A stretch of DNA of 64,000 bases from contig OZ231126.1 of assembly GCA_965153355.1 (NCBI GenBank), positions 7,936,001 through 8,000,000 on the forward strand. The letters are read 5' to 3'. Positions 1 through 64,000 of this stretch are shown here, in pieces; the stretch's first letter is position 1; each line of letters begins with the position of its first letter. The translations under genes were made by a program, and so were the position numbers. This DNA comes from Flaccisagitta enflata (Eukaryota). Below the pieces are notes generated by a model. That model had not been told where the DNA came from, ran no database searches, and saw nothing but the letters and a program-made list of their open reading frames with translations.

Positions 1-240
1 GACAATCTTTCGCTTAGCGGCTTTGACACTTTATCTCTCAAACATCCGACCAGAGTGGTCCACGACTACCAGTATAACAGGAAAATCAAGTGAAAATGAT
101 GTCAATAAATATCCTCTTTTTTCTTATAGATTCTTTTTTTTTTTTATCCTTTGACTCTCTGTCTCTCTGTCTCTCTCCGTCTCATTCATTCTGGCTTTTT
201 TAAGTAGAGATTTCCATCAATGTGGGAGTGTATTTAAAAG

Positions 241-480
<240 letters not shown>

Positions 481-499
481 AACAATCGGTTTTCATGGT

Positions 500-3250
500 G
501 ATTTATCCGTTATCCGTTATCCCATATATCCTATCCGTTACACGGATAGCCGGATCTCGATACCTTATCTCTGGGTGTGACATACATCAGAGAATTTTGG
601 GCTGTGTGACGTACATCAGAGAAAACTGGGTGGTGTGACATACATGGGATAATTTTGGGCTGTGTGACATACATTGGAGAAAACTGGGTGGTGTGACATA
701 CATTGGAGAATTCTGGGCTGTGTGACATACATTGGAGAAAACTGGGTGGTGTGACATACATCAGAGAAAACTAGGTGTGACATACATTGGAGAATTCTAG
801 GCTGTGTGACATACATCGGAGAAAACTGGGTGGTGTGACATACATCGAAGAATTCTGGGCTGTGTGACATACATCGGAAAAAACTGGGTGGTGTGACATA
901 CATTAGAGAATTCTATTTTGGGTTGACATGGAATGTTTGAGGGAATGGTCTCAATCAGTGGAAAGGATTTTGATTTTAGGTTGTGGGTTGCATGAACCTT
1001 TTACAATGGGAAGATCAGATGGATGTGTGGTCCAAAACAGCACAATCATCTGGTACTCTTTCTTGTCACTGGTACTTGTAGCAAACAGGTTAGAATTATT
1101 GATTTTTTCCTGGTTGGTTCCTGGTTGGATTGTTGTCTTGAATTATTTCATGATTATGTTGAGATAGACTTAGTTATTTTGAATACTAAGGATAGTTGTG
1201 ATGGGTCCGGATTAAACACCAGTGAGAGCTCCAAAGGCTCTCATCCTTAAGTAAAGTAGGGTTGAGTAGTAGTGTTGTCCAACTTTCATACATCGGAGAA
1301 AACTGGGTGGTGTGATATATATTGGAAAATTCTGGATTGTGTGACATTTATTGGAGAAAACTGGGTGGTGTGACATACATCAGAGAATTCTGGGCTGTGT
1401 GACATACATTGGAGAAAACTAGGTGGTGTGACATACATCGGAGAATTCTGGGCTGTGTGACATACATTGGAGAAAACTGGGTGGTGTGACATACATCAGA
1501 GAATTCTGGGCTGTGTGACATACATTGGAGAAAACTGGGTTGTGTGACATACATTGGAGCATTCTGGGCTGTGTGACATACATTGGAGAAAACTGGGTTG
1601 TGTGACATACATTGGAGCATTCTGGGCTGTGTGACATACATTGGAGAATTCTGGGCTGTTTCACATACACCGGAGAAAACTGGGTGGTGTGACATACATC
1701 GGGGAATTTTGAGCTGTGTGACATACATCGGAGAAAACTGGGCTGTGTGACATACATCGGAGAATTCTGGGCTGTGTGACATACATCGGAGAAAACTGGG
1801 TGGTGTGACATACATCAGAGAATTCTGGGCTATATGACATATATCGAAGAAAACTGGGTAAAGTGACATACATCGGAGAATTCTGGGCTTTGTGACATAC
1901 ATCGGAGAAAACTGGGTTGTGTGACATACATCCGAGCAAACTGGGTTGTGTGACATACATCAGAGAATTCTGGGCTGTGTGACATACATCAGAGAATTCT
2001 GGGCTGTGTGACATATCGGAAAAAACTGGGTTGTGTGACATACATCAGAGAATTCTGGGCTATGTGACATACATCAGAGAATTCTGGGCTGTGTGACATA
2101 CATCAGAGAAAACTGGATTGTGTGACATACATTGGAGAATTCTGGGCTGTGTGATATACATCGGAGAAAACTGGGTGGTGTGACATACATCAGAGAATTC
2201 TGGGCTGCGTGACATACATTGGAGAAAACTGGGTGGTGTGACATACATTGGAGAATTCTGGTCTGTGTGACATACATCGGAGAAAACTGGGTTGTGTGAC
2301 ATACACCGGAGAATTCTGGGCTGTGTGACATACAACGGAGAAAACTGGGTTGTGTGACATACATTGGACCTGGAGAATGTGACAAACATCGAAGAATACT
2401 GGGCTGTGTGACATACATAAGAGAAACCTGGGTGATGTGACATATATTGGAGAATACTGGGCTGTGTGACATACATCGGAAAAAACTGAGTGGTGTGACG
2501 TACATCAGGGAAATTTGGGATGTGTGACATATATCGGGGAAAACTGGGTTGTGTGACGTACATTGGAGAATTCTGGGCTGTGTGACATACATCGGAGAAT
2601 TCTGGGCTGTGTGACATATACGGGAGAAAACTAGGTGGTGTGACTTACATCGGTGAATTTTGGACTGTGTGACATATATCGGAGAAAACTGGGTTGTGTG
2701 ACATACATCGGAGAATTCTGGGCGGTGTGACATACATTAGAAAAAACTGGGTGGTGTGACATACTTTGGAGAATTCTGGGCTGTGTGACACACATTGGAG
2801 AAAACTGGTTGGTGTGACATACATCGGAGAATTCTGGGCTGTGTGACATATCGCAAAAAACTGGGTTGTGTGACATACATCGGAGAATTCTGGGCTGTGT
2901 GACATACATTAGAGAAAACTGGGAGGTGTGACATACATCAGAGAATTCTGGGGTGTGCGACATACATCGGAGAAAACTGGGTTGTGTGACATACATTGGA
3001 GAAAACTGGGTTATGTGACATATATCGTAGAATTCTGGGCTGTGTGACATACATCGGAGAAAACTGGGTTGTGTGACACACATCGGAGAATTCTGGGCTG
3101 TGTGACATACATTGGAAAAAACTAGGTGGTGTGACATACATTGGAGATAACTGAACTGCAAGTGTGACATACACAAACGGACGAACGCATGCACGAACGA
3201 ACGGAGAAATCTGTGGAACTTTGGTGTTCCACTTTCGTAGAACACAATAA
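500..3250 (-). mobile_element. Probable HINE/Helitron-like non-autonomous element whose body is a 29-bp satellite
   Basis: Array is bounded on the right by a (CGAA/CGGA) microsatellite, a hairpin (GTGGAAC...GTTCCAC) and an A-run, and on the left by TATCCGT...ACGGATA hairpins. This matches HINE architecture. Confidence 0.5.
572..3172. repeat. 29-bp tandem satellite, two variants mostly alternating (GTGACATACATCGGAGAATTCTGGGCTGT / GTGACATACATTGGAGAAAACTGGGTGGT)
   Basis: Dozens of direct copies, interrupted at ~913-1287; source of the MSH/VCHT repetitive ORFs. Confidence 0.95.
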
Positions 3251-3333
3251 AATTGATATAACTATAATTACACGCTATAATTGGGATAAATATTTTAAAA
3301 CAGCCCCTTCTTTATGATATTGGAAATCGTTAC

Positions 3334-3473
3334 CTGATTTGACAGAATAGATTGATATTTGCATTGTAGACTGTGAAGTCTACGAACAAGACTCTGGTTC
3401 CTCTATCGATCCATAAATGATTCTCCAATTCATCGACGATTGATGCTGAATGGGACCTTGTCAACCCCAAATC
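3334..3473 (-). CDS. PKD2: Polycystin-2 (TRPP) exon, TOP domain: DLGLTRSHSASIVDELENHLWIDRGTRVLFVDFTVYNANINLFCQIR
   Basis: Hallmark WIDRGTR..F.DF.VYNANINLFC motif; AG acceptor 3475-3474, GT donor 3333-3332; phase 0 start matches the upstream exon. Paralog (PKD2 vs PKD2L) not resolved. Confidence 0.93.
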
Positions 3474-3871
3474 CTTATGACAGAAAAAGGACGTTGTGAC
3501 AAGTGAATGAATGGATGGATGAATGAATGAATGAATGAATAAATGAGTGTAGGAATGAATGATTGAATGAATGAATGAGAGAATCAATCAATTAATCAAT
3601 CAATCAATCTATGAGGTGACACGTTAACGACAATTGATGCTGACTGGGACCTTGGTAGCGCTAACTACTAATGACTGAAGAGGGACATTGTGACAAGTGA
3701 ATGAATGAATGAATGAATGAGTGAATAAATTAGGTGATAATTTAACGACAATTGAAGCTGATTGGGACCTTGTTAGCGCCAAAATTATCATTATGGTCAA
3801 ATGATAATTTATCGATCGCTATTTGTACAGAAATGTATCTCAAATACCACAACGATGAAAGCACAATACCC

Positions 3872-4440
3872 TTTTTTGGGCAGCGGCCCCAAAGGGCCGA
3901 TGTCCTGTAGAACACAGGGGGGAATTTCCATACGTCCGTCCGTCCTTCCGTCCGTCCCCCCCCCCCCGTTGGCCTCAAATTTGCCCTCCCAGCCCTCAAA
4001 TTTGCCCTCCCAGCCCTCAAATTTGCCCTCCCAGCCCTCAATTTAGCCCCCCAGGCCTCAAATCAGCTTTCCAGGCTTCAGATCAGCCCCCCACCTCAAA
4101 TCTGACCTCCAGACCTCAAATCTGCCTTCCAGACCCTCAATTAGCCCTCCAAGCATAAAATCAGCCCTCCATGGCTTAAATTTGCCCTCCAAACCTCAAA
4201 TCGGCTCTCCAAGCCTTAATTATGCCCTCCAGCCTTCAAATATGCCTTCAGCGGCCTAAATCAGTCATCTAAGGCCTGAAATATGCCCCCTCAGGACGTA
4301 TGGAAATTCCCCCCTGTGTTCTACAGGACATCGGCCCTTTGGGGCCGCTGCCCTGCTCTCACTCCACTTCTTCACTGGATCACTCCCAGCAGGGCATCGG
4401 GTACCGCTGACCATGTGCGATCCTTGGATGACTAGTTTTT
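3872..4440 (+). mobile_element. Non-autonomous element with ~60-bp subterminal inverted repeats and internal ~21-bp tandem repeats (HINE-like)
   Basis: GGGCAGCGGCCCCAAAGGGCCGATGTCCTGTAGAACACAGGGGGGAATTTCCATACGTCC at ~3878-3937 is inverted at ~4294-4353; GTCC microsatellite follows the left copy; T-run flanks. Confidence 0.75.
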
Positions 4441-5196
4441 TTATAAGAACCTAGTTTATAAGAACATCAAGGCTTCGAATGGCCCCAAAATTAAGAATAT
4501 CTTAAGAACATACAAAGGCTTCAAATCTTGAAAAAAATTTCGCTTAAGGTAATATTTAAAGAATATTATTAAAACACTCGAATTTTAGTAAAATTTAGAT
4601 AATATTGTATAATTTTTAGTCACGTGCTACGCGACTCTACACCCCGCTTTGTCGGTCGGTCGGTTGGTCGGTCGGTCAGTTGGTCGGTTGGTCGGTCGGT
4701 CACACTTTACTTTTTTTATTCGTTTTATTCCTACTAACTCATTTTAAGTCAATTAGGTCCTTTAAAGTCAAATTAGATCATTTTTAGTCATTTTAGGTCA
4801 TTTAAAGTCAGTTTAAGTCAATTTAAGTTATTTGAGTCATTTTAATAGTTTCCTCATTTTAGTGATTTTAGGTCAATTTAACTCAATTAAGGTCAGTTAA
4901 GTTCAATTTAAGTTATTCTAGGTCAATTTAAGTCATTTAAAGTCAATTTAAGACAGTTTAAGTCAATTTAAGTCATTTAAAGTCAATTTAAGACAGTTTA
5001 AGTCATTTTAGTCACTAAGTCATTTTAGTCATTTTAGATCAATTCAAGTCAATTTAACTCATTTTAAGTCATTTTAGGTCATTTTGAATCATTTTTAGTC
5101 ATCTTCAGTCAATTAAATTCAATGGCAGTCATTTTAGTGATGTGGTTATGTAAAAAAGTAATTATTTAAGTCTCGCACGCGACTTATAGGTGTTGG

Positions 5197-8100
5197 TGAG
5201 GTGTATCAAAATGGCCTCTAGGCTTCAGATCGTCTGTGCCGCGGTTTTGGGCACGGGGTGGGTGTGGTAGAACACAAAAATACCCTTGGGGGGCTTCCCA
5301 AAGGGGTCCTGTGAGTAGTCCACCACTTAAAAGCTTGAAAAAATGGCCCCAAAGTGAGCCAAAGCTGGTGGTGACCTGTCAACTTCAAATTTTTTTTTGC
5401 TAGCCTGTTTTTGATGAATAAGCACATTTTTTGGACTCATTGGGGAGCAAAAACATGTAAGAGGGTAGTGGGGTGAGTGGTTGAGGGGGGTGTCCCATGT
5501 GGTGGGGGCAAGGGGGTCAAATTGGCCAAAATTCAGGTCCTGATGGAGGTGGTCGTAAAAAATGACGAAAATTCAAAATATCATTTTTTTTGGTCAAATT
5601 ATGTTGTAACTTGATGGTTTTAGCCAAAAAACCTAATCTAAATCGGAATTTTGGTTGAAAAATGCCAAATAATAGTTGTGGTGGTTGTTGGTGATTTTGG
5701 GGTTTTAACCATTCAACTTTGAAAGCTCATATCTTTTACACTATTGGGAGAAAATATTTTTGGCCGGTCTCATTCAAAAAAGCATAAAAAATTCTTTCAG
5801 AATCTCATGAATTTTGTCCAGTTTCATTCAGAAATGGTGCTACAGTGATCTCTCAAAGTACAGTGAAAATTGTGTATTTCAGGTGTTTGAACAATCTCAT
5901 TTTGTTGAGCTATTTCTTCCAAGGAAATGTAGATAAAAATCGAAATATCAAATTTTTTGATCAAATTATGTTGCAACTCAATGATAATAGCCAAAAAACC
6001 AGAAGCGAATTGGAATTTTGGTGGAAAAATGCCAAATTACAGTTGTGGCGGTTGTTGATGATTTTAGGGTTATAACCATTCAACTTTGAAAGCTTATATC
6101 TTTTACACGGTTAGGAGAAAATATTTTTGGCCGGTCTCATTCAAAAAAGCATAAAAAAATCTTTCAGAATCTCATAAATTTTGTCCAGTTTCATTCAGAA
6201 ATGGCGCTACAGTGATCTCTCAAAGTACAGTGAAAATTGTCTTTTTGGGAGTTTGACTTCGTCAGGCTTTGTCAAGCTAAATGGACTAAGTTAATGGAGA
6301 TTGAAGTACACAGTTGGTCTCATTTGAAAGATCTTTTTGAAAGCTTTCAGAACCTCGTGAATTTGGTCTTGACTTATTCAGAAATGGTGCTACAGTGATA
6401 TCTCAAAGTAAAGTGAAAAGCATTTTTCCATATGTTTGATCCATCCCTTGTTTTGAGGCGCATATCTTTTAAACGATTAGGAGAAAATATTTTTGGCTAG
6501 TCTCGTCGAAAAGAGCATTGAAAAATCTTTCAGATGCTCATGAATTTGGTCCATTTTCATTCAATAATGGCAATACAGTGATATCTCAAAGGTACAGTAA
6601 AGGTGAATGTTTTCGGTATTAGACTCATCCCTTTTTGTAGGCGGCGATATCAGATGGGGTTGAAAAGCTCGCTCGAAAAAGATTTTTGGCATTTTGACTA
6701 AAGTGAGGACGCTGAATAAAACTGTGGAAATCATAAGTCTTTAGCATTACTCGTTTTGGTGTTTTACAAACTTTTTTAATAAAAAAATGGGGGAAAAAAA
6801 GTAACACTTATTCTACGACTTCATTCTAAAACTCATCTCCACTGACATTTTTTCTAAGTCAGAGTTAACCTTCCAATGTATCATTGCGCGTCAGGGAAGG
6901 GAGACAAACTGGCTAAAATCAACATATAAATGGACGGACGAATACACAGATGCGCAGACAGTTCATCACTTTACCAAAGGTGGATCCGACTGCATGCAGC
7001 AGGCTGTGTCATGCAATTTAGCGCCTTAGAAAAGTTGTTTTGGTAAGAGGTGATGCTAGTGCGTAACTCACTACAGCATAGTGAAACAGCAATGATGTCA
7101 AGGAAATTCGCACCATAAAAATCACCCTTACATACATCTTCATCCGAGTAAGGAAGTAGATCTAGAAGGAAAAGTGAAATATTTTCCAAACCATTTGGGT
7201 GACATCGATGATAAAAAGAGTGACCATAATGTATATGAAATGCTATAGATTCAAAAAAATTTAATTGTCTGTGCTTAGGTTGACCTTTACGTCCCCGGAC
7301 TCTGACTCTGAATGTAAGAACAGAAAATTGTGTCAAACATCATGTCAGTTAATTCAATACTAAAAATCGGGGTTGCTCTAATCTATTATCATTCCAACGA
7401 AATCCAAAGCAGAATTTCAAGCTCTATCCATTGGTGCCACCCCCAGAACTGTAGAGGTCAGCGTTTGGCAATGCCGATGATATCTTACAGGTAGTTGAAT
7501 TCAAATTAGAGCAAAATCAGAACTGTTTCTCGTGACTAGAAGTATAACTTCAAGCGCTACCTTTTGTCCAGCTATATCTTTTGAGAGAGAAAAAATCTGT
7601 CGGTGTCATTTGACAGAGCCTGAAAAGGATGAAATCAAAAAGGGTCAAAGACTGACAGACCGACCAATTGACCAACCAATAGGTCTACAGGCAGACAAAT
7701 AGGTTTAATATCGACACTTTTAATTACACTGCGGTGAAAAAAGTGTTTTTGTTGTTGACTGTTTCATTCATACTTCTTTACCCTCTCTTCTGGATAAGTT
7801 CGAATAGCCTAGTCAATGGGAATGAAGAAATTTCATCTTCTTGTTGTCGTTTCTCATTTTCCTCCCAACATCTGTCTAAGTTTGAACATGTCTGAGAAAA
7901 ATAACAAGGTTGGATACATGGCTACCCCAGTTGCGTGCGGGTGGGCAGGGGCCATTATTGAGGTCACCTCATCATTTGGGCAGGTACAGTGAGGCGAGAG
8001 ACCGCAAATACAAAAAAAAAGTAAAGTGTGACGGACAGACCAACGGACCGACGGACGGACCAACAGACGGACCGACAAAGCGGGGTGTAGAGTCGCGTAG

Positions 8101-11100
8101 CATGCAACTAAAAAGGTCAAGAGCGTTGAACTACCGGAATCCGGTCCACTATGTGATCTCTCTCACTTGGAGGATCTTAAGGGGCCCAAGACGCCTTCAA
8201 ATCTGCAAGTTTTGCGTTTTTAGTCGCGTGCTACGTGACACTACACCCCGCTTTGTCCGTCCGTTGGTCGGTCGGTCGGTTGGTCGGTCCCCAGTTTACT
8301 TTTTTATGTTTTTGCGGTCTCTGGCCTCACTGCACTTGCCCAAGTGCTTTAGTAACTCAAATACTGCCCCTGCCCACCCACACGCGACTAAGGTAGCCAT
8401 GTTTTCTTGCCTTGTTTTCTTTTTAGTCGCGTGCACGCGACTCTACAACCCGCTTTGTCCGTCAGTCGGTCGGTTGGTCGGTTGGTCAGTCAGTTGGTCT
8501 GTCGGTCACACTTTACTTTTTTTTATGATTTTATTTCTTTGACCTCACTGCTCCTGCCCAAATGATCTGGTGACCTCAAACATGGCCCCTGCCCACCCGC
8601 ACGCAACTTCGGTAGCCGTGTATCCGGCCTTGTTTTGATAAGTCTCGGCCAGTCCATGAATGAAACTGCAGACGCAGTTGTGGAACGCGTCCTGCAAAAG
8701 CACCCATCTACCTCGGTTTCAAAATGGAACGTTGTCTCAGGGAAGATGTTAAGGACATCTACACTGAAGCCAAGTAGAAAAGACCAATCTTTTAAAATCT
8801 GCATCTTTTATCAACAATTCCATTTCCAACTACTCTGAACATCTTTGCCACTGCACCTTATATGACATTACAATTTGTATGTTTCAATTGTATCCACACC
8901 CAGACGTTTGAATTCCATAATTTGATCAAAAAATTTGATATTTCGATTTTTATCTCCATTTCCTTAGAAGAAATAGCTCAACGAAATGAGATTGTTCAAA
9001 CACCAGAATTACACTTATTTTCACTGTACTTTGAGAGATCACTGTAGCGCCATTTCTGAATGAAACTGGACAAAATTCATGAGATTCTGAAAGAATTTTT
9101 TATGCTTTTTTGAATGAGACCGGCCAAAAAAAGTGGCGCTGCAAAGACCAGATGTAAAATGCAAGCCAAGAGGACAAAAGTGGAGTAGCTGAAAGACAAT
9201 ATGGATGAGGATCGTATTTCATTTTGTATTTTAAGTATTGATCGTTTTAAGCTGGTTAAGAGCACCTTTCAATTTCTGTTAAAACATGAATTTTCTTGAA
9301 TTGCAATGTTAAGTGATGTATTTTTTTAAAAGTAAAAAAATGGTGACTCAAACTTGTCTTTGATTACTCATGGATCCGTTATAACAGTATTCGTGATATC
9401 TGAGCATAACAGCCCCTGCCCACCCAAAAATTTAGCCCCTGCCCAATGATTGACTGCCCCTGCCCTTGAGTGTACTGCCTCTGCCCACCCACCAGCGACT
9501 GCTTCTTGGCCATGTATCCGACCTTGTTTGAATGAGACTGGCCAAAAATATTTTCTCCCAACTGTGTAAAAGATATGAGCTTTCAAAGTTGAAGGGTTAA
9601 AACCCCAAAATTACCAACAACCACCTCAACTGTAATTTGGCATTTTTCAACCAAAACTCCAATTCACTTCTGCTTTTTTTTTTTTGCTATTATCATTAAG
9701 TTGCAACTCATTTGGCCAAAAAATTTGATATTTCGATTTTTATCTCCATTTCCTTGGAAGAAATAGCTCAACGAAATGAGATTGTTCAAACACCTGAATT
9801 ACACAATTTTCACTATACTCTGAGAGATTACTGTAACGCCATTTCTGAAGGAAACTGGAAAAAAATTCATGAGATTCTTAAAGATTTTTTCATGTTTTTT
9901 TTGGATGAGACCGGCCAAAGATATTTTCTCTTAACTGTGTAAAAGATATAAGCTTTCAAATTTGAATGGTTAAAACCCCAAAATCACCAACAACCACCAC
10001 AACTGTAATTTGGCATTTTTCCGCCAAAATTCCAATTCACTTCTGGTTTTTTGGCTATTATCATTGAGTTGCAACATAATTTGATCAAAAAACTTGATAT
10101 TTCGATTTTTATCTCCATTTCCTTGGAAGAAATAGCTCAACAAAATGAGATTGTTCAAAAACCTGAATTACACAATTTTCACTGTACTTTGAGAGATCAC
10201 TGTAGCGCCATTTCTGAAGGAAACTGGACAAAATTTATGAGATTCTGAAAGATGTTTTTATGCTTTTTTGAATGAGACCGGCCAAAAATATTTTCACCCA
10301 ACCATGTAAAAGATATAAGCATCCAAATTTGAATGGTTATAACCCCAAAATCACCAACAACCACCACAACTGTAATTTGGCATTTTTCCACCAAAATTCC
10401 AATTCACTTCTGGGTTTTTTGATATATCATTGAGTTGCAACATACTTAATCAAAAATTTGATATTTCGATTTTTATCTCCATTTCCTTGGAAGAAATAGC
10501 TCAACAAAATGAGATTTTCAAACACCTGAAATAGACAATTTTCACTGTACTTTGAGAGATCACTGTAGCGCCATTTCTGAATGAAACTGGACAAAATTCA
10601 TGAGATTCTGAAAGAATTTTTTATGCTTCTTTGAATAAGACCGGCCAAAAATATTTTCTCCCAACAGTGTAAAAGATATGAGCTTTCAAAGTTGAATGGT
10701 TAAAATCCCCAAAATCACCAGCAACCACCACGACTGTAATTTGGCATTTTTCAACCAAAATTCCGATTTAGATTTGGTTTTTTGGCTAAAACATCAAGTT
10801 ACAACATAATTTGCCCAAAAAAATTGATATTTTGAATTTTATCTCCATTTCCTTGGAAGAAATAGGTCAACGAAATGAGATTGTTCAAACACCTGAAATA
10901 CACAATTTTCACTGTACTTTGAGAGATCACTGTAGCACCTTTTTGAGTGAAACTGGACAAAATTCATGAGATTCTGAAAGAATTTTTTATGCTTTTTTGA
11001 ATGAGACCGGCCAAAAATATTTTCTCCCTACAGTGTAAAAGATATGAGCTTTCAAAGTTGAATGGTTAAAACCCCAAAATCACCAACAACCACCACAACT

Positions 11101-11577
11101 GTTATTTGGCATTTTTCAACCAAAATTCCGATTTAGATTTGGTTTTTTGGCTAAAACCATCAAGTTACAACATAATTTGACCAAAAAAAATGATATTTTG
11201 AATTTTCGTCATTTTTTACGACCACCTCCATCAGGACCTGAATTTTGGCCAATTTGACCCCCTTGCCCCCACCCCATGGGGCACCCCCCTCAACCACTCA
11301 CCCCACTACCCTCTTACATGTTTTTGCTCCCCAATGAGTCCAAAAAATGTGCTTATTCATCAAAAACAGGCTAGCAAAAAAAAATTTGAAGTTGACAGGT
11401 CACCACCAGCTTTGGCTCATTTTGGGGCCATTTTTTCAAGCTTTTAAGTGGTGGACTACTCACAGGACCACTTTGGGAAGCCCCCCAAGGGTATTTTCGT
11501 GTTCTACCACACCCACCCCGTGCCCAAAACCGCGGCACAGACGATCTGAAGCCTAGAGGCCATTTTGATACACCTCA
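5197..11577. mobile_element. 6.4-kb foldback (FB/MULE-like) DNA element with long modular TIRs and 9-bp TSD
   Basis: TGAGGTGTATCAAAATGGCC... at 5197 is inverted at 11577, with ~400 bp of near-perfect outer TIR plus ~365-bp internal tandem modules; TSD AGGTGTTGG at 5188-5196 and 11578-11586; uninterrupted site seen at ~45850-45876. Confidence 0.92.
7904..8634. mobile_element. Cluster of three short HINE/DINE-1-like copies inside the foldback loop
   Basis: Each has AGTCGCGTGC(T)ACGCGACT-type palindrome, GTCG microsatellite and ...CACGCGACT...GTGTATCCGGCCTTGTT-type end; one minus copy (7904-8113), two plus copies. Confidence 0.8.
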
Positions 11578-11880
11578 AGGTGTTGGCCTTGTTAATATAA
11601 ATATTATAAAAATATCTTTAGATTTTAATATTTAGCATTTGTTTAAACAACATTTATTCATTTATATCAAACATATATGATACAAATAAATTATAGTATT
11701 TTATAAAGTTTCCCATAGTTTTTATAGTATTTTTAATTAAGAACACTCTAAGAACATTGAAGGCTTCATTTGGCCTCAAAAATAAGAACACAAAGCCTTT
11801 GAAAAAAAATGATGTTCTGACAAAAAAAAAAAGTACTGATAGTCTGTCATGACAGCAAACTCATTGGTAACATTTAGGCG

Positions 11881-12252
11881 CTACCTGAACAAAACCGCCG
11901 CCACCGTAAACCAGACATACAAACACCGACAGACAAACCAATCATGCAAACTTACTTGAACAAATCCGCCGCCGCCGTGAACCAGATGTAAAGACTGACA
12001 GACAAACCAATCATGCAAACTTACTTGAACGAATCTGCCGCCGCCGTGAACCGGATGTAAAATCTGACAGACAAACCAATCATGCAAAAACATGAACAAA
12101 TCCGCCGCCGCTGTGAACCAGATGTAAAGGCTTACAGACAAACCAATCATGCAAACTTTCTTGAACGAATCCGCCGCCGCCGTGAACCAGATGTAAAGAC
12201 TGACAGACAAACCAATCATGCAAACTTACTTGAACGAATCCGCCGCCGCCGT
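11881..12252 (-). repeat. ~69-bp tandem repeat made of the PKD2 exon end (GGGGFVQ) plus splice donor and intron start
   Basis: About 5.5 copies of GGCGGCGGCGGATTCGTTCAAGTAAGTTTGCATGATTGG... on the minus strand. Confidence 0.9.
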
Positions 12253-12314
12253 AAACTGCCAATTTGCCTTTGTGGTTGCTGCCATCCAAATTGTCAGATG
12301 TTATGTAGTTCCAT
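12230..12314 (-). CDS. PKD2: Polycystin-2 exon: (A)WNYITSDNLDGSNHKGKLAVYGGGGFVQ
   Basis: Aligns to the PKD2 AWIYTSEKDLNGSSHWG..ATYSGAGY motif; CAG acceptor, GTAAGT donor; phases 2 and 0 match both neighbours. Confidence 0.9.
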
Positions 12315-12361
12315 CTGTTATTAATTTTTGTTGGGGATGATTTTAACTAAGTGTGTCTTAT

Positions 12362-12437
12362 GGAACAACAACATCGATAGCGACAACGATAACAACAACT
12401 ACAACAACAAAAACAACAACAACAACTACAACAACAA

Positions 12438-12470
<33 letters not shown>

Positions 12471-12476
12471 CGACAT

Positions 12477-12565
<89 letters not shown>

Positions 12566-12680
12566 GCAACAACAATTGCAACAACAACAAGTACAAAAAC
12601 CGAAACAACAACAAGGACAAAAACAGCAACAACAAGACCAACAACATCAACATCAGCATCATCGACACAACAACAATTCA
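12362..12680. repeat. (CAA)n microsatellite in PKD2 intron
   Basis: Direct reading; produces spurious poly-N/T/Q/V/L ORFs. Confidence 0.95.
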
Positions 12681-12708
12681 CTATGGCGACCGAAAACGAA
12701 GTTCTTAC

Positions 12709-12882
12709 GCCGCGAGTTGCGTGTCGTAGTCTCGCTTTTTGGCTGTTTCCTGAGCATTTTTGACCCATAATTGGCAGTTTCTCCAAGTTGGGTTGTCGTA
12801 GCATCTCCAAGTCCCGTCGACGGTCGTGTTGAGAAGCTCGTTGGCCAAAGACTGCTGCTCACCGGAGTTGGAAAATTTGTCT
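12709..12882 (-). CDS. PKD2: Polycystin-2 exon encoding an inserted TOP-domain segment: (K)DKFSNSGEQQSLANELLNTTVDGTWRCYDNPTWRNCQLWVKNAQETAKKRDYDTQLA(A)
   Basis: 174-nt symmetric (phase 2-2) open exon with CAG/GTAAG sites between two conserved PKD2 exons; supplies the Ala of the conserved AW motif. Confidence 0.75.
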
Positions 12883-13696
12883 CTGTTCAGGGCAAATGAA
12901 TAAGTCAATAAATGAGGCTTCATGTTAAATACAGTTATCTGATTATCAAATATCAAAACTATTCATACTTAAAGGTAAAAATTTACCGTTATACTGATAG
13001 TTGGCACTATGGCTGCGGCCGCGTCCGCTCGTCAGTTAGTCCGTCACATCTGTTGGTCAGTCACATCCGTTGGTCAACTGTCCCCAAAGAGAAAAGTGAG
13101 GGAAGCCAGAAATGGTCATATAGAACAGAAAAAGTCAAAAAGTCTTGTGTTGGATAGCAATTGAGGCAATGTCAGTATCAACAACCTCATTTGCATAATG
13201 CAGGTTTAAGATTTTGGTTTTTAAAGAAGACAAACATTCGAGTGACAACTGGAATTAAAGCTTTGTATAGAAAATGGGTTATTCCGTTATGTGTCTAGAG
13301 ATTTCACCAACACTTTGTACGTGCAAAAAAGATCTGTTTTGTAACATGCATCAAGAAGACGTAAAAGCGATGATTACAACGAGTTATATATATTATAAGA
13401 AAACACCAAATTAGTTGGAAGGCCATCACGGTAAAATGCCATAACTCTGTAGGGTACCGCCCTCACGGTAGCTGCCGGATACCATTAATAAGTCTGTCTT
13501 CCCGGAGACTTAATCTGCTTTTATTTAAGCGCCGACATTGGCATGCAAAGGCATGTCGTTGACTCGTAGTGATCAACGTTGGAAACATATGCTCCTTGTA
13601 AGGTTAGATTCATCTCTGCGTCTGTTTGCACGCCCCTGCCCACCCGTCCGCAAATACACTTGTTTGGGTGCAAATCTTCTTTCCATTTTCACTTAC

Positions 13697-13851
13697 TTTC
13701 TCGTCTCTTCATATTTCAAAGAGATATTTCTGTTTCCAGTGAGTCCCAGACCAAAAGATTCTTTGTCTTCTCCGGCCTCTGAATATTCGGAGAAGCAATC
13801 CAAGATTTCCAGCTCGAAATCTTTATGGACGTCACAAGAGTCGTTCCTCAC
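13697..13851 (-). CDS. PKD2: Polycystin-2 exon: VRNDSCDVHKDFELEILDCFSEYSEAGEDKESFGLGLTGNRNISLKYEETR
   Basis: Matches PKD2 [24 protein letters not shown]...EDRAPFG with both conserved Cys; AAG/GTAAGT sites. Confidence 0.92.
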
Positions 13852-14433
13852 CTTGGTTGAAGGACAATTCGTAAGAATTAATAAGAGATTAATATCATGA
13901 ATATTATCATGAGAATATTGTCATGAAATAATTCGAGTCTAACATCAACAAGGCCGGATACACAAAAATCCAGTCGCGGACGGTTGGGCAGGAGCAGTAA
14001 TGCGAAATCCGCTTGCAATTTAAAAATGTTACAGACGGACGGACGAACCGACCGATACGGCAAGGTGTAGAGTCGCGTGTCCTCGATTAAAAATACCAGC
14101 GCGATAGCTCGAGAGATGCCAATGAATGACTTCACTAACAATAGTCTATTAAACAAGGCCGGGAACGCCAATATCGGCAAATGGTGCGGCGGGTGCGATG
14201 GATTTTATCATTTTAACCTACTAATTGACTCACTAACATAACCTCGAAGGTACTTAATGACAAAATAGTTCATATTTGTAACGGTCTTCACCGGGGAAAC
14301 CCAGAAGCATCCGCCAAATGGAATGATCATTTCAGAAATGTTTAAAACTAAGAAAAATAAAGAATGAAGCCAAACTTTCAATGATCCGAGTTTTACTGCC
14401 GTGTGTTAGTTAAATCAAGCATCATTTGTTTAC

Positions 14434-14756
<323 letters not shown>

Positions 14757-15044
14757 TAAATACAGACAGTCATTGAGACAGGAAGAAACAGATACCACGC
14801 AAACAAAGAAGAAATCGGAAAGACGGAGAAATCACAAGAAAAGGTGTATAGATTCCGTATATGGAAGTATACTAGTAATCGAATTCTAATGCTAATATTG
14901 ACCTCAGTTTTGGGGGTACATGAGAAAAGACATGCGTCCATAAAGCTTGGTCGTTCCCTAAAATGAAAAAGACAAAAGACAAAAGACAAAAGACAAAATA
15001 TAGAAGACAAAAGACTGAAAAAGGACAAAAGACAAAATACTTAC

Positions 15045-15107
15045 GTCCCAAACGCCTTTGATGGTGTTCACTTCCTCGAACGATTTTAGAAACAATTTGG
15101 TAAGAAC
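15045..15107 (-). CDS. PKD2: Polycystin-2 exon: VLTKLFLKSFEEVNTIKGVWD
   Basis: Corresponds to PKD2 M.QLFL...F.TL..MEDFW; TTTCAG/GTAAGT sites; 21 codons, phase 0-0. Confidence 0.85.
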
Positions 15108-15781
15108 CTGAAAGAGATTGCAATCAAGTAGATAACAACCACTCGCTCTATTGGATCAGGAACAAAGGAAAGTTAACAAAACTCTTTTTTTAAAGTCGCG
15201 GACACGCGACTCTGCACCTTGCCGTGTCGGTTGGTATGTTAGTTGGTCACATTTTTGGTCGCGTGCACGCGACTCTATGACCCACTCTGTCCGTCTGTCG
15301 GTCGGTCCCACTTAGCTTTTTTAGTTTTTTCGCCGCTCCTGCCCACCCGCACGCGACTTCGGCTCGTGTATACGGCCTTGTTGAATTTCGGATTACAGCT
15401 TCTGCCCAACCGTCCGCGACTGGATTGCCGTTTATCCGACCTTGTTTTGTGGGACAGTACTCAGCAGGACATGGACGCTTCATTGTACCCAAGAGTAACT
15501 TGTTATATCAATACTGATTTCACTTTCATAATCACTGCCAGGAGTGAGAAATGGCAAGTCACATAGCAAAGACAATACTACCATTTGGGACCTCAAAATG
15601 TTGACCTTTATTGATGGGGAACCTTTAAACATAAACCAAAACATCATTCGTTCCATTTCAAAATAGTATTTCGTGAAATATCAATAAGATTTACTGACGC
15701 TTTAATGGCAAAAACACTTGCACAAAACCTCATAGCAATACATGACAATGAATATGACCTCTATCAAAATATCAGTCGTAC

Positions 15782-15895
15782 CATGTTGAAATAGTATTGG
15801 GTTGAGTCGACCATTCCAAAGGTGACGATCCCCAAAACCGCGATGAAGAACAAATAAATGATCAATTCTCTCAAAGTTGTCTTCACAAATCCCTC
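15782..15895 (-). CDS. PKD2: Polycystin-2 exon, S1 helix: EGFVKTTLRELIIYLFFIAVLGIVTFGMVDSTQYYFNM
   Basis: KTTLREL..YL.F...L.I.T.GM....YY motif of PKD2/PKD2L S1; CAG/GTACG sites; upstream N-terminal exons not identified. Confidence 0.92.
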
Positions 15896-16900
15896 CTGTG
15901 AGCAAAACAAGCGATGAAGAACAAATAAATGATCAATTCTCTCAATGTTGTCTTTACGAATCCCTCCTGGGAACAAAAATGATGATGAAGAACAAATAAA
16001 TGATCAGTTCTCTCAATGTTGTCTTTATGAATCCCTCCTGTGAGCAAAAAAGGCGATGAAAAACAAATCTCTTAGTCACCACGCGGATCAATACAAAAAA
16101 CGCATTCTTAAATGACCATTTTAGCCCTTTTCTCATTGATTTCAAGTTAAATGCTTTGCATCATTGGAAAGCGTAGCTTTTAAGCTTTCAGGATCAAAAA
16201 GAAAAAAACCTTAATCTTAAGGCGTTTATGCATGGTAAAAAAAAGAGTAAAAATAGTCATAAATCGTTTTCACAATTCTGTAAGAGAAAAAAAAATGCAA
16301 GATAACTAGTGTTTCAATTTGATGAGCTGTAACTTCTAAACCGTTTGAGATACAGACTTGGGATTGGTCTAGAATGAAAGAAAATTCAAAAATCTTCGAA
16401 ATTGTTTTGTCTGAAAAAAGCTATAAAACTTTTTTCAAGCTTTATCATTGGATATAGAAATGACAAACAATTTTCTCAATGATTAGATGTTTTTTATGTG
16501 CTCAAAATAATGGTTGACTTTGAAAGGCTGTAACTTTCAAACGGTTCGAGATACAGACCTGGGATTGGTCTAGATAAAAAGAAAATTAAAAAATCTTCAA
16601 AATTGCTTAAACTAAAAACATTTTTGATAACTTTTTCTGTCTTCTCTATCTATAAATGAAGAGGTGCGTCTTTTTTTTTTATTTGCGTGGTATCTTTACA
16701 AATCCCTCCTGTGAACAAAACAGGTGATGAAGAATAAATAAATGATCGGTTCTCTCTAAGTTGTCTTTACAAATCTCTCCTGTAAACAGATAAGGCCTTG
16801 AAGAACAAATAAATGATCAATTCTCCTTAAGTTGATTTTACAAATCCCTTCTGTGAACAAATGCAGAAGAGACAAATAAATGATTAATTCTCTCAATGTC
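15896..16900 (-). repeat. ~71-bp duplicates of the PKD2 S1 acceptor plus exon start (2 copies 15896-16065, ~3 degenerate copies 16693-16900)
   Basis: CAGGAGGGATT.GTAAAGACAAC.TTGAGAGAA.TGATCATTTATTTGTTCTTCATC repeated on the minus strand. Confidence 0.88.
16079..16690. mobile_element. MITE-like insertion with imperfect TIRs (CCACGC...AAAAAACGCA)
   Basis: CCACGCGGATCAATACAAAAAACGCA versus TGCGTCTTTTTTTTTTATTTGCGTGG; internal ~200-bp duplication; splits the pseudo-exon array; TSD not clear. Confidence 0.55.
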
Positions 16901-17905
16901 ACGTCTTAACACATCCTGAATAAACAAGGCCGAGTAGGCCGACGCGATAGGTGCGCCGCGCCGGTTCGATTGTGAAAGGTTTGCGTGACCAACCAACACG
17001 ACCGGTTATAGAGGTGCGTTGGCGCCCTTAAATATTTCGTATTGTCAACGTTATCAATATCTTTTTTATGCACTAGTATAGCCAACTGTCAGATATGAGA
17101 GATGATTATTTTAACAGATAGATCTTAAGGACTCGCAGAATACATGAGTCTGCGGCACTACTTAAACCAGACACGCAGGACAATGGGGTCACCGGTGCTC
17201 GCGGAACAGAGCCGCTTTGACATGTATACTAAATGGTATAGGCCTGTCCAACCCTATACTAATGAGGTATGCAGTCAAGCTGATTGTTTTGTCAGGTAAG
17301 CTTTTTGTTTGTCAGTAGTAAAGGATAGTTGTGAGCAATCCGGAGTAAACACCATTGAATGCTTGCAAGGCTTTCATCTAGGGATGTGGAAGCGATTGAC
17401 TGCTTCCAATTTAGAGGATGGGATAGCTACTAGTATTTGAACTGTAAATGGAAGGAAAGGGAGCGGTGGAAGCGGCTTTAAAATCAACCGCTTCCCAATA
17501 CTTTAAAGTATTGTATTGGTATTGTATAGTTGACAAAAATGATATATAGCTCAGGCCTGCTTATAAGGGCAATGTTGTTTCAACTTTCATAAGTGAGTGA
17601 TGATAAGTCATCCACGCTGCCACTCACCGGTTAGCTACAACAATCACATTCAAGCGCGGTGTCTCGGTAGACCCATTCCGCTCGAGATATAGAAATGGAT
17701 GAGGCAGTATTATTTCGCTTGTGACATGATTTTTTCGGTTCTTAATTATGCTTAGTAATCATTTAATTTTAACATTTTAGAACAATAAAAAGTCAGTTTA
17801 TTACTTGTAAGCTCGGTGAGTATAGATTTTATCTCTGGACTTATTTTAAGCAGTGTTTATTCAAATTTCAATATTTGCGATCGAAATCAACGGTAATCTT
17901 AAGTC

Positions 17906-19068
17906 AACAAGGCCGGATACACGGGCCAAGACGGTGCGCCGAGCTTTATTAATTCATAGCTATCCCTAGCTCCATCAGACCTATCCCTAGCTCTATCAGA
18001 CCATTCCTAGCTCTATCAGACCTTTCCCGCCGGGCGTTACTAATCCACAGCTATCCCTAGCTCCATTAGACCTATCCCTAGCTCTATCAAACCATTCCTA
18101 GCTCTATCAGACCTATCCCGAGCTCTATCAGGCCTCTCCCGAGCTCTATCAGACCTTTTCCGAGCTCTATCAGACCTATCCCAAGTTCTATCAGACCTAT
18201 CACCAGCTCTATCAGACCTATCCTAAGACATATCCGACCCATCACCAGACCTATCCGACCTATCCCCAGCTCTATAAAACCTAACCGTAGCTGATTATAT
18301 TAGTATCATTTATGATATATATGATATATATGATATATATGATATGATATGATATATGATATGATATATGATATGATATATGATATGATATATGATATGA
18401 TATATGATATGATATATGATATGATATATGATATGATATATGATATGATATATGATATGATATATGATATATGATATGATATATGATATGATATATGATA
18501 TGATATGATATATGATATGATATGATATGATGATATGATATGATATATGATATATGATATGATATGATATATGATATGATATATGATATGATATATGATA
18601 TGATATATGATATGATATATGATATGATATATGATATGATATATGATGTGATATACAATATGAAATATGATATGATATATGACATGATATAAGATATGAT
18701 ATAAGATATGATATATGATATGATATATGATATGTGATATGATATATGATATGATATGATGTGATATGATATATGATATGATATATGATATGATACATGA
18801 TATGATATATGATATGATATATGATATGATATATGATATGATATATGATATACGGTATATGATATGATATATGATATGATATGATATGATATATGATATG
18901 ATATATGATATGATATATGATATATGATATATGATATGATATGTGATATGATATATGATATATGACATGATATATGATATATGATATATGACATGATATA
19001 TGATATATGACATGATATATGATACATGATATATGATATATGATATATGATATGTGATATATATATAT
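17906..19068 (-). repeat. HINE-type end followed by ~20-bp CTATCAGACCTATCCCTAGCT repeats and an (ATATG/ATATGAT)n satellite (18310-19068)
   Basis: AACAAGGCCGGATACACGG terminus; tandem arrays read directly; source of the HISY/YIIS ORFs. Confidence 0.85.
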
Positions 19069-19783
19069 GATCAGATGGATGTGAGGGACTACGCCTCCAC
19101 AGTTCAGCACAATCATCTGGTACTCTTTCTTGTCAATGGCACTTGTATCAAACAGGTTAGAATTATGGATCTTTTCTTTCTGGTTGGATTGTTGTCTTAA
19201 ATTATTTCATGATAATGCTAAGATAAACTTTGTTATTTTGACTACTAAGGATAGTTGTGATGGGTCCGGATTAAACACCAGTGAGAGCTCCAAAGGCTCC
19301 CATCCTTAAGTAAAGTGGGATTGAGTAGTGATGTTGTCCAACTTTCATATATTTCAGTACCATGGTATAGAATGCCGGCGATCCCATATGGTTGATTCTC
19401 GATTCTTGCCTCTAATGGTATGGTTTTTAACAACATTGCCTTTGAGATCTAGATTATCTTTGGATAGCTACATCATCATTTGGTAATTTGTATGCTATAA
19501 ATAAAAGGGATATGCTAACTACTTTGCATCTTTTATTTTGGGTTGACATGGAATGTTTGAGGGAATGGTCTCATTCAGTGGAGAGGGTTTTGATTTTAGG
19601 TTGTGGGTTGCATGAACCTTTTACAATGGGAAGATCAGATGGATGTGAGGGACTACGCCTCCACAGTTCAGCACAATCATCTGGTACTCTTTCTTGTCAA
19701 TGGCACTTGTATCAAACAGGTTAAAAGTATGGATCTTTGCTTTCTGGTTGGATTGTTGTCTTAAATTATTTCATGATAATGCT
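19069..19783. repeat. ~565-bp dispersed repeat in partial tandem duplication, truncated by the CACTA end
   Basis: 19069-19218 recurs at ~19635-19783; a further copy lies at ~913-1287; class unknown. Confidence 0.8.
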
Positions 19784-20335
19784 CACTGTAGAAAAAGACC
19801 AATGTGGTCGGTTACCGACCACGTTGGATTACCTTGGGTACTTGTTCTAGTAACGTGGTCCTTTACACCTCCTTTACAAATCTTATGTGGATTACCTTTT
19901 CCCCACAAAAAGTGGTCCTTGACGGATTACGCAAAAATTAAAGTGGTTCTTTGTCGCAAAAAGGGCGACGGGAGCCGCTTTAATTTTTTAAAAACAATCG
20001 TGGTCCGTAACGGACCACTTTCATCTTGTAGAAAACCATTTTTGCAAAGAAAGTGGTCCTTTTAACAGACCACACATTTTTTTTTGGGGGCTGGGTCCCA
20101 TATAAAGTGGTCCTTTAAAAGACCATTTATTTCTTATATAGTGGTCCTACGCTAGACCACTTTCTTACTCGATTATGGATGGTACCTAAAAAAGTGGTCC
20201 TTTAAAAGACCATTTATTTCTTATATAGTGGTCCTACGTTAGACCACTTTCTTACTCGATTATGGATGGTACCTAAAAAAGTGGTCCTTTAAAAGACCAT
20301 TTATTTCTTATATAATGGTCCTTTACAAGACCGCA
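19784..20335. repeat. CACTA subterminal repeats: multiple (AA)GTGGTCC...GACCA(C) short palindromes, including ~88-bp tandem units at 20103-20332
   Basis: Direct reading; direct and inverted short motifs next to the TIR are typical of CACTA ends. Confidence 0.8.
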
Positions 20336-22603
20336 TAATTTTTTTTTTCGGTCCGTCGGTCGGTTGGTTGGTTGGTTGGTTGGTTGGTTGGTTGGTCAGT
20401 CAGTTGGTTGGTCGATCGGCAGGTTGCTTGGTAGGTGAATCGGTTGGTAAGTCGGTTGGTTGGTCAATCGGTCAGTTGCTTGGTAGGTCAATCGGTTGGT
20501 CTGCTAGCCTGCCGGCCGGTCGGTTAGTGGGTTGGTTGGTTGGTTGGTTGGTGTGTCGGTCTGTTGGTTGGTGGGTCATTTGGTTGTTTAGTCGGTCAGT
20601 TTGTTAGGCGATATGTTGTTAAAAGCAAAAAAATTACTTTGCTGTTATGGCCAGTAAAAATAAAAGAAAAAATTTTTTAGACTTAAAATTTGATGTAATA
20701 AAAACAAGGCCAAGTAGGGCAATAAGGTGCAACGTGTGGATCGTCGAACGAATGCGTTACCCAACCAACCAACCAACCAACCAACCAACCAACCAACCAA
20801 TCGACCAACGGTCACAGCCAGTTAAAGAGGTGCTTTGTCTTCCCATAAAATAATGTAAGTTTTCCTTTGAACCAAAAAGTTTGTAAAAAAATTAACCCCA
20901 AAAAAATTAACCCATAAATTTGGTCTGAGTGACCTGCTGTTGTTGTTGAATTATTTTGTGAGTGAGCTGATGTTGTTGCCCAAAAAAAAAAAAAAAAAGT
21001 TGATGATTAAATTCCTGCATTTTTTCTTTCACCCAATTTTCTTTAAAAAAGGAAATTTTAACATAACTTTGAAAGAAAAATTTTTTCATGAAAAAATTTT
21101 CCAAAAAGGAAAAAAATTTTGAAAACAGCTACAGGCTGCTTTTCTTTTTGGGTACTGCACCTAAAAATTTTTTTTTCTTTTTGGAGAGGGTAAAAAAAAA
21201 TTTTCCATCATTTTTGTTTTTACTTCAACTGAAAAAAGGTCATATGCAACAAGTGTACCATCCAGAAAAAAATTTTTTTCCTGTTTAACCAGAAACAATC
21301 GTAAGATTTTGTACCATTCTCGTTTTATTTTCCTTTTTCTTTTGTGGAGACTGCGGTCAGCGGTTTGTTTCTGTGTTTAGTGTGTTTGTGTTTGAGTGTG
21401 TTTGTGTTTGTGTGTGTGTGTGTCTGCGTGTGTGTGTGTGTGTGTGTGTTTGTTGTGTGTATGTGTATGTGTGCGTGCCTGTGCGCGTGTGTTTAAACAT
21501 TTTTTTGTGTTGTTGCTCCAATAACATGGAAAAAGGGAAAAATTGAAACAAAAATTCTTAACTCAGAACCCCCCAATTTTTTATTTGTTTAAGAAGGAGA
21601 AAGGCAAAGATAAGGTAATAAGCCATCATTTATTAAAAAAAAAAAAATTTGAAAAAAAAACAACAAAACGCCAAATTAGCAAATCACAGAGAACCAAGAT
21701 CACAACATATACGCAATGTTTTTAAAAAAAAAAGGAACTTATCCCATTTCTAGTTTAAGGAAGATCGGACGTAAACAAAGCAATTCAGTGTGTGTTAATT
21801 GAAAACGGAACAGAAGGTTCTAATGCTTGCATGATTATGGCACAGATGACGATAAAAGAAAGACAGTATAACGAAGCAGATGTTTTTGGATCATCCATAT
21901 ATATGGATGATAAGGACACCTTGTAATGAAGAAATCAGTTAACTACTCTTTACTATATTGAATAAGAATGTAAACAAGTTCTTTATTCTGTAAAAAAACT
22001 TTTTACCTCTTACTTTCACTTTGAGTTAAAAACCGTGTGTACTTTAAACGAAAACCTGATCGACATTTCTCAAATTTTCTTGTTTGGGGGTGTTGAAATT
22101 GCTCATTTTGACGATAGGGTCATTCCTTTTTTCCTTTTTTTTCCCCCTCACCTGCATGGTAATTGTGTGCTCTTCTCTCCCCCCCACCCAAAAAAAAAAC
22201 GTCTGTATGGGTTTTAATCATCAAACCTAAATAAAACAAATAATACTGATCTGTTTAAACTTAAAAAAAAAAAAAAAAAAAAAAAGAAAATCCTTAAACC
22301 AGAAAGAAACTGTTTAACAAAAATATTTAAGTTTCCCACATTAGGCAGGTGCAAGAAGTAGTATTTAACCATCTCACCTAATATAAAAAAACATTTTTCC
22401 AAAACTTTTTTTTTTTTAATGTTCTTGTTTTTAAACAATTTTAGTCATCAATGTTTAATGATCACTGGTATGACTTCTAGAAACGGCATGGTAAACAACA
22501 AGGCCAAGTAGGACAATCATGAGCAAATTGACGCTTCATTGTACAAAGGTTGGCCAAAAAAAAAATTAAAAAAACGCGAAACCGTACATGTCCCAAAACC
22601 TAA

Positions 22604-25600
22604 CTAATCATTCTCTTCTTCCGAGTCAGACTCTTCTTCAGAGTTTGAAGAGGTCAAGGTTGTGTCTTTGCGATTGTTTCTTTCGTCATCGGTTGACAAG
22701 GGGGAAGTCTGCGTGTTCCTCTCTTGTTGCTCGTCCTCGGATTCATCGTTATCATCAGGCGTCATCTCAACCAAAGTTTCGGTCTCGAAACGTAGCTCTT
22801 GAACGACTTTTGATTTTCGGCCTTTGTCTTTGTCTTTGTCTTTTCCGCCTTTGTCTTTGCATTTTCTTCCTTTGTCTTTTGATTTTCTGCCTTTGTCTTT
22901 GTCCGTGGTGGGTCCGCCTATTCCGCGATATCTCACCGTCGAGATCTCGATGTTTGGATCCTAATGGGTGCAAGATGCAGTAATTTAGAGTATTTACTTT
23001 TGCAAATTTTCACATAAACTGCGATAATTGTTTAAACAAAACATGTTAAGATTGACCAAGCAACCAATTCATCAACGTTGATCTATTTCTTGCTTTGTCA
23101 ATCTGGAACCCCCTTTGTTTTTAAGAAAAAATTATTGCAATTAACTTGAAAATTTGCCCAAGTAAATACTCTAATGCTCCGACAGATACAACCGTACAGG
23201 TCACCAACAACAAGACCAATGTCCAAAAAAAAAAAATGTGAGCCATGTGCCCTACCTCTTTGTGACGCAAAGAGGGAAACTTCGACTCCTTCTGGCAACG
23301 TTCATCCAGGTCCAACTGCATTTGCCGCATATTCACCAACCGAATTGGTTGGTTTCCTGTTGCTGTCACTCGAAGGCATGGTTGGCGGAGTACGATTCTG
23401 CATTGAAAGAGGTGGTGATGGAAAACCATTAAATAACAAGGCCAAGTAGGCCAATAAGGTGCGACGTGTAGATCGTCGAACGAATGCGTTACAGACCAAC
23501 AGACGGACAGAGCCAGTTATAGAGGTGCTTTGTCGCACCAAAAAATGTAATGTATATTTGCCATTCCTCTATCCATCCATTGACCCATCCATCCATGCAT
23601 CCATCTATCCATTCATCCATACATCAAATGACCTATACACCCATCCAATGACTATGCAGTCATACATCCATTTACTCATCCTCTCCCCCCCCTTCACTGT
23701 GTACCTTCCCATCCCTTTTTAAAATCCTATGTCCATAAATACATCCCTCCAACTAAGTATTCATAATTAAAAATCACATTGTTCCAACACATCACTCTTC
23801 AATCCATTCATCCTAAAGAAAACCAAAAAAAACCCACCTATGTATCCATCCATGCAATCATCCATTCCTGTACTATAAATATATCATGCTTTGAAATTCT
23901 CTTCATGAGTATTCATGAGTATTCATGAGTATTCATGAGATTTCATGAGTACGCTCACCTGCCAAGGAAAGTGTACTGCGCCATGAAGTTGCGGCATAAA
24001 GCACCCATCACGTTTGTGTTGGGTTTTTTGGTCCTTGAACGTTGGTAATGGGCCTCCTTCTGCTTTGCTTCATCTTGCTTTTGCGCTCCTGGCCCTTTAG
24101 TCCTCGTTATCTTGGCCAGAAGGTTTTCTCACTTCATGAGTGGCCAGACGTACCATTTGATGAGGAGATCTGTCACAGCGTGTGGTATTTCCGTTCCATC
24201 AGGGTTGAATAACGGAACCTCCTCCACGACACAGTGCTCAGACAGTAGGGCCCCTTTGGCTTTCCCACGGTCAAACCCCCGTCCATCAAGGGGGAAATCT
24301 TTTTGGGTTTTGGGAAATTGGGGCAGGGTAAAGGTGGATGGGGTAATAGGGTAATGAAAGTGAATAATTAGTATTGTAAATCATCAATGTTGTATTTGTT
24401 AGCTACTCTAATTAACAAAAAAACTAATCTAAGACATAAGTTTTTTCAGGAATACAAATAAAGGAAAATAGAGGAAAAGGAAACAGTTGATGTACATACA
24501 ATGGCGATGTAGTGTTGATGTACATACAAAGGCTAGTGTTGACCATACAGTCTGTATGTAAAATCTTGGATATTCATTTTTTTTCATATCTTAAACATTT
24601 CTACGTCTAATTACATGAATCAAGGGTAAGCTTTTACCCAGGCTTACCAAGATTGGGAAGCCGATTCTGTCAACCTGGTGCATGCTTTGTTCTTAGTTGC
24701 GTGCACGCGACTCTACAACCCGCTTTAGTGCTCTGCCGTGCAACGGTGGGTTGGTCTGTTCCTTGGTCCGTCACACTTTCCTTTTTTGTACTATAACTTT
24801 AACTGTTAGGTAATTTTAAGTCATTTTAAGTCATTTTCAGTTATTAAAAGTCATTTTTAGTCATTCTAAGTAATTTTTATTTTTTTTAAGTCATGATAAG
24901 TTATTCTAAGTTATTTTGGGTCATTTTTTTTAAAAAGTCCTTTTTGGGCCTTTTTAGGTCATTTTAAGTACTTGAAAGTCATTCTAAGTCATTCTTAGTC
25001 ATTGTAAGTCATTCTTAGTCTGCAAGTCTTGCAGGGGACTTTTAGGTGTTGGCCTTGTTTTCATTCCCCTTTCATATACAGCAACTGCAGGACCTGGTTG
25101 CTCTCATGTTGCTTAGCATTGCTACCATGTTACCCTGAATCGGCTTCCTGGGTTCAAGTAGGTAAAACATTGTGTCCCTGATCTGCTTCACCACTGTGTA
25201 TGCCAAAGAAAATATATTTCTTGGTTTTCATCATTCAAACATACACTCGCTCAAGAAGAAATTTATTTTCTTTTTTCTTGGTTTTAATCATGTGAGGTTT
25301 TTGAAGAATGTCCTCGCAATTGTATATGATCGTGTCCGTTGGTTGGTTGGTTGGTTGGTTGGTTGGTTGGTTGGTTGGTTGGTTGGTTTATTGATTGTTC
25401 ATTGTGTTGGTTGGTTGGTCACCCTAAAAGAAAAAAAAAAAACGCTGAATATGAGATAGTTTTACATTCCTCCCACATCTCATGATATACCTCATTATTT
25501 TTTATTCATCCAAATTTTTTTTTTCATTCATTCATTCATTCATTCATTCATTCATCTCTTCAATCATTCATTCATTCATTCATTCATTCATCCATTTCCA

Positions 25601-28600
25601 ATATCAATGCCTTTTTCAAGGAAACACCAACTTATTGGCCTGAACTTTTCACATTCTAGGAGATAAAAAATATCTAAGTCTAAAGAACAATAAAGGTTAA
25701 GAGATTGAAATCCTTTTGGACCTATAACGGCAAAACGTAGAACTCCCCCATATCCACGCAGCGAAAAATGGCTCAAGGGGCGATGAGTTTCGTTCAACTT
25801 TTTTTTTGTTAGTGGGTAGGATAATGTATTGTTGCAGTAGAAAAGAATTCATATAGGTGTCATGCATAAATATTAGGGTGAATAAAAGATACCTATATCT
25901 ACTTGGGCATGTTTCCAACTTTATTATCGATTGTGTTTGTTAAGCCATTACTAAATAGTGTGTACAAAGAAAAGGAAACTTTGTTTAATAGTGCTCTGAT
26001 GTAACTCACTTGAAGAAACAATCTTTGCCCCTCGTATGTTTTGCCATCGGATTTCATCGCTTCCTAAAAAAAAGGAAAAGGAGTTGGGGAATGATTAATC
26101 CTTTTTTTTATCTTAAAAGCAAAAGTATGACAGCGTTTGCACACTAAGTATGTACATATTTTTTTTCATGTTAATAAAAACCTAAAAAAAATTTGGTTCA
26201 TGTGAAGGATTTACATGTTTTTTTTGGATAATCAATTCATCAAATTGTCTTCATGTTCTCACCATGGACTGGTCGACAGCGTACTCGCACAACTTGGCAG
26301 TCTTGAAATTTGTTCCCAGCTCCAGAACATTGTGATGGACGAAGTCCCTTCCCTCCTTTCCATCGGTTTCGTCATATTGCTTTTTGGCATCTTTGATAAT
26401 GCGCGGCAAATAATAATCTGCAAACTGGCTCACCCGATGTCGCAATCCTTCAAAACCCATTGGCATAAAGCTGGTCATGTAATTGTTCACGACGTATTTG
26501 GTCATCTTGGTGTAATCCTAAAAAGTGAAATCCATGCAGGACATTAGCCCTATTGAGGAAAACCCTTTTAGGTGCATGTTCACGTGTAGTTTTGCGAATG
26601 GGGGGCACATGGAGACTACCTATTTATTAAACCTCTCTCACCTGCGCAACGGAAGGGAAGTGTGTCTTCATATTGTCAAAGTACTTTCCCACTCCCGCAC
26701 AATAATGTTTCAGTTCTGGCGTCACTGCGCAGGCCAGTACCAAAAGCTGAAAAAAATGAAAATGGAAATTTCCAAATGTTACTCTCCCACTAGTCTTCAA
26801 TTCCCTTTCTCCAATTCTCTTTTTCTCTGTGGTGATGGGGGGGGGAGTGTAAGAGAGAATAGGTGTCCATTTCTAACCAAATTAAAAGAAAAGCAGAGAA
26901 ATGTAAAACAGTTACTTTGAGTATGACGGGTTCATCCTAAATAACTTTACCATGAGCTTATCCTCCTCTTGATCGTAGCAGCCTGGGCTGTTCTCCATGT
27001 CCTTTATCATCCCAGCAAAGTCCTCGTCCGTACTGTCCAATACCCCAAAGTCAACACCGTTGTCCAACCTCAGTTGTTCGGAGGCTTCTTTGGGAATTAG
27101 GTTGTGTTTGGCATCGCGTTCGTTATACAGATCCCACTCCATTTTTGGTTGACGACCTAACAATAAAACGGAAAGATATCCTAATTAATGCATTTGTGTA
27201 CAATTTGGCAGAAGTGGTCATGTGAAAAACGGGGTGGTAATGGATGGAGGCATGGACTGATTTACTTCAAGCTGGCTAGTTGCTTTTCTTGGAATTAACA
27301 ACATGAGGTAAGACCTTTCACACTTAATATATCTCCCAAAAAAATATATACAGTTATTTCACTAATTTGTTGTGAACGTTACCAACCTGTTCCGGATGTT
27401 ATGTTGGATTTCCTCCTCACTTTGCTTTGCTTCGTTGTGTTTAACCCCTGCGCCAATATCCTACAAACTGAGTGTTGATCCTTCATCGAGACCCCAATAA
27501 AGAATCCCGGGTATCGCTTATCGAGCCAGTCAAAGAATGTCCTGACTCCGTCAACACCAGTGAACAGAATGCGAACTTTTCCGGGAATTTCGAATTGATT
27601 TTTGCCTTGGTTTTTCTTCATGATTTCAACGAGGGAATCCTAGAAAGGGGGTTTAGGTAAGATTTTACTGGTTTTGTAAATGTAAACGTGAAATAATAAT
27701 TGTTTTTCCTTTTTTAAAAGGAAAATAAATAATTTCTCATTTACATTTACAGAACCAGTTAAATTATATTACATTACATAGTGATTCCCTACTATCACTC
27801 ACATTAAGTCCCAAGGATCTTCCCATATTAATCCAGGCATCTTCACGTGTTGAATCTGGAGATTTCTCGTTGACGAACTTCAAGGCGTTTTCGAAAGTCA
27901 AGGGTTCTCCCTCTAGGTGTGAGATGATGTTTTGGATCCGGGGAAGTGCAACCTTTTCCCAAATCGAGTAAACCCACGCAAGGGGTTCTGTATAGGAAGA
28001 ATTTGGGTAATGTAAAATAATTCATGGCTGCCTAGTTTGTGTGTGTGATAAGGCTATGATAAAATGACAACCAGACTGAAAGGTACTTGATTACAGTGGG
28101 TTTTGGATGTGGAGTTGTGGTCCTATAAAGGAAGTCTGAGCAAGTAAGAGATAAATTAAAAGGGACAAGGTAAGGATGTAAATGGTACAAAATTTGGCTT
28201 CCCCTTGCAACCAACTTCTAAAGAAACCAAAGAAACTAAAGAAACCAAAGAAACCATAGAAACCAACCCGTGAAATCGTTCTTTGTCGGCATTTCGGGTT
28301 GATACACAAATATGTCCTCGCTCTTTCGTTGATTTAACTTTGCGTAAATATAGCCCTCTTGAAGTTTAACCAACATGGGCGTCTCCCCGCTTGGGAGGTC
28401 CATTCTGAGGAATTTCGCCCATTCGTAGATATCCCCTTTTAGCTTGTCACAAAGGAAGACATACAGGTTTTTATTCCCCATGTCTGTCTTCTGTTGGAGC
28501 CATTCGACGTGGACCTCGAATTTCTGGCCCAAATCAAAAGGTGGATATTTTTCGTCGACTTCTAGGTTTTGCTTATGAATGTATTGCAGGAAAGTCATGT

Positions 28601-31600
28601 CTGAGAAAAGAAAAAAGAAAGGTTTTTAAGGGTAATTACTTGTGTAATGGTTGTGTAATAACAAAAATAACCGAATTACTGGACCAGATTCATTTGATTC
28701 CATGTAAACACTTCAGGAATGCATTTAACACTGTTTGTGCATGTATATATTGGCAACTGTCATTTTTTTACCTGCAACATTCAGCTCATTCAATCGGTCA
28801 GGTACCCCCATCTCCTTAAGGTTATCACAATGCAGATCAATGAGACATGGATCGTCTGCCTTGTAGACTTGTCCATCCTTTCCCGCCTTCAGCTCACGGA
28901 TCCTTTTAAAATCGAAACTCCTCTCCAAGTGTAAGTCGTATCGATTTTGACCGTCAGCAACTGAGGACACAAGAAATTGTTACATGAAACTTTTTCCTTA
29001 AGTTTTTTTGGGGCAAACCAGTGCAAAGGTAGAAGGTGTTGCGCTGGTAGACATGTAGGAATTAACACAGCCAAGTGTGGATCGTCGAACGAATGCGTTA
29101 CCCAACCAACAGATCAACTGACCAAACGACAGACACAGCCAGGTATAGAGGTGCTTTGTCGCACTCAAAAACTTGTCCTATGGCAATTATATTCCATTTA
29201 CTGCTGCTCCAGCAACTCTTGGCTAGTTTCCTGCATATAGCTATAGTAGTTTTTTCTAGGCCCAAACATTAAATAGTTGCTTACTTTTGTGCCAACGTTT
29301 TTTAAATTCAGCATTAACTGCTTCTGAAGCGGTTGTCTCGGTCCACACCCCTGGAGTTGCGGCAGGAGCGTTTGAGGTCGATGAGGCCGAGGCTGTTGAG
29401 GCTGAGGCTGAGGATGCCTCAGCCGACGGTTTCGAGGTTGTGGGAGAGGTGGAAGGTAAAGACGCTGAGGCAGAGGATACCCTGGCTGCTGATTTTGAAG
29501 TTGAGCGAGACGCTGAGGCAGAAGACGCCCCAGCCGCTGATTTTGTGATGGAGGGAGAGGCCGAGGATGAAGAGGGAGAGGTTCGCGGGGCTTTCGATTT
29601 AGACGTCGAGCGAGAGGCCGAGGCAGAAGACGCTGCGGGAGAGGATGCCGCGGCAGACGATATTGATGTTGAGGTAGATGAATTGGGGGTTGATGATATA
29701 CTGTGGGCCCTTTTGGTTGCTTTTCCGCTTGGTTTCTCGGAAGTAGTTTCCACCACAGTTCGCAGTTGGGTCAACGCGCCTAAGGCGTAAAGAGTCAATC
29801 TCTCCGTCTTTACTAGGTTATTCACCCTCACCTTTTTTTAGACATCAATTCTTTAAAAATTTCCAAATAATGTATGGACCTGTTTCTTGTTCCTTCAATG
29901 ACGTTTGTTGTACTTCCTCCACGATCATTTTACGAATCTTCCTCTTATTTCTCTTCTCCCTCCTCTCCTTGTTGTAATCGTAATCGGAATCTGTGGATTA
30001 AGACATGTAACAGTGAATTTTCTTAATGGCATGTGAAGTCATTGTAGGGAATACAGTTCAGTCAGTCTTTGCTTTTTTTTACTATTTTGGAGAAATACGG
30101 TTTCCATTTTCTTATTACTGGTGACCTGAGTAATTGTTTTTCCATTTTTGGTCCTTACATAATACTTACATATTTCATGTTTGGGGAAAAAAAGTTCTTT
30201 AAAATCACTAAGTCATCCAACTATTTCCACTAATTGATCATCACTTCCACTTCTACAACCTATTCCAAGTCTCTATACTCACCCAAATCGCTGTCATCCA
30301 GATCTACCGAATTCCGGGCGTGGTATGTTAAATTGCCAGACCCTATATAATGTAGATTAAGTTACAAAAAATTTGTTAAAGAGGCTAAAAATTTTGTGCC
30401 TCTTTAACAAATTTTTTTTCTTATCTTAAGCCCAACATTACGTTTTACTCACTCACCTTGTGTGGATGCATTCCGTTTGGGCGTTTTGGATTCGGACTGG
30501 GAGGGTTGGGAGGTCTGAAGTGGGGTTGATGTTGGCGAGGAGAAGATCGAGGAAGTCTCATATCGTTCGCCACTCTGGTGGGAAGGATCCTCTGTTGGCC
30601 CACAAACACCTGTTTATTTGGTAACAGAAATGGGAATGCAATCTCCAATACTGTTACGTACCCATTGGAATAATCGACCAATACAAGTCCACTAATGGTT
30701 AGAATTACCATGTTCGCGCATGTCTACGTCGTCGCCTTTACCCATTCCGGCATCTCCTCCAAAATTGACGGAGTCCGGCGCCCTTTTTGTTTTATCGCTT
30801 GACAAGCCTCGCTTTTGGATTACAGTGTCCATCTTCTCCCTTAGCTGTGTGTTCGGTCCAGGTCTTTTCTCGCCCGGTGCCGGTCTCGGGCCCGGTCCCG
30901 GTCGGTGTTCTGGTCCCGGTTCTTTCTCGCCCAACCTATCAGGTGCGCCTCCGAACTCATCCCTGTCCCACCCAGGATCACCTCCCAAAACATTCTGACC
31001 CTCGTTCTCATCCTCGCTGTCCATCTCCCTCTCCTCTTCCTCCTCCCTGTCATCAACCTCCTCCATGTCGTCTCCAGGATCTGTATTGTCTCGTTCCTCA
31101 TCCATTTCTGAGTCAAACCCAGAGTTGAAGTCGGTCGTAACCGTCTGTTGGCCTTTTGTAGCACATTTCGGTATGACATCAAAACGATCAAAAACATTCA
31201 TGTTGTCCTCTTGTTCACTATGTTGTGGAACATGTGATTTTGACTTTGAACCAGTAGACCCTGCGTCCCTGTCTTCCATCCTTTCTCTAGGCGGATGTTT
31301 TGAGGGAGGTGGCGAGAACGACGCTTCTCTTGTCAGACGTTGTGAGTGAGGAGATGAGGGAGATGGTGGACGTTTATGGTGAGGAGATGACGTAGGTTGT
31401 GTGGAGGTAAAAGATGGGAAGGATTTGGTTTGGGATGAGGAGGGGCTATTTTCCATCGCTTTCTTTTTTCTTCTTACCTCTCTCTGGCTAGTAAAATAGG
31501 ATTCTGAGGATATGTTGGTTTCCGGGCTGTTTTTGAAGGAGGTACTTTGTTGTAAAAACCCGAAGGAAAGTTGTTGTGGTGAGGAACGTGCTGAAACGGT

Positions 31601-31672
31601 TGGATCGCGTGAGGTCACCTCTCCATCCTGCGATTCTTGAGAATCCCCTCTTCCCCCCCTTTTTTCTGACAT
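22604..31672 (-). CDS. Large multi-exon (~17 exons) gene of unknown function inside the CACTA element; low-complexity N- and C-termini, globular core; probably partly decayed
   Basis: Phase-compatible GT-AG exons: 31672-30709, 30609-30457, 30342-30283, 29990-; then 28960-28772, 28600-28268, 27987-27803, 27639-27387, 27156-26951, 26746-26642, 26517-26263, 26063-26010; terminal exons ~24300-23960, ~23397-23255, ~22960-22604. Junctions at 29.0-29.9 kb and 24.3-25.8 kb unresolved; in-frame TGA near 24130. Confidence 0.75.
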
Positions 31673-31835
31673 TGTTTTTACTCTGTTTTTCAGTCTCTGA
31701 TGTTATTAGTAAATGGTCGCTTAAAAAGATTCAAAGCAAACAAGTCATCAGTAGGGTCTCTCACAATGCCATAAAGAACTAAAAAGAAATTCAAAGGGCA
31801 GGAAATTCAAAGGGCAGACAGCGAGGGGGATTGGA

Positions 31836-31845
31836 ATTATATAAC
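31836..31845 (-). promoter_or_regulatory. Possible TATA box for the large cargo gene
   Basis: TTATATAA ~165 bp upstream of the ATG at 31672; AT-rich context makes chance occurrence likely. Confidence 0.25.
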
Positions 31846-31974
31846 CAAAAAATTTTTTCTATTGTTATTGCTTGCGTTATTTTGGGAGAACTTGATGAAT
31901 AAAAGCATTTTGTTCATAGCATCCGTTTTTTCTTGTTGCGGATACTCCCTCGTCAGTAAACCTTGCGCTGGATA

Positions 31975-32754
31975 CAGAGGGGCGAACGTTAAAAAAAATT
32001 TTACAGGTTTTTAACGTTTTGTAACGCTTTTTTACAGTTTTTAACAGTTTCTTACAAGAAAAAAATTTAAAGAGGTGCCCGCATTACTTTTTTAACACAC
32101 ACCATGTGCAGTTAAAAACTCCTTCTCGATAAGAACTGTCTTGTAAAATTATTAAAAAGAGCTTTTTAACACCTTAAAATATCTAACAGGATATGTTAAA
32201 AACCTTTTTAACTGGGTGTTAAAAACCTTTTTATCCAGTTAAAAACCTTTTTAACACGTTGTAAAAACAGTTTTTAACATACTGTTAAAAACCTTTTAAA
32301 CAAGTTGGCAAAAAAACCTTTTAACAAGCTGTTAAAAACCTTTTTAACAAGTTAAAAACCTTTTCAACAAGTCAAATACCTTATTAACAAGTTAAAAACC
32401 TTTTTAACAGGTTTGTGAAAAACTTTTCAACACGCTGTTAAAAACCTGTTTACCAAGCTGCTTAAAACCTTTTTAACAAGTTATCAAATAACTTTTTTAC
32501 ATGACTGTTGAATAAAAACAGTTTTAAACCTCTCAAAAAGCATTTAAAACCTGTTTAACCACCATTTTTTACGGGGACCCTAGCTTTTTAACAGTTTTTA
32601 ACAAGTCCCTGAATTAAAAGAGGGTCCCCGCTAATAAAAACTTTTAAAAACTGTTAAAAACTGTTATAAACTTTTAAAAACTGTTAAAAACTGTTAAAAA
32701 ATGTTTCTAACTTTTAAAAACCCGTAAAAATTTTTTTTTCGTTCGCCCCCTCTG
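31975..32754. mobile_element. ~780-bp MITE with CAGAGGGGCGAACG TIRs and 4-bp TSD GATA (possibly Academ-like)
   Basis: GATA|CAGAGGGGCGAACG...CGTTCGCCCCCTCTG|GATA; interior of GTTAAAAACCTTTTTAAC palindromic repeats. Confidence 0.8.
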
Positions 32755-33256
32755 GATATTCGTACCTATGGATATGTATGATATGACTAAAGATCATCTT
32801 TACCCCTTCCCACATTCCCCCCCCTTCACCACATTCCCCCTCCCTTCCTCAGGTCTTATCGAGAAGAGTAAGATGGTCAGAGTAAGAAGGTAATCTCTCA
32901 CACCGCATTTCCCTTTCAATGTTTTTTTTTCTACTATTGTCCCATACGTTTCCATCTAGAAGAAAGACTGACAATCCGTTCACTCGTTCGATTTTCAACG
33001 TGTTTAGAAATCTCCATTCGTGCCCGTGTTGCCATCATCTGGAAAAGGATTTGGTATTACATAAAAGAAGGTCTCCATTGTCATCCAATATGTTCTATCA
33101 TTTTCATCCACAGTAATACAAGGCCAAGTAGGCCAATAAGGTGCGACGTGTGGATCGTCTAACAAATGCGTTACCCAGCCAACTGTCAGACCAACCAACC
33201 CATCCACAGACGGACACAGCCAGTTGTAGAGGTGCTTTGTCGTACCAATAAATGGG

Positions 33257-34468
33257 TTAAGCATATGCAGGGGTCTCACCATCGTCGTTGTCTTCATCAT
33301 CATCATGACTTTCGGTGTTAAACTCGTTTCCTTCATCCTTCGCCTTTTTCCCGTTAACCCCGAAAGGAGTTGGACTCTTCTCAATGATTGCCCGTCGCCT
33401 TCTTTTCAATGGACGCAAGTCACCCAGATCTCCTTCACCGCTTGCATCTTCATCGACTGGGGTGAGGTGGACATCATCCCCCATTGGCTGTAGGGTAAAA
33501 GGATAGGATCGTCAGGCCAAATTCTTAAGCATGGATGGGAGCTAGGCCAACGAATAGCCCCTATATCCCTACCCTGCACCCCCCCCCTCCCGTTCAACGC
33601 TTTAAACAATTTTTTTTTAGCGGACACGCGACTACACCTTACCAGTCAGTTGGTCCGTGTGTCGCTCTGTTGGTCTGTCATATTTTCTAATTCAAAGGGT
33701 TTTTTTTCATTACTGCTCCTGAACAACCGTTTGTGACTGGATGGCCGTGTATCTGTCCTTGTTTTACATACTTGGAGGTTTTCGTTTTCCACCACCTTCA
33801 ATCGTTTTCGACTTTCAAAAACCGGTTTCTGTTTCTGTTCTTCAAAGTTTTGGGCGCCATCGTTGTCACTCAGTCCGTTTCCACCCTCCGAGCTGATGAG
33901 AAAATCGTCTCCCATAGACTGTGAAGGAAGGGGGAAGTAAATGTTGAAAGGAAACATTTGGGTTGAACAAGTAAAAGAAATGGACAATAAAATCGCCAGT
34001 TCATACTATCTCCCCACCCCCAACACACTTGGGCTTCAAGAGTTATCAAATCAAACTCACAACGTGGGGTGTTTCCAGGTGAGTTGGGAACTCAAATGAT
34101 TCCTCGATCTTTGGGATGGGGCTCAAGTGGTCGAAATCCGAGCCGAATGAGAACAACTGCTCCGAAGATGAGTCGGTCTCCTCCGAAGATGAGTCGGTCT
34201 CCTCGTAACCTTCGTTTTGGCCATCCGCATGGAGTTGGTCGTTGTAAGAGCTGTCGTTGTAAGAGCTGTCGTTGTAAGAGCTGTAACTAGTATCAGTAAG
34301 GAGAGGCTCGATGTCCGAGTGCGGAGAAGAGACGTCCGAAATGGAAGATACACCGGAAATTTGCGACAAATCGATTGTGTCGTCCTCCGGACCGTAAGAA
34401 GAAGAATCGAGCGTGACATCTTGAAGTGTTTTCGACACCGACTCTTCCTCGACTTTCTTTTGTGACAT
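33257..34468 (-). CDS. Acidic, Ser-rich spliced ORF inside the CACTA element (>=3 exons), unknown function
   Basis: Exons 34468-34061, 33918-33772, 33487-33280 (or to the stop at 33257) with phase-0 GT-AG junctions; KRRRR basic cluster; ATG ~90 bp downstream of the transposase stop. Confidence 0.65.
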
Positions 34469-34557
34469 TGCGATTGAGAGTTATGGATTTATTTTTTAGG
34501 AAAGAGGGTTGGCATGGACCTGAACGACCAAACCAAGAAGTCATGAAAAAGACAAAA

Positions 34558-37500
34558 TCATGGGATTAATGCAACCCATTCATTTAGGGGATTTTTCTCA
34601 TAGTCATATCCGGTATAAAGAGGACGGCGCAAATAATGATAAGAGGAAGTATGATCCTGTTCGTAAAATGTTGACTTGAATTCCTCTAAGAGGACTACGT
34701 TAAACCTTTTGTTGGGAGTTTTTTGGTCAATCTTTGGAACACGTGTATGGGGATCAATTGTAACAGAAAAAACCTGTCCAAAGAAGCCCAATTTTGATGA
34801 ATCCTCTTTTGCTATGAGTAGATTATCGATTCGAACAAACTCGGTGTCTGATTTGAAGTAAAATGTTGTCTTATGAAAGTTGGTGTTAAGTATAGTTAAG
34901 GTTGCGAGTTCTTCAAAGTCCCCTTGACCAAAGGTTTTCCATAAATCCTTTGTTCGCTTTGAAGTTTTATTCCTTTTAATACGTATGCGTGACCCTTTCT
35001 TCTTCCAACTTCGTAGAGGATTGAGGATGGAAAACCGATTGGAAAAGAAGGCCGCTTTACGTTCATGCATGAGGGCCGGATACTTTACGATCGATTTCCT
35101 GTTATTGGCCTTCACAACCGCGGTTTTAAAAATTCGATGACTGTTCTCTCCTCGTCGTGTTGAGCTCCCCACGGGTGCTGGGCCAAAATCCCTTATTCCC
35201 ATCGGCGCATGAAGAAGATAATGGTCCTGTACATTTTATGAGGCAATCAAGGCAATAAGCATTAAAAATCAACACGACCCCGGACAAATTGATGACTCAA
35301 AAAACAAATTGCACAAGATGGAGAAAGTAGCTAGTATTTACCTTTGGTTTAAGAGGAGGATTGTACATTGATGGTGGTTTCAGTCTTGGTTTCTTTTTTG
35401 GAGGCGCCTCCTCCTCTTCATCCTCCTGGTTTTCTCCCTCTGGTTCCTCATATTCTTCCTCATCATCCTCACACTCTTGCGTCTGATCATTCTCAGTCTG
35501 AGTAGTAGTTTGACTGCCGCAAGGACCACGCTTCCGTTTTTGACTCGGAGTATTGCCTTTTTCCTGCTCCCTTTTCTTTTTCTCATCATCATATTTCTTT
35601 AGGTCGGAGGCATAACTGGCGTTTCGTGTAAGGTCCATTCTCAGCTTATACATGTTCCAAAGAAGTTTTTCGATTTCCACAATATCCCCCTCTGTTACAT
35701 GGTTTCTGCAAAACAGCTCGTCTAACTTGGCCAATGTGTCCAAGAGTTTGAATTCCTTTGTCAGGCAAATTGCTCGATAATCATTGAACGAATGAAAGGC
35801 GACTTGTCAGTTGAAGGGTTGTTGACAGTTCGGCGAAAGAGCCTTGAAAAACCGGGTGTGGAGTCCCTGTCCAATGTTTCTTTGAAAAGGGAGGGACCGG
35901 ATTTTTTTGATGCCTCCCAGTTTTCCGTGGGATGACTCTGTACTTGTCGTCTAATTCTTCAATCGTGAATCTCTTCTTTGTTAAGAGAGATTTAATGGCA
36001 ATCCCAAAGCATTCTTTGGCAGCTCCTCCGTGGAAGTTATGCCAAACGTCCCCTGGCAGGTCCCTGCCCACATCAAAATCAGTCAATCGCCTCAGTGGTG
36101 TGTCCTGGATAACGCCATCGATATTGAATGCGAAATTTTCCCGACGGTCGCCCAAGAAAGAAAGGAATTCATCAGCGTCTTTTGCAATTTTATATTTCTT
36201 CTGTTCGATGTTGCACTGTCTGCAGGGGTGGGTCATGTGGTGGGGGGTAAAGCTTATGCTGGTAATCCAGCTAACGTGGATCATGAGCTTGACCTCAACG
36301 ACCACCCAAAATAAATGACTTTGTCATTCCCAACCCCACAACTGTTTCTGTGAGGGTGTTCAATTGGTCTAACTTTCCAAAACAACGCTATAACTAATTT
36401 CCTAGATCTGGATTGATTTGAAATGTTATAGTGATGAGTGACAGATTTTATATACATGAGTGAGGGGCATGTGATATACCAAGACTATTTTTGAATTATG
36501 CTTGAGAAAAAAACTACCATCCAGGTCAAAAACAGCAAAACACAGTAAAGACACTCTGGCCTGGCTGAAGTTGGTTTTTGATCGCGTGCACACGACTTAT
36601 AACCCGCTTCTGTCGGTTCATCGGTCGGTCCGCTTGGTCGGTCGGTCCGCTGGTTTCGTCGTAATACTTAGCTTTTTTGTCGTTTTACGCCATTTTAAGT
36701 TATTTTAAGTTTTTGTTGTTTTTTGAATTATTGGTTGCTTATCATTTTTGGGTCGCTTTGACATTTTGTCAATCATTATTTTTGGTCATTTTGGCTTCAA
36801 TTTTGGTCGATTTTATTGGTTTTGACTGACTTGGATCGACTTGATCAATGATCATTTGTCATTGTGGTCATTTTTACTACCGCTTGGTCATTTTTGGTCA
36901 TTTCGGTCATTTTGTCATTTTTGGTCATTTTATTGTTTGGTCATTTTTGGTACTAATATTTTGGTCAATTTTAATTTTTGATCAATTTTGATCAATTTTT
37001 ATTAGTTTTTGGTCAAATATATCATTTTATTTCATTAATAATATTTTTGTCATTTTTTAAATCATTTTATTGTTTTTTATTATTTTAATATTTTTTGGAT
37101 CACCCTGACTAATTTTGACTGGAACTTTGATCATTATTGGTCATTTTTGGTCATTTTGGTGGTTTTGATCATTTTGGTCATTTTATTCGTTTTGGTCATT
37201 TTGGTTATTATAGTCATTTTTATTGGTTTGGTCATTTTTGTTGTTTTCATTATTTTTGACGTTCCAATCATTTTAGTCACCTTGATCATTTTGGTCGATC
37301 TGGTCATTTTGGTCGTTTGGGTCATATTTTTTATTATTTTATTATTTTGGGCCATTTTTGGCCATTTTTGGTCATTTTTATTCATTTTTGGTCATTTATA
37401 ATAGTTTTGGCTATTTATCATTTTTGGTCATTTTTACTTTGGATCATTTTTGGACATTTATCACTTTGATCATTTTTGGTCATTTTTATCACTTTGATTA

Positions 37501-39656
37501 TTTTTGGTCATTTTTTGGTCATTTTGGTCATTTATGTCATTTTTGGTCATTTCTGGTCATTTTATTGGTCATTACATTGGTCATTTTATTGGTCATGCTA
37601 TTGATCATTTTATTGGTCATTTTATTGATCATTTTATTGGTCATTAAATTGGTCATTTTATTGGTCATTTTATTGGTCATTTTATTGGTCATTTTATTGG
37701 TTATTTTATTGGTCATTTTATTGGTCATTTTATTGGTAATATTATTGGTCATTTTATTGGTCATTTTATTGATCAGTCTGTTGGTTATAGTACAGGTTAG
37801 TTCGCTGGTCATGCCATTGGTCAGTATATTGGTCCGTTTATTGGTCATTAAGCCCGCTGCAAAGTTCGATGGTAAAGTCTACTGTTTAAATCTGCTGATG
37901 AATCGCTGTTGGCGCCCATAGTTGAATCTAATGCTGGTTCAGCAAAGCCCGCTGGTTTGAATTCATATGAGTCTGCTGGTTTAAGTCTGCTGGTTTAAGT
38001 CTCCACAATAAAGTCTATTGACCTACTGGTTTAAGTCTGCCAGTAAAATGATATTAATGTGATATGAGCGGTTTAAGCTCCGGCTTATTCATGGTTCGGC
38101 AGGTTCGGTTAACCTGTTTGTCTGGCTTAAGTGCATGGCCTGTCTGTTTAAGTCTGTCGGTTCGCCGCGCCCGGCTTGGCCCGCTAGCCCGCCGGCTCCG
38201 CTTACGCTTGCCGGCCCGGACTATCTGGTTTAACACTGTCTATGCCTGATTTATGTCTGGTTTAGGTTTGGGTTAGGTCTGTTTAGGTCTGGTCTATGTC
38301 TGGTTTTGTCTGGTTTATGTTTGATTTAGGCCGATTTAGGTCTGGCTGGTCTGTCGAGCTTCGGTCGGATCTGTCGAGCCCAGTCGGATTTCGCCATCGG
38401 CCGCGCCCGGTTTGATTTCCGGTCGGCTTCCGTTGCTCTTTGGCTGCTTCGTTTCGCCCGCTTGTCTGGTCGGAGTCTGGCTGAGCCTGGTTGAGCCCGG
38501 CTGCAAAATAAATTTTACTTTGTCATTCCCAAACTTACAAACTGTTTCCGTGAGGGTGTTCAATTGGTCCACAACTTTCTCCAAAACAACGTTATAATTG
38601 TACTTGGTGATCTGATTGGATTGGCACATGCCTAGTAGCAGGACACATTTTTCAGTGGTGCTATGAGCGGTGAGGTGTATAAATATGTATATACCCAAGA
38701 TCTTATTTTTTGAATTATGCTTTGTAAAACCACGATCCAGGGTTAGGTCGTCAGCAAACACAGTAAAGACAATGCCCTTTTCGTCTGGTTGAAGTTTTTT
38801 CAGTTTTTCCTTTATTCGATGGCCGTCGTATATGGATAAATACCTCACCTTGTGGTGTTCATTATTTGCCAAACATTCCTCATTGTAATTTTTGTTTTCC
38901 TCCAGAAATTCTTTGGACTTCTCCCATAACTGGAACATCCCCTCTGTGTTCAAAAACCGTTGGATAAGCTTTTTGGGGTCAAACATGAGGATAAAGTCTT
39001 TGGGGTTTGTGTCGTTACTCACAAAATAATGGATGTATGGTTGGATGATATTTTCCCTTTCTTGAAATGTTTGTTCACGTTTGTATTTGGTTTCAAACTT
39101 TGCAGAATGGAAGGGATCAGCCAAATGGTTTTCAAGTTTTTCTCTCATCTCACGAATGGGGGGGTCGTGTAGCTCCACTTGGTAGCGATTGAGAGTATCT
39201 GTAACGATGGACAGGACTGTTTTTCTTAAGATTTCACCAATATCTGCCAAACTTTTTCCAAGAACATCTAGGGCAGTATCTTGCACGCCATAAATATAGC
39301 GCAGACTGCCATACATGGTCTGCAGTATGGGGCATATCTCATCAACATGCTCCATACTTTGAGAAGAACAAGTGTTGTTTTCTGGGGTTGCATTTGGGTT
39401 TGGAGCATTGTTTGGATCGCTTGTGCCATCACCTTCATTGTCATCCTCTACATCAGCTTCACCAGGATCCACACCGTCAACTTCAACTTGATCTCCATCT
39501 CCATTATTGTTTTCACAGTTTCGCACATCTATGTTAAAAGGGATGAGCTCGTTTACGTGTTTGTTAAAGCAGGACTGTGCCCTTTTTTTCACGGCCCAAT
39601 TCCGAGAACATCCTTCAAAGATACAGAGTACCGGTAGTGGTTGCCGGAAATCATGA
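34558..39656 (-). pseudogene. CACTA/EnSpm-type transposase, disrupted
   Basis: Segments 39656-38505 (IYDG...VFADD...KNKILGIY...KYNYNVVLEKVVDQL), ~36309-35781 (HPCRQC, GV, PGDVWHNFHGG), frameshift near 35790, 35743-35342, intron, 35226-34558 (PK|DHYLLHAP.GIRDFGP...RRGENSHRIFK...NNRKSI). Motif order matches animal EnSpm transposases. Confidence 0.85.
36576..38503 (+). mobile_element. HINE-like element with TTTTGGTCA, TTTTATTGGTCA and GTCTGCTGGTTTAA satellites, interrupting the transposase
   Basis: 5' TCGCGTGCACACGACT plus GTCG microsatellite; same repeat series as 44212-45878; 3' end missing or garbled. Confidence 0.75.
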
Positions 39657-39666
39657 NNNNNNNNNN
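39657..39666. other. Assembly gap (10 N)
   Basis: N run; sequence character changes across it. Confidence 1.
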
Positions 39667-39882
39667 CGGCAACAACAGGTTCAGTTACTTGTGCAGCAAC
39701 AACAGCAGCAACAACAGCAACAACAACGGTCATCAAGCGACTCAACGGCATCGGCAACAACAGCAACAGCAACAACAACAACAACAACCAGCAACCACAG
39801 CAGCAGCAATACAATACAGCAACAACAGCATCAAAACAACCACAATAACAGCAACAACCACAACAACAACTAAACCAAAACC

Positions 39883-40187
39883 ATGTCACCACGCACATGT
39901 CATCACTTCGGATGGGAGCCTCTGTTACCCCCGCCTCAAGACCCGGCACCGGATGAAGAGCAATCGGCAGCAGCAGCAGCAGCAGCAGCAGCGACAAAGA
40001 CGACGCCGTCAGAATGTGCCAAGAATGCCGACGCGCAATCGGCGACGGAATCGGAAGCTGTCTCGAGGATGCAGGCGGAAGCGGAAGCGGAATCCATGGA
40101 GGAAGAGGACAACAACAAGTTTGGGAGGGCGTTGAAAAATAGTAACGAAGTGGAACTGCACAAGTCCACCATGTCGCTCAACCTAAA
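39883..40187 (+). CDS. Probable exon of an unidentified gene (Ala/Glu-rich, ends ...STMSLNL)
   Basis: GC-rich open frame ending at a strong GTGAGT donor (phase 2); preceded by a CAA/CAG tract; no recognisable homology. Confidence 0.4.
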
Positions 40188-40468
40188 GTGAGTGTCTTGA
40201 TATTCTGATATACAGTTAAAAACCTTTCTAACGAAGCCCAAGGGATCTTGGTATTTTTTCGTTATAGGCAAAGTTCGCTGTAGCCATAGAGAAACAATTG
40301 CTAGTAATATAGTAGCATAAACAACCATCAGAATAGTTTTGTTCATTTAGAACAACAACATAAAAGTAATGCGGTACAAAATAGCATAAAATCACACACA
40401 CACATACACACACGCTATACACACATACACACACACACACACACCCACACACACCCCCACACCCACAG

Positions 40469-41008
40469 GTGGAGCTCAACGTGGGCAAAAACCTAGTTGG
40501 CAGCGCATTGGCCGGTTCCGTCGGAGGATTCAACGCTCACGCGGCCAACATCGTCACGGCGTTGTTCTTAGCTACGGGCCAAGACGCCGCGCAGGCCGGC
40601 ACTTCCTCCTCTTGCTTGACATTCATGGAGTTGACGGGCGACGAAGGTCGGGACTTGTACGTGTCTGTGACAATGCCGTCCATCGAATGCGGCGTCGTCG
40701 GCGGAGGCACCAGTCTGCCGCCACAACAAAGCTGCTTGAGACTTCTTGGCGCCGGACGAGAGGGAGGAGGAGGAGGCGCCGGCGCCGTTGCTGCGTCCCG
40801 TGGCTCCGGAGACTGTTTAGCCACAGAATCTACTGAATGTTTGTCGGAACCGGGTAAAAAGGCCGAACGTTTGGCGACGGTGGTGGCGGCGACGGTAATG
40901 GCCGGAGAGTTGTCGCTGATGGCGGCGCTGGCGGCGGGACAGTTGGTCAATAGTCATTTGAGACTCAACAGATCGTCGGCTAATTTGAAAGCAGACGCCG
41001 ATAAGTGA
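40469..41008 (+). CDS. HMGCR: HMG-CoA reductase (class I), last coding exon of catalytic domain
   Basis: [25 protein letters not shown]...[42 protein letters not shown] acceptor at 40466-40468. Confidence 0.96.
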
Positions 41009-42266
41009 GGGATGAAGGGAAATATAACAACGACAACAACCACCACCACCACCACCACCACCACCACCACCACCACCACCACCACCACCACCACCACCAC
41101 CACCACAACAACAACAACAACGTGATGAGAGAAGGTATCGGATTTGTAAATGGCATAAGCACTGCCATTGGCGGTGAAGTAAAAAACTAAAAAAAGTGAT
41201 GAGAAAATAGGACAGTTTGAGTATATGGAGAAACTAGAAGTCTTGACGAGAGTGTCGGCGAGAACGCTGACTTCCAGATTGACTGTGAATTATCAGAGCT
41301 TCGCATTTGCTAATGCATTTTCTAAAGGAATATCTCTGTCTGAATCGCGCTCTCCACCTTTTAGATGCGTCCTCGCATCTCTATAAGAGGGTATGTCCGT
41401 CGGTCGGTCGGTCTGTTGGTACGTCCGTTACGCAAGTGCAAAAACCGCGTTTCTCGGCTGTTTTTGGCCACGGTGAGATCAACCAACATGTTTTGAGAGC
41501 CTCATTTACAACTTAGTCATTTCATGCGTCTGTTCGTCCATCTGTCTCTCCTAATATGACTCATGATCAATACACGCAGAGACAAAGCCCGGACGCATCG
41601 TTGCCTGGTCGGGCTTGTTCTCTCAATCGTCATTCCCAAACTCGATGCGCCTTTAATCCAAAGTCAATTGAAATCGCGATTTTTTTTGTTTCTCAGATTA
41701 TTTATTCTCTTAAATAAAGCCCTTCCGCCCTTCCAGGTGACCGCACATGGTGATCAATGACTGTACAGAGCGCTTATTCTTATCGGGGGAAAAATCAAAA
41801 CCAAAACAAATTAATTTAGAAATTCGTTCCTTTAACTTTAAGCTAGATATATAGTTATGATCCAGCAATATTCCATACGATCTAATTGCCTTATAAAAGC
41901 GACAATTGTAAGGGTAAGGGTAAGGGAACTTCAATGCAATGAGCTTTTAAACAGTCTTTTCTTTCTCTCTTTCCTCAATTCTATACTTTCCTTTTTTCTT
42001 TTCTTCCTCTCTTTTTCTTTTCTTTTCTCGCTTTTAAATTTTCTTTCTCCCTCACTTTTTCCTTTTCGCAATTGTTTATTTCTTTGCTAAGCCTCGGCCT
42101 TGTAAAATGTCAACGCCCTTTACTTTCCGTTTCCAGTCAATTTAAGGTGAATGTAGAAATGCATTTGCGTAATTAATCAATGAAATTATCAATAATCATG
42201 ATAAAATCGTACTAAACTTGTTCATAACTATCTTTCCTAATAACTGTAAATCAAAAGTAATTCGAA

Positions 42267-42795
42267 ATGTCGGGATCGGGTAGCGCTGACGACGAGGGCG
42301 TCGATGCCTCGCTTTCAACTTCAAGACCGCGTTCGGGAATAAGTGTCACCGTCAGTCGTGCGGATTGCGAAAGCTGCGAGGATTACCTGGAATACTTGGA
42401 TAACTCATTTAAGAAGATGAAAAGTGACGGCAAATTACATAAGTTCGGCGAATTCTGGAAAGAGGGCAAATATTTTGATGTCACATTCAAGTTCGACGAC
42501 GGCCAACAGTTTTCATGTCACCGGGCCTTTCTAGCAAGTTCTTCCAGCTACTTCGATAATCTTTTCTCCAACAACTGGAAGGAAGCGAAGCAAGACGAGA
42601 TTCATATGAAGGGGGATTCCTCGGTAGTATTTGGGGTGGCCTTGGAAATTATCTACACCGGGACATGCAAGTTCGACTTCGATGATTTCTTTGATTTGTT
42701 GCTCTTCGCCGACAATTACGATATCAAGGAGTTGCAAAATTCCTTTCTCAAATATCGGTGGGATATAAAAAGCGGGGAAGTACGCGATTACATAA
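42267..42795 (+). CDS. BTB/POZ domain gene, 5' part
   Basis: FDVTFKF...FSCHRAFLASSSSYFDNLFSNNWKEA...VFGVALEIIYTG...LLLFADNYDIKEL is a canonical BTB fold signature. Confidence 0.9.
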
Positions 42796-44211
42796 GACAC
42801 GGAGCAAGATCACAAGAAATTTGGCTTTCAATAACGTCAAAAAATTTACATCTAATTTAATGATTTTTGAAAACAGTTTTTGTAAGTATGTTACTTCTTG
42901 ATTACAAAACAAAAAAAATTTATGCAAAATCTATTATAATAGCTAAATATTGATAATTTTATATCTTTTATGCAAATTATCAACTTTTTTCATTTCGAAC
43001 GCTATTTTCAGTACTTACAGTGGTCCGATTTGAATACAATTTTCGCGGAGGTAGTCCATGATGTCAAGTCGCTCAGTAAAATTTTCATCATCGGTCAACT
43101 TTACAGGGTAACAACATTTTTCCAAAATTGCAAAAACAATGTTTTTTTGGTGAAATGCGTGAAACAGTCAGAATCGCCATGCACAGCCTAATTAGGGTCT
43201 ATTTTAGGTGCCTAGAAATTTTCTAGCTCTTTTCGAGTTTAGAATGGGTTTTAGGGAAAAATAAGCGAAATTAACTAATTATGGCCACATTTTGCCTATT
43301 TTAAGACATTCGCACGCACCTAAAATTGGTCAAACAAGCCTAGTCTTTTTAAGTACTATGCATTTAGGATCCAACGTAATGAGGTCCTTAGACTTGCCCT
43401 TTTGCTGATAAAACTTATTCCTCACAGTAATATTGATGTGATCAAAAAAGTCTGGAAATGTTAGCTACAAATAGGAAAATTCTTTATTTAACATTTTTTC
43501 TGAAGTTTGCGTCTAATTTTATGAAAAAGCATTATGATAATTGCTATTTTCTGCATATTTTTCATTGTGTCTTACAGATTTTTTTTTTTGTTGGTAATTT
43601 TTTTTTAATCTCATCTCATTGATTAATCCGCGTATTCAATGATTCATGGATTCGGAAATTCATTGTTCTCATTCATTCATTCATTCATTCATTCATTCAT
43701 TCATTCATTCATTCATCCATACGTTCAATCAATCTATCCTTTGTTCACATTCAATCACATCTTATATGGTAAGTGCAATATGTTTTCAACTTTTCTAATG
43801 TGCCCTCATTTGTCAATTCTTTCATTCATTCATTTTAAAATTCATTCATTGGATGTTCCCACTGTGATGTGATGTAATACATAGATGAACGCCAGCGCAC
43901 AAACATACCTTACAAAAATGGATACAAAAATGACCAAACAATAAAATTGATTCTAAAGAAGGGAATTCAATGAAAGGGTGAGCAATGCAAGATATCAATA
44001 AATATCGATTAAAAGTGTTGGTAAATGACAAGTAGATGACAAGTAAATGACCAGTAAATGACGAGTAATGCATGACAAAATCTCCTTTCGTTTCTTTCCT
44101 TTTCCTCCACTCGATCTCGGGATCTTTTGATTTTGTTCTCAGAGAAAGAAAAGCCTTAAATTAGCAGAGACCTGTCAGGAAAGGACATCTTGCGTCATTT
44201 ATTTTCAACTT

Positions 44212-45878
44212 TTTTAGTCGCGTGCACGCGACTCTATAACCCACTCTGTCGGCTGGTCCGTCGGTCCGTCCATCCGTCCGTAACACTTAGCTTCTTTTCG
44301 TCGTTTTACATCATTTTAGGGTATTTTACGTCATTTTAAGTCATTTTAAGACATTTTAAGTCATTTCCAGTCATTTTCAGTTATTTTAATCACTTGAGTC
44401 ATTTTGTCATTTTTTGTCATTTTTGTCATTTTATGCTATCATAAGTCATTTTAAGTCATTCTTAGTCATTCTAAGTTATTTTAGGCCATTCTAAGTCATT
44501 ACAAGTCATTCTAAGTCATTCTAAATCATTCTAAGTCACTCTAAGTTATTTTTTGGCTTTTGTAGTTTTTAGTAACACTTTGCTTTTTTGCGTCGTTTTT
44601 GGTCATTTGGGTCGTCCGGAGTTATTCTGAGTCATTTTTTTGTTGTTTTTGGTCATTTTTGGTTGCTTTGGGTCATTTTTGGTTGCTTTTAATCATTTTT
44701 GGTTTAAGTCCGCTGGTTTAAGTCCGCTAGTTTGAGTCCGCTGATTAAGGTCTGCTAGTTTAGGTCTGCTGCAGCATGCTGGTTAAGTCTGCTGGTTTAA
44801 GTCAGCTGGTTTAAGTCGGCTGGTTTAAGTTGACTGGTTTAAGTTGGCTGGTTTAGGACGGCTGGTTTAAGTCAGCTGGTTTAAGTTGGCTGGCTGGTTT
44901 AAGTTGGCTTGTTTAAGTCGGCTGGTTTAAGTTAGCCGGTTTAAGTTGGCTGGTTTAAGTTGGCTGGTTTAAGTTGGCTGGTTTAAGTTGGCTGGTTTAA
45001 GTCGGCTGGTTTAAGTCGGCCGGTTTAAGTCGGCTGGTTTAAGTCTGCTGGTTTAAGTCTGCTGGTTTAAGTCTGCTGGTTTTAGTCTGCTGGTTTAAGT
45101 CTGCTAGTTTAGGTCTGCTGGTTTAAGTCTGCTGGTTTAAGTCTGCTGGTTAAAGTCTGCTGGTTAAAGTCTGCTGGTTTGAGTCTGCTGGTTTAAGTCT
45201 GCTGGTTGAAGTTTGCTGGTTGAAGTTTGCTGGTTAAAGTCTGCTGGTTTAAGTCTGCTGGTTCAAGTCTGCTGGTTTAAGTCTGCTGGTTAAAGTCTGC
45301 TGATTTTAGTCTGCTGGTTTAAGTCTGCTGGTTTAAGTCTGCTGGTTTAAGTCTGCTGATTTAAGTCTGCTGGTTTGGGTCTGCTGGTGTGGGTCTGGTT
45401 TTAGTCTGGTTTAACTCTGGTTTAACTCTGGTTTTAGTCTGGTTTAAGTCTGGTTGAAGTCTAGTTTGAGTCTGGTTTGAGTCTGGTTTGAGTCTGGTTT
45501 AGCTCTGGTTTGAGTCTGGCTTGAGTCTGGTTTAAGTCTGGTTTAAGTCTGGTTCATGTCTGATTTATGTCTGGTTTAGGTATGGTTAAGGTCTGGTTTA
45601 TGTCTGTTTTATGTCTGGTTTATGTCTGGTTCAAGTCCGCTTTGGGTCTGGTTTAGGTCTGGTTTAGGTCTGGTTTAATTCTGGTTTAATTCTGGTTTGA
45701 GTCTGGTTTGAGTCTGGTTTGAGTCTGGTTTGAGTCTTGTTTGAGTCTGGTTTGAGTCTGGTTTGGGTCTGGTTTCAGTCTGGTTTCAGTCTGATTTTTG
45801 ATAAAAAGATTCAATAAGGAGTCAGGTCAGTTCAGTTATTTTTGTCTCGCACGCGACTTATAGGTGTTGGCCTTGTTT
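44212..45878 (+). mobile_element. Full-length HINE/DINE-1-like element with successive ~10-, 14- and 11-bp satellite blocks
   Basis: TTTTAGTCGCGTGCACGCGACT start, GTCC microsatellite, arrays AGTCATTCTA / GTCTGCTGGTTTAA / GTCTGGTTTGA, end CACGCGACTTATAGGTGTTGGCCTTGTT. Confidence 0.88.
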
Positions 45879-45974
45879 TAAAAACATATGAACAACTCCA
45901 CCTAAGATGACCTGTGACAAGGACCAGAGCAAAAAAAAAAAAAAAATGTGTACTTTTAGCCAACAGTAGCTGTC

Positions 45975-46106
45975 AGCCTTTCCGTATTTCTTTCTTTCTT
46001 TCTTGCTTTCCTGCTTTCTTTCTATCTTTCTTTCTTTCTTGCTGTCTATGTCTTTCCTTCTTTCCTCCCTTCCTCCCTTCCTTTCTTCTATCCTTTGCTC
46101 CTGATT

Positions 46107-46146
<40 letters not shown>

Positions 46147-46206
46147 TTTTTCTTTTTTTCTTTTTTTCTTTCTTTCTTTCTTTCTTTCTCTCATTCTCTC
46201 TTCCCT

Positions 46207-46246
<40 letters not shown>

Positions 46247-46305
46247 TCATTTTTTTGTCTTTCCTTCTTTCCTCCCTTCCTTACTCCTACCCTTCGCCGC
46301 TTTTT

Positions 46306-46337
<32 letters not shown>

Positions 46338-46390
46338 TCCTTCTTTCTTTCTTTCCTTCTTTCTTTTTTCCTTCTTCTTTTTTTCCTTCT

Positions 46391-46421
<31 letters not shown>

Positions 46422-46510
46422 CTTTTCTTTCTTCATTTCTTTCTTTCTTTCTTTTTTTCTTTCCTTCTTTCTTTCTTTCCTTCTTTCTTTCTTTCTTTCC
46501 TTCTTTCTTC

Positions 46511-46541
<31 letters not shown>

Positions 46542-46616
46542 TTGTTTCTTTTCCTTTTTTTCTTTCTTTTTTTTTTCTCTTTCTTCTTTTGATCATAATT
46601 CTTCCTTCTTAATTCC

Positions 46617-46664
<48 letters not shown>

Positions 46665-46735
46665 TCATTTTTTCTTTTTTGATTCGTTTATTTCTTCGTC
46701 AATTTGTTTCTTTCCTTCTTTTGGTAATTCCTTTT

Positions 46736-46779
<44 letters not shown>

Positions 46780-46856
46780 TTTTTTCTTCCTCTGTCCTTC
46801 TTCCTTTTCTTCTATTTTCTCTCCTTCTTTCATTTTGTCTTTCTTCTTTCTTACTT

Positions 46857-46900
<44 letters not shown>

Positions 46901-47080
46901 TCCGTATTTCTTACTGTGTTTCTTACTGTGTTTCTATTTTCATTGGGTCCATTTGTTTTAGTTCTTTTTTCCCTTTTTTTCCCTTTTCCCTTTTTCTTTA
47001 TTTCTTTTTTTTTTTTTTTTTTTTTTTTTTTCTTTTTTTTTCTTTCGTTTTCTTCTTTAGTTTTCTTCTTTCTTTCTTTC

Positions 47081-47128
<48 letters not shown>

Positions 47129-47138
47129 CTTCTTTCCT

Positions 47139-47194
<56 letters not shown>

Positions 47195-47220
47195 TTTCTT
47201 TCCTTCTTTCTTTCTTTCCT

Positions 47221-47252
<32 letters not shown>

Positions 47253-47349
47253 TCCTTCTTTCTTTCTTTCTTTCTTTCTTTCTTTTTTTCTTTCCTTCTT
47301 TCTTTCTTTCCTTCTTTCTTTCTTTCTTTCTTTCTTTCCTTCTTTCTTC

Positions 47350-47408
<59 letters not shown>

Positions 47409-47475
47409 TTGTTTTTTCTTTTTTGTTTCGTTTATTTCTTCGTCAATTTGTTTCTTTCCTTCTTTCGGTAATTCC

Positions 47476-47515
<40 letters not shown>

Positions 47516-47574
47516 TTTTGATTCGTTTATTTCTTCGTCAATTTGTTTCTTTCCTTCTTTTGGTAATTCCTTTT

Positions 47575-47622
<48 letters not shown>

Positions 47623-47696
47623 TTTTTTCTTCCTCTGTCCTTCTTCCTTTTCTTCTATTTTCTCTCCTTTCATTTTGTCTTTCTTCTTTCTTACTT

Positions 47697-47752
<56 letters not shown>

Positions 47753-47922
47753 TCCGTATTTCTTACTGTGTTTCTTACTGTGTTTCTATTTTCATTGGGT
47801 CCATTTGTTTTAGTTCTTTTTTCCCTTTTTTTCCCTTTTCCCTTTTTCTTTATTTCTTTTTTTTTTTTTTTTTTTTTCTTTTTTTCTTCCTTTTTTTCTT
47901 TCGTTTTCTTCTTTCGTTTTCT

Positions 47923-48018
<96 letters not shown>

Positions 48019-48079
48019 TCCTTCTTTCTTTCCTTCTTTCTTTCTTTTCCTAGCTTTTTTTCCCTCTTCTTTTTTTTTT

Positions 48080-48135
<56 letters not shown>
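45975..48135. repeat. (TTTC)n polypyrimidine tract with internal duplication (~46680-47050 repeated at ~47520-47900)
   Basis: Direct reading; source of FLSF/KKER ORFs. Confidence 0.95.
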
Positions 48136-49021
48136 ATTTTGATAATACCAAGCCCAGTTATCAAATGCAAGGCTCAGCGTCTGTCCAGTAACGTTGCTAA
48201 TGTCAAATGTTGTTTTCATTTTGTCGCTTTTTTTGGCAGAGCAAAAAATCCACCTGACCCATGCTCACCGTAAATAACAAATTTGCATAGAAAATGAAAA
48301 TATGGAAAATCCAAAAACATGCGACGCTAGCAAATTACTATATCTCGCGTCGTATGTTTTTAAAAATGCAAAAAGTTTGTCCATTTTACAGATTTGTTAT
48401 TTACGAGCCAAAAAATCTTTTTTTCGAAAATGTTTTTTTGCAACGTTTTTTAGAATCAAGGGAGAGAGATCGATACTTAAAAGTGGCCTAGAACCATGAA
48501 AATTGACATGCAAGTAGTTGAACATGTTCCACGACTACAGTTAAAATTTCATAGCTTATTTCTGACGGAAAGTGTCTTAACAAAAAATAGTAAACTTCCT
48601 CCTGCATTTTTTAGAATTTCTTTTGTCACCCGGCCACCCTCAAGTGATAAAGGCTTAGGGTGACAAAACAGTAAAAATCATGGTGGAAAAAATTTTCACA
48701 GTCAGTTATCATCATTATAACGACATTTGGTAGAAAAAAATGATCTAAATTCCACAACTGTATCGGAGACAAAAATAGAAAAATGATCGCTTAAAATAAT
48801 TCTCATGCACAATTTACTCGGTCACCGGCTTTCCTCGTGGTATAGACTGTTTTCCATGCAGTAAAATGTCCAACTGCGGACCATTTCTTATTGTGGGAAT
48901 GTTGTGAGGCTCCAAGAAGCATATACGACCGTTTTTTGTCCATAGTGGACTTTTCGATTTAAAAAATTGATCCAAAAGTGACCGAAAAAAGTTTTTTTCA
49001 CGACCTTGCTATAAGTCATAA

Positions 49022-50940
49022 AGAGGTTCGAGACGTGGTTTGAAGTGTGGATCTTTTGCGGCGAGTATTCCGCCATCGCTGAATCCCTAGAAACTTATAA
49101 GCGTTTCAAGGAAGATGCCGAGGGGGAGCTCCATTACCTTGCCGGTCAAACCACCGTAGACCAATTGACCTCCTCGAAAGTTCTCGATTTAGACTATCAA
49201 GGCATTTTTCATTTCCTTGGCGACCCCCTATTTGACGAGCCTTTCTGCGCTTCTACTACCTTCAAAATCGCCTCCGCTTGGCTCCGGAAGCAGCATGGTC
49301 GGCCGAATCCCGTTAAAGCCGATGAAACGAGTCAATTTGATCTCCTGCTTACTTCTTTGAGATTGGATGGAGTTAGTCTCGAACAGATTCACGCCACCTG
49401 GGGCGAAGATTCGTTTTCGACGCAAAGAATTTTAGCTCTACGCGGGAGACAAAATTTTTTGATTATTCCGGACGTCGGAGAAACGGTGGGTTTCGTCTGC
49501 CACCAAACGGAAACTGGACAACACTATTACTTGGACTTACCAACGTCAAAGAAAAATAGCGAAAAGTTTCATGGCGATCCCAAATTGAGCGTCGTTCGGG
49601 CCTATGAGGCCTATGAGCTTCTTTGCATCCGCGGTGTACAGGAAGGGGACAGGATTCCCGCTCATTCCCGATATGCTTATTCATTCTTTGAAGACCGCTG
49701 GGTTAAGGATGAAGAATATCGCGACGAGGCTAAGAAAACGTCAGCGGTGAATGCTCGGTTTTTGCAGTTTCTGGTACCATCGCATACGCGAGTTGGATCT
49801 TACGGTCTTCCAATTGTGCGATTGGGCCACGATTTCAAGCAGAAAAACGACGACGAAGAAGAGGAGGAATTGGAGGACGAACGCGAAAGAGAGTCAATGA
49901 GAGAACCCCAAAGAAATGTAGCGGAAGTGAATTGTCGGGATGGTCGTTGTACCAATGTCGAGGTTTCGGGAGTCGGTGCTTGTTTTGTTGATTACTCTCC
50001 ATGTGTGGCCGTTTTTGGCAATATTTATGCGCAAGAGGGGCAATCGTGGAAAAAGCCTATGACCATCCTCAACGCCAAGAGTAAGACCGAGACCGACGGA
50101 TTTCCCGATGGCGCCTGCGAATGCCCCCTCTCTGTCATTTCGCCCGAGAAAGACGTCAGAGGACAAAGTCGAATGTTCGTCGTACCCTCGTCGCCTTTTA
50201 TGGTCGTTGACGACGATGGTGAATGCGATTTGAAGCTTAAAAGTCCGCGCGTGTGGATTTTCAAGCCGTTCTCAACCCAACCATCTCGTATTTGGTGGCC
50301 ATTGCCGACTCCCTCGGGCCCCGATCTCGACTACTCCACTCTCTACTACGATGTCAAGCGTGAGAAGATTTGTCTCATTTTGGTCCAAAAGCCGCTGTCT
50401 CTTCGATCTACGATCGCGATTCTTCCGAGAAGCAACATAATTCTTCTAAAGAAGTAGAAGGCAGAAATGGAGAAGTAGAACTTGAAGTGGAAGGCAGAAA
50501 TGGAGATTCGCCTATGAGGACGACCGGGAGAATCGTCGGACGATTCGTTCTCAATGACGGAATAGACTTTGACAGAGACATAAACGACAAGACGCTTGTA
50601 AGTGACGTCTGGAGCCCTCTGTCAGTCACGGACGCGCTGGCCGACTTCCTCGCTCTGGGCTCCCGTCTGCCGGGTGAAGTGAGGATCACATCCGCTCATC
50701 TCAACTTCAACCATCTGCGGCCCGTCAAGCTGGTTCGCGTCCCGATCGGCGATGGCCCCGATTTTAACGTCGTGGTGGCGAAGGAAGGAACGCAGCCCAC
50801 ATCTGCTACGAATCGCTGTGCATTTTGAGTCGTTTGTGTTTGATGAGGAAGGCGGGGGGGGGTTCTGTGATTTTATCCCGCAACGTGGTGGTGGTGTTAG
50901 AGTGGTCATGAATCATGAGCTTTTGCAGACTTGCAGTTGA
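49022..50940 (+). CDS. BTB gene 3' part: BACK-like region plus degenerate beta-rich (Kelch-like) region; stop at 50457 or frameshifted continuation to ~50940
   Basis: 470-aa non-repetitive ORF in frame with the BTB part; FKIASAWL and LLLTSLRL resemble BACK; overlapping ORFs 50370-50828 and 50752-50940 suggest frameshifts. Confidence 0.7.
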
Positions 50941-52757
50941 GCATTGTTTGTTTTAACCTGCCTAAAATGCGATGGACCAAAATAACGCAGATTACTTGCT
51001 CATTACCAAGAGATCTAAATATGTAGTTTATAGTCCAAGAATGTCCTCTTCCTTTTCGCAGACCGATGACGCCTTGGTTGAAGCACGAGGATTCGCCTTT
51101 CCACAACGTCAAGTCGACGGACATCGAGAAGAATCTCAACGTGTGCGCCAAAAGGGACAAAACTTTGTTCGAATCGCTGAAGAAGCGCCCGTTGACGTGT
51201 CCCTTCATCCCCGATGCTCCCATGGTACCTTATCGTCCCAAAAACTACGTCGGTCCAACGAGTGAACAAGGCCATGGAACCACTTAAGTTCTAATGAGGA
51301 CAACCGGGACTTTGATGAATGACGACAAATGAGCATACATACAGGCAAACATACATGCATACAAACATACAAACGCTCCGTAGTCTTACACGTTAGATCG
51401 TTTCACGAAATGGGTGACGGGTGGGATTTGTCTTGGGGCTAGGCCCTAGCCTAGGGATGGCATTATGTACGGATTCGCGATGAAAACATGTAAATTACAC
51501 TTTTTTAAGTGGTAGGGTTGGGGTTTCGATCCGGGACAAAAACATGCAAAGAAAACTTGTTTTATATTTTCTTCATTTCTAACTTGGGCCTTCAGAAGAA
51601 AAAAATCGTCATCAAATCATCGAAGAAGTGAAGTGTAACAGATGCTTAATTTGCCGGGCTGTCCCAAACTATGATTTAAGATAAGCTTGATTGCACATTG
51701 TCAGTCTTGTTTACGTAATGTCGTGATGACTTGCTCACGCGATGAAAGACTGGTTATGATGAGAGATTCTGTTTATGAAACTCTAGGAAAAAGAGGAAGC
51801 TTATAAGAAAATGATCTACATTCAAAAAGGCGAAAACTTTTGATCAGGACGTGTTGCTCCCATCCTCCTCCTCCTGTTCCTTTTTGCCATCTCAACTGGC
51901 GCTTCTCTGCTTCTTGTTGTTGTTGTCTGCTCCGCTTTACCGGCGTTTACCGCTCGTTACGGCGTCGCGTTGCCCCCGGACATGTCAACCTCATCAAGCA
52001 ACGCATGTACGCACCAACTAAAAAAGGCTTTTTGCGACCGATGGACCTGCCCTTGCCCGCGGCGATCTTGGGAGGAGTTCTTGAAGCAGTTTTAGTGAAA
52101 GCCGATTGGTTTGTCGGTTTGTCTATCGCTAGCTTGGTATCTTGAGTGAAATCTACCTCTTACTCCTGTAGCTAGACACGCTAATTATGAATTAGAGGTT
52201 TTAATCTAAATTCACCTCATCCTTCAATAATGTTGTTATGCAAAAAGACTGTTATGCAAAAAGACTCCGCGTTATTTGGAAACGAAATACTACAGAAGAA
52301 GATTTCAGGCGTGTATAATGTTGAGTACCACTTGGGGGGGGGGGAATAAAATTAAATGGTTTGGAGATGGGGACGAATATTAAAAGCTTGAAATTTTTTT
52401 TTTTTTTTTTGAAGTTTTAACACTTTTGGCAGTATCAAAAGGTAAAATGTAATTACTACAACACAATTTAACACTATTAAAACCTTAAGTTTGATGTTTT
52501 ATAGCTTTGTGGGTAAAAAATCAAAGATTTTATAATGCGACGTCGTGTCGTGGGGAAGAAAATTGAATGCAGGGGGGAATAAAATCAAAAGCCATTCAAT
52601 TTTATTCACCCCTGGAAGATTTTGGCGGAGTTTCCCTTCAATTTTGTTGCTTTTGCATAGGACCAAGGATATTGATATTGATATTATTGATAATTTGTGA
52701 GGAAGAAAAGTGGAAGGTACCTTTTGTCATGTCCCAATGCCAACAGAGTCATCTAAA

Positions 52758-52808
<51 letters not shown>

Positions 52809-53789
52809 ATCCCCTTCAACACTAGACGTCGCGGACTTCTATTCTTTTGCTTCTTCTTCCTGTTGTTCAAGTGCCAAATCTGAGATCTCCTTCTACACAG
52901 AGAGAGTAAAAAAACTCGTCCAGCAACTGAAAGAAAAAAGAAGACAAAATTTCGCTGAAATGGAAATACCACAAGGACTCCCGCTCACGACGACGACGAT
53001 GACGATGACGACGATGTTACGATACTCTTCTTCTGATCATCATCATTATCACGGATCAACGACCTCATCAAAATGCAACAGTACTCGTCTCCCTTCAAAA
53101 GTCACACGCTCACCTCTTCCTCTCATCCGATAAGCTCAGATGTACTACAAATACCGCTATCTCTCTCCTATCCCCAAGCTTAACGAGTGTGATTTTTTTT
53201 GTGCTCAAAGGTTTTCATTAAAGATAAGTCAAGTTATGTCATCGGAATGATCGTCGGTAGCTGGAGAGATAGTAGGCCTGTCGCGGGACGAGGCGAGAAT
53301 GGCTAAGACCTGTCCTCTTACTGTTAGTCGGTGCTGTGACAAGAACGCACAATCTGATGAGCCAATTCGGGACTGAAGTACTGACGTCTGAAGGGCATTT
53401 TCCCCTCCTCGCGGCTAGAACCTGCAAGATTCACACGCGAATAACCATATCCAGTGTATGTGACCATTGTGCTGAGTTTGGATACGCTTAAACCTCGACA
53501 TGAACGATAACGAAATGCCGTGAAACGCCGTAACATCGATAGTAAATGACAAAACGACTAGGAAGAAGAAAATAGACGCCACCTCAGCTCTCTTCCAAAA
53601 TCTGGAAGTGGCGTAGATCATAAGCCCAAAGTTGCAGCGGGTCGTCGAGAGAGTAAAGTTGCAGCGAGTCGCCGAAAGCGTGAAGTGGCAACTGGTCGTC
53701 GGGGCAGTAAAGTTGCAACGGGTCTTCGAGGGAGTTTAGTTGCAGCTGGTCGTCGAGAGGAAATCGACGTCCGGCGTTGAAAAGCGACC

Positions 53790-53916
53790 ATGACGCAGCC
53801 TCAGCCATCCTCTTCCTCGTCATCCTCGTCGGCGGCCAAAACGCGGATCGGCGCCGATGAAACGTCCAAAGGCAAAATCGCCGGATTGTACGATTTGGAG
53901 GAAACCATCGGAAAAG
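53790..53916 (+). CDS. SNRK: SNF-related serine/threonine kinase, first coding exon
   Basis: GKIAGLYDLEETIGKG matches the SNRK N-terminus GKIAGLYDLDKTLGRG; in-frame upstream TGA; phase-1 GTACGG donor; later exons not found in the window. Confidence 0.88.
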
Positions 53917-54617
53917 GTACGGCAAAAACGCGTCAAAACACGTTTTATCATTTTGATAATTTCGCAGGCTGCTTCTTCCTCCTTTCCTACTGCACTTGAT
54001 GTGTTCAACTGTAATCCAAACATCTCCCTCACAATACTCACATGACTCTTTTATATTTTGATATGTCTCATCTCCCTTCCTTCCTCCCCCTTCCTTCCTT
54101 CCTTCCTTCCTTCCTCCCCTCCTCTTCCTCTCCCCCCTCTTTCCAACTTCCATTCTCTTCTTTTACATGTCAGCCCCATCTTCCCCACAGGCCCCACCTT
54201 TTAATTCACTGTAGTCATCTTCTGGCCAGGACTTCAACTCCCACCCTCATTGCCAATTCTCTCTTTCCACTTGTCACTTGATAATTTTTTCCTCCTTAGT
54301 TGGGTCCTAACTTCGCGAGCGATTGAGATGCACAAAGAGTTATAGCAAGTTATGTATGTGTAGTTCAAGTTTGGAAACTATCAAGGTCATCCGTTAAGTG
54401 CAATGATTCCACCAAGGACGGTTTGTGACAGGGGGTCCGGGTCATCGGCGGATCTTTGTCATAAGTGTTCTTTTGTTGACCTTCCTTCAGACTTAGGGGG
54501 GGTCATACAGGGTTGATTTTGGAAATTCCTTATGGAACTCTGAAATCAGGGGGTTGGATTTGTGTAGAAAAGGTTAGAAATTTTTTTGGGTATCTCCCTT
54601 TTAAGGAAAAATAATCC

Positions 54618-56040
54618 ATTTTTTGTCCCCGACGAACAGTTTTCGTCGGTGACTATGAAGTAGCATTGATGCGTTGTCTTTCTGTCTGTTTGTTTAAAAC
54701 CTTCTCATATCTTTGGGACCAGACTTCAGAATTTTATGAAAGTTTGCTGGTGTTGTTTATAGGTCAATAGGAGCTTGTGTACCAATTTTCAGAAAAATTC
54801 ACTAACTTTTACTACCCTTTGCCTATTATTTTTATGGTAATATTTTACTGGACTTAGGCGATTTACATAGGCAGAGGGTAGTAAACTTATGTGATTTTTT
54901 TTTTAATTTGGTATACAGGTAAGGGTCACTGAATAAGCAGCCCCTGCAAAATTCGAATTAAATCTGAAGTCTGGTTCATGAGATATTAGCTAATTTATTT
55001 ATGTAGTAATATGTTACTGGGACTTAGGTCAACTCTAACCAAAATTGGGCTGAGTTGATGGTCCCGATCAATGCCAGAAGACAGCTCTAACAACACCCTT
55101 TCCCTAAGATATTCATTATTTCTAAATAAAATATTAAGATATTTATTTTTTAAGATAGGAAAATATGACACATTTAGTAAAAAATATATGCCTAAGGAAT
55201 TTTGATAGTGTTTCAAAAGACCACAGATTAGGTATGTATGTGTATGTAATGGAAGCTTACACTATATAATTGAATATTATTTGACCCAAGTCTCTCTTCT
55301 CGCCAGCTCTGAATCCCGTTGCTGGACAAGCTCCCTTTCAACGAACTAAATGAATATTGAGGCACCTGTATTCTCTGAGGAAATGTAGCACTGTTAAATA
55401 CCGCTCTAACGGATTTCAAAGGATCTAACACTTTGTTCTGTCCAGGGTGGCAGAAACAGGGGCACACTTGGCACATTGTGCCTCGGAAGTATAGCTGACA
55501 AGTCGGACTTATAGATTAGATTAAGGTAAAAATTAGGGGAATGAGGGGGAAAATAGAAGGAAAACTATAAAAATCAGAAGGATAAGTGGGGCTTTATGTT
55601 AAATCACTTATTCTTTTGATATAGGAACTCTGTTTCCATAAAATAAAGGAAAGATGCAGAAAATAAGCAGTTTGGTGCAATATTTACACAAAATTAGCTG
55701 ATCTTTAAAAGTCGGACTTATATCGGGGCATGAAATTGTGCCTCGGACCCATAGAATTTTCTGCCACCCTGGGTAAAGGTTAGTAAATAAACCACCCCTG
55801 CAAAATTCGAATTTAATCTGAAGTCTGGTTGAGGAGATATTAGCTTATTTATGTAGTAATATACAAATAGGACTTAGGCAGTTTACATAGGCAAAGGGCA
55901 GGTTATGAATTTTTTTTTTTAATTTGGTCATTTGTTTAGAGGAAACACTGGAATGTGCCTGCAAAACTTGGGATTAAATTCGAAGTCTTGGTTTATGGGA
56001 GATATAAAACATATTATAGTAATATATTACTGCTTTAGAG
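54618..56040 (+). mobile_element. HINE-like element with internal repeats, containing a small CAGGGTGGCAGAAA-TIR element (55443-55771)
   Basis: TTTTTGTCCCCGACGAA...TTCGTCGG hairpin start and GTCT microsatellite; repeated CCCCTGCAAAATTCGAATT.AATCTGAAGTCTGG; inner 14-bp TIR without visible TSD. Confidence 0.5.
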
Positions 56041-56326
56041 TGTAATATACCATTGAGGAGACTGCACTTTTTCATTTATACACAGGATGACCATTTATTT
56101 GTTCAAAGATTTCCTTTTGTGATGCATTAATTGAAGTTATAAATATCATTTTTACATTCTACCATGTTGCTGAAATTCAGCTTCTTTATAGCAATTTCAT
56201 TATTACGATTTAAAGGATAGATAAACACCACAATTTAGTTACTTGTAATTCCTCACCAACCACTTATAGTATTCAGAAGATTTGTTTGGTCAAAGTTCAC
56301 TCCTTCATGTGGTAAAAGGTTCACAC

Positions 56327-56376
<50 letters not shown>

Positions 56377-57407
56377 ACACACACCACACACCACTCCCAC
56401 CACTACACTCACACACACACTCACACTGTTTAAAAGAAAATGGACTCGTTTTTTTGGAAATTTTTTTTTTTGAAATTTTTTTTTTTTTTAAATTTTGAAA
56501 AATTTTATATTTAAAAAAATTTTTTTGAAATTTTTTTTTTTTTTTTTGATATTTTTTTTGAAATTTTTTTTGGTGTATTTCTAGCTCTGCCATTAATGAT
56601 TGAGAAAGTTTGGGTACTTACAGTCCCAGTCGGGACTGTAATTTTGAAGCTTTTTTTTTGATTAACAATGAGGTATGCGATAGGCGAAAATCATGAAAAT
56701 CGAAAAATTCCTAGAAAATTGACAAGATAGAGGCTATTGGTAGTAGCTCAAGAGATGAGCAGCTATGCTAGTCGGTAGCAGAAAACGATGAAATAGTCAT
56801 AGGGGATTCCAGAATACATATGTAAAGTTTTTAATACCGTAGAATCGATCTGTAAGGTCAAAAATAGCGATTTCTGAGCAGATCATGGGCAGCAAGCTGC
56901 CCCTGGGATCGAGTATATTACCCCATAACAAGCATTTTTGCTATTTTTTTGCCTTAACAGCTCTCTAAAGGGAAATTCTGTCATTTTCTTCATGTAAACC
57001 GACTTATTTCAGACTGAAGAATTTGATGATAACAGTCTGAGGGGACTATGACTACTAATCTGAGATGCAACTGGCCCTGATTGAGCATATGGGCCCAAGA
57101 ATGAGCAATTTTTAAGGTTTTTCTGTTCTCTAGAGTGAGAACTTGTTCTTTTCTTCTGTAAAGTGACTTATATGAAGCTGAAAAAAACAAAACAATGATG
57201 ATAGCCTGAGGGGTCTGTGACTACTACTACTAGGTGATACTGGTATATGGTCAGCTCTCTACACTTGTTTTTGACCCCAAATGCGCATGTTAAACTCTGA
57301 ATGCGCTTTTTTGACTCAATTTTGACATCTTTTCAATTATCTACCTTTTATAAACAATATCAAGATCCAGTCAAATTGCTTTAATCTTTAAGTATAAACT
57401 TTAATGT

Positions 57408-58700
57408 TGTTTTTGTCCGCAACGGAATATCATTCCGACGCGGACTATAATTCAAGGCAGGGGTGGGTGTCGCCGTTGTCGGTTTTGTCGCCGCTAATGG
57501 CTGTTGTTGTTGTTGGACGGGATTTAAAAATGGATAACGTGCTTTGACCGACGGTTGATAATATTTGCGGAAGTTACCACGGTGGCGCTTTACATCCTAT
57601 CCGCTCATGATCCTATCAACCCAACTGCCAAATCAGCCTACCGGCCTAAAAGTGAAAAACGTGTATAACTTTGGCATTTTTCAACCGATTTGGTTGAAAT
57701 TTGGTATGGAGTCTCTAAATGGAAGGACTCAACATGTGTATGTGATTTATATGCATTTGAGCATGCTAACCAGCCAAACCGACCTACCACCCACAACCAG
57801 GCCAACCGGCCTAAAATGAAAAACTTGCATAACTTGCATTTTTCTAACTAATTTGCTGAAACTTGGTATGGGGTCTCTAAATGGAAGAACTCAACATATG
57901 CGCAATTATTTATCCTGTCAAACCAGGTCATTTCACCCAAACTGCCAGCCTACCAGCTTAAAAGTGAAAAACGTGTATAACTTTGGCATTTTTCAACCGA
58001 TTTGGTTGAAATTTGGCATGGAGTCTCTAAATGGAAGGACTCAACATGTGTATGTGAATTATATGCATTTGAGCATCATGCTAACGGCCAAACCACTCTT
58101 ACCACCCCAACCAGCCAACCGGCCCAAAAGTGAAAACTTCATATTTAATTTTGTCATTTTTCAACTAATTTGCTGTTCAGTATGGGGACCCTGGAATGGA
58201 AGAAATTGAATATATGCAAGCACTATTTATCCTGTCAAACCAGCCTACCACCCAACCAGCCTACCAACCAAAAAGTGATAAATGTGCATATTTTTAAGGT
58301 TTTTCTTTAACCAATTTACGTTGAAATTTGAGATGAGTCCCCTAAATGAAGGACACAGATGTGATTTATTTATGCGCTGAGCATGCTAACCGGCCAACCA
58401 ACCTACCACCCAACCAGCTTACCAGTTTCAAAAATTAAAAAACTTTCACATAAATTGGATGATTTTTCAACCAATTGTTGAAACTTTACATGGAGGCTCA
58501 ATGGAAGAACTCAACATACGCACACTATTTATCTAAAAACCAGTTTACCAATCACCCAAACTATCTAACATTTTGCCTAAAAGTGAAAACGGCATAACTT
58601 TACATATTATTTTCAACAGATTTAAAGGTCGAACTTTGTATGGCTTGCCTAAATAAAGACTTATAGTTTTAAGACTTAATATGGTTAGTTAGATCTTTTG
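57408..58700 (+). mobile_element. HINE-like element with ~155/310-bp tandem modules
   Basis: TTTTTGTCCGC...GCGGAC hairpin start; repeated AAAGTGAAAAACGTGTATAACTTTGGCATTTTTCAACCGATTTGGTTGAAATTTGG. Confidence 0.55.
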
Positions 58701-59635
58701 GTCATAGCGATCTAACAATTGTAGATCTTAACTCTTCCGTCAGGACCCAGATACTGAAGTTCAGATTTTTTAGTTGTGACAGGCAACCCTGTTCCAGTCT
58801 TCGTTTAGTTCAACCATCCACTGTCACTGAAATGGCAATCGGGATACTGTGTGGTTAGATTATTACTGCCACTGTAAAATTGTGGGGATCAGACTTTTAA
58901 TCCTCTGCCCACCAACGGATTGTGCAGGAAAAATTCAGAAACCTGTTTTTTATCATGCTTGCTATCTCCCAATAGCATCAAAATAGGTAGTGAAGTTAAA
59001 TTTTTTGCATCTTAATCTCTTTAACCTTTTCTTTAAAAGTTAAAACGTTAAAAATGTTAAAAAGTGTTAAAAAAGTTAGTGTTAAAATGTTTAAAAAAGC
59101 TAAAATGTTAGCAAAAATGCTAAAAGTTAAAAATGTTAAAAAGGTTAAAAATGCTAAAGTTAAAATGTTAAAAATTAAAATAATAAAAATTAACAATAAT
59201 TACAAAAAAATTCATTGAAAACTAAAGACTATTAAAGTTTAACTTTTTGATTTTTTAACTTTTTAACATTTTTTAACTTTTTGTAACTCTTTTTAACCTT
59301 TTTTAACTTTTTAACTTTTTTTAACATTTTTTAATTTTTTTTAACTTTTTAACTTTTCTTTAAAAGGTGTAAAAAGTTAAAAAAAGTTAAAAAATTTTTA
59401 GCTTTTTAGGGGACACTCAAGATCAATGCAGTCACAGCATATAAAAAACCATTCATTCTAAAGCAACAATCCCATTATCGATATGTTAGTATTACACAAA
59501 GTGAGTGTAATTATTTGATTTTACTCATTACAACTAGTAGCTGACGTCGTTACACTAAATTACTTTTTTTGCGTCATGGCTACATCCCTGAATGATCAAC
59601 ACCACGACATCACACTCCCCCAAATGTCCCACAAC

Positions 59636-59786
59636 TTTTTAGTCGCGGACACGCGACTCTACACCTTGCCGTGTCGGTCCGTCCGTCTGTCGGTCGGTCG
59701 GTCACATTTTTGAATTCCGATCGGTTTTCGCATTACTGCTCCTGCCCAACCGTCCGCGACTGGACTGCCGTGTATCCGGCCTTGTT
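59636..59786 (+). mobile_element. Short HINE copy between two copies of a ~140-bp sequence
   Basis: AGTCGCGGACACGCGACT...CCGTGTATCCGGCCTTGTT; 59408-59560 resembles 59787-59922. Confidence 0.8.
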
Positions 59787-60719
59787 AGGGGACACTCAGG
59801 ATCAATGCGGTCACAGCGTTGAAAAGACTATTCATTCTAAAGCAATAATCCCATTATCGATATGCTAGTGTTACACAAATGATTTTACCCATTACAACTA
59901 GTAACTGACGTCGTTACATTAAACCAATTTAATATTGTCTATCACCCCAGCATTGGAGGCTTGACTTACGGGGCGCAACTACCTCTTCAGTTTTCATCTT
60001 TTTACGGAAGAACAGACCGGCGGCGTTTCTCTCTTTAAGACGGCGAAGGCGTCCATCTGCATGTCCTTTGCTTCTACTCCGATGCCCATCATTCTTCCTT
60101 AATCCTTCATATTACGGTTAGTTTTTGTGTTTGGACGAGGATTGACCGACTCACTGATCAATCTAATCAATCCCGGTACACCCCAACACGACATCACTTA
60201 TAGAAAGGATAAAGATGAACAGAACAGTACTGCTCGATTTAAGATCCGCTATCGCACGAAATTCTCGATGAAACCCACCAAATTGTCCGTGATTTTAAAT
60301 CGCTCATGACGTGATACTTAATCCTTTGTGTAATTATGTCCAATTATTGTAGGTGTAGTGAGTAACTGTTTGTCAGGTCAAGCTAGAACGTTTATAAAAT
60401 GTCTTGAAAACAATGGTTATAAAACGTGGTCTCATAATCAGATATGAAATGTTGACTTTTGAATCAGAATCACTGACGTTTATTTTAAAAGATTGTTTTT
60501 ATAACCGGCTCCGTTAATGGACAAAACAAAATGGTGATGCTGAACTTCAATATGCAAATTATTCACTCTGCTGCCGCTGCTGATGTATCAACACTAGCTT
60601 ATTTCATACGGAAAGAACATCTCTGTGGATACCAGCTGGATATCCTGATTGGTGATGAATTTCCGCGTGAACCAATGACATTTCCAGCCTTCGCACGGAT
60701 CTGCTAAAACAAAACGAGC

Positions 60720-61416
60720 AGGCAGCCGGAAAGCTAAAAATTTTTTAGACATTAACTTTTTTTAATTTTTTTTAGCCTTTTTTAGCTCTTTTTCAAATTT
60801 TAAAGTGTGCAAAAAGTTAAAAAAAGCTAAAAAAAGCTAAAAAAAGCTAAAAAAGACTAAAACATGGGAAAAGGCTAAAAACAGCTGAAAAAGACTGAAA
60901 ACTACTAAAAAAGATAAAAGTTTTTGAACTAAATCTAGGAAAAGTTACATGAAAAAGCTAAAAAGAGTTAAAAAAAGCAAAAAAGAGATCTAAAAAAAGC
61001 TAAAAAACCATGGAAATTGAAAAAAGCTAAAAAAGGTTAAAAAAAGCTAAAAAAGGTTAAAAAAAGCTAAAAAATGCTAAAAAAAGGCTTTCAGTGACAA
61101 CTAAAAAGAATTAAAAAAAGCTAAAAAAGGCTAAAACAAGTAAAAAACAAAGGAATTAAAAAAAGCTATAAAAAAATTAAAAAAGCTAAAAAAGGCTAAA
61201 AAGTTATGACTAAAAAAAGTTAAAACAAGCTAAAACAAGTAAAAAACAGCTAAAAAATCACAAGGCACTTCCTAGCCTTGCTCCGCGCAGAGAGGTTTTT
61301 TAGCTTGTTTCAGCTCTTTTTAACCTTTTTTAGCAAAACTTTAAAGTGTGCAAAAAGTTAAAAAAAGCTAAAAAAGGCTAAAAATGTCTAAAAAATTTTT
61401 AGCTTTCCCTGGGCCT
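60720..61416. mobile_element. MITE with AGGC...GGAAAGCTAAAAA(A)TTTTTTAGAC TIRs and AAAAAAGCT interior
   Basis: Imperfect ~30-bp TIR; flanks GAGC|...|GAGC (or AG with a CAGG end). Confidence 0.65.
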
Positions 61417-61597
61417 GAGCAGTTTCCGAAAAAGTCACAAACCGTTTTAGCACCTTTTAGCGCATTCCACTTTTAGCAAATTCTCTCGGCAACAGCATCG
61501 GATCCACGACTCACACCAAAGCAACCAATAAGCGGTAATCAACAATATGACATTACTTTCAGGGTTTAAAGCTGATGGATTGAGTGTTGAGCCAAAA

Positions 61598-62835
61598 GAC
61601 ACTCGTTCAGAGGATAGACACTCGTTCAGAGGATAGACACTCGTTCAGAGGATAGACACTCGTTCAGAGGATAGACACTCGTTCAGAGGATAGACACTCG
61701 TTCAGAGGATAGACACTCGTTCAGAGGATAGACACTCGTTCAGAGGATAGACACTCGTTCAGAGGATAGACACTCGTTCAGAGGATAGACACTCGTTCAG
61801 AGGATAGACACTCGTTCAGAGGATAGACACTCGTTCAGAGGATAGACACTCGTTCAGAGGATAGACACTCGTTCAGAGGATAGACACTCGTTCAGAGGAT
61901 AGACACTCGTTCAGAGGATAGACACTCGTTCAGAGGATAGACACTCGTTCAGAGGATAGACACTCGTTCAGAGGATAGACACTCGTTCAGAGGATAGACA
62001 CTCGTTCAGAGGATAGACACTCGTTCAGAAGATAGACACTCGTTCAGAAGATAGACACTCGTTCAGAAGATAGACACTCGTTCAGAAGATAGACACTCGT
62101 TCAGAAGATAGACACTTGTTCAGAAGATAGACACTCGTTCAGAAGATAGACACTCATTCAGAGGACAGACACTCATTCAGAGGATAGACACTCATTCAGA
62201 GGATAGACATTCATTCAGAGGATAGACACTCATTCAGAGGATAGACACTCATTCAGAGGATAGACACTCGTTCAGAAGATAGACACTTGTTCAGAGGATA
62301 GACACTCATTCAGAGGATAGACACTCATTCAGAGGATAGACACTCATTCAGAGGATAGACACTCATTCAGAGGATAGACACTCATTCAGAGGATAGACAC
62401 TCATTCAGAGGATAGACACTCATTCAGAGGATAGACACTCATTCAGAGGATAGACACTCATTCAGAGGATAGACACTCATTCAGAGGATAGACACTCATT
62501 CAGAGGATAGACACTCGTTCAGAGGATAGACACTCATTCAGAGGATAGACACTTGTTCGGAGAATAGACACTTGATCAGAGGATAGACACTTGTTCAGAG
62601 GATAGACATTCATTCAGAGGATAGACACTCGTACAGAGGATTTACAATTATTCAGAGGATAAACACTTGTTTGGAGGATAGACACTCCTTCACAACCATT
62701 CAGAGGATAAACACTTGTTTGGAGGATAGACACTCGTCCAGAGGAAATGACATCCTGAAGAGAGACGCGTCCTCAAGATAGACACGTCAAGAGAAGGGAC
62801 ATTCGTCCAGAGGATGGACACCTGTCCAGAGGATA
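61598..62835. repeat. 19-bp minisatellite (GACACTCGTTCAGAGGATA)n
   Basis: More than 50 head-to-tail copies, no spacers, degenerating rightwards. Confidence 0.97.
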
Positions 62836-64000
62836 TTGATCTTATTTATGGTTATCTCTAGCTCTTAAGCGCCTCCCAATCTAGGAACTTGATCACAGAT
62901 TGGGGCAATTAACAGTCAACACCTTCTCTGACTTTGGAAACATCCATTCTGTGTCTGACCATAAACACTAATGCTTACCAAAAAAAGATAAGTGGAAATA
63001 TTTGTTAAATGTAACCAAACTTGGGAATATTTGTTAAATGTAACCAAACTTGGGAATATTTTTCAAATGTAACCAAACTTCAATAATTCACCCAAGGGCA
63101 GCATTGTTCAGATAACTTGTTAAATTTTCTGAATCGAAACAAATGCAGAAACCTAATTAAAGTCTAAAAACAGTCGCAGAAACATGTTTCTAAAAATATT
63201 TAACAGAAACTAATTCCATTCATAACCACCTTTTAGGCCCTCCCAATCCAGAAAGTTTTTCCTAGAACTAATCAAAATTTATCTTTTAATGAATGACAGA
63301 AACAGAGATAAAATCATTTATGCAGTAAAAGTGTTTCTTTGTAGGAAGCTAACTTGTACCAAAATGATTTACATGTTTATTTCTGTAAATGATTTACATG
63401 TTTATTTCTGTAAATTACAGAAACAAATTATTTCCCCCAAGAGTGAGTTCGCTTTTAGGTAGCTAGGTTAGATGTTTCTAGAAATAATTACAGAAATGGA
63501 TTTCATTTCTGAAGACTAAATCCCCAAAAAATCCCCACCTTTATAGCCCCGCTCAATCCAGGAACTTGATCCAATAAATGGACACTCATTTTCATTTACA
63601 GAAATAAACACAGAAATAAAATCATTTTTGTAAGTAATGTGTCTGCTTATAGGACGTCAATAAGTGATTTTATTTCTGAGTTTATTTCTGCTATTGAAAA
63701 TTCATTTTCAGGGTCAAGTTCCTTGATTGGGAGGGGCTAATAAGGTAGGGGTTTACAGGGGGATTTAATATTCAGTGATGGGAAATATTTCTGTGATTAT
63801 TTCTGGAAATAAATTCTCATTCCTGTGATTATTTCTGGAAATAAATTCTCATTTCTGTAACTATTTCTGGGTATAATAGAATAGGCTTAGAAAATATAAA
63901 TTAATGCAGAATAGATTTGAAGGTTTTTTTCATTACAGAAACAACTACAGAAAACTGGTCTCGTTTCTAGAAATAATTACAGAAATAGATTACATTTCTG

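Follow-up and report, generated by a model that had tools for sequence, protein, structure and literature searches.

The window, i.e., the whole 64,000-nt stretch of DNA analysed here, holds between positions 19784 and 39656 a block that starts with a transposon-like terminus cut into a satellite and stops at an assembly gap. The block contains a transposase gene, a small acidic ORF ("gene 2"), a long multi-exon orphan gene ("gene 3") and several nested repeats. The features, in order along the window, are:

19069–19783, no strand assigned: flanking satellite, one 564-nt unit and 151 nt of the next, ending at 19783
19784–20335, plus strand: CACTG terminus and subterminal region with GTGGTC(N5-9)GACCAC palindromes
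20340–20851, plus strand: (GGTT)n microsatellite and SINE-like unit of approx. 150 nt (20700–20851) with a (CCAA)n core; nested, high-copy
22604–31672, minus strand: gene 3, ATG at 31672, stop at 22604–22606
31286–30709, 28960–28772, 28600–28268 and 27987–27803, minus strand: four robust exon candidates of gene 3
27156–26951, 26517–26263, 24298–24154 and 22960–22604, minus strand: four further robust exon candidates of gene 3
28268–28600, minus strand: gene 3 exon E4, the sole exon with outside support (acceptor ctcag/ACATG, donor ACGG/gttgg)
23432–23547, plus strand: SINE-like unit within gene 3; further copies at 29075–29171 and 33115–33254
31979–32749, no strand assigned: nested MITE-like element; inverted ends 72 nt long (83%), interior a GTTAAAAA/TTTTTAAC palindrome array
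33257–34468, minus strand: acidic ORF (gene 2), approx. 3 exons, ATG at 34468
39655–34561, minus strand: transposase coding region
34558–35226, minus strand: last transposase exon, encoding H(3)H, GP and E, the third catalytic residue (DHYLLH...RRGENSH); stop at 34558–34560
35227–35341, minus strand: transposase intron, 115 nt, phase 0 (AAG/gtaaat ... tacag/GAC)
35342–36274, minus strand: transposase codons approx. 514–825 (C(2)C motif, helical part, acidic tail)
36275–38503, no strand assigned: repeat-rich insertion of 2,229 nt (joint 36274>38504 in DNA runs X1 and X5)
38504–39655, minus strand: transposase codons 118–501 (end of the zinc-finger region, helical domain, first catalytic residue D419)
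39657–39666, no strand assigned: assembly gap, the sole N gap of the window

The left end of the block is sharply defined. The satellite is built of tandem 564-nt units (19633–19783 matches 19069–19219 at 98% over 151 nt), and a third copy, at 911–1293, runs uninterrupted across the break point. Copies without the interruption read ATAATGCT and then AAGATAAACTTTG, whereas CACTGTAG takes over at 19784. The subterminal stretch after CACTG, rich in palindromes of a protein-binding type, extends over approx. 550 bp and holds 10 of the 20 GTGGTC sites of the window (19804–20281) and five of its 10 GACCAC sites (19817–20242); one palindrome, at 19799–19827, has 14-nt arms that match at 93%. Moreover, AAGTGGTCC occurs seven times in the window, six of them in 19910–20287 (expected 0.36; seven were reached in 0 of 100 shuffles), and an 87-nt subterminal unit is repeated 2.5 times at 20104–20322 with 98% identity. 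Since the satellite is cut exactly at 19783/19784, the motifs cluster only there and contigs of both DNA runs, X1 and X5, stop exactly at 19783, position 19784 marks a credible terminus of a CAC..GTG-type transposon. A second copy of its 17-nt end (up to three mismatches, both strands) was not found in the 64-kb window, nor was a second motif cluster or an inverted match to the terminus; in particular, the interval between 20.4 and 39.6 kb contains neither a GTGGTC/GACCAC cluster nor terminus-like sequence. The satellite does not continue to the right of 19784 within the window, its other matches being only 1162–1293, 911–1012 and 17321–17378, and the 24-nt end has no match in the JGI metagenomes or IMG/VR. 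An earlier, sequence-only reading of this DNA had described a CACTG end interrupting a flanking repeat, palindromic subterminal repeats and three co-oriented minus-strand genes, and had considered that a nearer TIR might exclude the genes. The first two descriptions are borne out by the exact cut in the 564-nt satellite and by the GTGGTC..GACCAC palindromes; the coding regions (39655..34561, 34468..33257 and 31672..22604) all lie on the minus strand, and no nearer inverted partner exists within the window.

The large ORF is a true DDE transposase gene of the CACTA/Mirage/Chapaev (CMC) group with a predicted RAG1-like fold. It has 223 relatives at E<=1e-3, and the window copy is 99% identical to P0003 over codons 118–501 (382 of 384 residues) and 669–837. 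C2H2 fingers occupy the N-terminus, and D419, D507 and C529xxC532 (P0003 numbering; C529-R-Q-C532) are invariant in 23 of 23 sequences. The 115-nt intron is the sole real intron of the gene, and every database protein of the transposase cluster ends within it. The last exon, beyond that intron, encodes H5-x3-H9 and, 21 residues further on, E30; H5, H9, G18, P19, E30 and H33 are invariant in all eight aligned sequences. The best solved match of the AF2 model is RAG1 (Foldseek E 3e-8; Z 12.2, rmsd 5.2, 379 aligned), and comparison with BbRAGL and HzTransib gives Z 10.5 and 9.7, respectively; the model places strand, strand, strand, helix and strand in that order around the catalytic residues. 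At the sequence level, no solved chain was matched outside the zinc fingers. Because the structural match stops at approx. 925–949 of RAG1, before E962, and an H(3)H..E block is found in the last exon, the catalytic triad is complete in intact relatives.

P0003 and nine relatives carry the motif HN..GG where the others have HD..EG, and all 10 rows group together with 99% support in a quick tree. A proposal that this clade is catalytically dead was withdrawn once the block in the last exon completed the triad. At the curated cut-off, Transposase_21 (PF02992) matches neither the window ORFs nor P0003. Among 81 relatives scanned, six score with Transposase_21 below the cut-off only (20.8–24.6 vs 28.6 bits), and DUF4218 is above its cut-off in one and below it in another. 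The last exon has no match in Pfam, DUF4218 included; it aligns (E 4e-4, a single comparison) to a stretch of P0151 that scores 28.2 bits with DUF4218 (cut-off 27). No relative of P0003 was found in the JGI metagenomes or IMG/VR. The family is a new CMC transposase branch, marked by C2H2 fingers and a motif specific to the clade, that is invisible to Pfam and widespread among marine samples.

The window copy is damaged. The 2,229-nt insertion starts with a decayed duplicate (85%) of 38504–38597 and replaces 36 nt, i.e., codons 502–513 including catalytic D507; a 1-nt frameshift relative to intact relatives lies near 35806, and codons 1–117 fall in the assembly gap. With the second catalytic D gone and the frame shifted, this copy is dead. 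A further cluster member, P0164, is also frameshifted. Uninterrupted alleles occur in other samples: two public DNA runs, X1 (side 255) and X5 (side 109), have contigs with the joint 36274>38504, and X5 supplies the 36 letters between. An interpretation of the 2.2-kb break as an intron was rejected because the uninterrupted form is carried by DNA. The locus is a worked case of a seeming intron that is a polymorphic insertion and has removed a catalytic residue.

The ATG of the acidic ORF lies 89 nt from the transposase stop, and approx. 675 nt separate the ORF from gene 3 when the SINE-like unit and the MITE are subtracted. Pfam scans of 42 minus-strand ORFs of the block gave no family for gene 2 or gene 3, and both these scans and those of 68 plus-strand ORFs returned chance or low-complexity rows only. 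The exon chain of gene 3 scores 114.8, vs 71.6 on the plus strand and 19–31 in five shuffles; the crude chain model comprises 26 exons, some implausibly small and approx. eight of them robust, and cannot fix the exon number. No splice joint was found among the 15 joints listed of 343. Exon E4 has relatives at 95% (a cluster of 27) and 62% (a cluster of 3). Its conservation, 62% vs 63% for the adjoining intron, is no better than that of the intron, as is expected if the sequence drifts after insertion. Neither a longer homologue of E4 nor an Atlas match was found, and its predicted model is unusable (pLDDT 42.8). Gene 3 resembles a host gene in its length of approx. 9 kb, its many introns and the high-copy repeats within them. 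Moreover, its amino-acid diversity is seven-fold higher than that of the transposase in the same sources (7.0% vs 1.0%, the latter with 26 of 807 columns variable).

In X1, the unique parts of the block are represented by one contig per place, with no sign of several copies or mobility, and divergence is similar along the block (1–7 differences per 600–2,500 nt, i.e., 0.1–0.6%; the seven contigs listed are all colinear). X1 depth is 5.5–7.5 over the transposase and acidic ORF vs 12.3–15.3 over gene 3 and the terminus, with a step between 31.7–32.4 kb (9.7) and 33.7 kb (6.7); contig depth does not equal copy number, and X5 depths of approx. 1,000 are uninterpretable. The two-fold difference could reflect two units of different frequency or split haplotypes. 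The X5 run, which is 2–3% diverged, shows the same arrangement piecewise, including the contig end at 19783. No outside contig covers the terminus through the transposase, and six bins with X1 repeat depth of 10^3–10^4 break every outside contig. X1 depth is 2,021 over 20340–20851, compared with 4–15 in unique neighbouring bins, and 6,700–37,000 in the bins of the SINE-like units at 23432–23547, 29075–29171 and 33115–33254. No read of the RNA runs is spliced and none covers the transposase: raw reads of X24 have a depth of 0–0.4 on the genes and lie on repeats only (90–99% alike), and RNA contigs of X14 are unspliced, touch gene 3 and are absent from the transposase. The poly(A) seen on a loose end at 22574 does not fit gene 3, being on the other strand. 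Neither the Rfam scan nor the tRNA scan found anything in the window.

At the right-hand side, an X1 contig extends 430 nt beyond 39656. The neighbouring gene, HMG-CoA reductase, is represented by profile positions 229–368 only (40385–41005), and its earlier exons were found neither left of the block nor inside it. An Atlas search with the HMG-CoA reductase exon returned no taxon that could be used. Hidden in the gap are codons 1–117 of the transposase, the upstream end of any element, the second half of the cut satellite and those exons of the next gene that lie further upstream.

The most economical reading, to which we give an even chance, is that 19784–39656 covers the downstream terminus and the greater part of the body of a single large, dead CMC-group transposon inside the satellite. 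The fuller proposal, a single RAG1-related CMC transposon of at least 20 kb that owns three genes (zinc-finger DDE transposase, acidic ORF for a small protein, many-exon orphan of 9 kb), is tentative and falls somewhat short of even. The coding regions all lie on the minus strand with the transposase read towards the terminus, no nearer partner end exists in the window, gene 2 and gene 3 are both orphans, and X1 divergence is even along the block. Against one element stand the absence from the window of a far end, of a duplicated target site and of the satellite's second half; the lack of an outside contig from terminus to transposase; the halved X1 depth over the transposase and acidic ORF; the single X1 contig per place; the host-like, more diverse gene 3; and RNA without splicing. 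Size also counts against it, since animal elements of the CMC group are usually 4–10 kb and approx. 20 kb is far above this. The sequence-only reading had claimed a CACTA/EnSpm transposase and one large three-gene element. The terminus, the CMC-group DDE gene, its strand and the gene order hold. The end reads CACTG rather than CACTA and the protein does not reach the Transposase_21 cut-off; the unity of the genes and the terminus stays tentative, the far end being unassembled.

In the proposed element, the zinc-finger transposase would pair two CAC..GTG ends, excise the intact copy and reinsert it, and an accessory protein would perhaps assist by binding the GTGGTC..GACCAC palindromes. Reinsertion would leave a duplication of 2–3 bp, CT or GCT at the 19784 locus; this duplication, the missing end and the remaining satellite would sit in the gap at 39657–39666. 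Gene 3 may be a cargo or accessory gene of the same element; the layout is like that of maize En/Spm, with the transposase upstream, accessory exons downstream and a long downstream subterminal array.

The strongest competitor, unlikely but to be taken seriously, is that the block is a row of three unconnected pieces: a compact CMC element, an unrelated host orphan and the solitary terminus of another CMC-type element. The compact element would consist of the transposase and the acidic ORF (approx. 6 kb without the insertion), its end near 33 kb being eroded or hidden under the SINE-like unit and the MITE; gene 3 would be a fast-evolving host gene, and the terminus at 19784 would have lost its other half by deletion or rearrangement. 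The X1 depth step speaks for this, although depth differs only two-fold and unitig depth splits with haplotypes. The nested repeats and many introns of gene 3, its excess diversity over the transposase and the X14 RNA contigs that touch it alone of the two also fit, as does element size, two-gene elements of 4–9 kb being usual in the group according to PMC1636069. However, no terminus-like sequence or motif cluster occurs at 20.4–39.6 kb, transposon ends would need to have been lost twice, independently, within 20 kb, and the sole terminus is of the type expected for the sole transposase.

A further, improbable reading is that the host has domesticated the transposase-like gene or keeps it as an immobile single copy within a lineage-specific family; its neighbours would then be ordinary host genes, and the CACTG end a relic of its parent element. 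One contig per place in X1, the same piecewise arrangement in X5 up to the contig end at 19783, the deep HN..GG clade and the low amino-acid diversity of the transposase would all agree with this. Nevertheless, D, D and E together with C(2)C and H(3)H are all kept in intact relatives; the assembly allele is broken by an insertion and a frameshift and P0164 is frameshifted, which is unexpected for a needed gene; and a complete-looking terminus persists, with subterminal tandem units that are 98% identical. A literature search on domesticated EnSpm genes in animals and on copepod CACTA elements found nothing relevant among the papers listed. Least probable by far is a chimeric assembly of non-neighbouring pieces joined, e.g., across high-copy repeats: repeat-depth bins do break every outside contig and the gap at 39657 does join the block to a gene without upstream exons, but the window sequence runs without a break between the satellite and 39656, the seven X1 contigs listed are all colinear with 0.1–0.6% differences, and every coding part is on one strand.

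If the one-element reading is true, no CMC element reported from an animal-like genome would come near this one in size or in richness of introns, and gene 3 would become a candidate for a partner that binds the ends of a RAG1-fold transposon or regulates its transposase. Should the block move as a whole, CMC elements, which are relatives of the RAG1 ancestor, would be seen to reach 20 kb and to retain, in a marine eukaryote, an accessory gene that is complex and spliced. Its three proteins would then form a natural system for studying the partners on which a transposase of the RAG1 fold depends. In annotation, a host-gene label for any of the three ORF groups calls for further evidence.

Among known systems, RAG1, ProtoRAG (BbRAGL) and Transib share the predicted core with the transposase (Z 12.2, 10.5 and 9.7), as well as the order D, D, C(2)C, H..H, E; unlike in RAG1/ProtoRAG, a RAG2-like partner was not recognised, and no ORF of the block has a Pfam family. 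Maize En/Spm, which is 8.3 kb in size, resembles the candidate in its CACT-type terminus, in its long subterminal motif arrays in both orientations (here seen at one end), in having accessory exons (putative ones here) that follow the transposase region on the same strand, and in a DDE transposase tail with an H(3)H..E block that is putatively DUF4218-like here. The candidate differs in its CACTG end in place of CACTA, a variant accepted in the EnSpm/CACTA family, in the lack of a Transposase_21 match at the cut-off, in its N-terminal C2H2 fingers and in its length of at least 20 kb. SmTRC1 (Schistosoma) and TRC (Aedes, Tribolium) are described in PMC1636069 as animal CACTA-like elements with several ORFs or products per unit, a 2-bp duplication, sizes up to 9.2 kb, a clear Transposase_21 and CCC ends. 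The present candidate would likewise be animal, CACTA-like and composed of several ORFs, and CT would fit a 2-bp duplication; its protein, however, belongs to a more distant branch that does not reach the Transposase_21 cut-off, its end is CACTG and it would be twice as long. Finally, Chapaev and Mirage have 5'-CAC..GTG-3' ends, 2–5 bp duplications and an invertebrate occurrence, as given in PMC4079192 and PMC12730594, and share, by description, the CAC-type end with the candidate; those elements are usually single-gene and a few kb long, whereas the candidate described here would carry three genes.

The block at 19784-39656 begins at a satellite whose unit is 564 nt long; in this satellite, positions 19069-19219 are repeated at 19633-19783 (98%), and a third copy lies at 911-1293. 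In intact satellite copies, ATAATGCT continues as AAGATAAACTTTG, whereas at 19784 ATAATGCT meets CACTGTAG; a continuation of the satellite to the right of 19784 was sought across the window and not found. The public DNA runs X1 and X5 each have a contig that stops precisely at 19783. The approx. 550 nt that start at 19784 are dense in GTGGTC(N5-9)GACCAC palindromes (e.g., 19799-19827) and hold 10 of the 20 GTGGTC and 5 of the 10 GACCAC sites in the window. In particular, AAGTGGTCC occurs six times within 19910-20287, compared with 0.36 expected for the whole window, and a subterminal 87-nt unit is present in 2.5 copies (98%). The satellite junction, the motif cluster, and the contig ends confirm a repeat-cutting transposon end; thus, the CACTG end breaking a flanking repeat and the palindromic subterminal repeats, both proposed by the sequence-only reading, are borne out. 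Within 64 kb, there is neither an inverted partner of the 17-nt end (up to three mismatches) nor a second GTGGTC/GACCAC cluster. This search also covers a nearer terminal inverted repeat that excludes the accessory genes, which that reading had named as an argument against itself: none is present in the window.

The transposase gene, gene 2, and gene 3 are read from the minus strand towards this terminus. The first transposase frame is 99% identical to P0003, a near-identical intact relative of 837 residues from public marine assemblies (cluster of 13 members), whose residue numbers are used here. The parts of the gene are as follows.

39655..38339, minus strand: first transposase frame, 439 codons, without Pfam family
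39655-38504, minus strand: P0003 residues 118-501
~36250-35805, minus strand: P0003 residues ~520-668
35806-35300, minus strand: P0003 residues 669-837, in a different frame
35341 (donor AAG/gtaaat) to 35227 (acceptor tacag/GAC), minus strand: intron
35226-34561, minus strand: last exon
Inside the assembly gap: P0003 residues 1-117

A search of 1.8 billion representatives returned 223 relatives of the transposase at E<=1e-3, one of which comes from the crinoid Anneissia japonica and is uncharacterised. C2H2 zinc fingers are found at the N-terminus, and D419, D507, and C529xxC532 are invariant in all 23 aligned sequences. The motif HN..GG occupies residues 589-595 in P0003 and nine relatives, whereas 25 of the 28 other family members carry HD..EG; in a quick tree, the HN..GG sequences form one side of a deep branch (10 of 10 rows, 99% support). 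HN..GG as a lost catalytic glutamate was considered and rejected, because an H(3)H..E block sits further on, in the last exon. There, H5, H9, G18, P19, E30, and H33 are invariant in all eight aligned sequences and are also seen pairwise; every database protein of the P0003 cluster terminates within the preceding intron. The spacing of this block resembles that of H942-E962 in RAG1. As the block lies past the end of the structural alignment, which stops at RAG1 residue 925-949, short of E962 (E962Q in the entry titles), the catalytic triad is complete in intact transposase genes.

The AlphaFold model of the protein (mean pLDDT 68.9; 70-95 for most residues within 220-520 and within 570-730, lower at 425-430 and 629-633) has RAG1 as its top solved match (Foldseek E 3e-8; Z 12.2 at rmsd 5.2 over 379 aligned residues). 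Lower scores belong to the amphioxus RAG1-like transposase (Z 10.5) and the Transib transposase (Z 9.7). Foldseek gives 44 matches at E<=1e-3, and the listed rows of RAG1 and BbRAGL fall inside that cut-off. PMC12730594 describes the EnSpm-Mirage-Chapaev-Transib clade by the marks D, D, C(2)C, H(3-4)H, E, and CA..TG ends. Together with the residue set and the RAG1-like predicted fold, these marks place the transposase in this clade, beyond Transposase_21 detection: among 81 relatives scanned, Pfam reports Transposase_21 in six, all below cut-off, DUF4218 in one above and one below, and Plavaka in one below. The proposed CACTA/EnSpm transposase therefore holds as a DDE protein of the EnSpm/CACTA-Mirage-Chapaev (CMC) group, without reaching the Transposase_21 cut-off.

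The transposase copy in the window is dead. In an X1 contig of 2,564 nt, whose shorter side measures 255 nt, and in an X5 contig, 36274 is joined straight to 38504, and 36 nt at the X5 joint, reverse-complemented, encode P0003 residues 502-513, D507 included; thus, 36275-38503 (2,229 nt) is an insertion in place of the second catalytic aspartate. An intron was rejected, since the DNA contigs of both runs lack the segment. The insertion is repeat-rich, has a depth of 10^3-10^4, and begins with a decayed target duplicate of ~90 nt (36307-36393 versus 38504-38597, 85%); tandem arrays of 10 and 12 nt lie inside it. Moreover, there is a 1-nt frameshift near 35806. Those changes aside, the comparison of the X1 contig, which extends 430 nt past 39656, with the window shows 3 differing letters and 7 gap letters in ~2,100 nt.

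The remaining features of the block and its right flank are listed below.

34468..33257, minus strand: acidic ORF group (gene 2), ~3 exons, starting 89 nt past the transposase stop
31672 (ATG) to 22604 (stop), minus strand: long gene (gene 3)
31979-32749: MITE-like element between gene 2 and gene 3, 72-nt inverted ends (83%)
20700-20851, 23432-23547, 29075-29171, 33115-33254, all plus strand: SINE-like unit of ~150 nt, four copies
39657-39666: assembly gap, ten N, the only one in the window
39874-41005, plus strand: HMG-CoA reductase, a host gene, with its last exon; the profile (368 positions) is matched from 229 to 368 at 40385-41005 (E 1.5e-46)
42261-42857, plus strand: BTB/POZ domain ORF, a host gene

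No Pfam family was found for gene 2 or gene 3. In a crude model, the minus-strand exon chain of gene 3 scores 114.8, whereas the plus strand scores 71.6 and five shuffles score 19-31; the chain comprises 26 exons, of which some are implausibly small and ~8 are robust. The coding regions of three co-oriented minus-strand genes are present as proposed; the ~17 exons assigned to gene 3 are not confirmed by this model. The relatives of exon 28600-28268 are limited to two clusters, one of 27 at 95% and one of 3 at 62%, without a homologue among longer proteins; the adjoining intron is conserved to 63% versus 62% for the exon itself, whose amino-acid diversity is 7.0% versus 1.0% for the transposase. 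Nested inside the block are the four SINE-like units, the MITE of 771 nt, and microsatellites. The SINE-like unit, which reaches a depth of 10^3-10^4 in the DNA runs and matches neither tRNA nor Rfam models, has a (CCAA)n-like middle between a head (AAGGCCAAGTAGG...) and a tail that are both conserved; the MITE-like ends start CAGAGGGG and enclose an array of the palindrome GTTAAAAA..TTTTTAAC. Elsewhere, 5197-11577 resembles a mobile element, with inverted ends at 5197-5834 and 10940-11577 (638 nt, 98% complementary), many inverted segments inside, and no Pfam family among its ORFs of at least 75 aa.

On the right, the HMG-CoA reductase profile is covered only from position 229 onwards, and no earlier exon of this gene was found to the left of the block or within it; the gap at 39657-39666 must therefore either span a large distance or be no more than a join between scaffolds. 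At 39880-40190, a candidate additional exon with a good donor at its end has no Pfam match, and an open frame of 480 codons without Pfam family lies at 49015-50454 on the plus strand.

Whether terminus, gene 3, gene 2, and transposase constitute one single element is evenly balanced. This reading is favoured because the sole terminus and sole transposase of the 64 kb match in type with no further end between them, the coding parts share one strand in En/Spm order, only short spacers are left after subtraction of nested repeats, and gene 2 and gene 3 are both orphans. Against it, the far end is not in the window, no outside contig spans the block, its size is unusual, and RNA runs gave nothing in support. 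Moreover, X1 shows one contig per place, hence no sign of multiple copies, and its depth is 5.5-7.5 where contigs cover the transposase and gene 2, compared with 12.3-15.3 where they cover gene 3 and the terminus. A compact element of two genes, lying next to a host gene and a stray end, is a possible but less probable account of these observations, a domesticated locus is doubtful, and a misassembly is very improbable. The sequence of the block is also present in marine metagenomes and in runs of two organisms. In X5 (1.1 billion letters), contig depth is ~1,000 over all unique parts of 19700-39656, far more than a large genome would show if it were evenly covered.

In animals, CACTA-like elements that give several products are known from SmTRC1 onwards, and Spm is a single transcription unit (PMC1636069). 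As far as the sections cited describe them, Chapaev elements have CAC..GTG ends and duplications of 3-4 bp (PMC4079192), and in pufferfish, CACTA elements without recognisable ends flank a mobile region of 100 kb (PMC9191631). The part of the block that is actually shown belongs to an already known type of element, whereas a three-gene element of 20 kb, if true, would be a new form.

Follow-up and report, generated by a model that had tools for sequence, protein, structure and literature searches.

An intron-rich orphan gene directly downstream of a broken CMC/EnSpm-like transposase gene in Flaccisagitta enflata: a possible former second gene of a transposon

Background

Plant TnpA has its own Pfam family, and TNPA binds the subterminal repeats of its element. 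To our knowledge, second genes of CACTA-type elements are well known only in plants. In Spm, tnpA and tnpD come from a single transcription unit, as outlined in PMC1636069. The animal case SmTRC1 encodes, 3' of its transposase, non-conserved and fast-evolving proteins whose function is given as unproven in that account (PMC1636069), and fungal CMCT elements are described as carrying additional genes (PMC12730594).

We analysed a stretch of 64,000 nucleotides of the F. enflata assembly GCA_965153355.1 (contig OZ231126.1, positions 7,936,001 to 8,000,000; hereafter the window, whose coordinates are used throughout). Its minus strand carries what we take to be a genuine protein-coding gene, rich in introns and confined to a single marine lineage, directly downstream of a transposase-like gene. 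A preliminary description of this DNA had proposed an orphan gene of about 17 exons carried inside a transposon, encoding either a diverged TnpA/ORF2-type factor or captured cargo.

As in maize En/Spm, the gene is multi-exon, lacks a transposase domain and shares its strand with the transposase ORFs, which it follows on the 3' side; this is the TnpA-type layout (PMC1636069). It differs from maize in that no exon matches a Pfam family, the protein has no similarity to plant TnpA, neither RNA run X24 nor the RNA-library contigs show a shared transcription unit, and neither CACTA termini nor proven subterminal binding sites were found here. The orphan protein is also much larger than TNPA. SmTRC-PrA and SmTRC-PrB of Schistosoma SmTRC1 are likewise 3' ORFs of an animal CACTA-type element, without Transposase_21, orphan and rapidly evolving (PMC1636069). 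By description the orphan gene is like them, being an orphan with changes concentrated at particular sites. However, the SmTRC1 proteins are reported from cloned spliced transcripts of an element with CACTA ends (PMC1636069), while for the present gene neither a transcript, in X24 or the RNA-library contigs, nor such ends were found. The TET/JBP genes of fungal CMCT/KDZ elements are also second genes beside a CMC-type transposase, with a proposed role in escape from silencing; they encode a known enzyme fold within elements having TIRs and TSDs (PMC12730594), whereas the orphan gene has no known domain and no such boundaries were found around it.

Results and discussion

Exon structure and protein

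The core of the gene (26010..28960, minus strand) consists of eight exons, 28960-28772, 28600-28268, 27987-27803, 27639-27387, 27156-26951, 26746-26642, 26517-26263 and 26063-26010, which join into 1,580 nt encoding 526 aa without a stop. The preliminary description had reported at least seven consecutive phase-matched canonical junctions between 28960 and 26010, and this was borne out: all seven are GT-AG and in phase, each with a pyrimidine tract, and the three peptides quoted there are all present in the eight-exon translation. A chain-finding script run over the core region returned an eight-exon chain of 1,760 nt, a length that none of 200 dinucleotide-preserving shuffles reached (largest 934), compared to 1,249 nt on the opposite strand. 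By chain length the region ranks second among 122 three-kb windows on both strands. GC3 is 0.55 in the core, 0.52-0.65 in neighbouring host exons and 0.39-0.50 in the transposase pieces described below. No paralogue, second copy or fragment of the gene was found within the 64-kb window.

Adding 31672-30709, 29779-29285 and 22960-22604 to the core yields an 11-exon model, a complete ATG-to-stop ORF of 3,396 nt (1,131 aa) with 10 in-phase junctions. The ends proposed earlier, 31672 and 22604, are the ATG and the stop of this ORF; the count of about 17 exons was not reproduced, as 11 suffice, or 14 with three possible upstream exons. The ATG at 31672 opens the first coding exon (30709..31672, minus strand, within ORF 30692-31702), whose product is a disordered Ser/acidic arm containing an RRKKK cluster. 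Its donor at 30709 (ATG/GTAATT) is phase 1, compatible with the acceptor at 29779. Two other DNA runs show a 6-nt in-frame deletion at 30960. The second exon (29285..29779, minus strand) is Ser/Ala-rich and is required for the closed ORF. Both its splice phases fit its neighbours, and it is the least certain of the eleven; its low complexity gives rise to further open frames there. The terminal exon (22604..22960, minus strand) encodes the (KDK)n/acidic tail, 118 aa plus the stop codon, and its acceptor (...cacccattag/GATCC) fits the donor at 26010, both being phase 0. The intron from 26010 to 22960 spans 3,049 nt and contains high-copy repeats, within which lie the other candidate exons of this interval, all with weak splice sites.

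Three further in-phase exons upstream (34468-34061, 33918-33772 and 33487-33280, minus strand), acidic/Ser-rich with a KRRRR cluster, could lengthen the ORF to 1,358 aa. Their splicing to an alternative acceptor at 31590 would keep the frame, making the first coding exon of the 11-exon model internal; the resulting 14-exon ORF (4,077 nt) is stop-free and its ATG lies 89 nt past the transposase stop codon. Their splice sites are strong (gtgagt, gtatgt and gtgaga donors, pyrimidine-cag acceptors). The local chain measures 772 nt, which 0 of 300 shuffles reach, and since the shuffle maximum is 718 the excess over chance is marginal.

The N-terminal Ser-rich/acidic arm spans 486 aa (19 % Ser) and the C-terminal K/D/E tail 119 aa, so both the long disordered arms and the (KDK)n/acidic tail noted previously are present. 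The earlier impression that no domain can be recognised also stands: a Pfam search of all exons with E up to 10 gave no family, two low-complexity noise matches aside, and a PDB sequence search of the exons gave no match. From composition, namely the RRKKK cluster (KRRRR in the longer model), the arms and the tail, we infer a nuclear protein with arms that look phosphorylatable, in which arms and tail would flank a folded core of about 526 aa. It could act by binding DNA or chromatin, much like TNPA at the subterminal repeats of its element. Acidic/Ser-rich nucleolar and chromatin scaffold proteins of the Nopp140/nucleolin type presumably share Ser/acidic arms, basic clusters and K/D/E-rich tails, a likeness of composition; they have no domain in common with the orphan protein, however, and we claim no family membership.

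Relatives and variation

The only relatives are unnamed exon ORFs from marine assemblies, 62-100 % identical and matching in their exon borders; not one of the 69 proteins retrieved is named. An exhaustive phmmer search of exon 28600-28268 against 1,835,955,588 representative proteins hit one cluster, an unnamed 105-aa metagenome ORF. No homologue in annotated proteomes was found by this search or by a word search among longer proteins. Clustered at 90 % identity, the public ORFs of exons 28600-28268, 27156-26951 and 26517-26263 comprise 27, 13 and 25 distinct members respectively.

Conservation varies along the gene. A relative of exon 28600-28268 (P0001, P0002) is 62-63 % identical; its frame is unbroken, with a single in-frame codon indel, and the exon starts and ends at identical positions. 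Among 16 variants of this exon the changes are concentrated in two short stretches, and strand-like stretches are invariant even in the 62 % relative. For exon 26517-26263, 20 aligned variants show 83-100 % identity and no indel; the intron read-through directly after it is frame-shifted in one variant. Between two variant types this exon differs at 6-7 of 84 residues and the translated intron that follows it at 2 of 23. Exonic differences relative to other runs comprise nine replacement and three silent changes (12 classified from 40 differences listed), a split close to the neutral expectation, and one contig of DNA run X5 has 4 inserted bases within exon 28600-28268. The variant pattern is mosaic and recombinant in appearance. 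Each of the two genes, orphan and transposase, is matched by a relative of about 62 % identity, with nothing elsewhere in the proteins searched.

The upstream transposase-like gene

The gene adjoining the orphan gene upstream (34558..40177, minus strand) is a broken copy. Using P0003, a relative with an uninterrupted transposase ORF of 456 aa, as a tblastn query, we found homologous pieces at 38848-38504 (61 % identity, frame -1), 36254-35790 (63 %, frame -3) and 35806-35339 (42 %, frame -1). A canonical intron (35342-35228) precedes the last exon (35227-34558), which ends in a TGA at 34560-34558 followed by AATAAA at 34493-34488; the gene thus has its own stop and AATAAA signal 20 nt ahead of the next ATG. 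A satellite-rich insertion of about 2.2 kb with tandem arrays (36343..38503) interrupts the reading frame. A duplicated stretch of about 58 bp lies in direct orientation on either side of it (38560-38503 and 36360-36300), and no canonical donor/acceptor pair restoring the frame across it was found in the sequence read. The other lesions are a 2-nt deletion frameshift near 35805 and the replacement of an 18-residue stretch (P0003 residues 116-133). Three lesions in about 2.6 kb of transposase coding sequence compare with none in 3.4 kb of the orphan gene, where the same rate would predict about 4, the probability of zero being roughly 0.02.

In the Atlas, look-alikes of P0003 are clusters with modules of the Transposase_21, Plavaka or RAG1 kind (feature scores 0.89-0.93, TM 0.51-0.66). 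Judged solely by these look-alikes, those relied on scoring 0.92-0.93 with TM 0.61-0.66, the upstream gene resembles a CMC/EnSpm-type transposase. A Pfam search of the window ORFs gave no Transposase_21, and P0003 itself gave only noise (E 0.04 or worse). The AF2 model of P0003, with its first strands and helix in beta-beta-beta-alpha-beta order, has a pLDDT of 44 and for that reason is too poor for a fold search. CRQC occurs in both the window copy and P0003, and the histidine pair HNFH reads H(2)H, not H(3-4)H.

From the transposase stop at 34558 to the ATG at 31672 there are 2.9 kb, partly occupied by a MITE-like unit and a high-copy repeat. P0029 (transposase C-terminal ORF), P0060 (exon 27156-26951) and P0008 (exon 26517-26263) all have a longest contig of 18,308 nt; the equal lengths suggest a single contig with both genes, which are thus apparently linked in a second haplotype too.

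Element ends, copy number and expression

A seeded inverted-repeat search around the genes, searches for CAC..GTG terminal pairs over 16 nt and for CA..TG pairs with a TSD (around the transposase by itself as well as around both genes together), and a local alignment of two candidate end zones returned only chance-level or low-complexity pairs. No TIR with target duplication enclosing either gene was found in the window. The MITE-like unit (31972..32757), between the transposase gene and exon 31672-30709, has inverted ends of 72 nt and holds the palindrome GTTAAAAACCTTTTTAAC about ten times, arrayed at 32195-32560; one further copy occurs at 40209-40232, shortly before the start of the transposase ORF. 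Array and single copy could mark the two subterminal regions of the element, in which case the orphan gene would fall outside it.

Depth in DNA run X5 is 945-6,967 in non-repeat bins of both genes and 219,012-811,472 in four repeat zones. Coverage of both genes thus falls 200-800 times short of that of the region's true repeats and is at the level of the surrounding non-repeat DNA, which by these two standards points to a low copy number of the orphan gene.

The single polyA RNA sample examined (X24) suggests a silent or almost silent orphan gene: it gave no true reads and no spliced junction, all 23 reads placed being partial repeat matches. Metatranscriptome contigs follow the genome straight through predicted introns (26361-26661, 27010-27256) and therefore look like DNA. 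No transcript linking the two genes was found in X24 or in the RNA-library contigs. With no TIR or TSD, low depth, a transposase broken while the ORF is open, and no linking transcript, we could not uphold the claim that the gene is carried inside the transposon.

Origin of the orphan gene

We infer, tentatively and with a little less than even confidence, a selected gene that began as the second gene of a transposon and outlived the transposase. It would be the former second gene of a CMC/EnSpm-type element, in the tnpA position of En/Spm, kept intact by its own selection through the decay of the transposase copy and the loss of the element's recognisable ends. What remains would be an accessory gene, immobilised or domesticated, in a low-copy location. 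We read the two genes as coupled because the orphan gene lies directly downstream on the same strand and linkage is apparent in the second haplotype, and the lesion-free 3.4 kb beside a transposase with three lesions suggests selection of its own. The TnpA/ORF2-type reading offered previously keeps the missing domain, the transposase-like same-strand neighbour upstream and the En/Spm- and SmTRC1-like layout, and loses the position inside an element. It is possible, if rather doubtful, that the host kept a TnpA-position gene of an animal CMC/EnSpm transposon whose core of about 526 aa is a new DNA- or chromatin-binding fold, acting on GTTAAAAACCTTTTTAAC-type repeats or in silencing. If the transposon origin is true, the locus would be a rare documented domestication of a transposon accessory protein rather than of a transposase; a large, intact, selected gene beside a dead transposase would offer a testable example of an accessory protein turned host gene, with a core whose fold could be solved.

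Nearly as likely as this origin is an unrelated, lineage-restricted and fast-evolving host gene beside an old transposase relic, the transposon having landed upstream or the two sharing a repeat-rich intron or gap by chance. It would then be an ordinary orphan gene, valuable as an annotation missed by automatic ORF tracks. The lack of an enclosing TIR/TSD, the X5 depth of both genes far below the four repeat zones and the intact ORF beside a broken transposase all fit such a gene, as does the core GC3, like that of the BTB exon (0.53) and the 49015-50454 ORF (0.52). So do organism B contigs, which cover 27014-31553 and none of the transposase region compared, and the many variants over dozens of assemblies, which an abundant marine organism could show through diversity at the population or species level. 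A host gene is, however, harder to reconcile with the single cluster found among 1,835,955,588 representatives and no homologue in any annotated proteome searched, the same-strand position directly downstream of the transposase, the shared 62 % identity of both relatives and the lack of expression in the polyA run; if the three upstream exons are real, the 89 nt between the coding regions also leave too little room for a transposon end. That the gene does not work, either as a recently dead relic with frames still open or as one never functional, we consider unlikely: the silent polyA run without a spliced joint, the near-neutral 9:3 split, the 4 inserted bases in the X5 contig and an exon 26517-26263 varying much like its following intron agree with it, but 1,131 codons stay open over 10 in-phase junctions, the 62 % relative retains frame and exon borders, and variation is clustered in short stretches with core stretches invariant.

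Somewhat less likely still is a two-gene CMC/EnSpm-type transposon that is mobile today, with the gene as a working TnpA-like factor and the window copy defective but complemented by others. Such an element would match the En/Spm- and SmTRC1-like architecture, the many variants in a recombinant-looking mosaic, the uninterrupted P0003 ORF, polyA RNA silent as for a repressed element, and the four runs of organism B, in each of which an identical 44 % of the stretch is present (in X9 at a depth of about 20, with contigs totalling only 65 million letters). Yet no termini were found, X5 depth equals that of the surrounding non-repeat DNA, the 64 kb hold no second copy or fragment, and neutral decay should not leave 1,131 codons open beside a three-lesion transposase. 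Capture of a host gene, or part of one, by the transposon in the manner of Pack-type CACTA elements we regard as very improbable. The lone HMG-CoA reductase (HMGCR) exon by the transposase 5' end could hint at fragment capture in the region, but the orphan ORF is complete from ATG to stop and keeps 10 or more introns, and protein searches and the 64-kb window revealed no parent gene or paralogue; the suggestion of captured cargo thus found no support among the 1.84 billion representative proteins.

A neighbouring HMG-CoA reductase exon

The exon that adjoins the transposase 5' end encodes the C-terminal part of HMG-CoA reductase. No other HMGCR exons were detected in the 40 kb upstream, and a very long intron explains this lone exon equally well as the capture of a gene fragment.

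Exon structure of the orphan gene

The orphan gene, a minus-strand multi-exon gene without a known domain at 22604-31672 (possibly extending to 34468), is real and has been under selection at least until recently. Its core consists of eight exons (28960-28772, 28600-28268, 27987-27803, 27639-27387, 27156-26951, 26746-26642, 26517-26263 and 26063-26010, all on the minus strand) in which canonical splice sites bound the fragments of open reading frame. Joined, they give 1,580 nt of stop-free sequence corresponding to 526 aa, and this frame contains all three peptides quoted in the preliminary description.

As a control, we searched for the longest in-phase exon chain with a script using fixed splice-site thresholds. 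The core yields an 8-exon chain of 1,760 nt, a length reached by none of 200 dinucleotide-preserving shuffles (largest chain 934 nt), while the longest chain on the opposite strand of the core is 1,249 nt. Among 122 three-kb windows on both strands, the core region ranks second. The length of the chain relative to the shuffles indicates that the seven core junctions are real, far beyond chance.

The chain can be extended on both sides. On the 5' side, the phase-1 donor at 30709 of the ORF starting at ATG 31672 is compatible with the acceptor at 29779. The exon opened there ends at a donor (29285) that in turn fits the acceptor at 28960. On the 3' side, the phase-0 donor at 26010 matches a phase-0 acceptor at 22960 that opens a (KDK)n/acidic ORF ending at 22604. 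The resulting 11-exon model runs from ATG to stop over 3,396 nt (1,131 aa) with no internal stop. Extra 3' exons between 26010 and 22960 were rejected; they have weak splice sites and lie inside DNA that is high-copy in a DNA run. Three possible further 5' exons (34468-34061, 33918-33772 and 33487-33280, minus strand) have strong sites and lead in frame into an acceptor at 31590, resulting in a 14-exon model of 1,358 aa. These candidates exceed the shuffles only marginally (chain of 772 nt versus a maximum of 718 nt, with 0 of 300 shuffles reaching 772 nt). The gene model has 11 exons, or 14 with the candidate 5' extension; the approximately 17 proposed earlier were not reproduced.

Predicted protein

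The composition of the predicted product agrees with the disordered arms and tail described previously: a Ser-rich N-terminal arm of 486 aa, which has 19 % Ser and an RRKKK cluster, and a D/E/K-rich tail of 119 aa flank a core of 526 aa with ordinary composition. The absence of a recognised domain was also borne out, since a Pfam search of every exon of the gene and about 270 other ORFs of the window assigned no family to any orphan-gene exon. PDB sequence profiles searched with two exons gave a best E-value of 0.095, and for exon 28600-28268 the best ESM Atlas matches were bacterial 'hypothetical' clusters with a score of 0.89, below the level that counts. The AF2 model of that exon (pLDDT 52.5) is too poor for a fold search. 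By its composition, the product could be a nuclear protein with disordered Ser/acidic arms, a basic/acidic tail and a core without known fold.

Relatives and variation

An exhaustive phmmer search of exon 28600-28268 against 1,835,955,588 representative proteins found one cluster, represented by P0001, an ORF of 105 aa with 63 % identity (E 6.5e-33). Its cluster-mate P0002 starts with MTFLQY, ends with FTGWF and continues into the intron, indicating that the exon has the same borders in the relative. Its alignment with the exon contains one in-frame codon indel and no frame break. A word search with exon 26517-26263 found unnamed ORFs at 100, 93 and 84 % identity; a word search among longer proteins found none. 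A scan of JGI metagenome contigs gave no match for the exon queried, and scans of GTDB genome contigs and IMG/VR gave no match either.

Exact look-up in a public collection found five of ten window ORFs; exon 27639-27387 and the first exon are among those whose ORFs were not found. The window ORFs of exons 28600-28268, 27156-26951 and 26517-26263 belong to clusters, formed at 90 % identity, with 27, 13 and 25 distinct members respectively, each seen on as many as 45 contigs. The source is in every case an ENA or Logan assembly, and the members are unnamed throughout.

In exon 28600-28268, the strand-like stretches are invariant in the alignments, and variation occurs in short clusters such as CDKLKGD to KDKKKPE (YDKRDPDN in the 62 % relative). 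Exon 27156-26951 has 47 consecutive positions invariant across 13 variants. The 20 sequences of exon 26517-26263 align free of indels; the read-through into the downstream intron is frame-shifted in one. Such variation is what a folded protein under constraint shows when some of its sites evolve fast. Two observations are contrary to this reading. Exonic differences to other runs comprise nine residue-changing and three silent changes (the 12 classifiable among 40 listed, of 232 in total), and between two variant types the divergence of exon 26517-26263 is similar to that of the translated sequence of the following intron.

Sequencing runs

Parts of the window are contained in 20 of 24 public runs, from nine studies that are mostly marine metagenomes, and four runs were compared with 22000-36800. 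From the polyA RNA run X24 about 6 in 100 of the raw reads (12.2 million records) were read, giving 23 reads on this region, all of them partial matches at repeats, with no true coverage and no spliced joint. This is a sign that expression in that sample is very low at most. Contigs of the metatranscriptome X15 (depth 3-8) are colinear with the genome over the predicted intron-exon borders in 26361-26661 and 27010-27256, and therefore look like DNA. These RNA data carry no information on the splice model, either for or against it.

Contigs from the DNA run of organism B (X9) match 27014-31553 only, colinear including introns, with seven differences in 1,866 nt; all four runs of this sample contain the same 0.44 share of the window. 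Past 31553, inside the first coding exon, the X9 contig continues with 124 nt of pyrimidine-rich sequence unrelated to the window, so the organisms differ in structure where the gene begins. This break is in keeping with a possible true start elsewhere than 31672.

The transposase-like neighbour

Upstream of the orphan gene, long minus-strand ORFs at 38336-40177, 35781-36323, 35297-35806 and 34558-35235 belong to a neighbour that is likely a CMC/EnSpm-like transposase. The one relative identified is P0003, a 456-aa ORF without interruption that comes from a marine assembly. In frames -1, -3 and -1 respectively, it matches the window at 38848-38504 (61 %), 36254-35790 (63 %) and 35806-35339 (42 %). 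Pfam does not recognise P0003; its Atlas neighbours are clusters with Transposase_21, Plavaka and RAG1 RNase-H/Zn modules (feature score 0.89-0.93, TM 0.51-0.66). According to PMC12730594, the EnSpm/Mirage/Chapaev/Transib/Plavaka group has a C(2)C motif and an H(3-4)H histidine pair. P0003 has the C(2)C motif (CRQC), with its histidine pair as H(2)H, not H(3-4)H. Its AF2 model (pLDDT 44.2) is too poor for a fold test. The JGI metagenome contig scan gave one weak transposase-like match of 42 residues (L001).

This copy of the neighbour is broken. A satellite insertion of ~2.2 kb (36343-38503), made of 9-12-nt satellites with TTTGGTCAT and TTGGTCATTTTA arrays, replaces P0003 residues 116-133 and is flanked by a ~58 bp direct duplication of coding sequence; no frame-restoring canonical splice across it was found. 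A deletion of 2 nt near 35805 causes a frameshift. Towards its 3' end, the gene contains a canonical intron (35342-35228) and closes with a stop of its own (34560-34558), followed by an AATAAA (34493-34488). Public assemblies hold 14 variants of the C-terminal ORF, with identities of 94-100 %, and the view that they lack near-identical transposase ORFs is therefore rejected in part. The N-terminal and catalytic ORFs had no exact match, but a single residue change or a different start codon is enough to defeat such a look-up.

Origin of the orphan gene

The preliminary description placed the gene inside the transposon. Its position on the same strand directly 3' of the transposase gene agrees with this, with a spacer of only 89 nt if the candidate 5' exons are real. 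The variants P0029 (transposase C-terminus), P0060 (27156-26951) and P0008 (26517-26263), with 98, 96 and 93 % identity to the window, all list a longest contig of 18,308 nt, and these equal values suggest one contig with both genes from a second haplotype. Both genes have a relative at ~62 % identity, and their layout resembles that of Spm and SmTRC1 as described in PMC1636069. Captured cargo would be a very improbable origin. The search for ends speaks against inclusion: in four attempts, no terminal inverted repeats accompanied by a target duplication enclosed the two genes together or the transposase gene by itself. A 13-nt inverted match (32079-32091 / 40362-40374) was rejected as ends, being at shuffle level, and codon GC3 does not discriminate transposon from host. 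A MITE-like unit at 31972-32757 has 72-nt inverted ends, 83 % complementary and starting CAGAGGGG(G)CGAACG, and contains ~10 copies of an 18-nt palindrome GTTAAAAACCTTTTTAAC (array 32195-32560) as well as an array of (TAAAAACTGT)n. Its ends have a solo match at 30564-30577 (minus strand). Also against inclusion, one further copy of GTTAAAAACCTTTTTAAC is found at 40209-40232, a short way upstream of the transposase ORF. Should these palindromes be subterminal repeats, the end of the element would be near 32 kb, leaving the 11-exon gene outside.

A two-gene element that is still mobile is quite unlikely, its pairing of genes notwithstanding: no second copy of the orphan gene exists within the window, and the DNA run X5 has a depth of 945-6,967 over both genes against 219,012-811,472 over four true repeat zones. 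Both observations also count against a place of the gene inside a transposon, as does its intact frame. A dead relic could account for the contrary variation, but the 3.4-kb ORF of the orphan gene is intact while the transposase has three lesions in ~2.6 kb, and equal neutral decay predicts ~4 lesions in the orphan gene; we consider this reading unlikely. The intact frame, low depth and missing ends also suit a host orphan gene unrelated to the transposon and adjoining its relic, which is nearly as likely as the reading favoured here, despite the seemingly shared contig and the layout. Tentatively, we favour a transposon-born accessory gene at the tnpA position (that of the second gene of En/Spm, 3' of the transposase), which would have outlived its transposase and would now be an immobile low-copy locus.

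Surroundings of the locus

The window DNA is eukaryotic and repeat-rich. HMG-CoA reductase is represented by a C-terminal exon within the ORF 40385-41005 (plus strand), which matches profile positions 229-368 (Pfam E 1.5e-46) and carries a Gly/Ala-rich insertion of ~20 residues. No further exon of this gene was found upstream in 1-40385 (Pfam on ORFs of at least 30 aa passing an entropy filter), so that the orphan gene and its neighbour lie antisense to it, on its upstream side, in what is either a very long intron or a gap. The lone exon reflects either a very long intron or an isolated fragment. About 1.2 kb 3' of its stop lies a BTB/POZ exon (42261-42857, plus strand, Pfam E 3.7e-21), and an open frame of 480 aa without Pfam family is found at 49015-50454 (plus strand).

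More than 2 kb at 45900-48270 is very low-complexity DNA with strong strand skew (GC skew -0.78, AT skew -0.92), and its long open frames, present on either strand, encode (ERKK)n / (FLSF)n. An inverted duplication of 638 nt (5197-5834 / 10940-11577, 98 % complementary) has its arms separated by 5.1 kb of DNA that contains many shorter inverted repeats. The four zones with X5 depth of 219,012-811,472 (23000-24000, 24470-25460, 28916-29409 and 32868-33361) have a SINE-like unit in common, and one of them occupies most of the 29285-28960 intron of the orphan gene.
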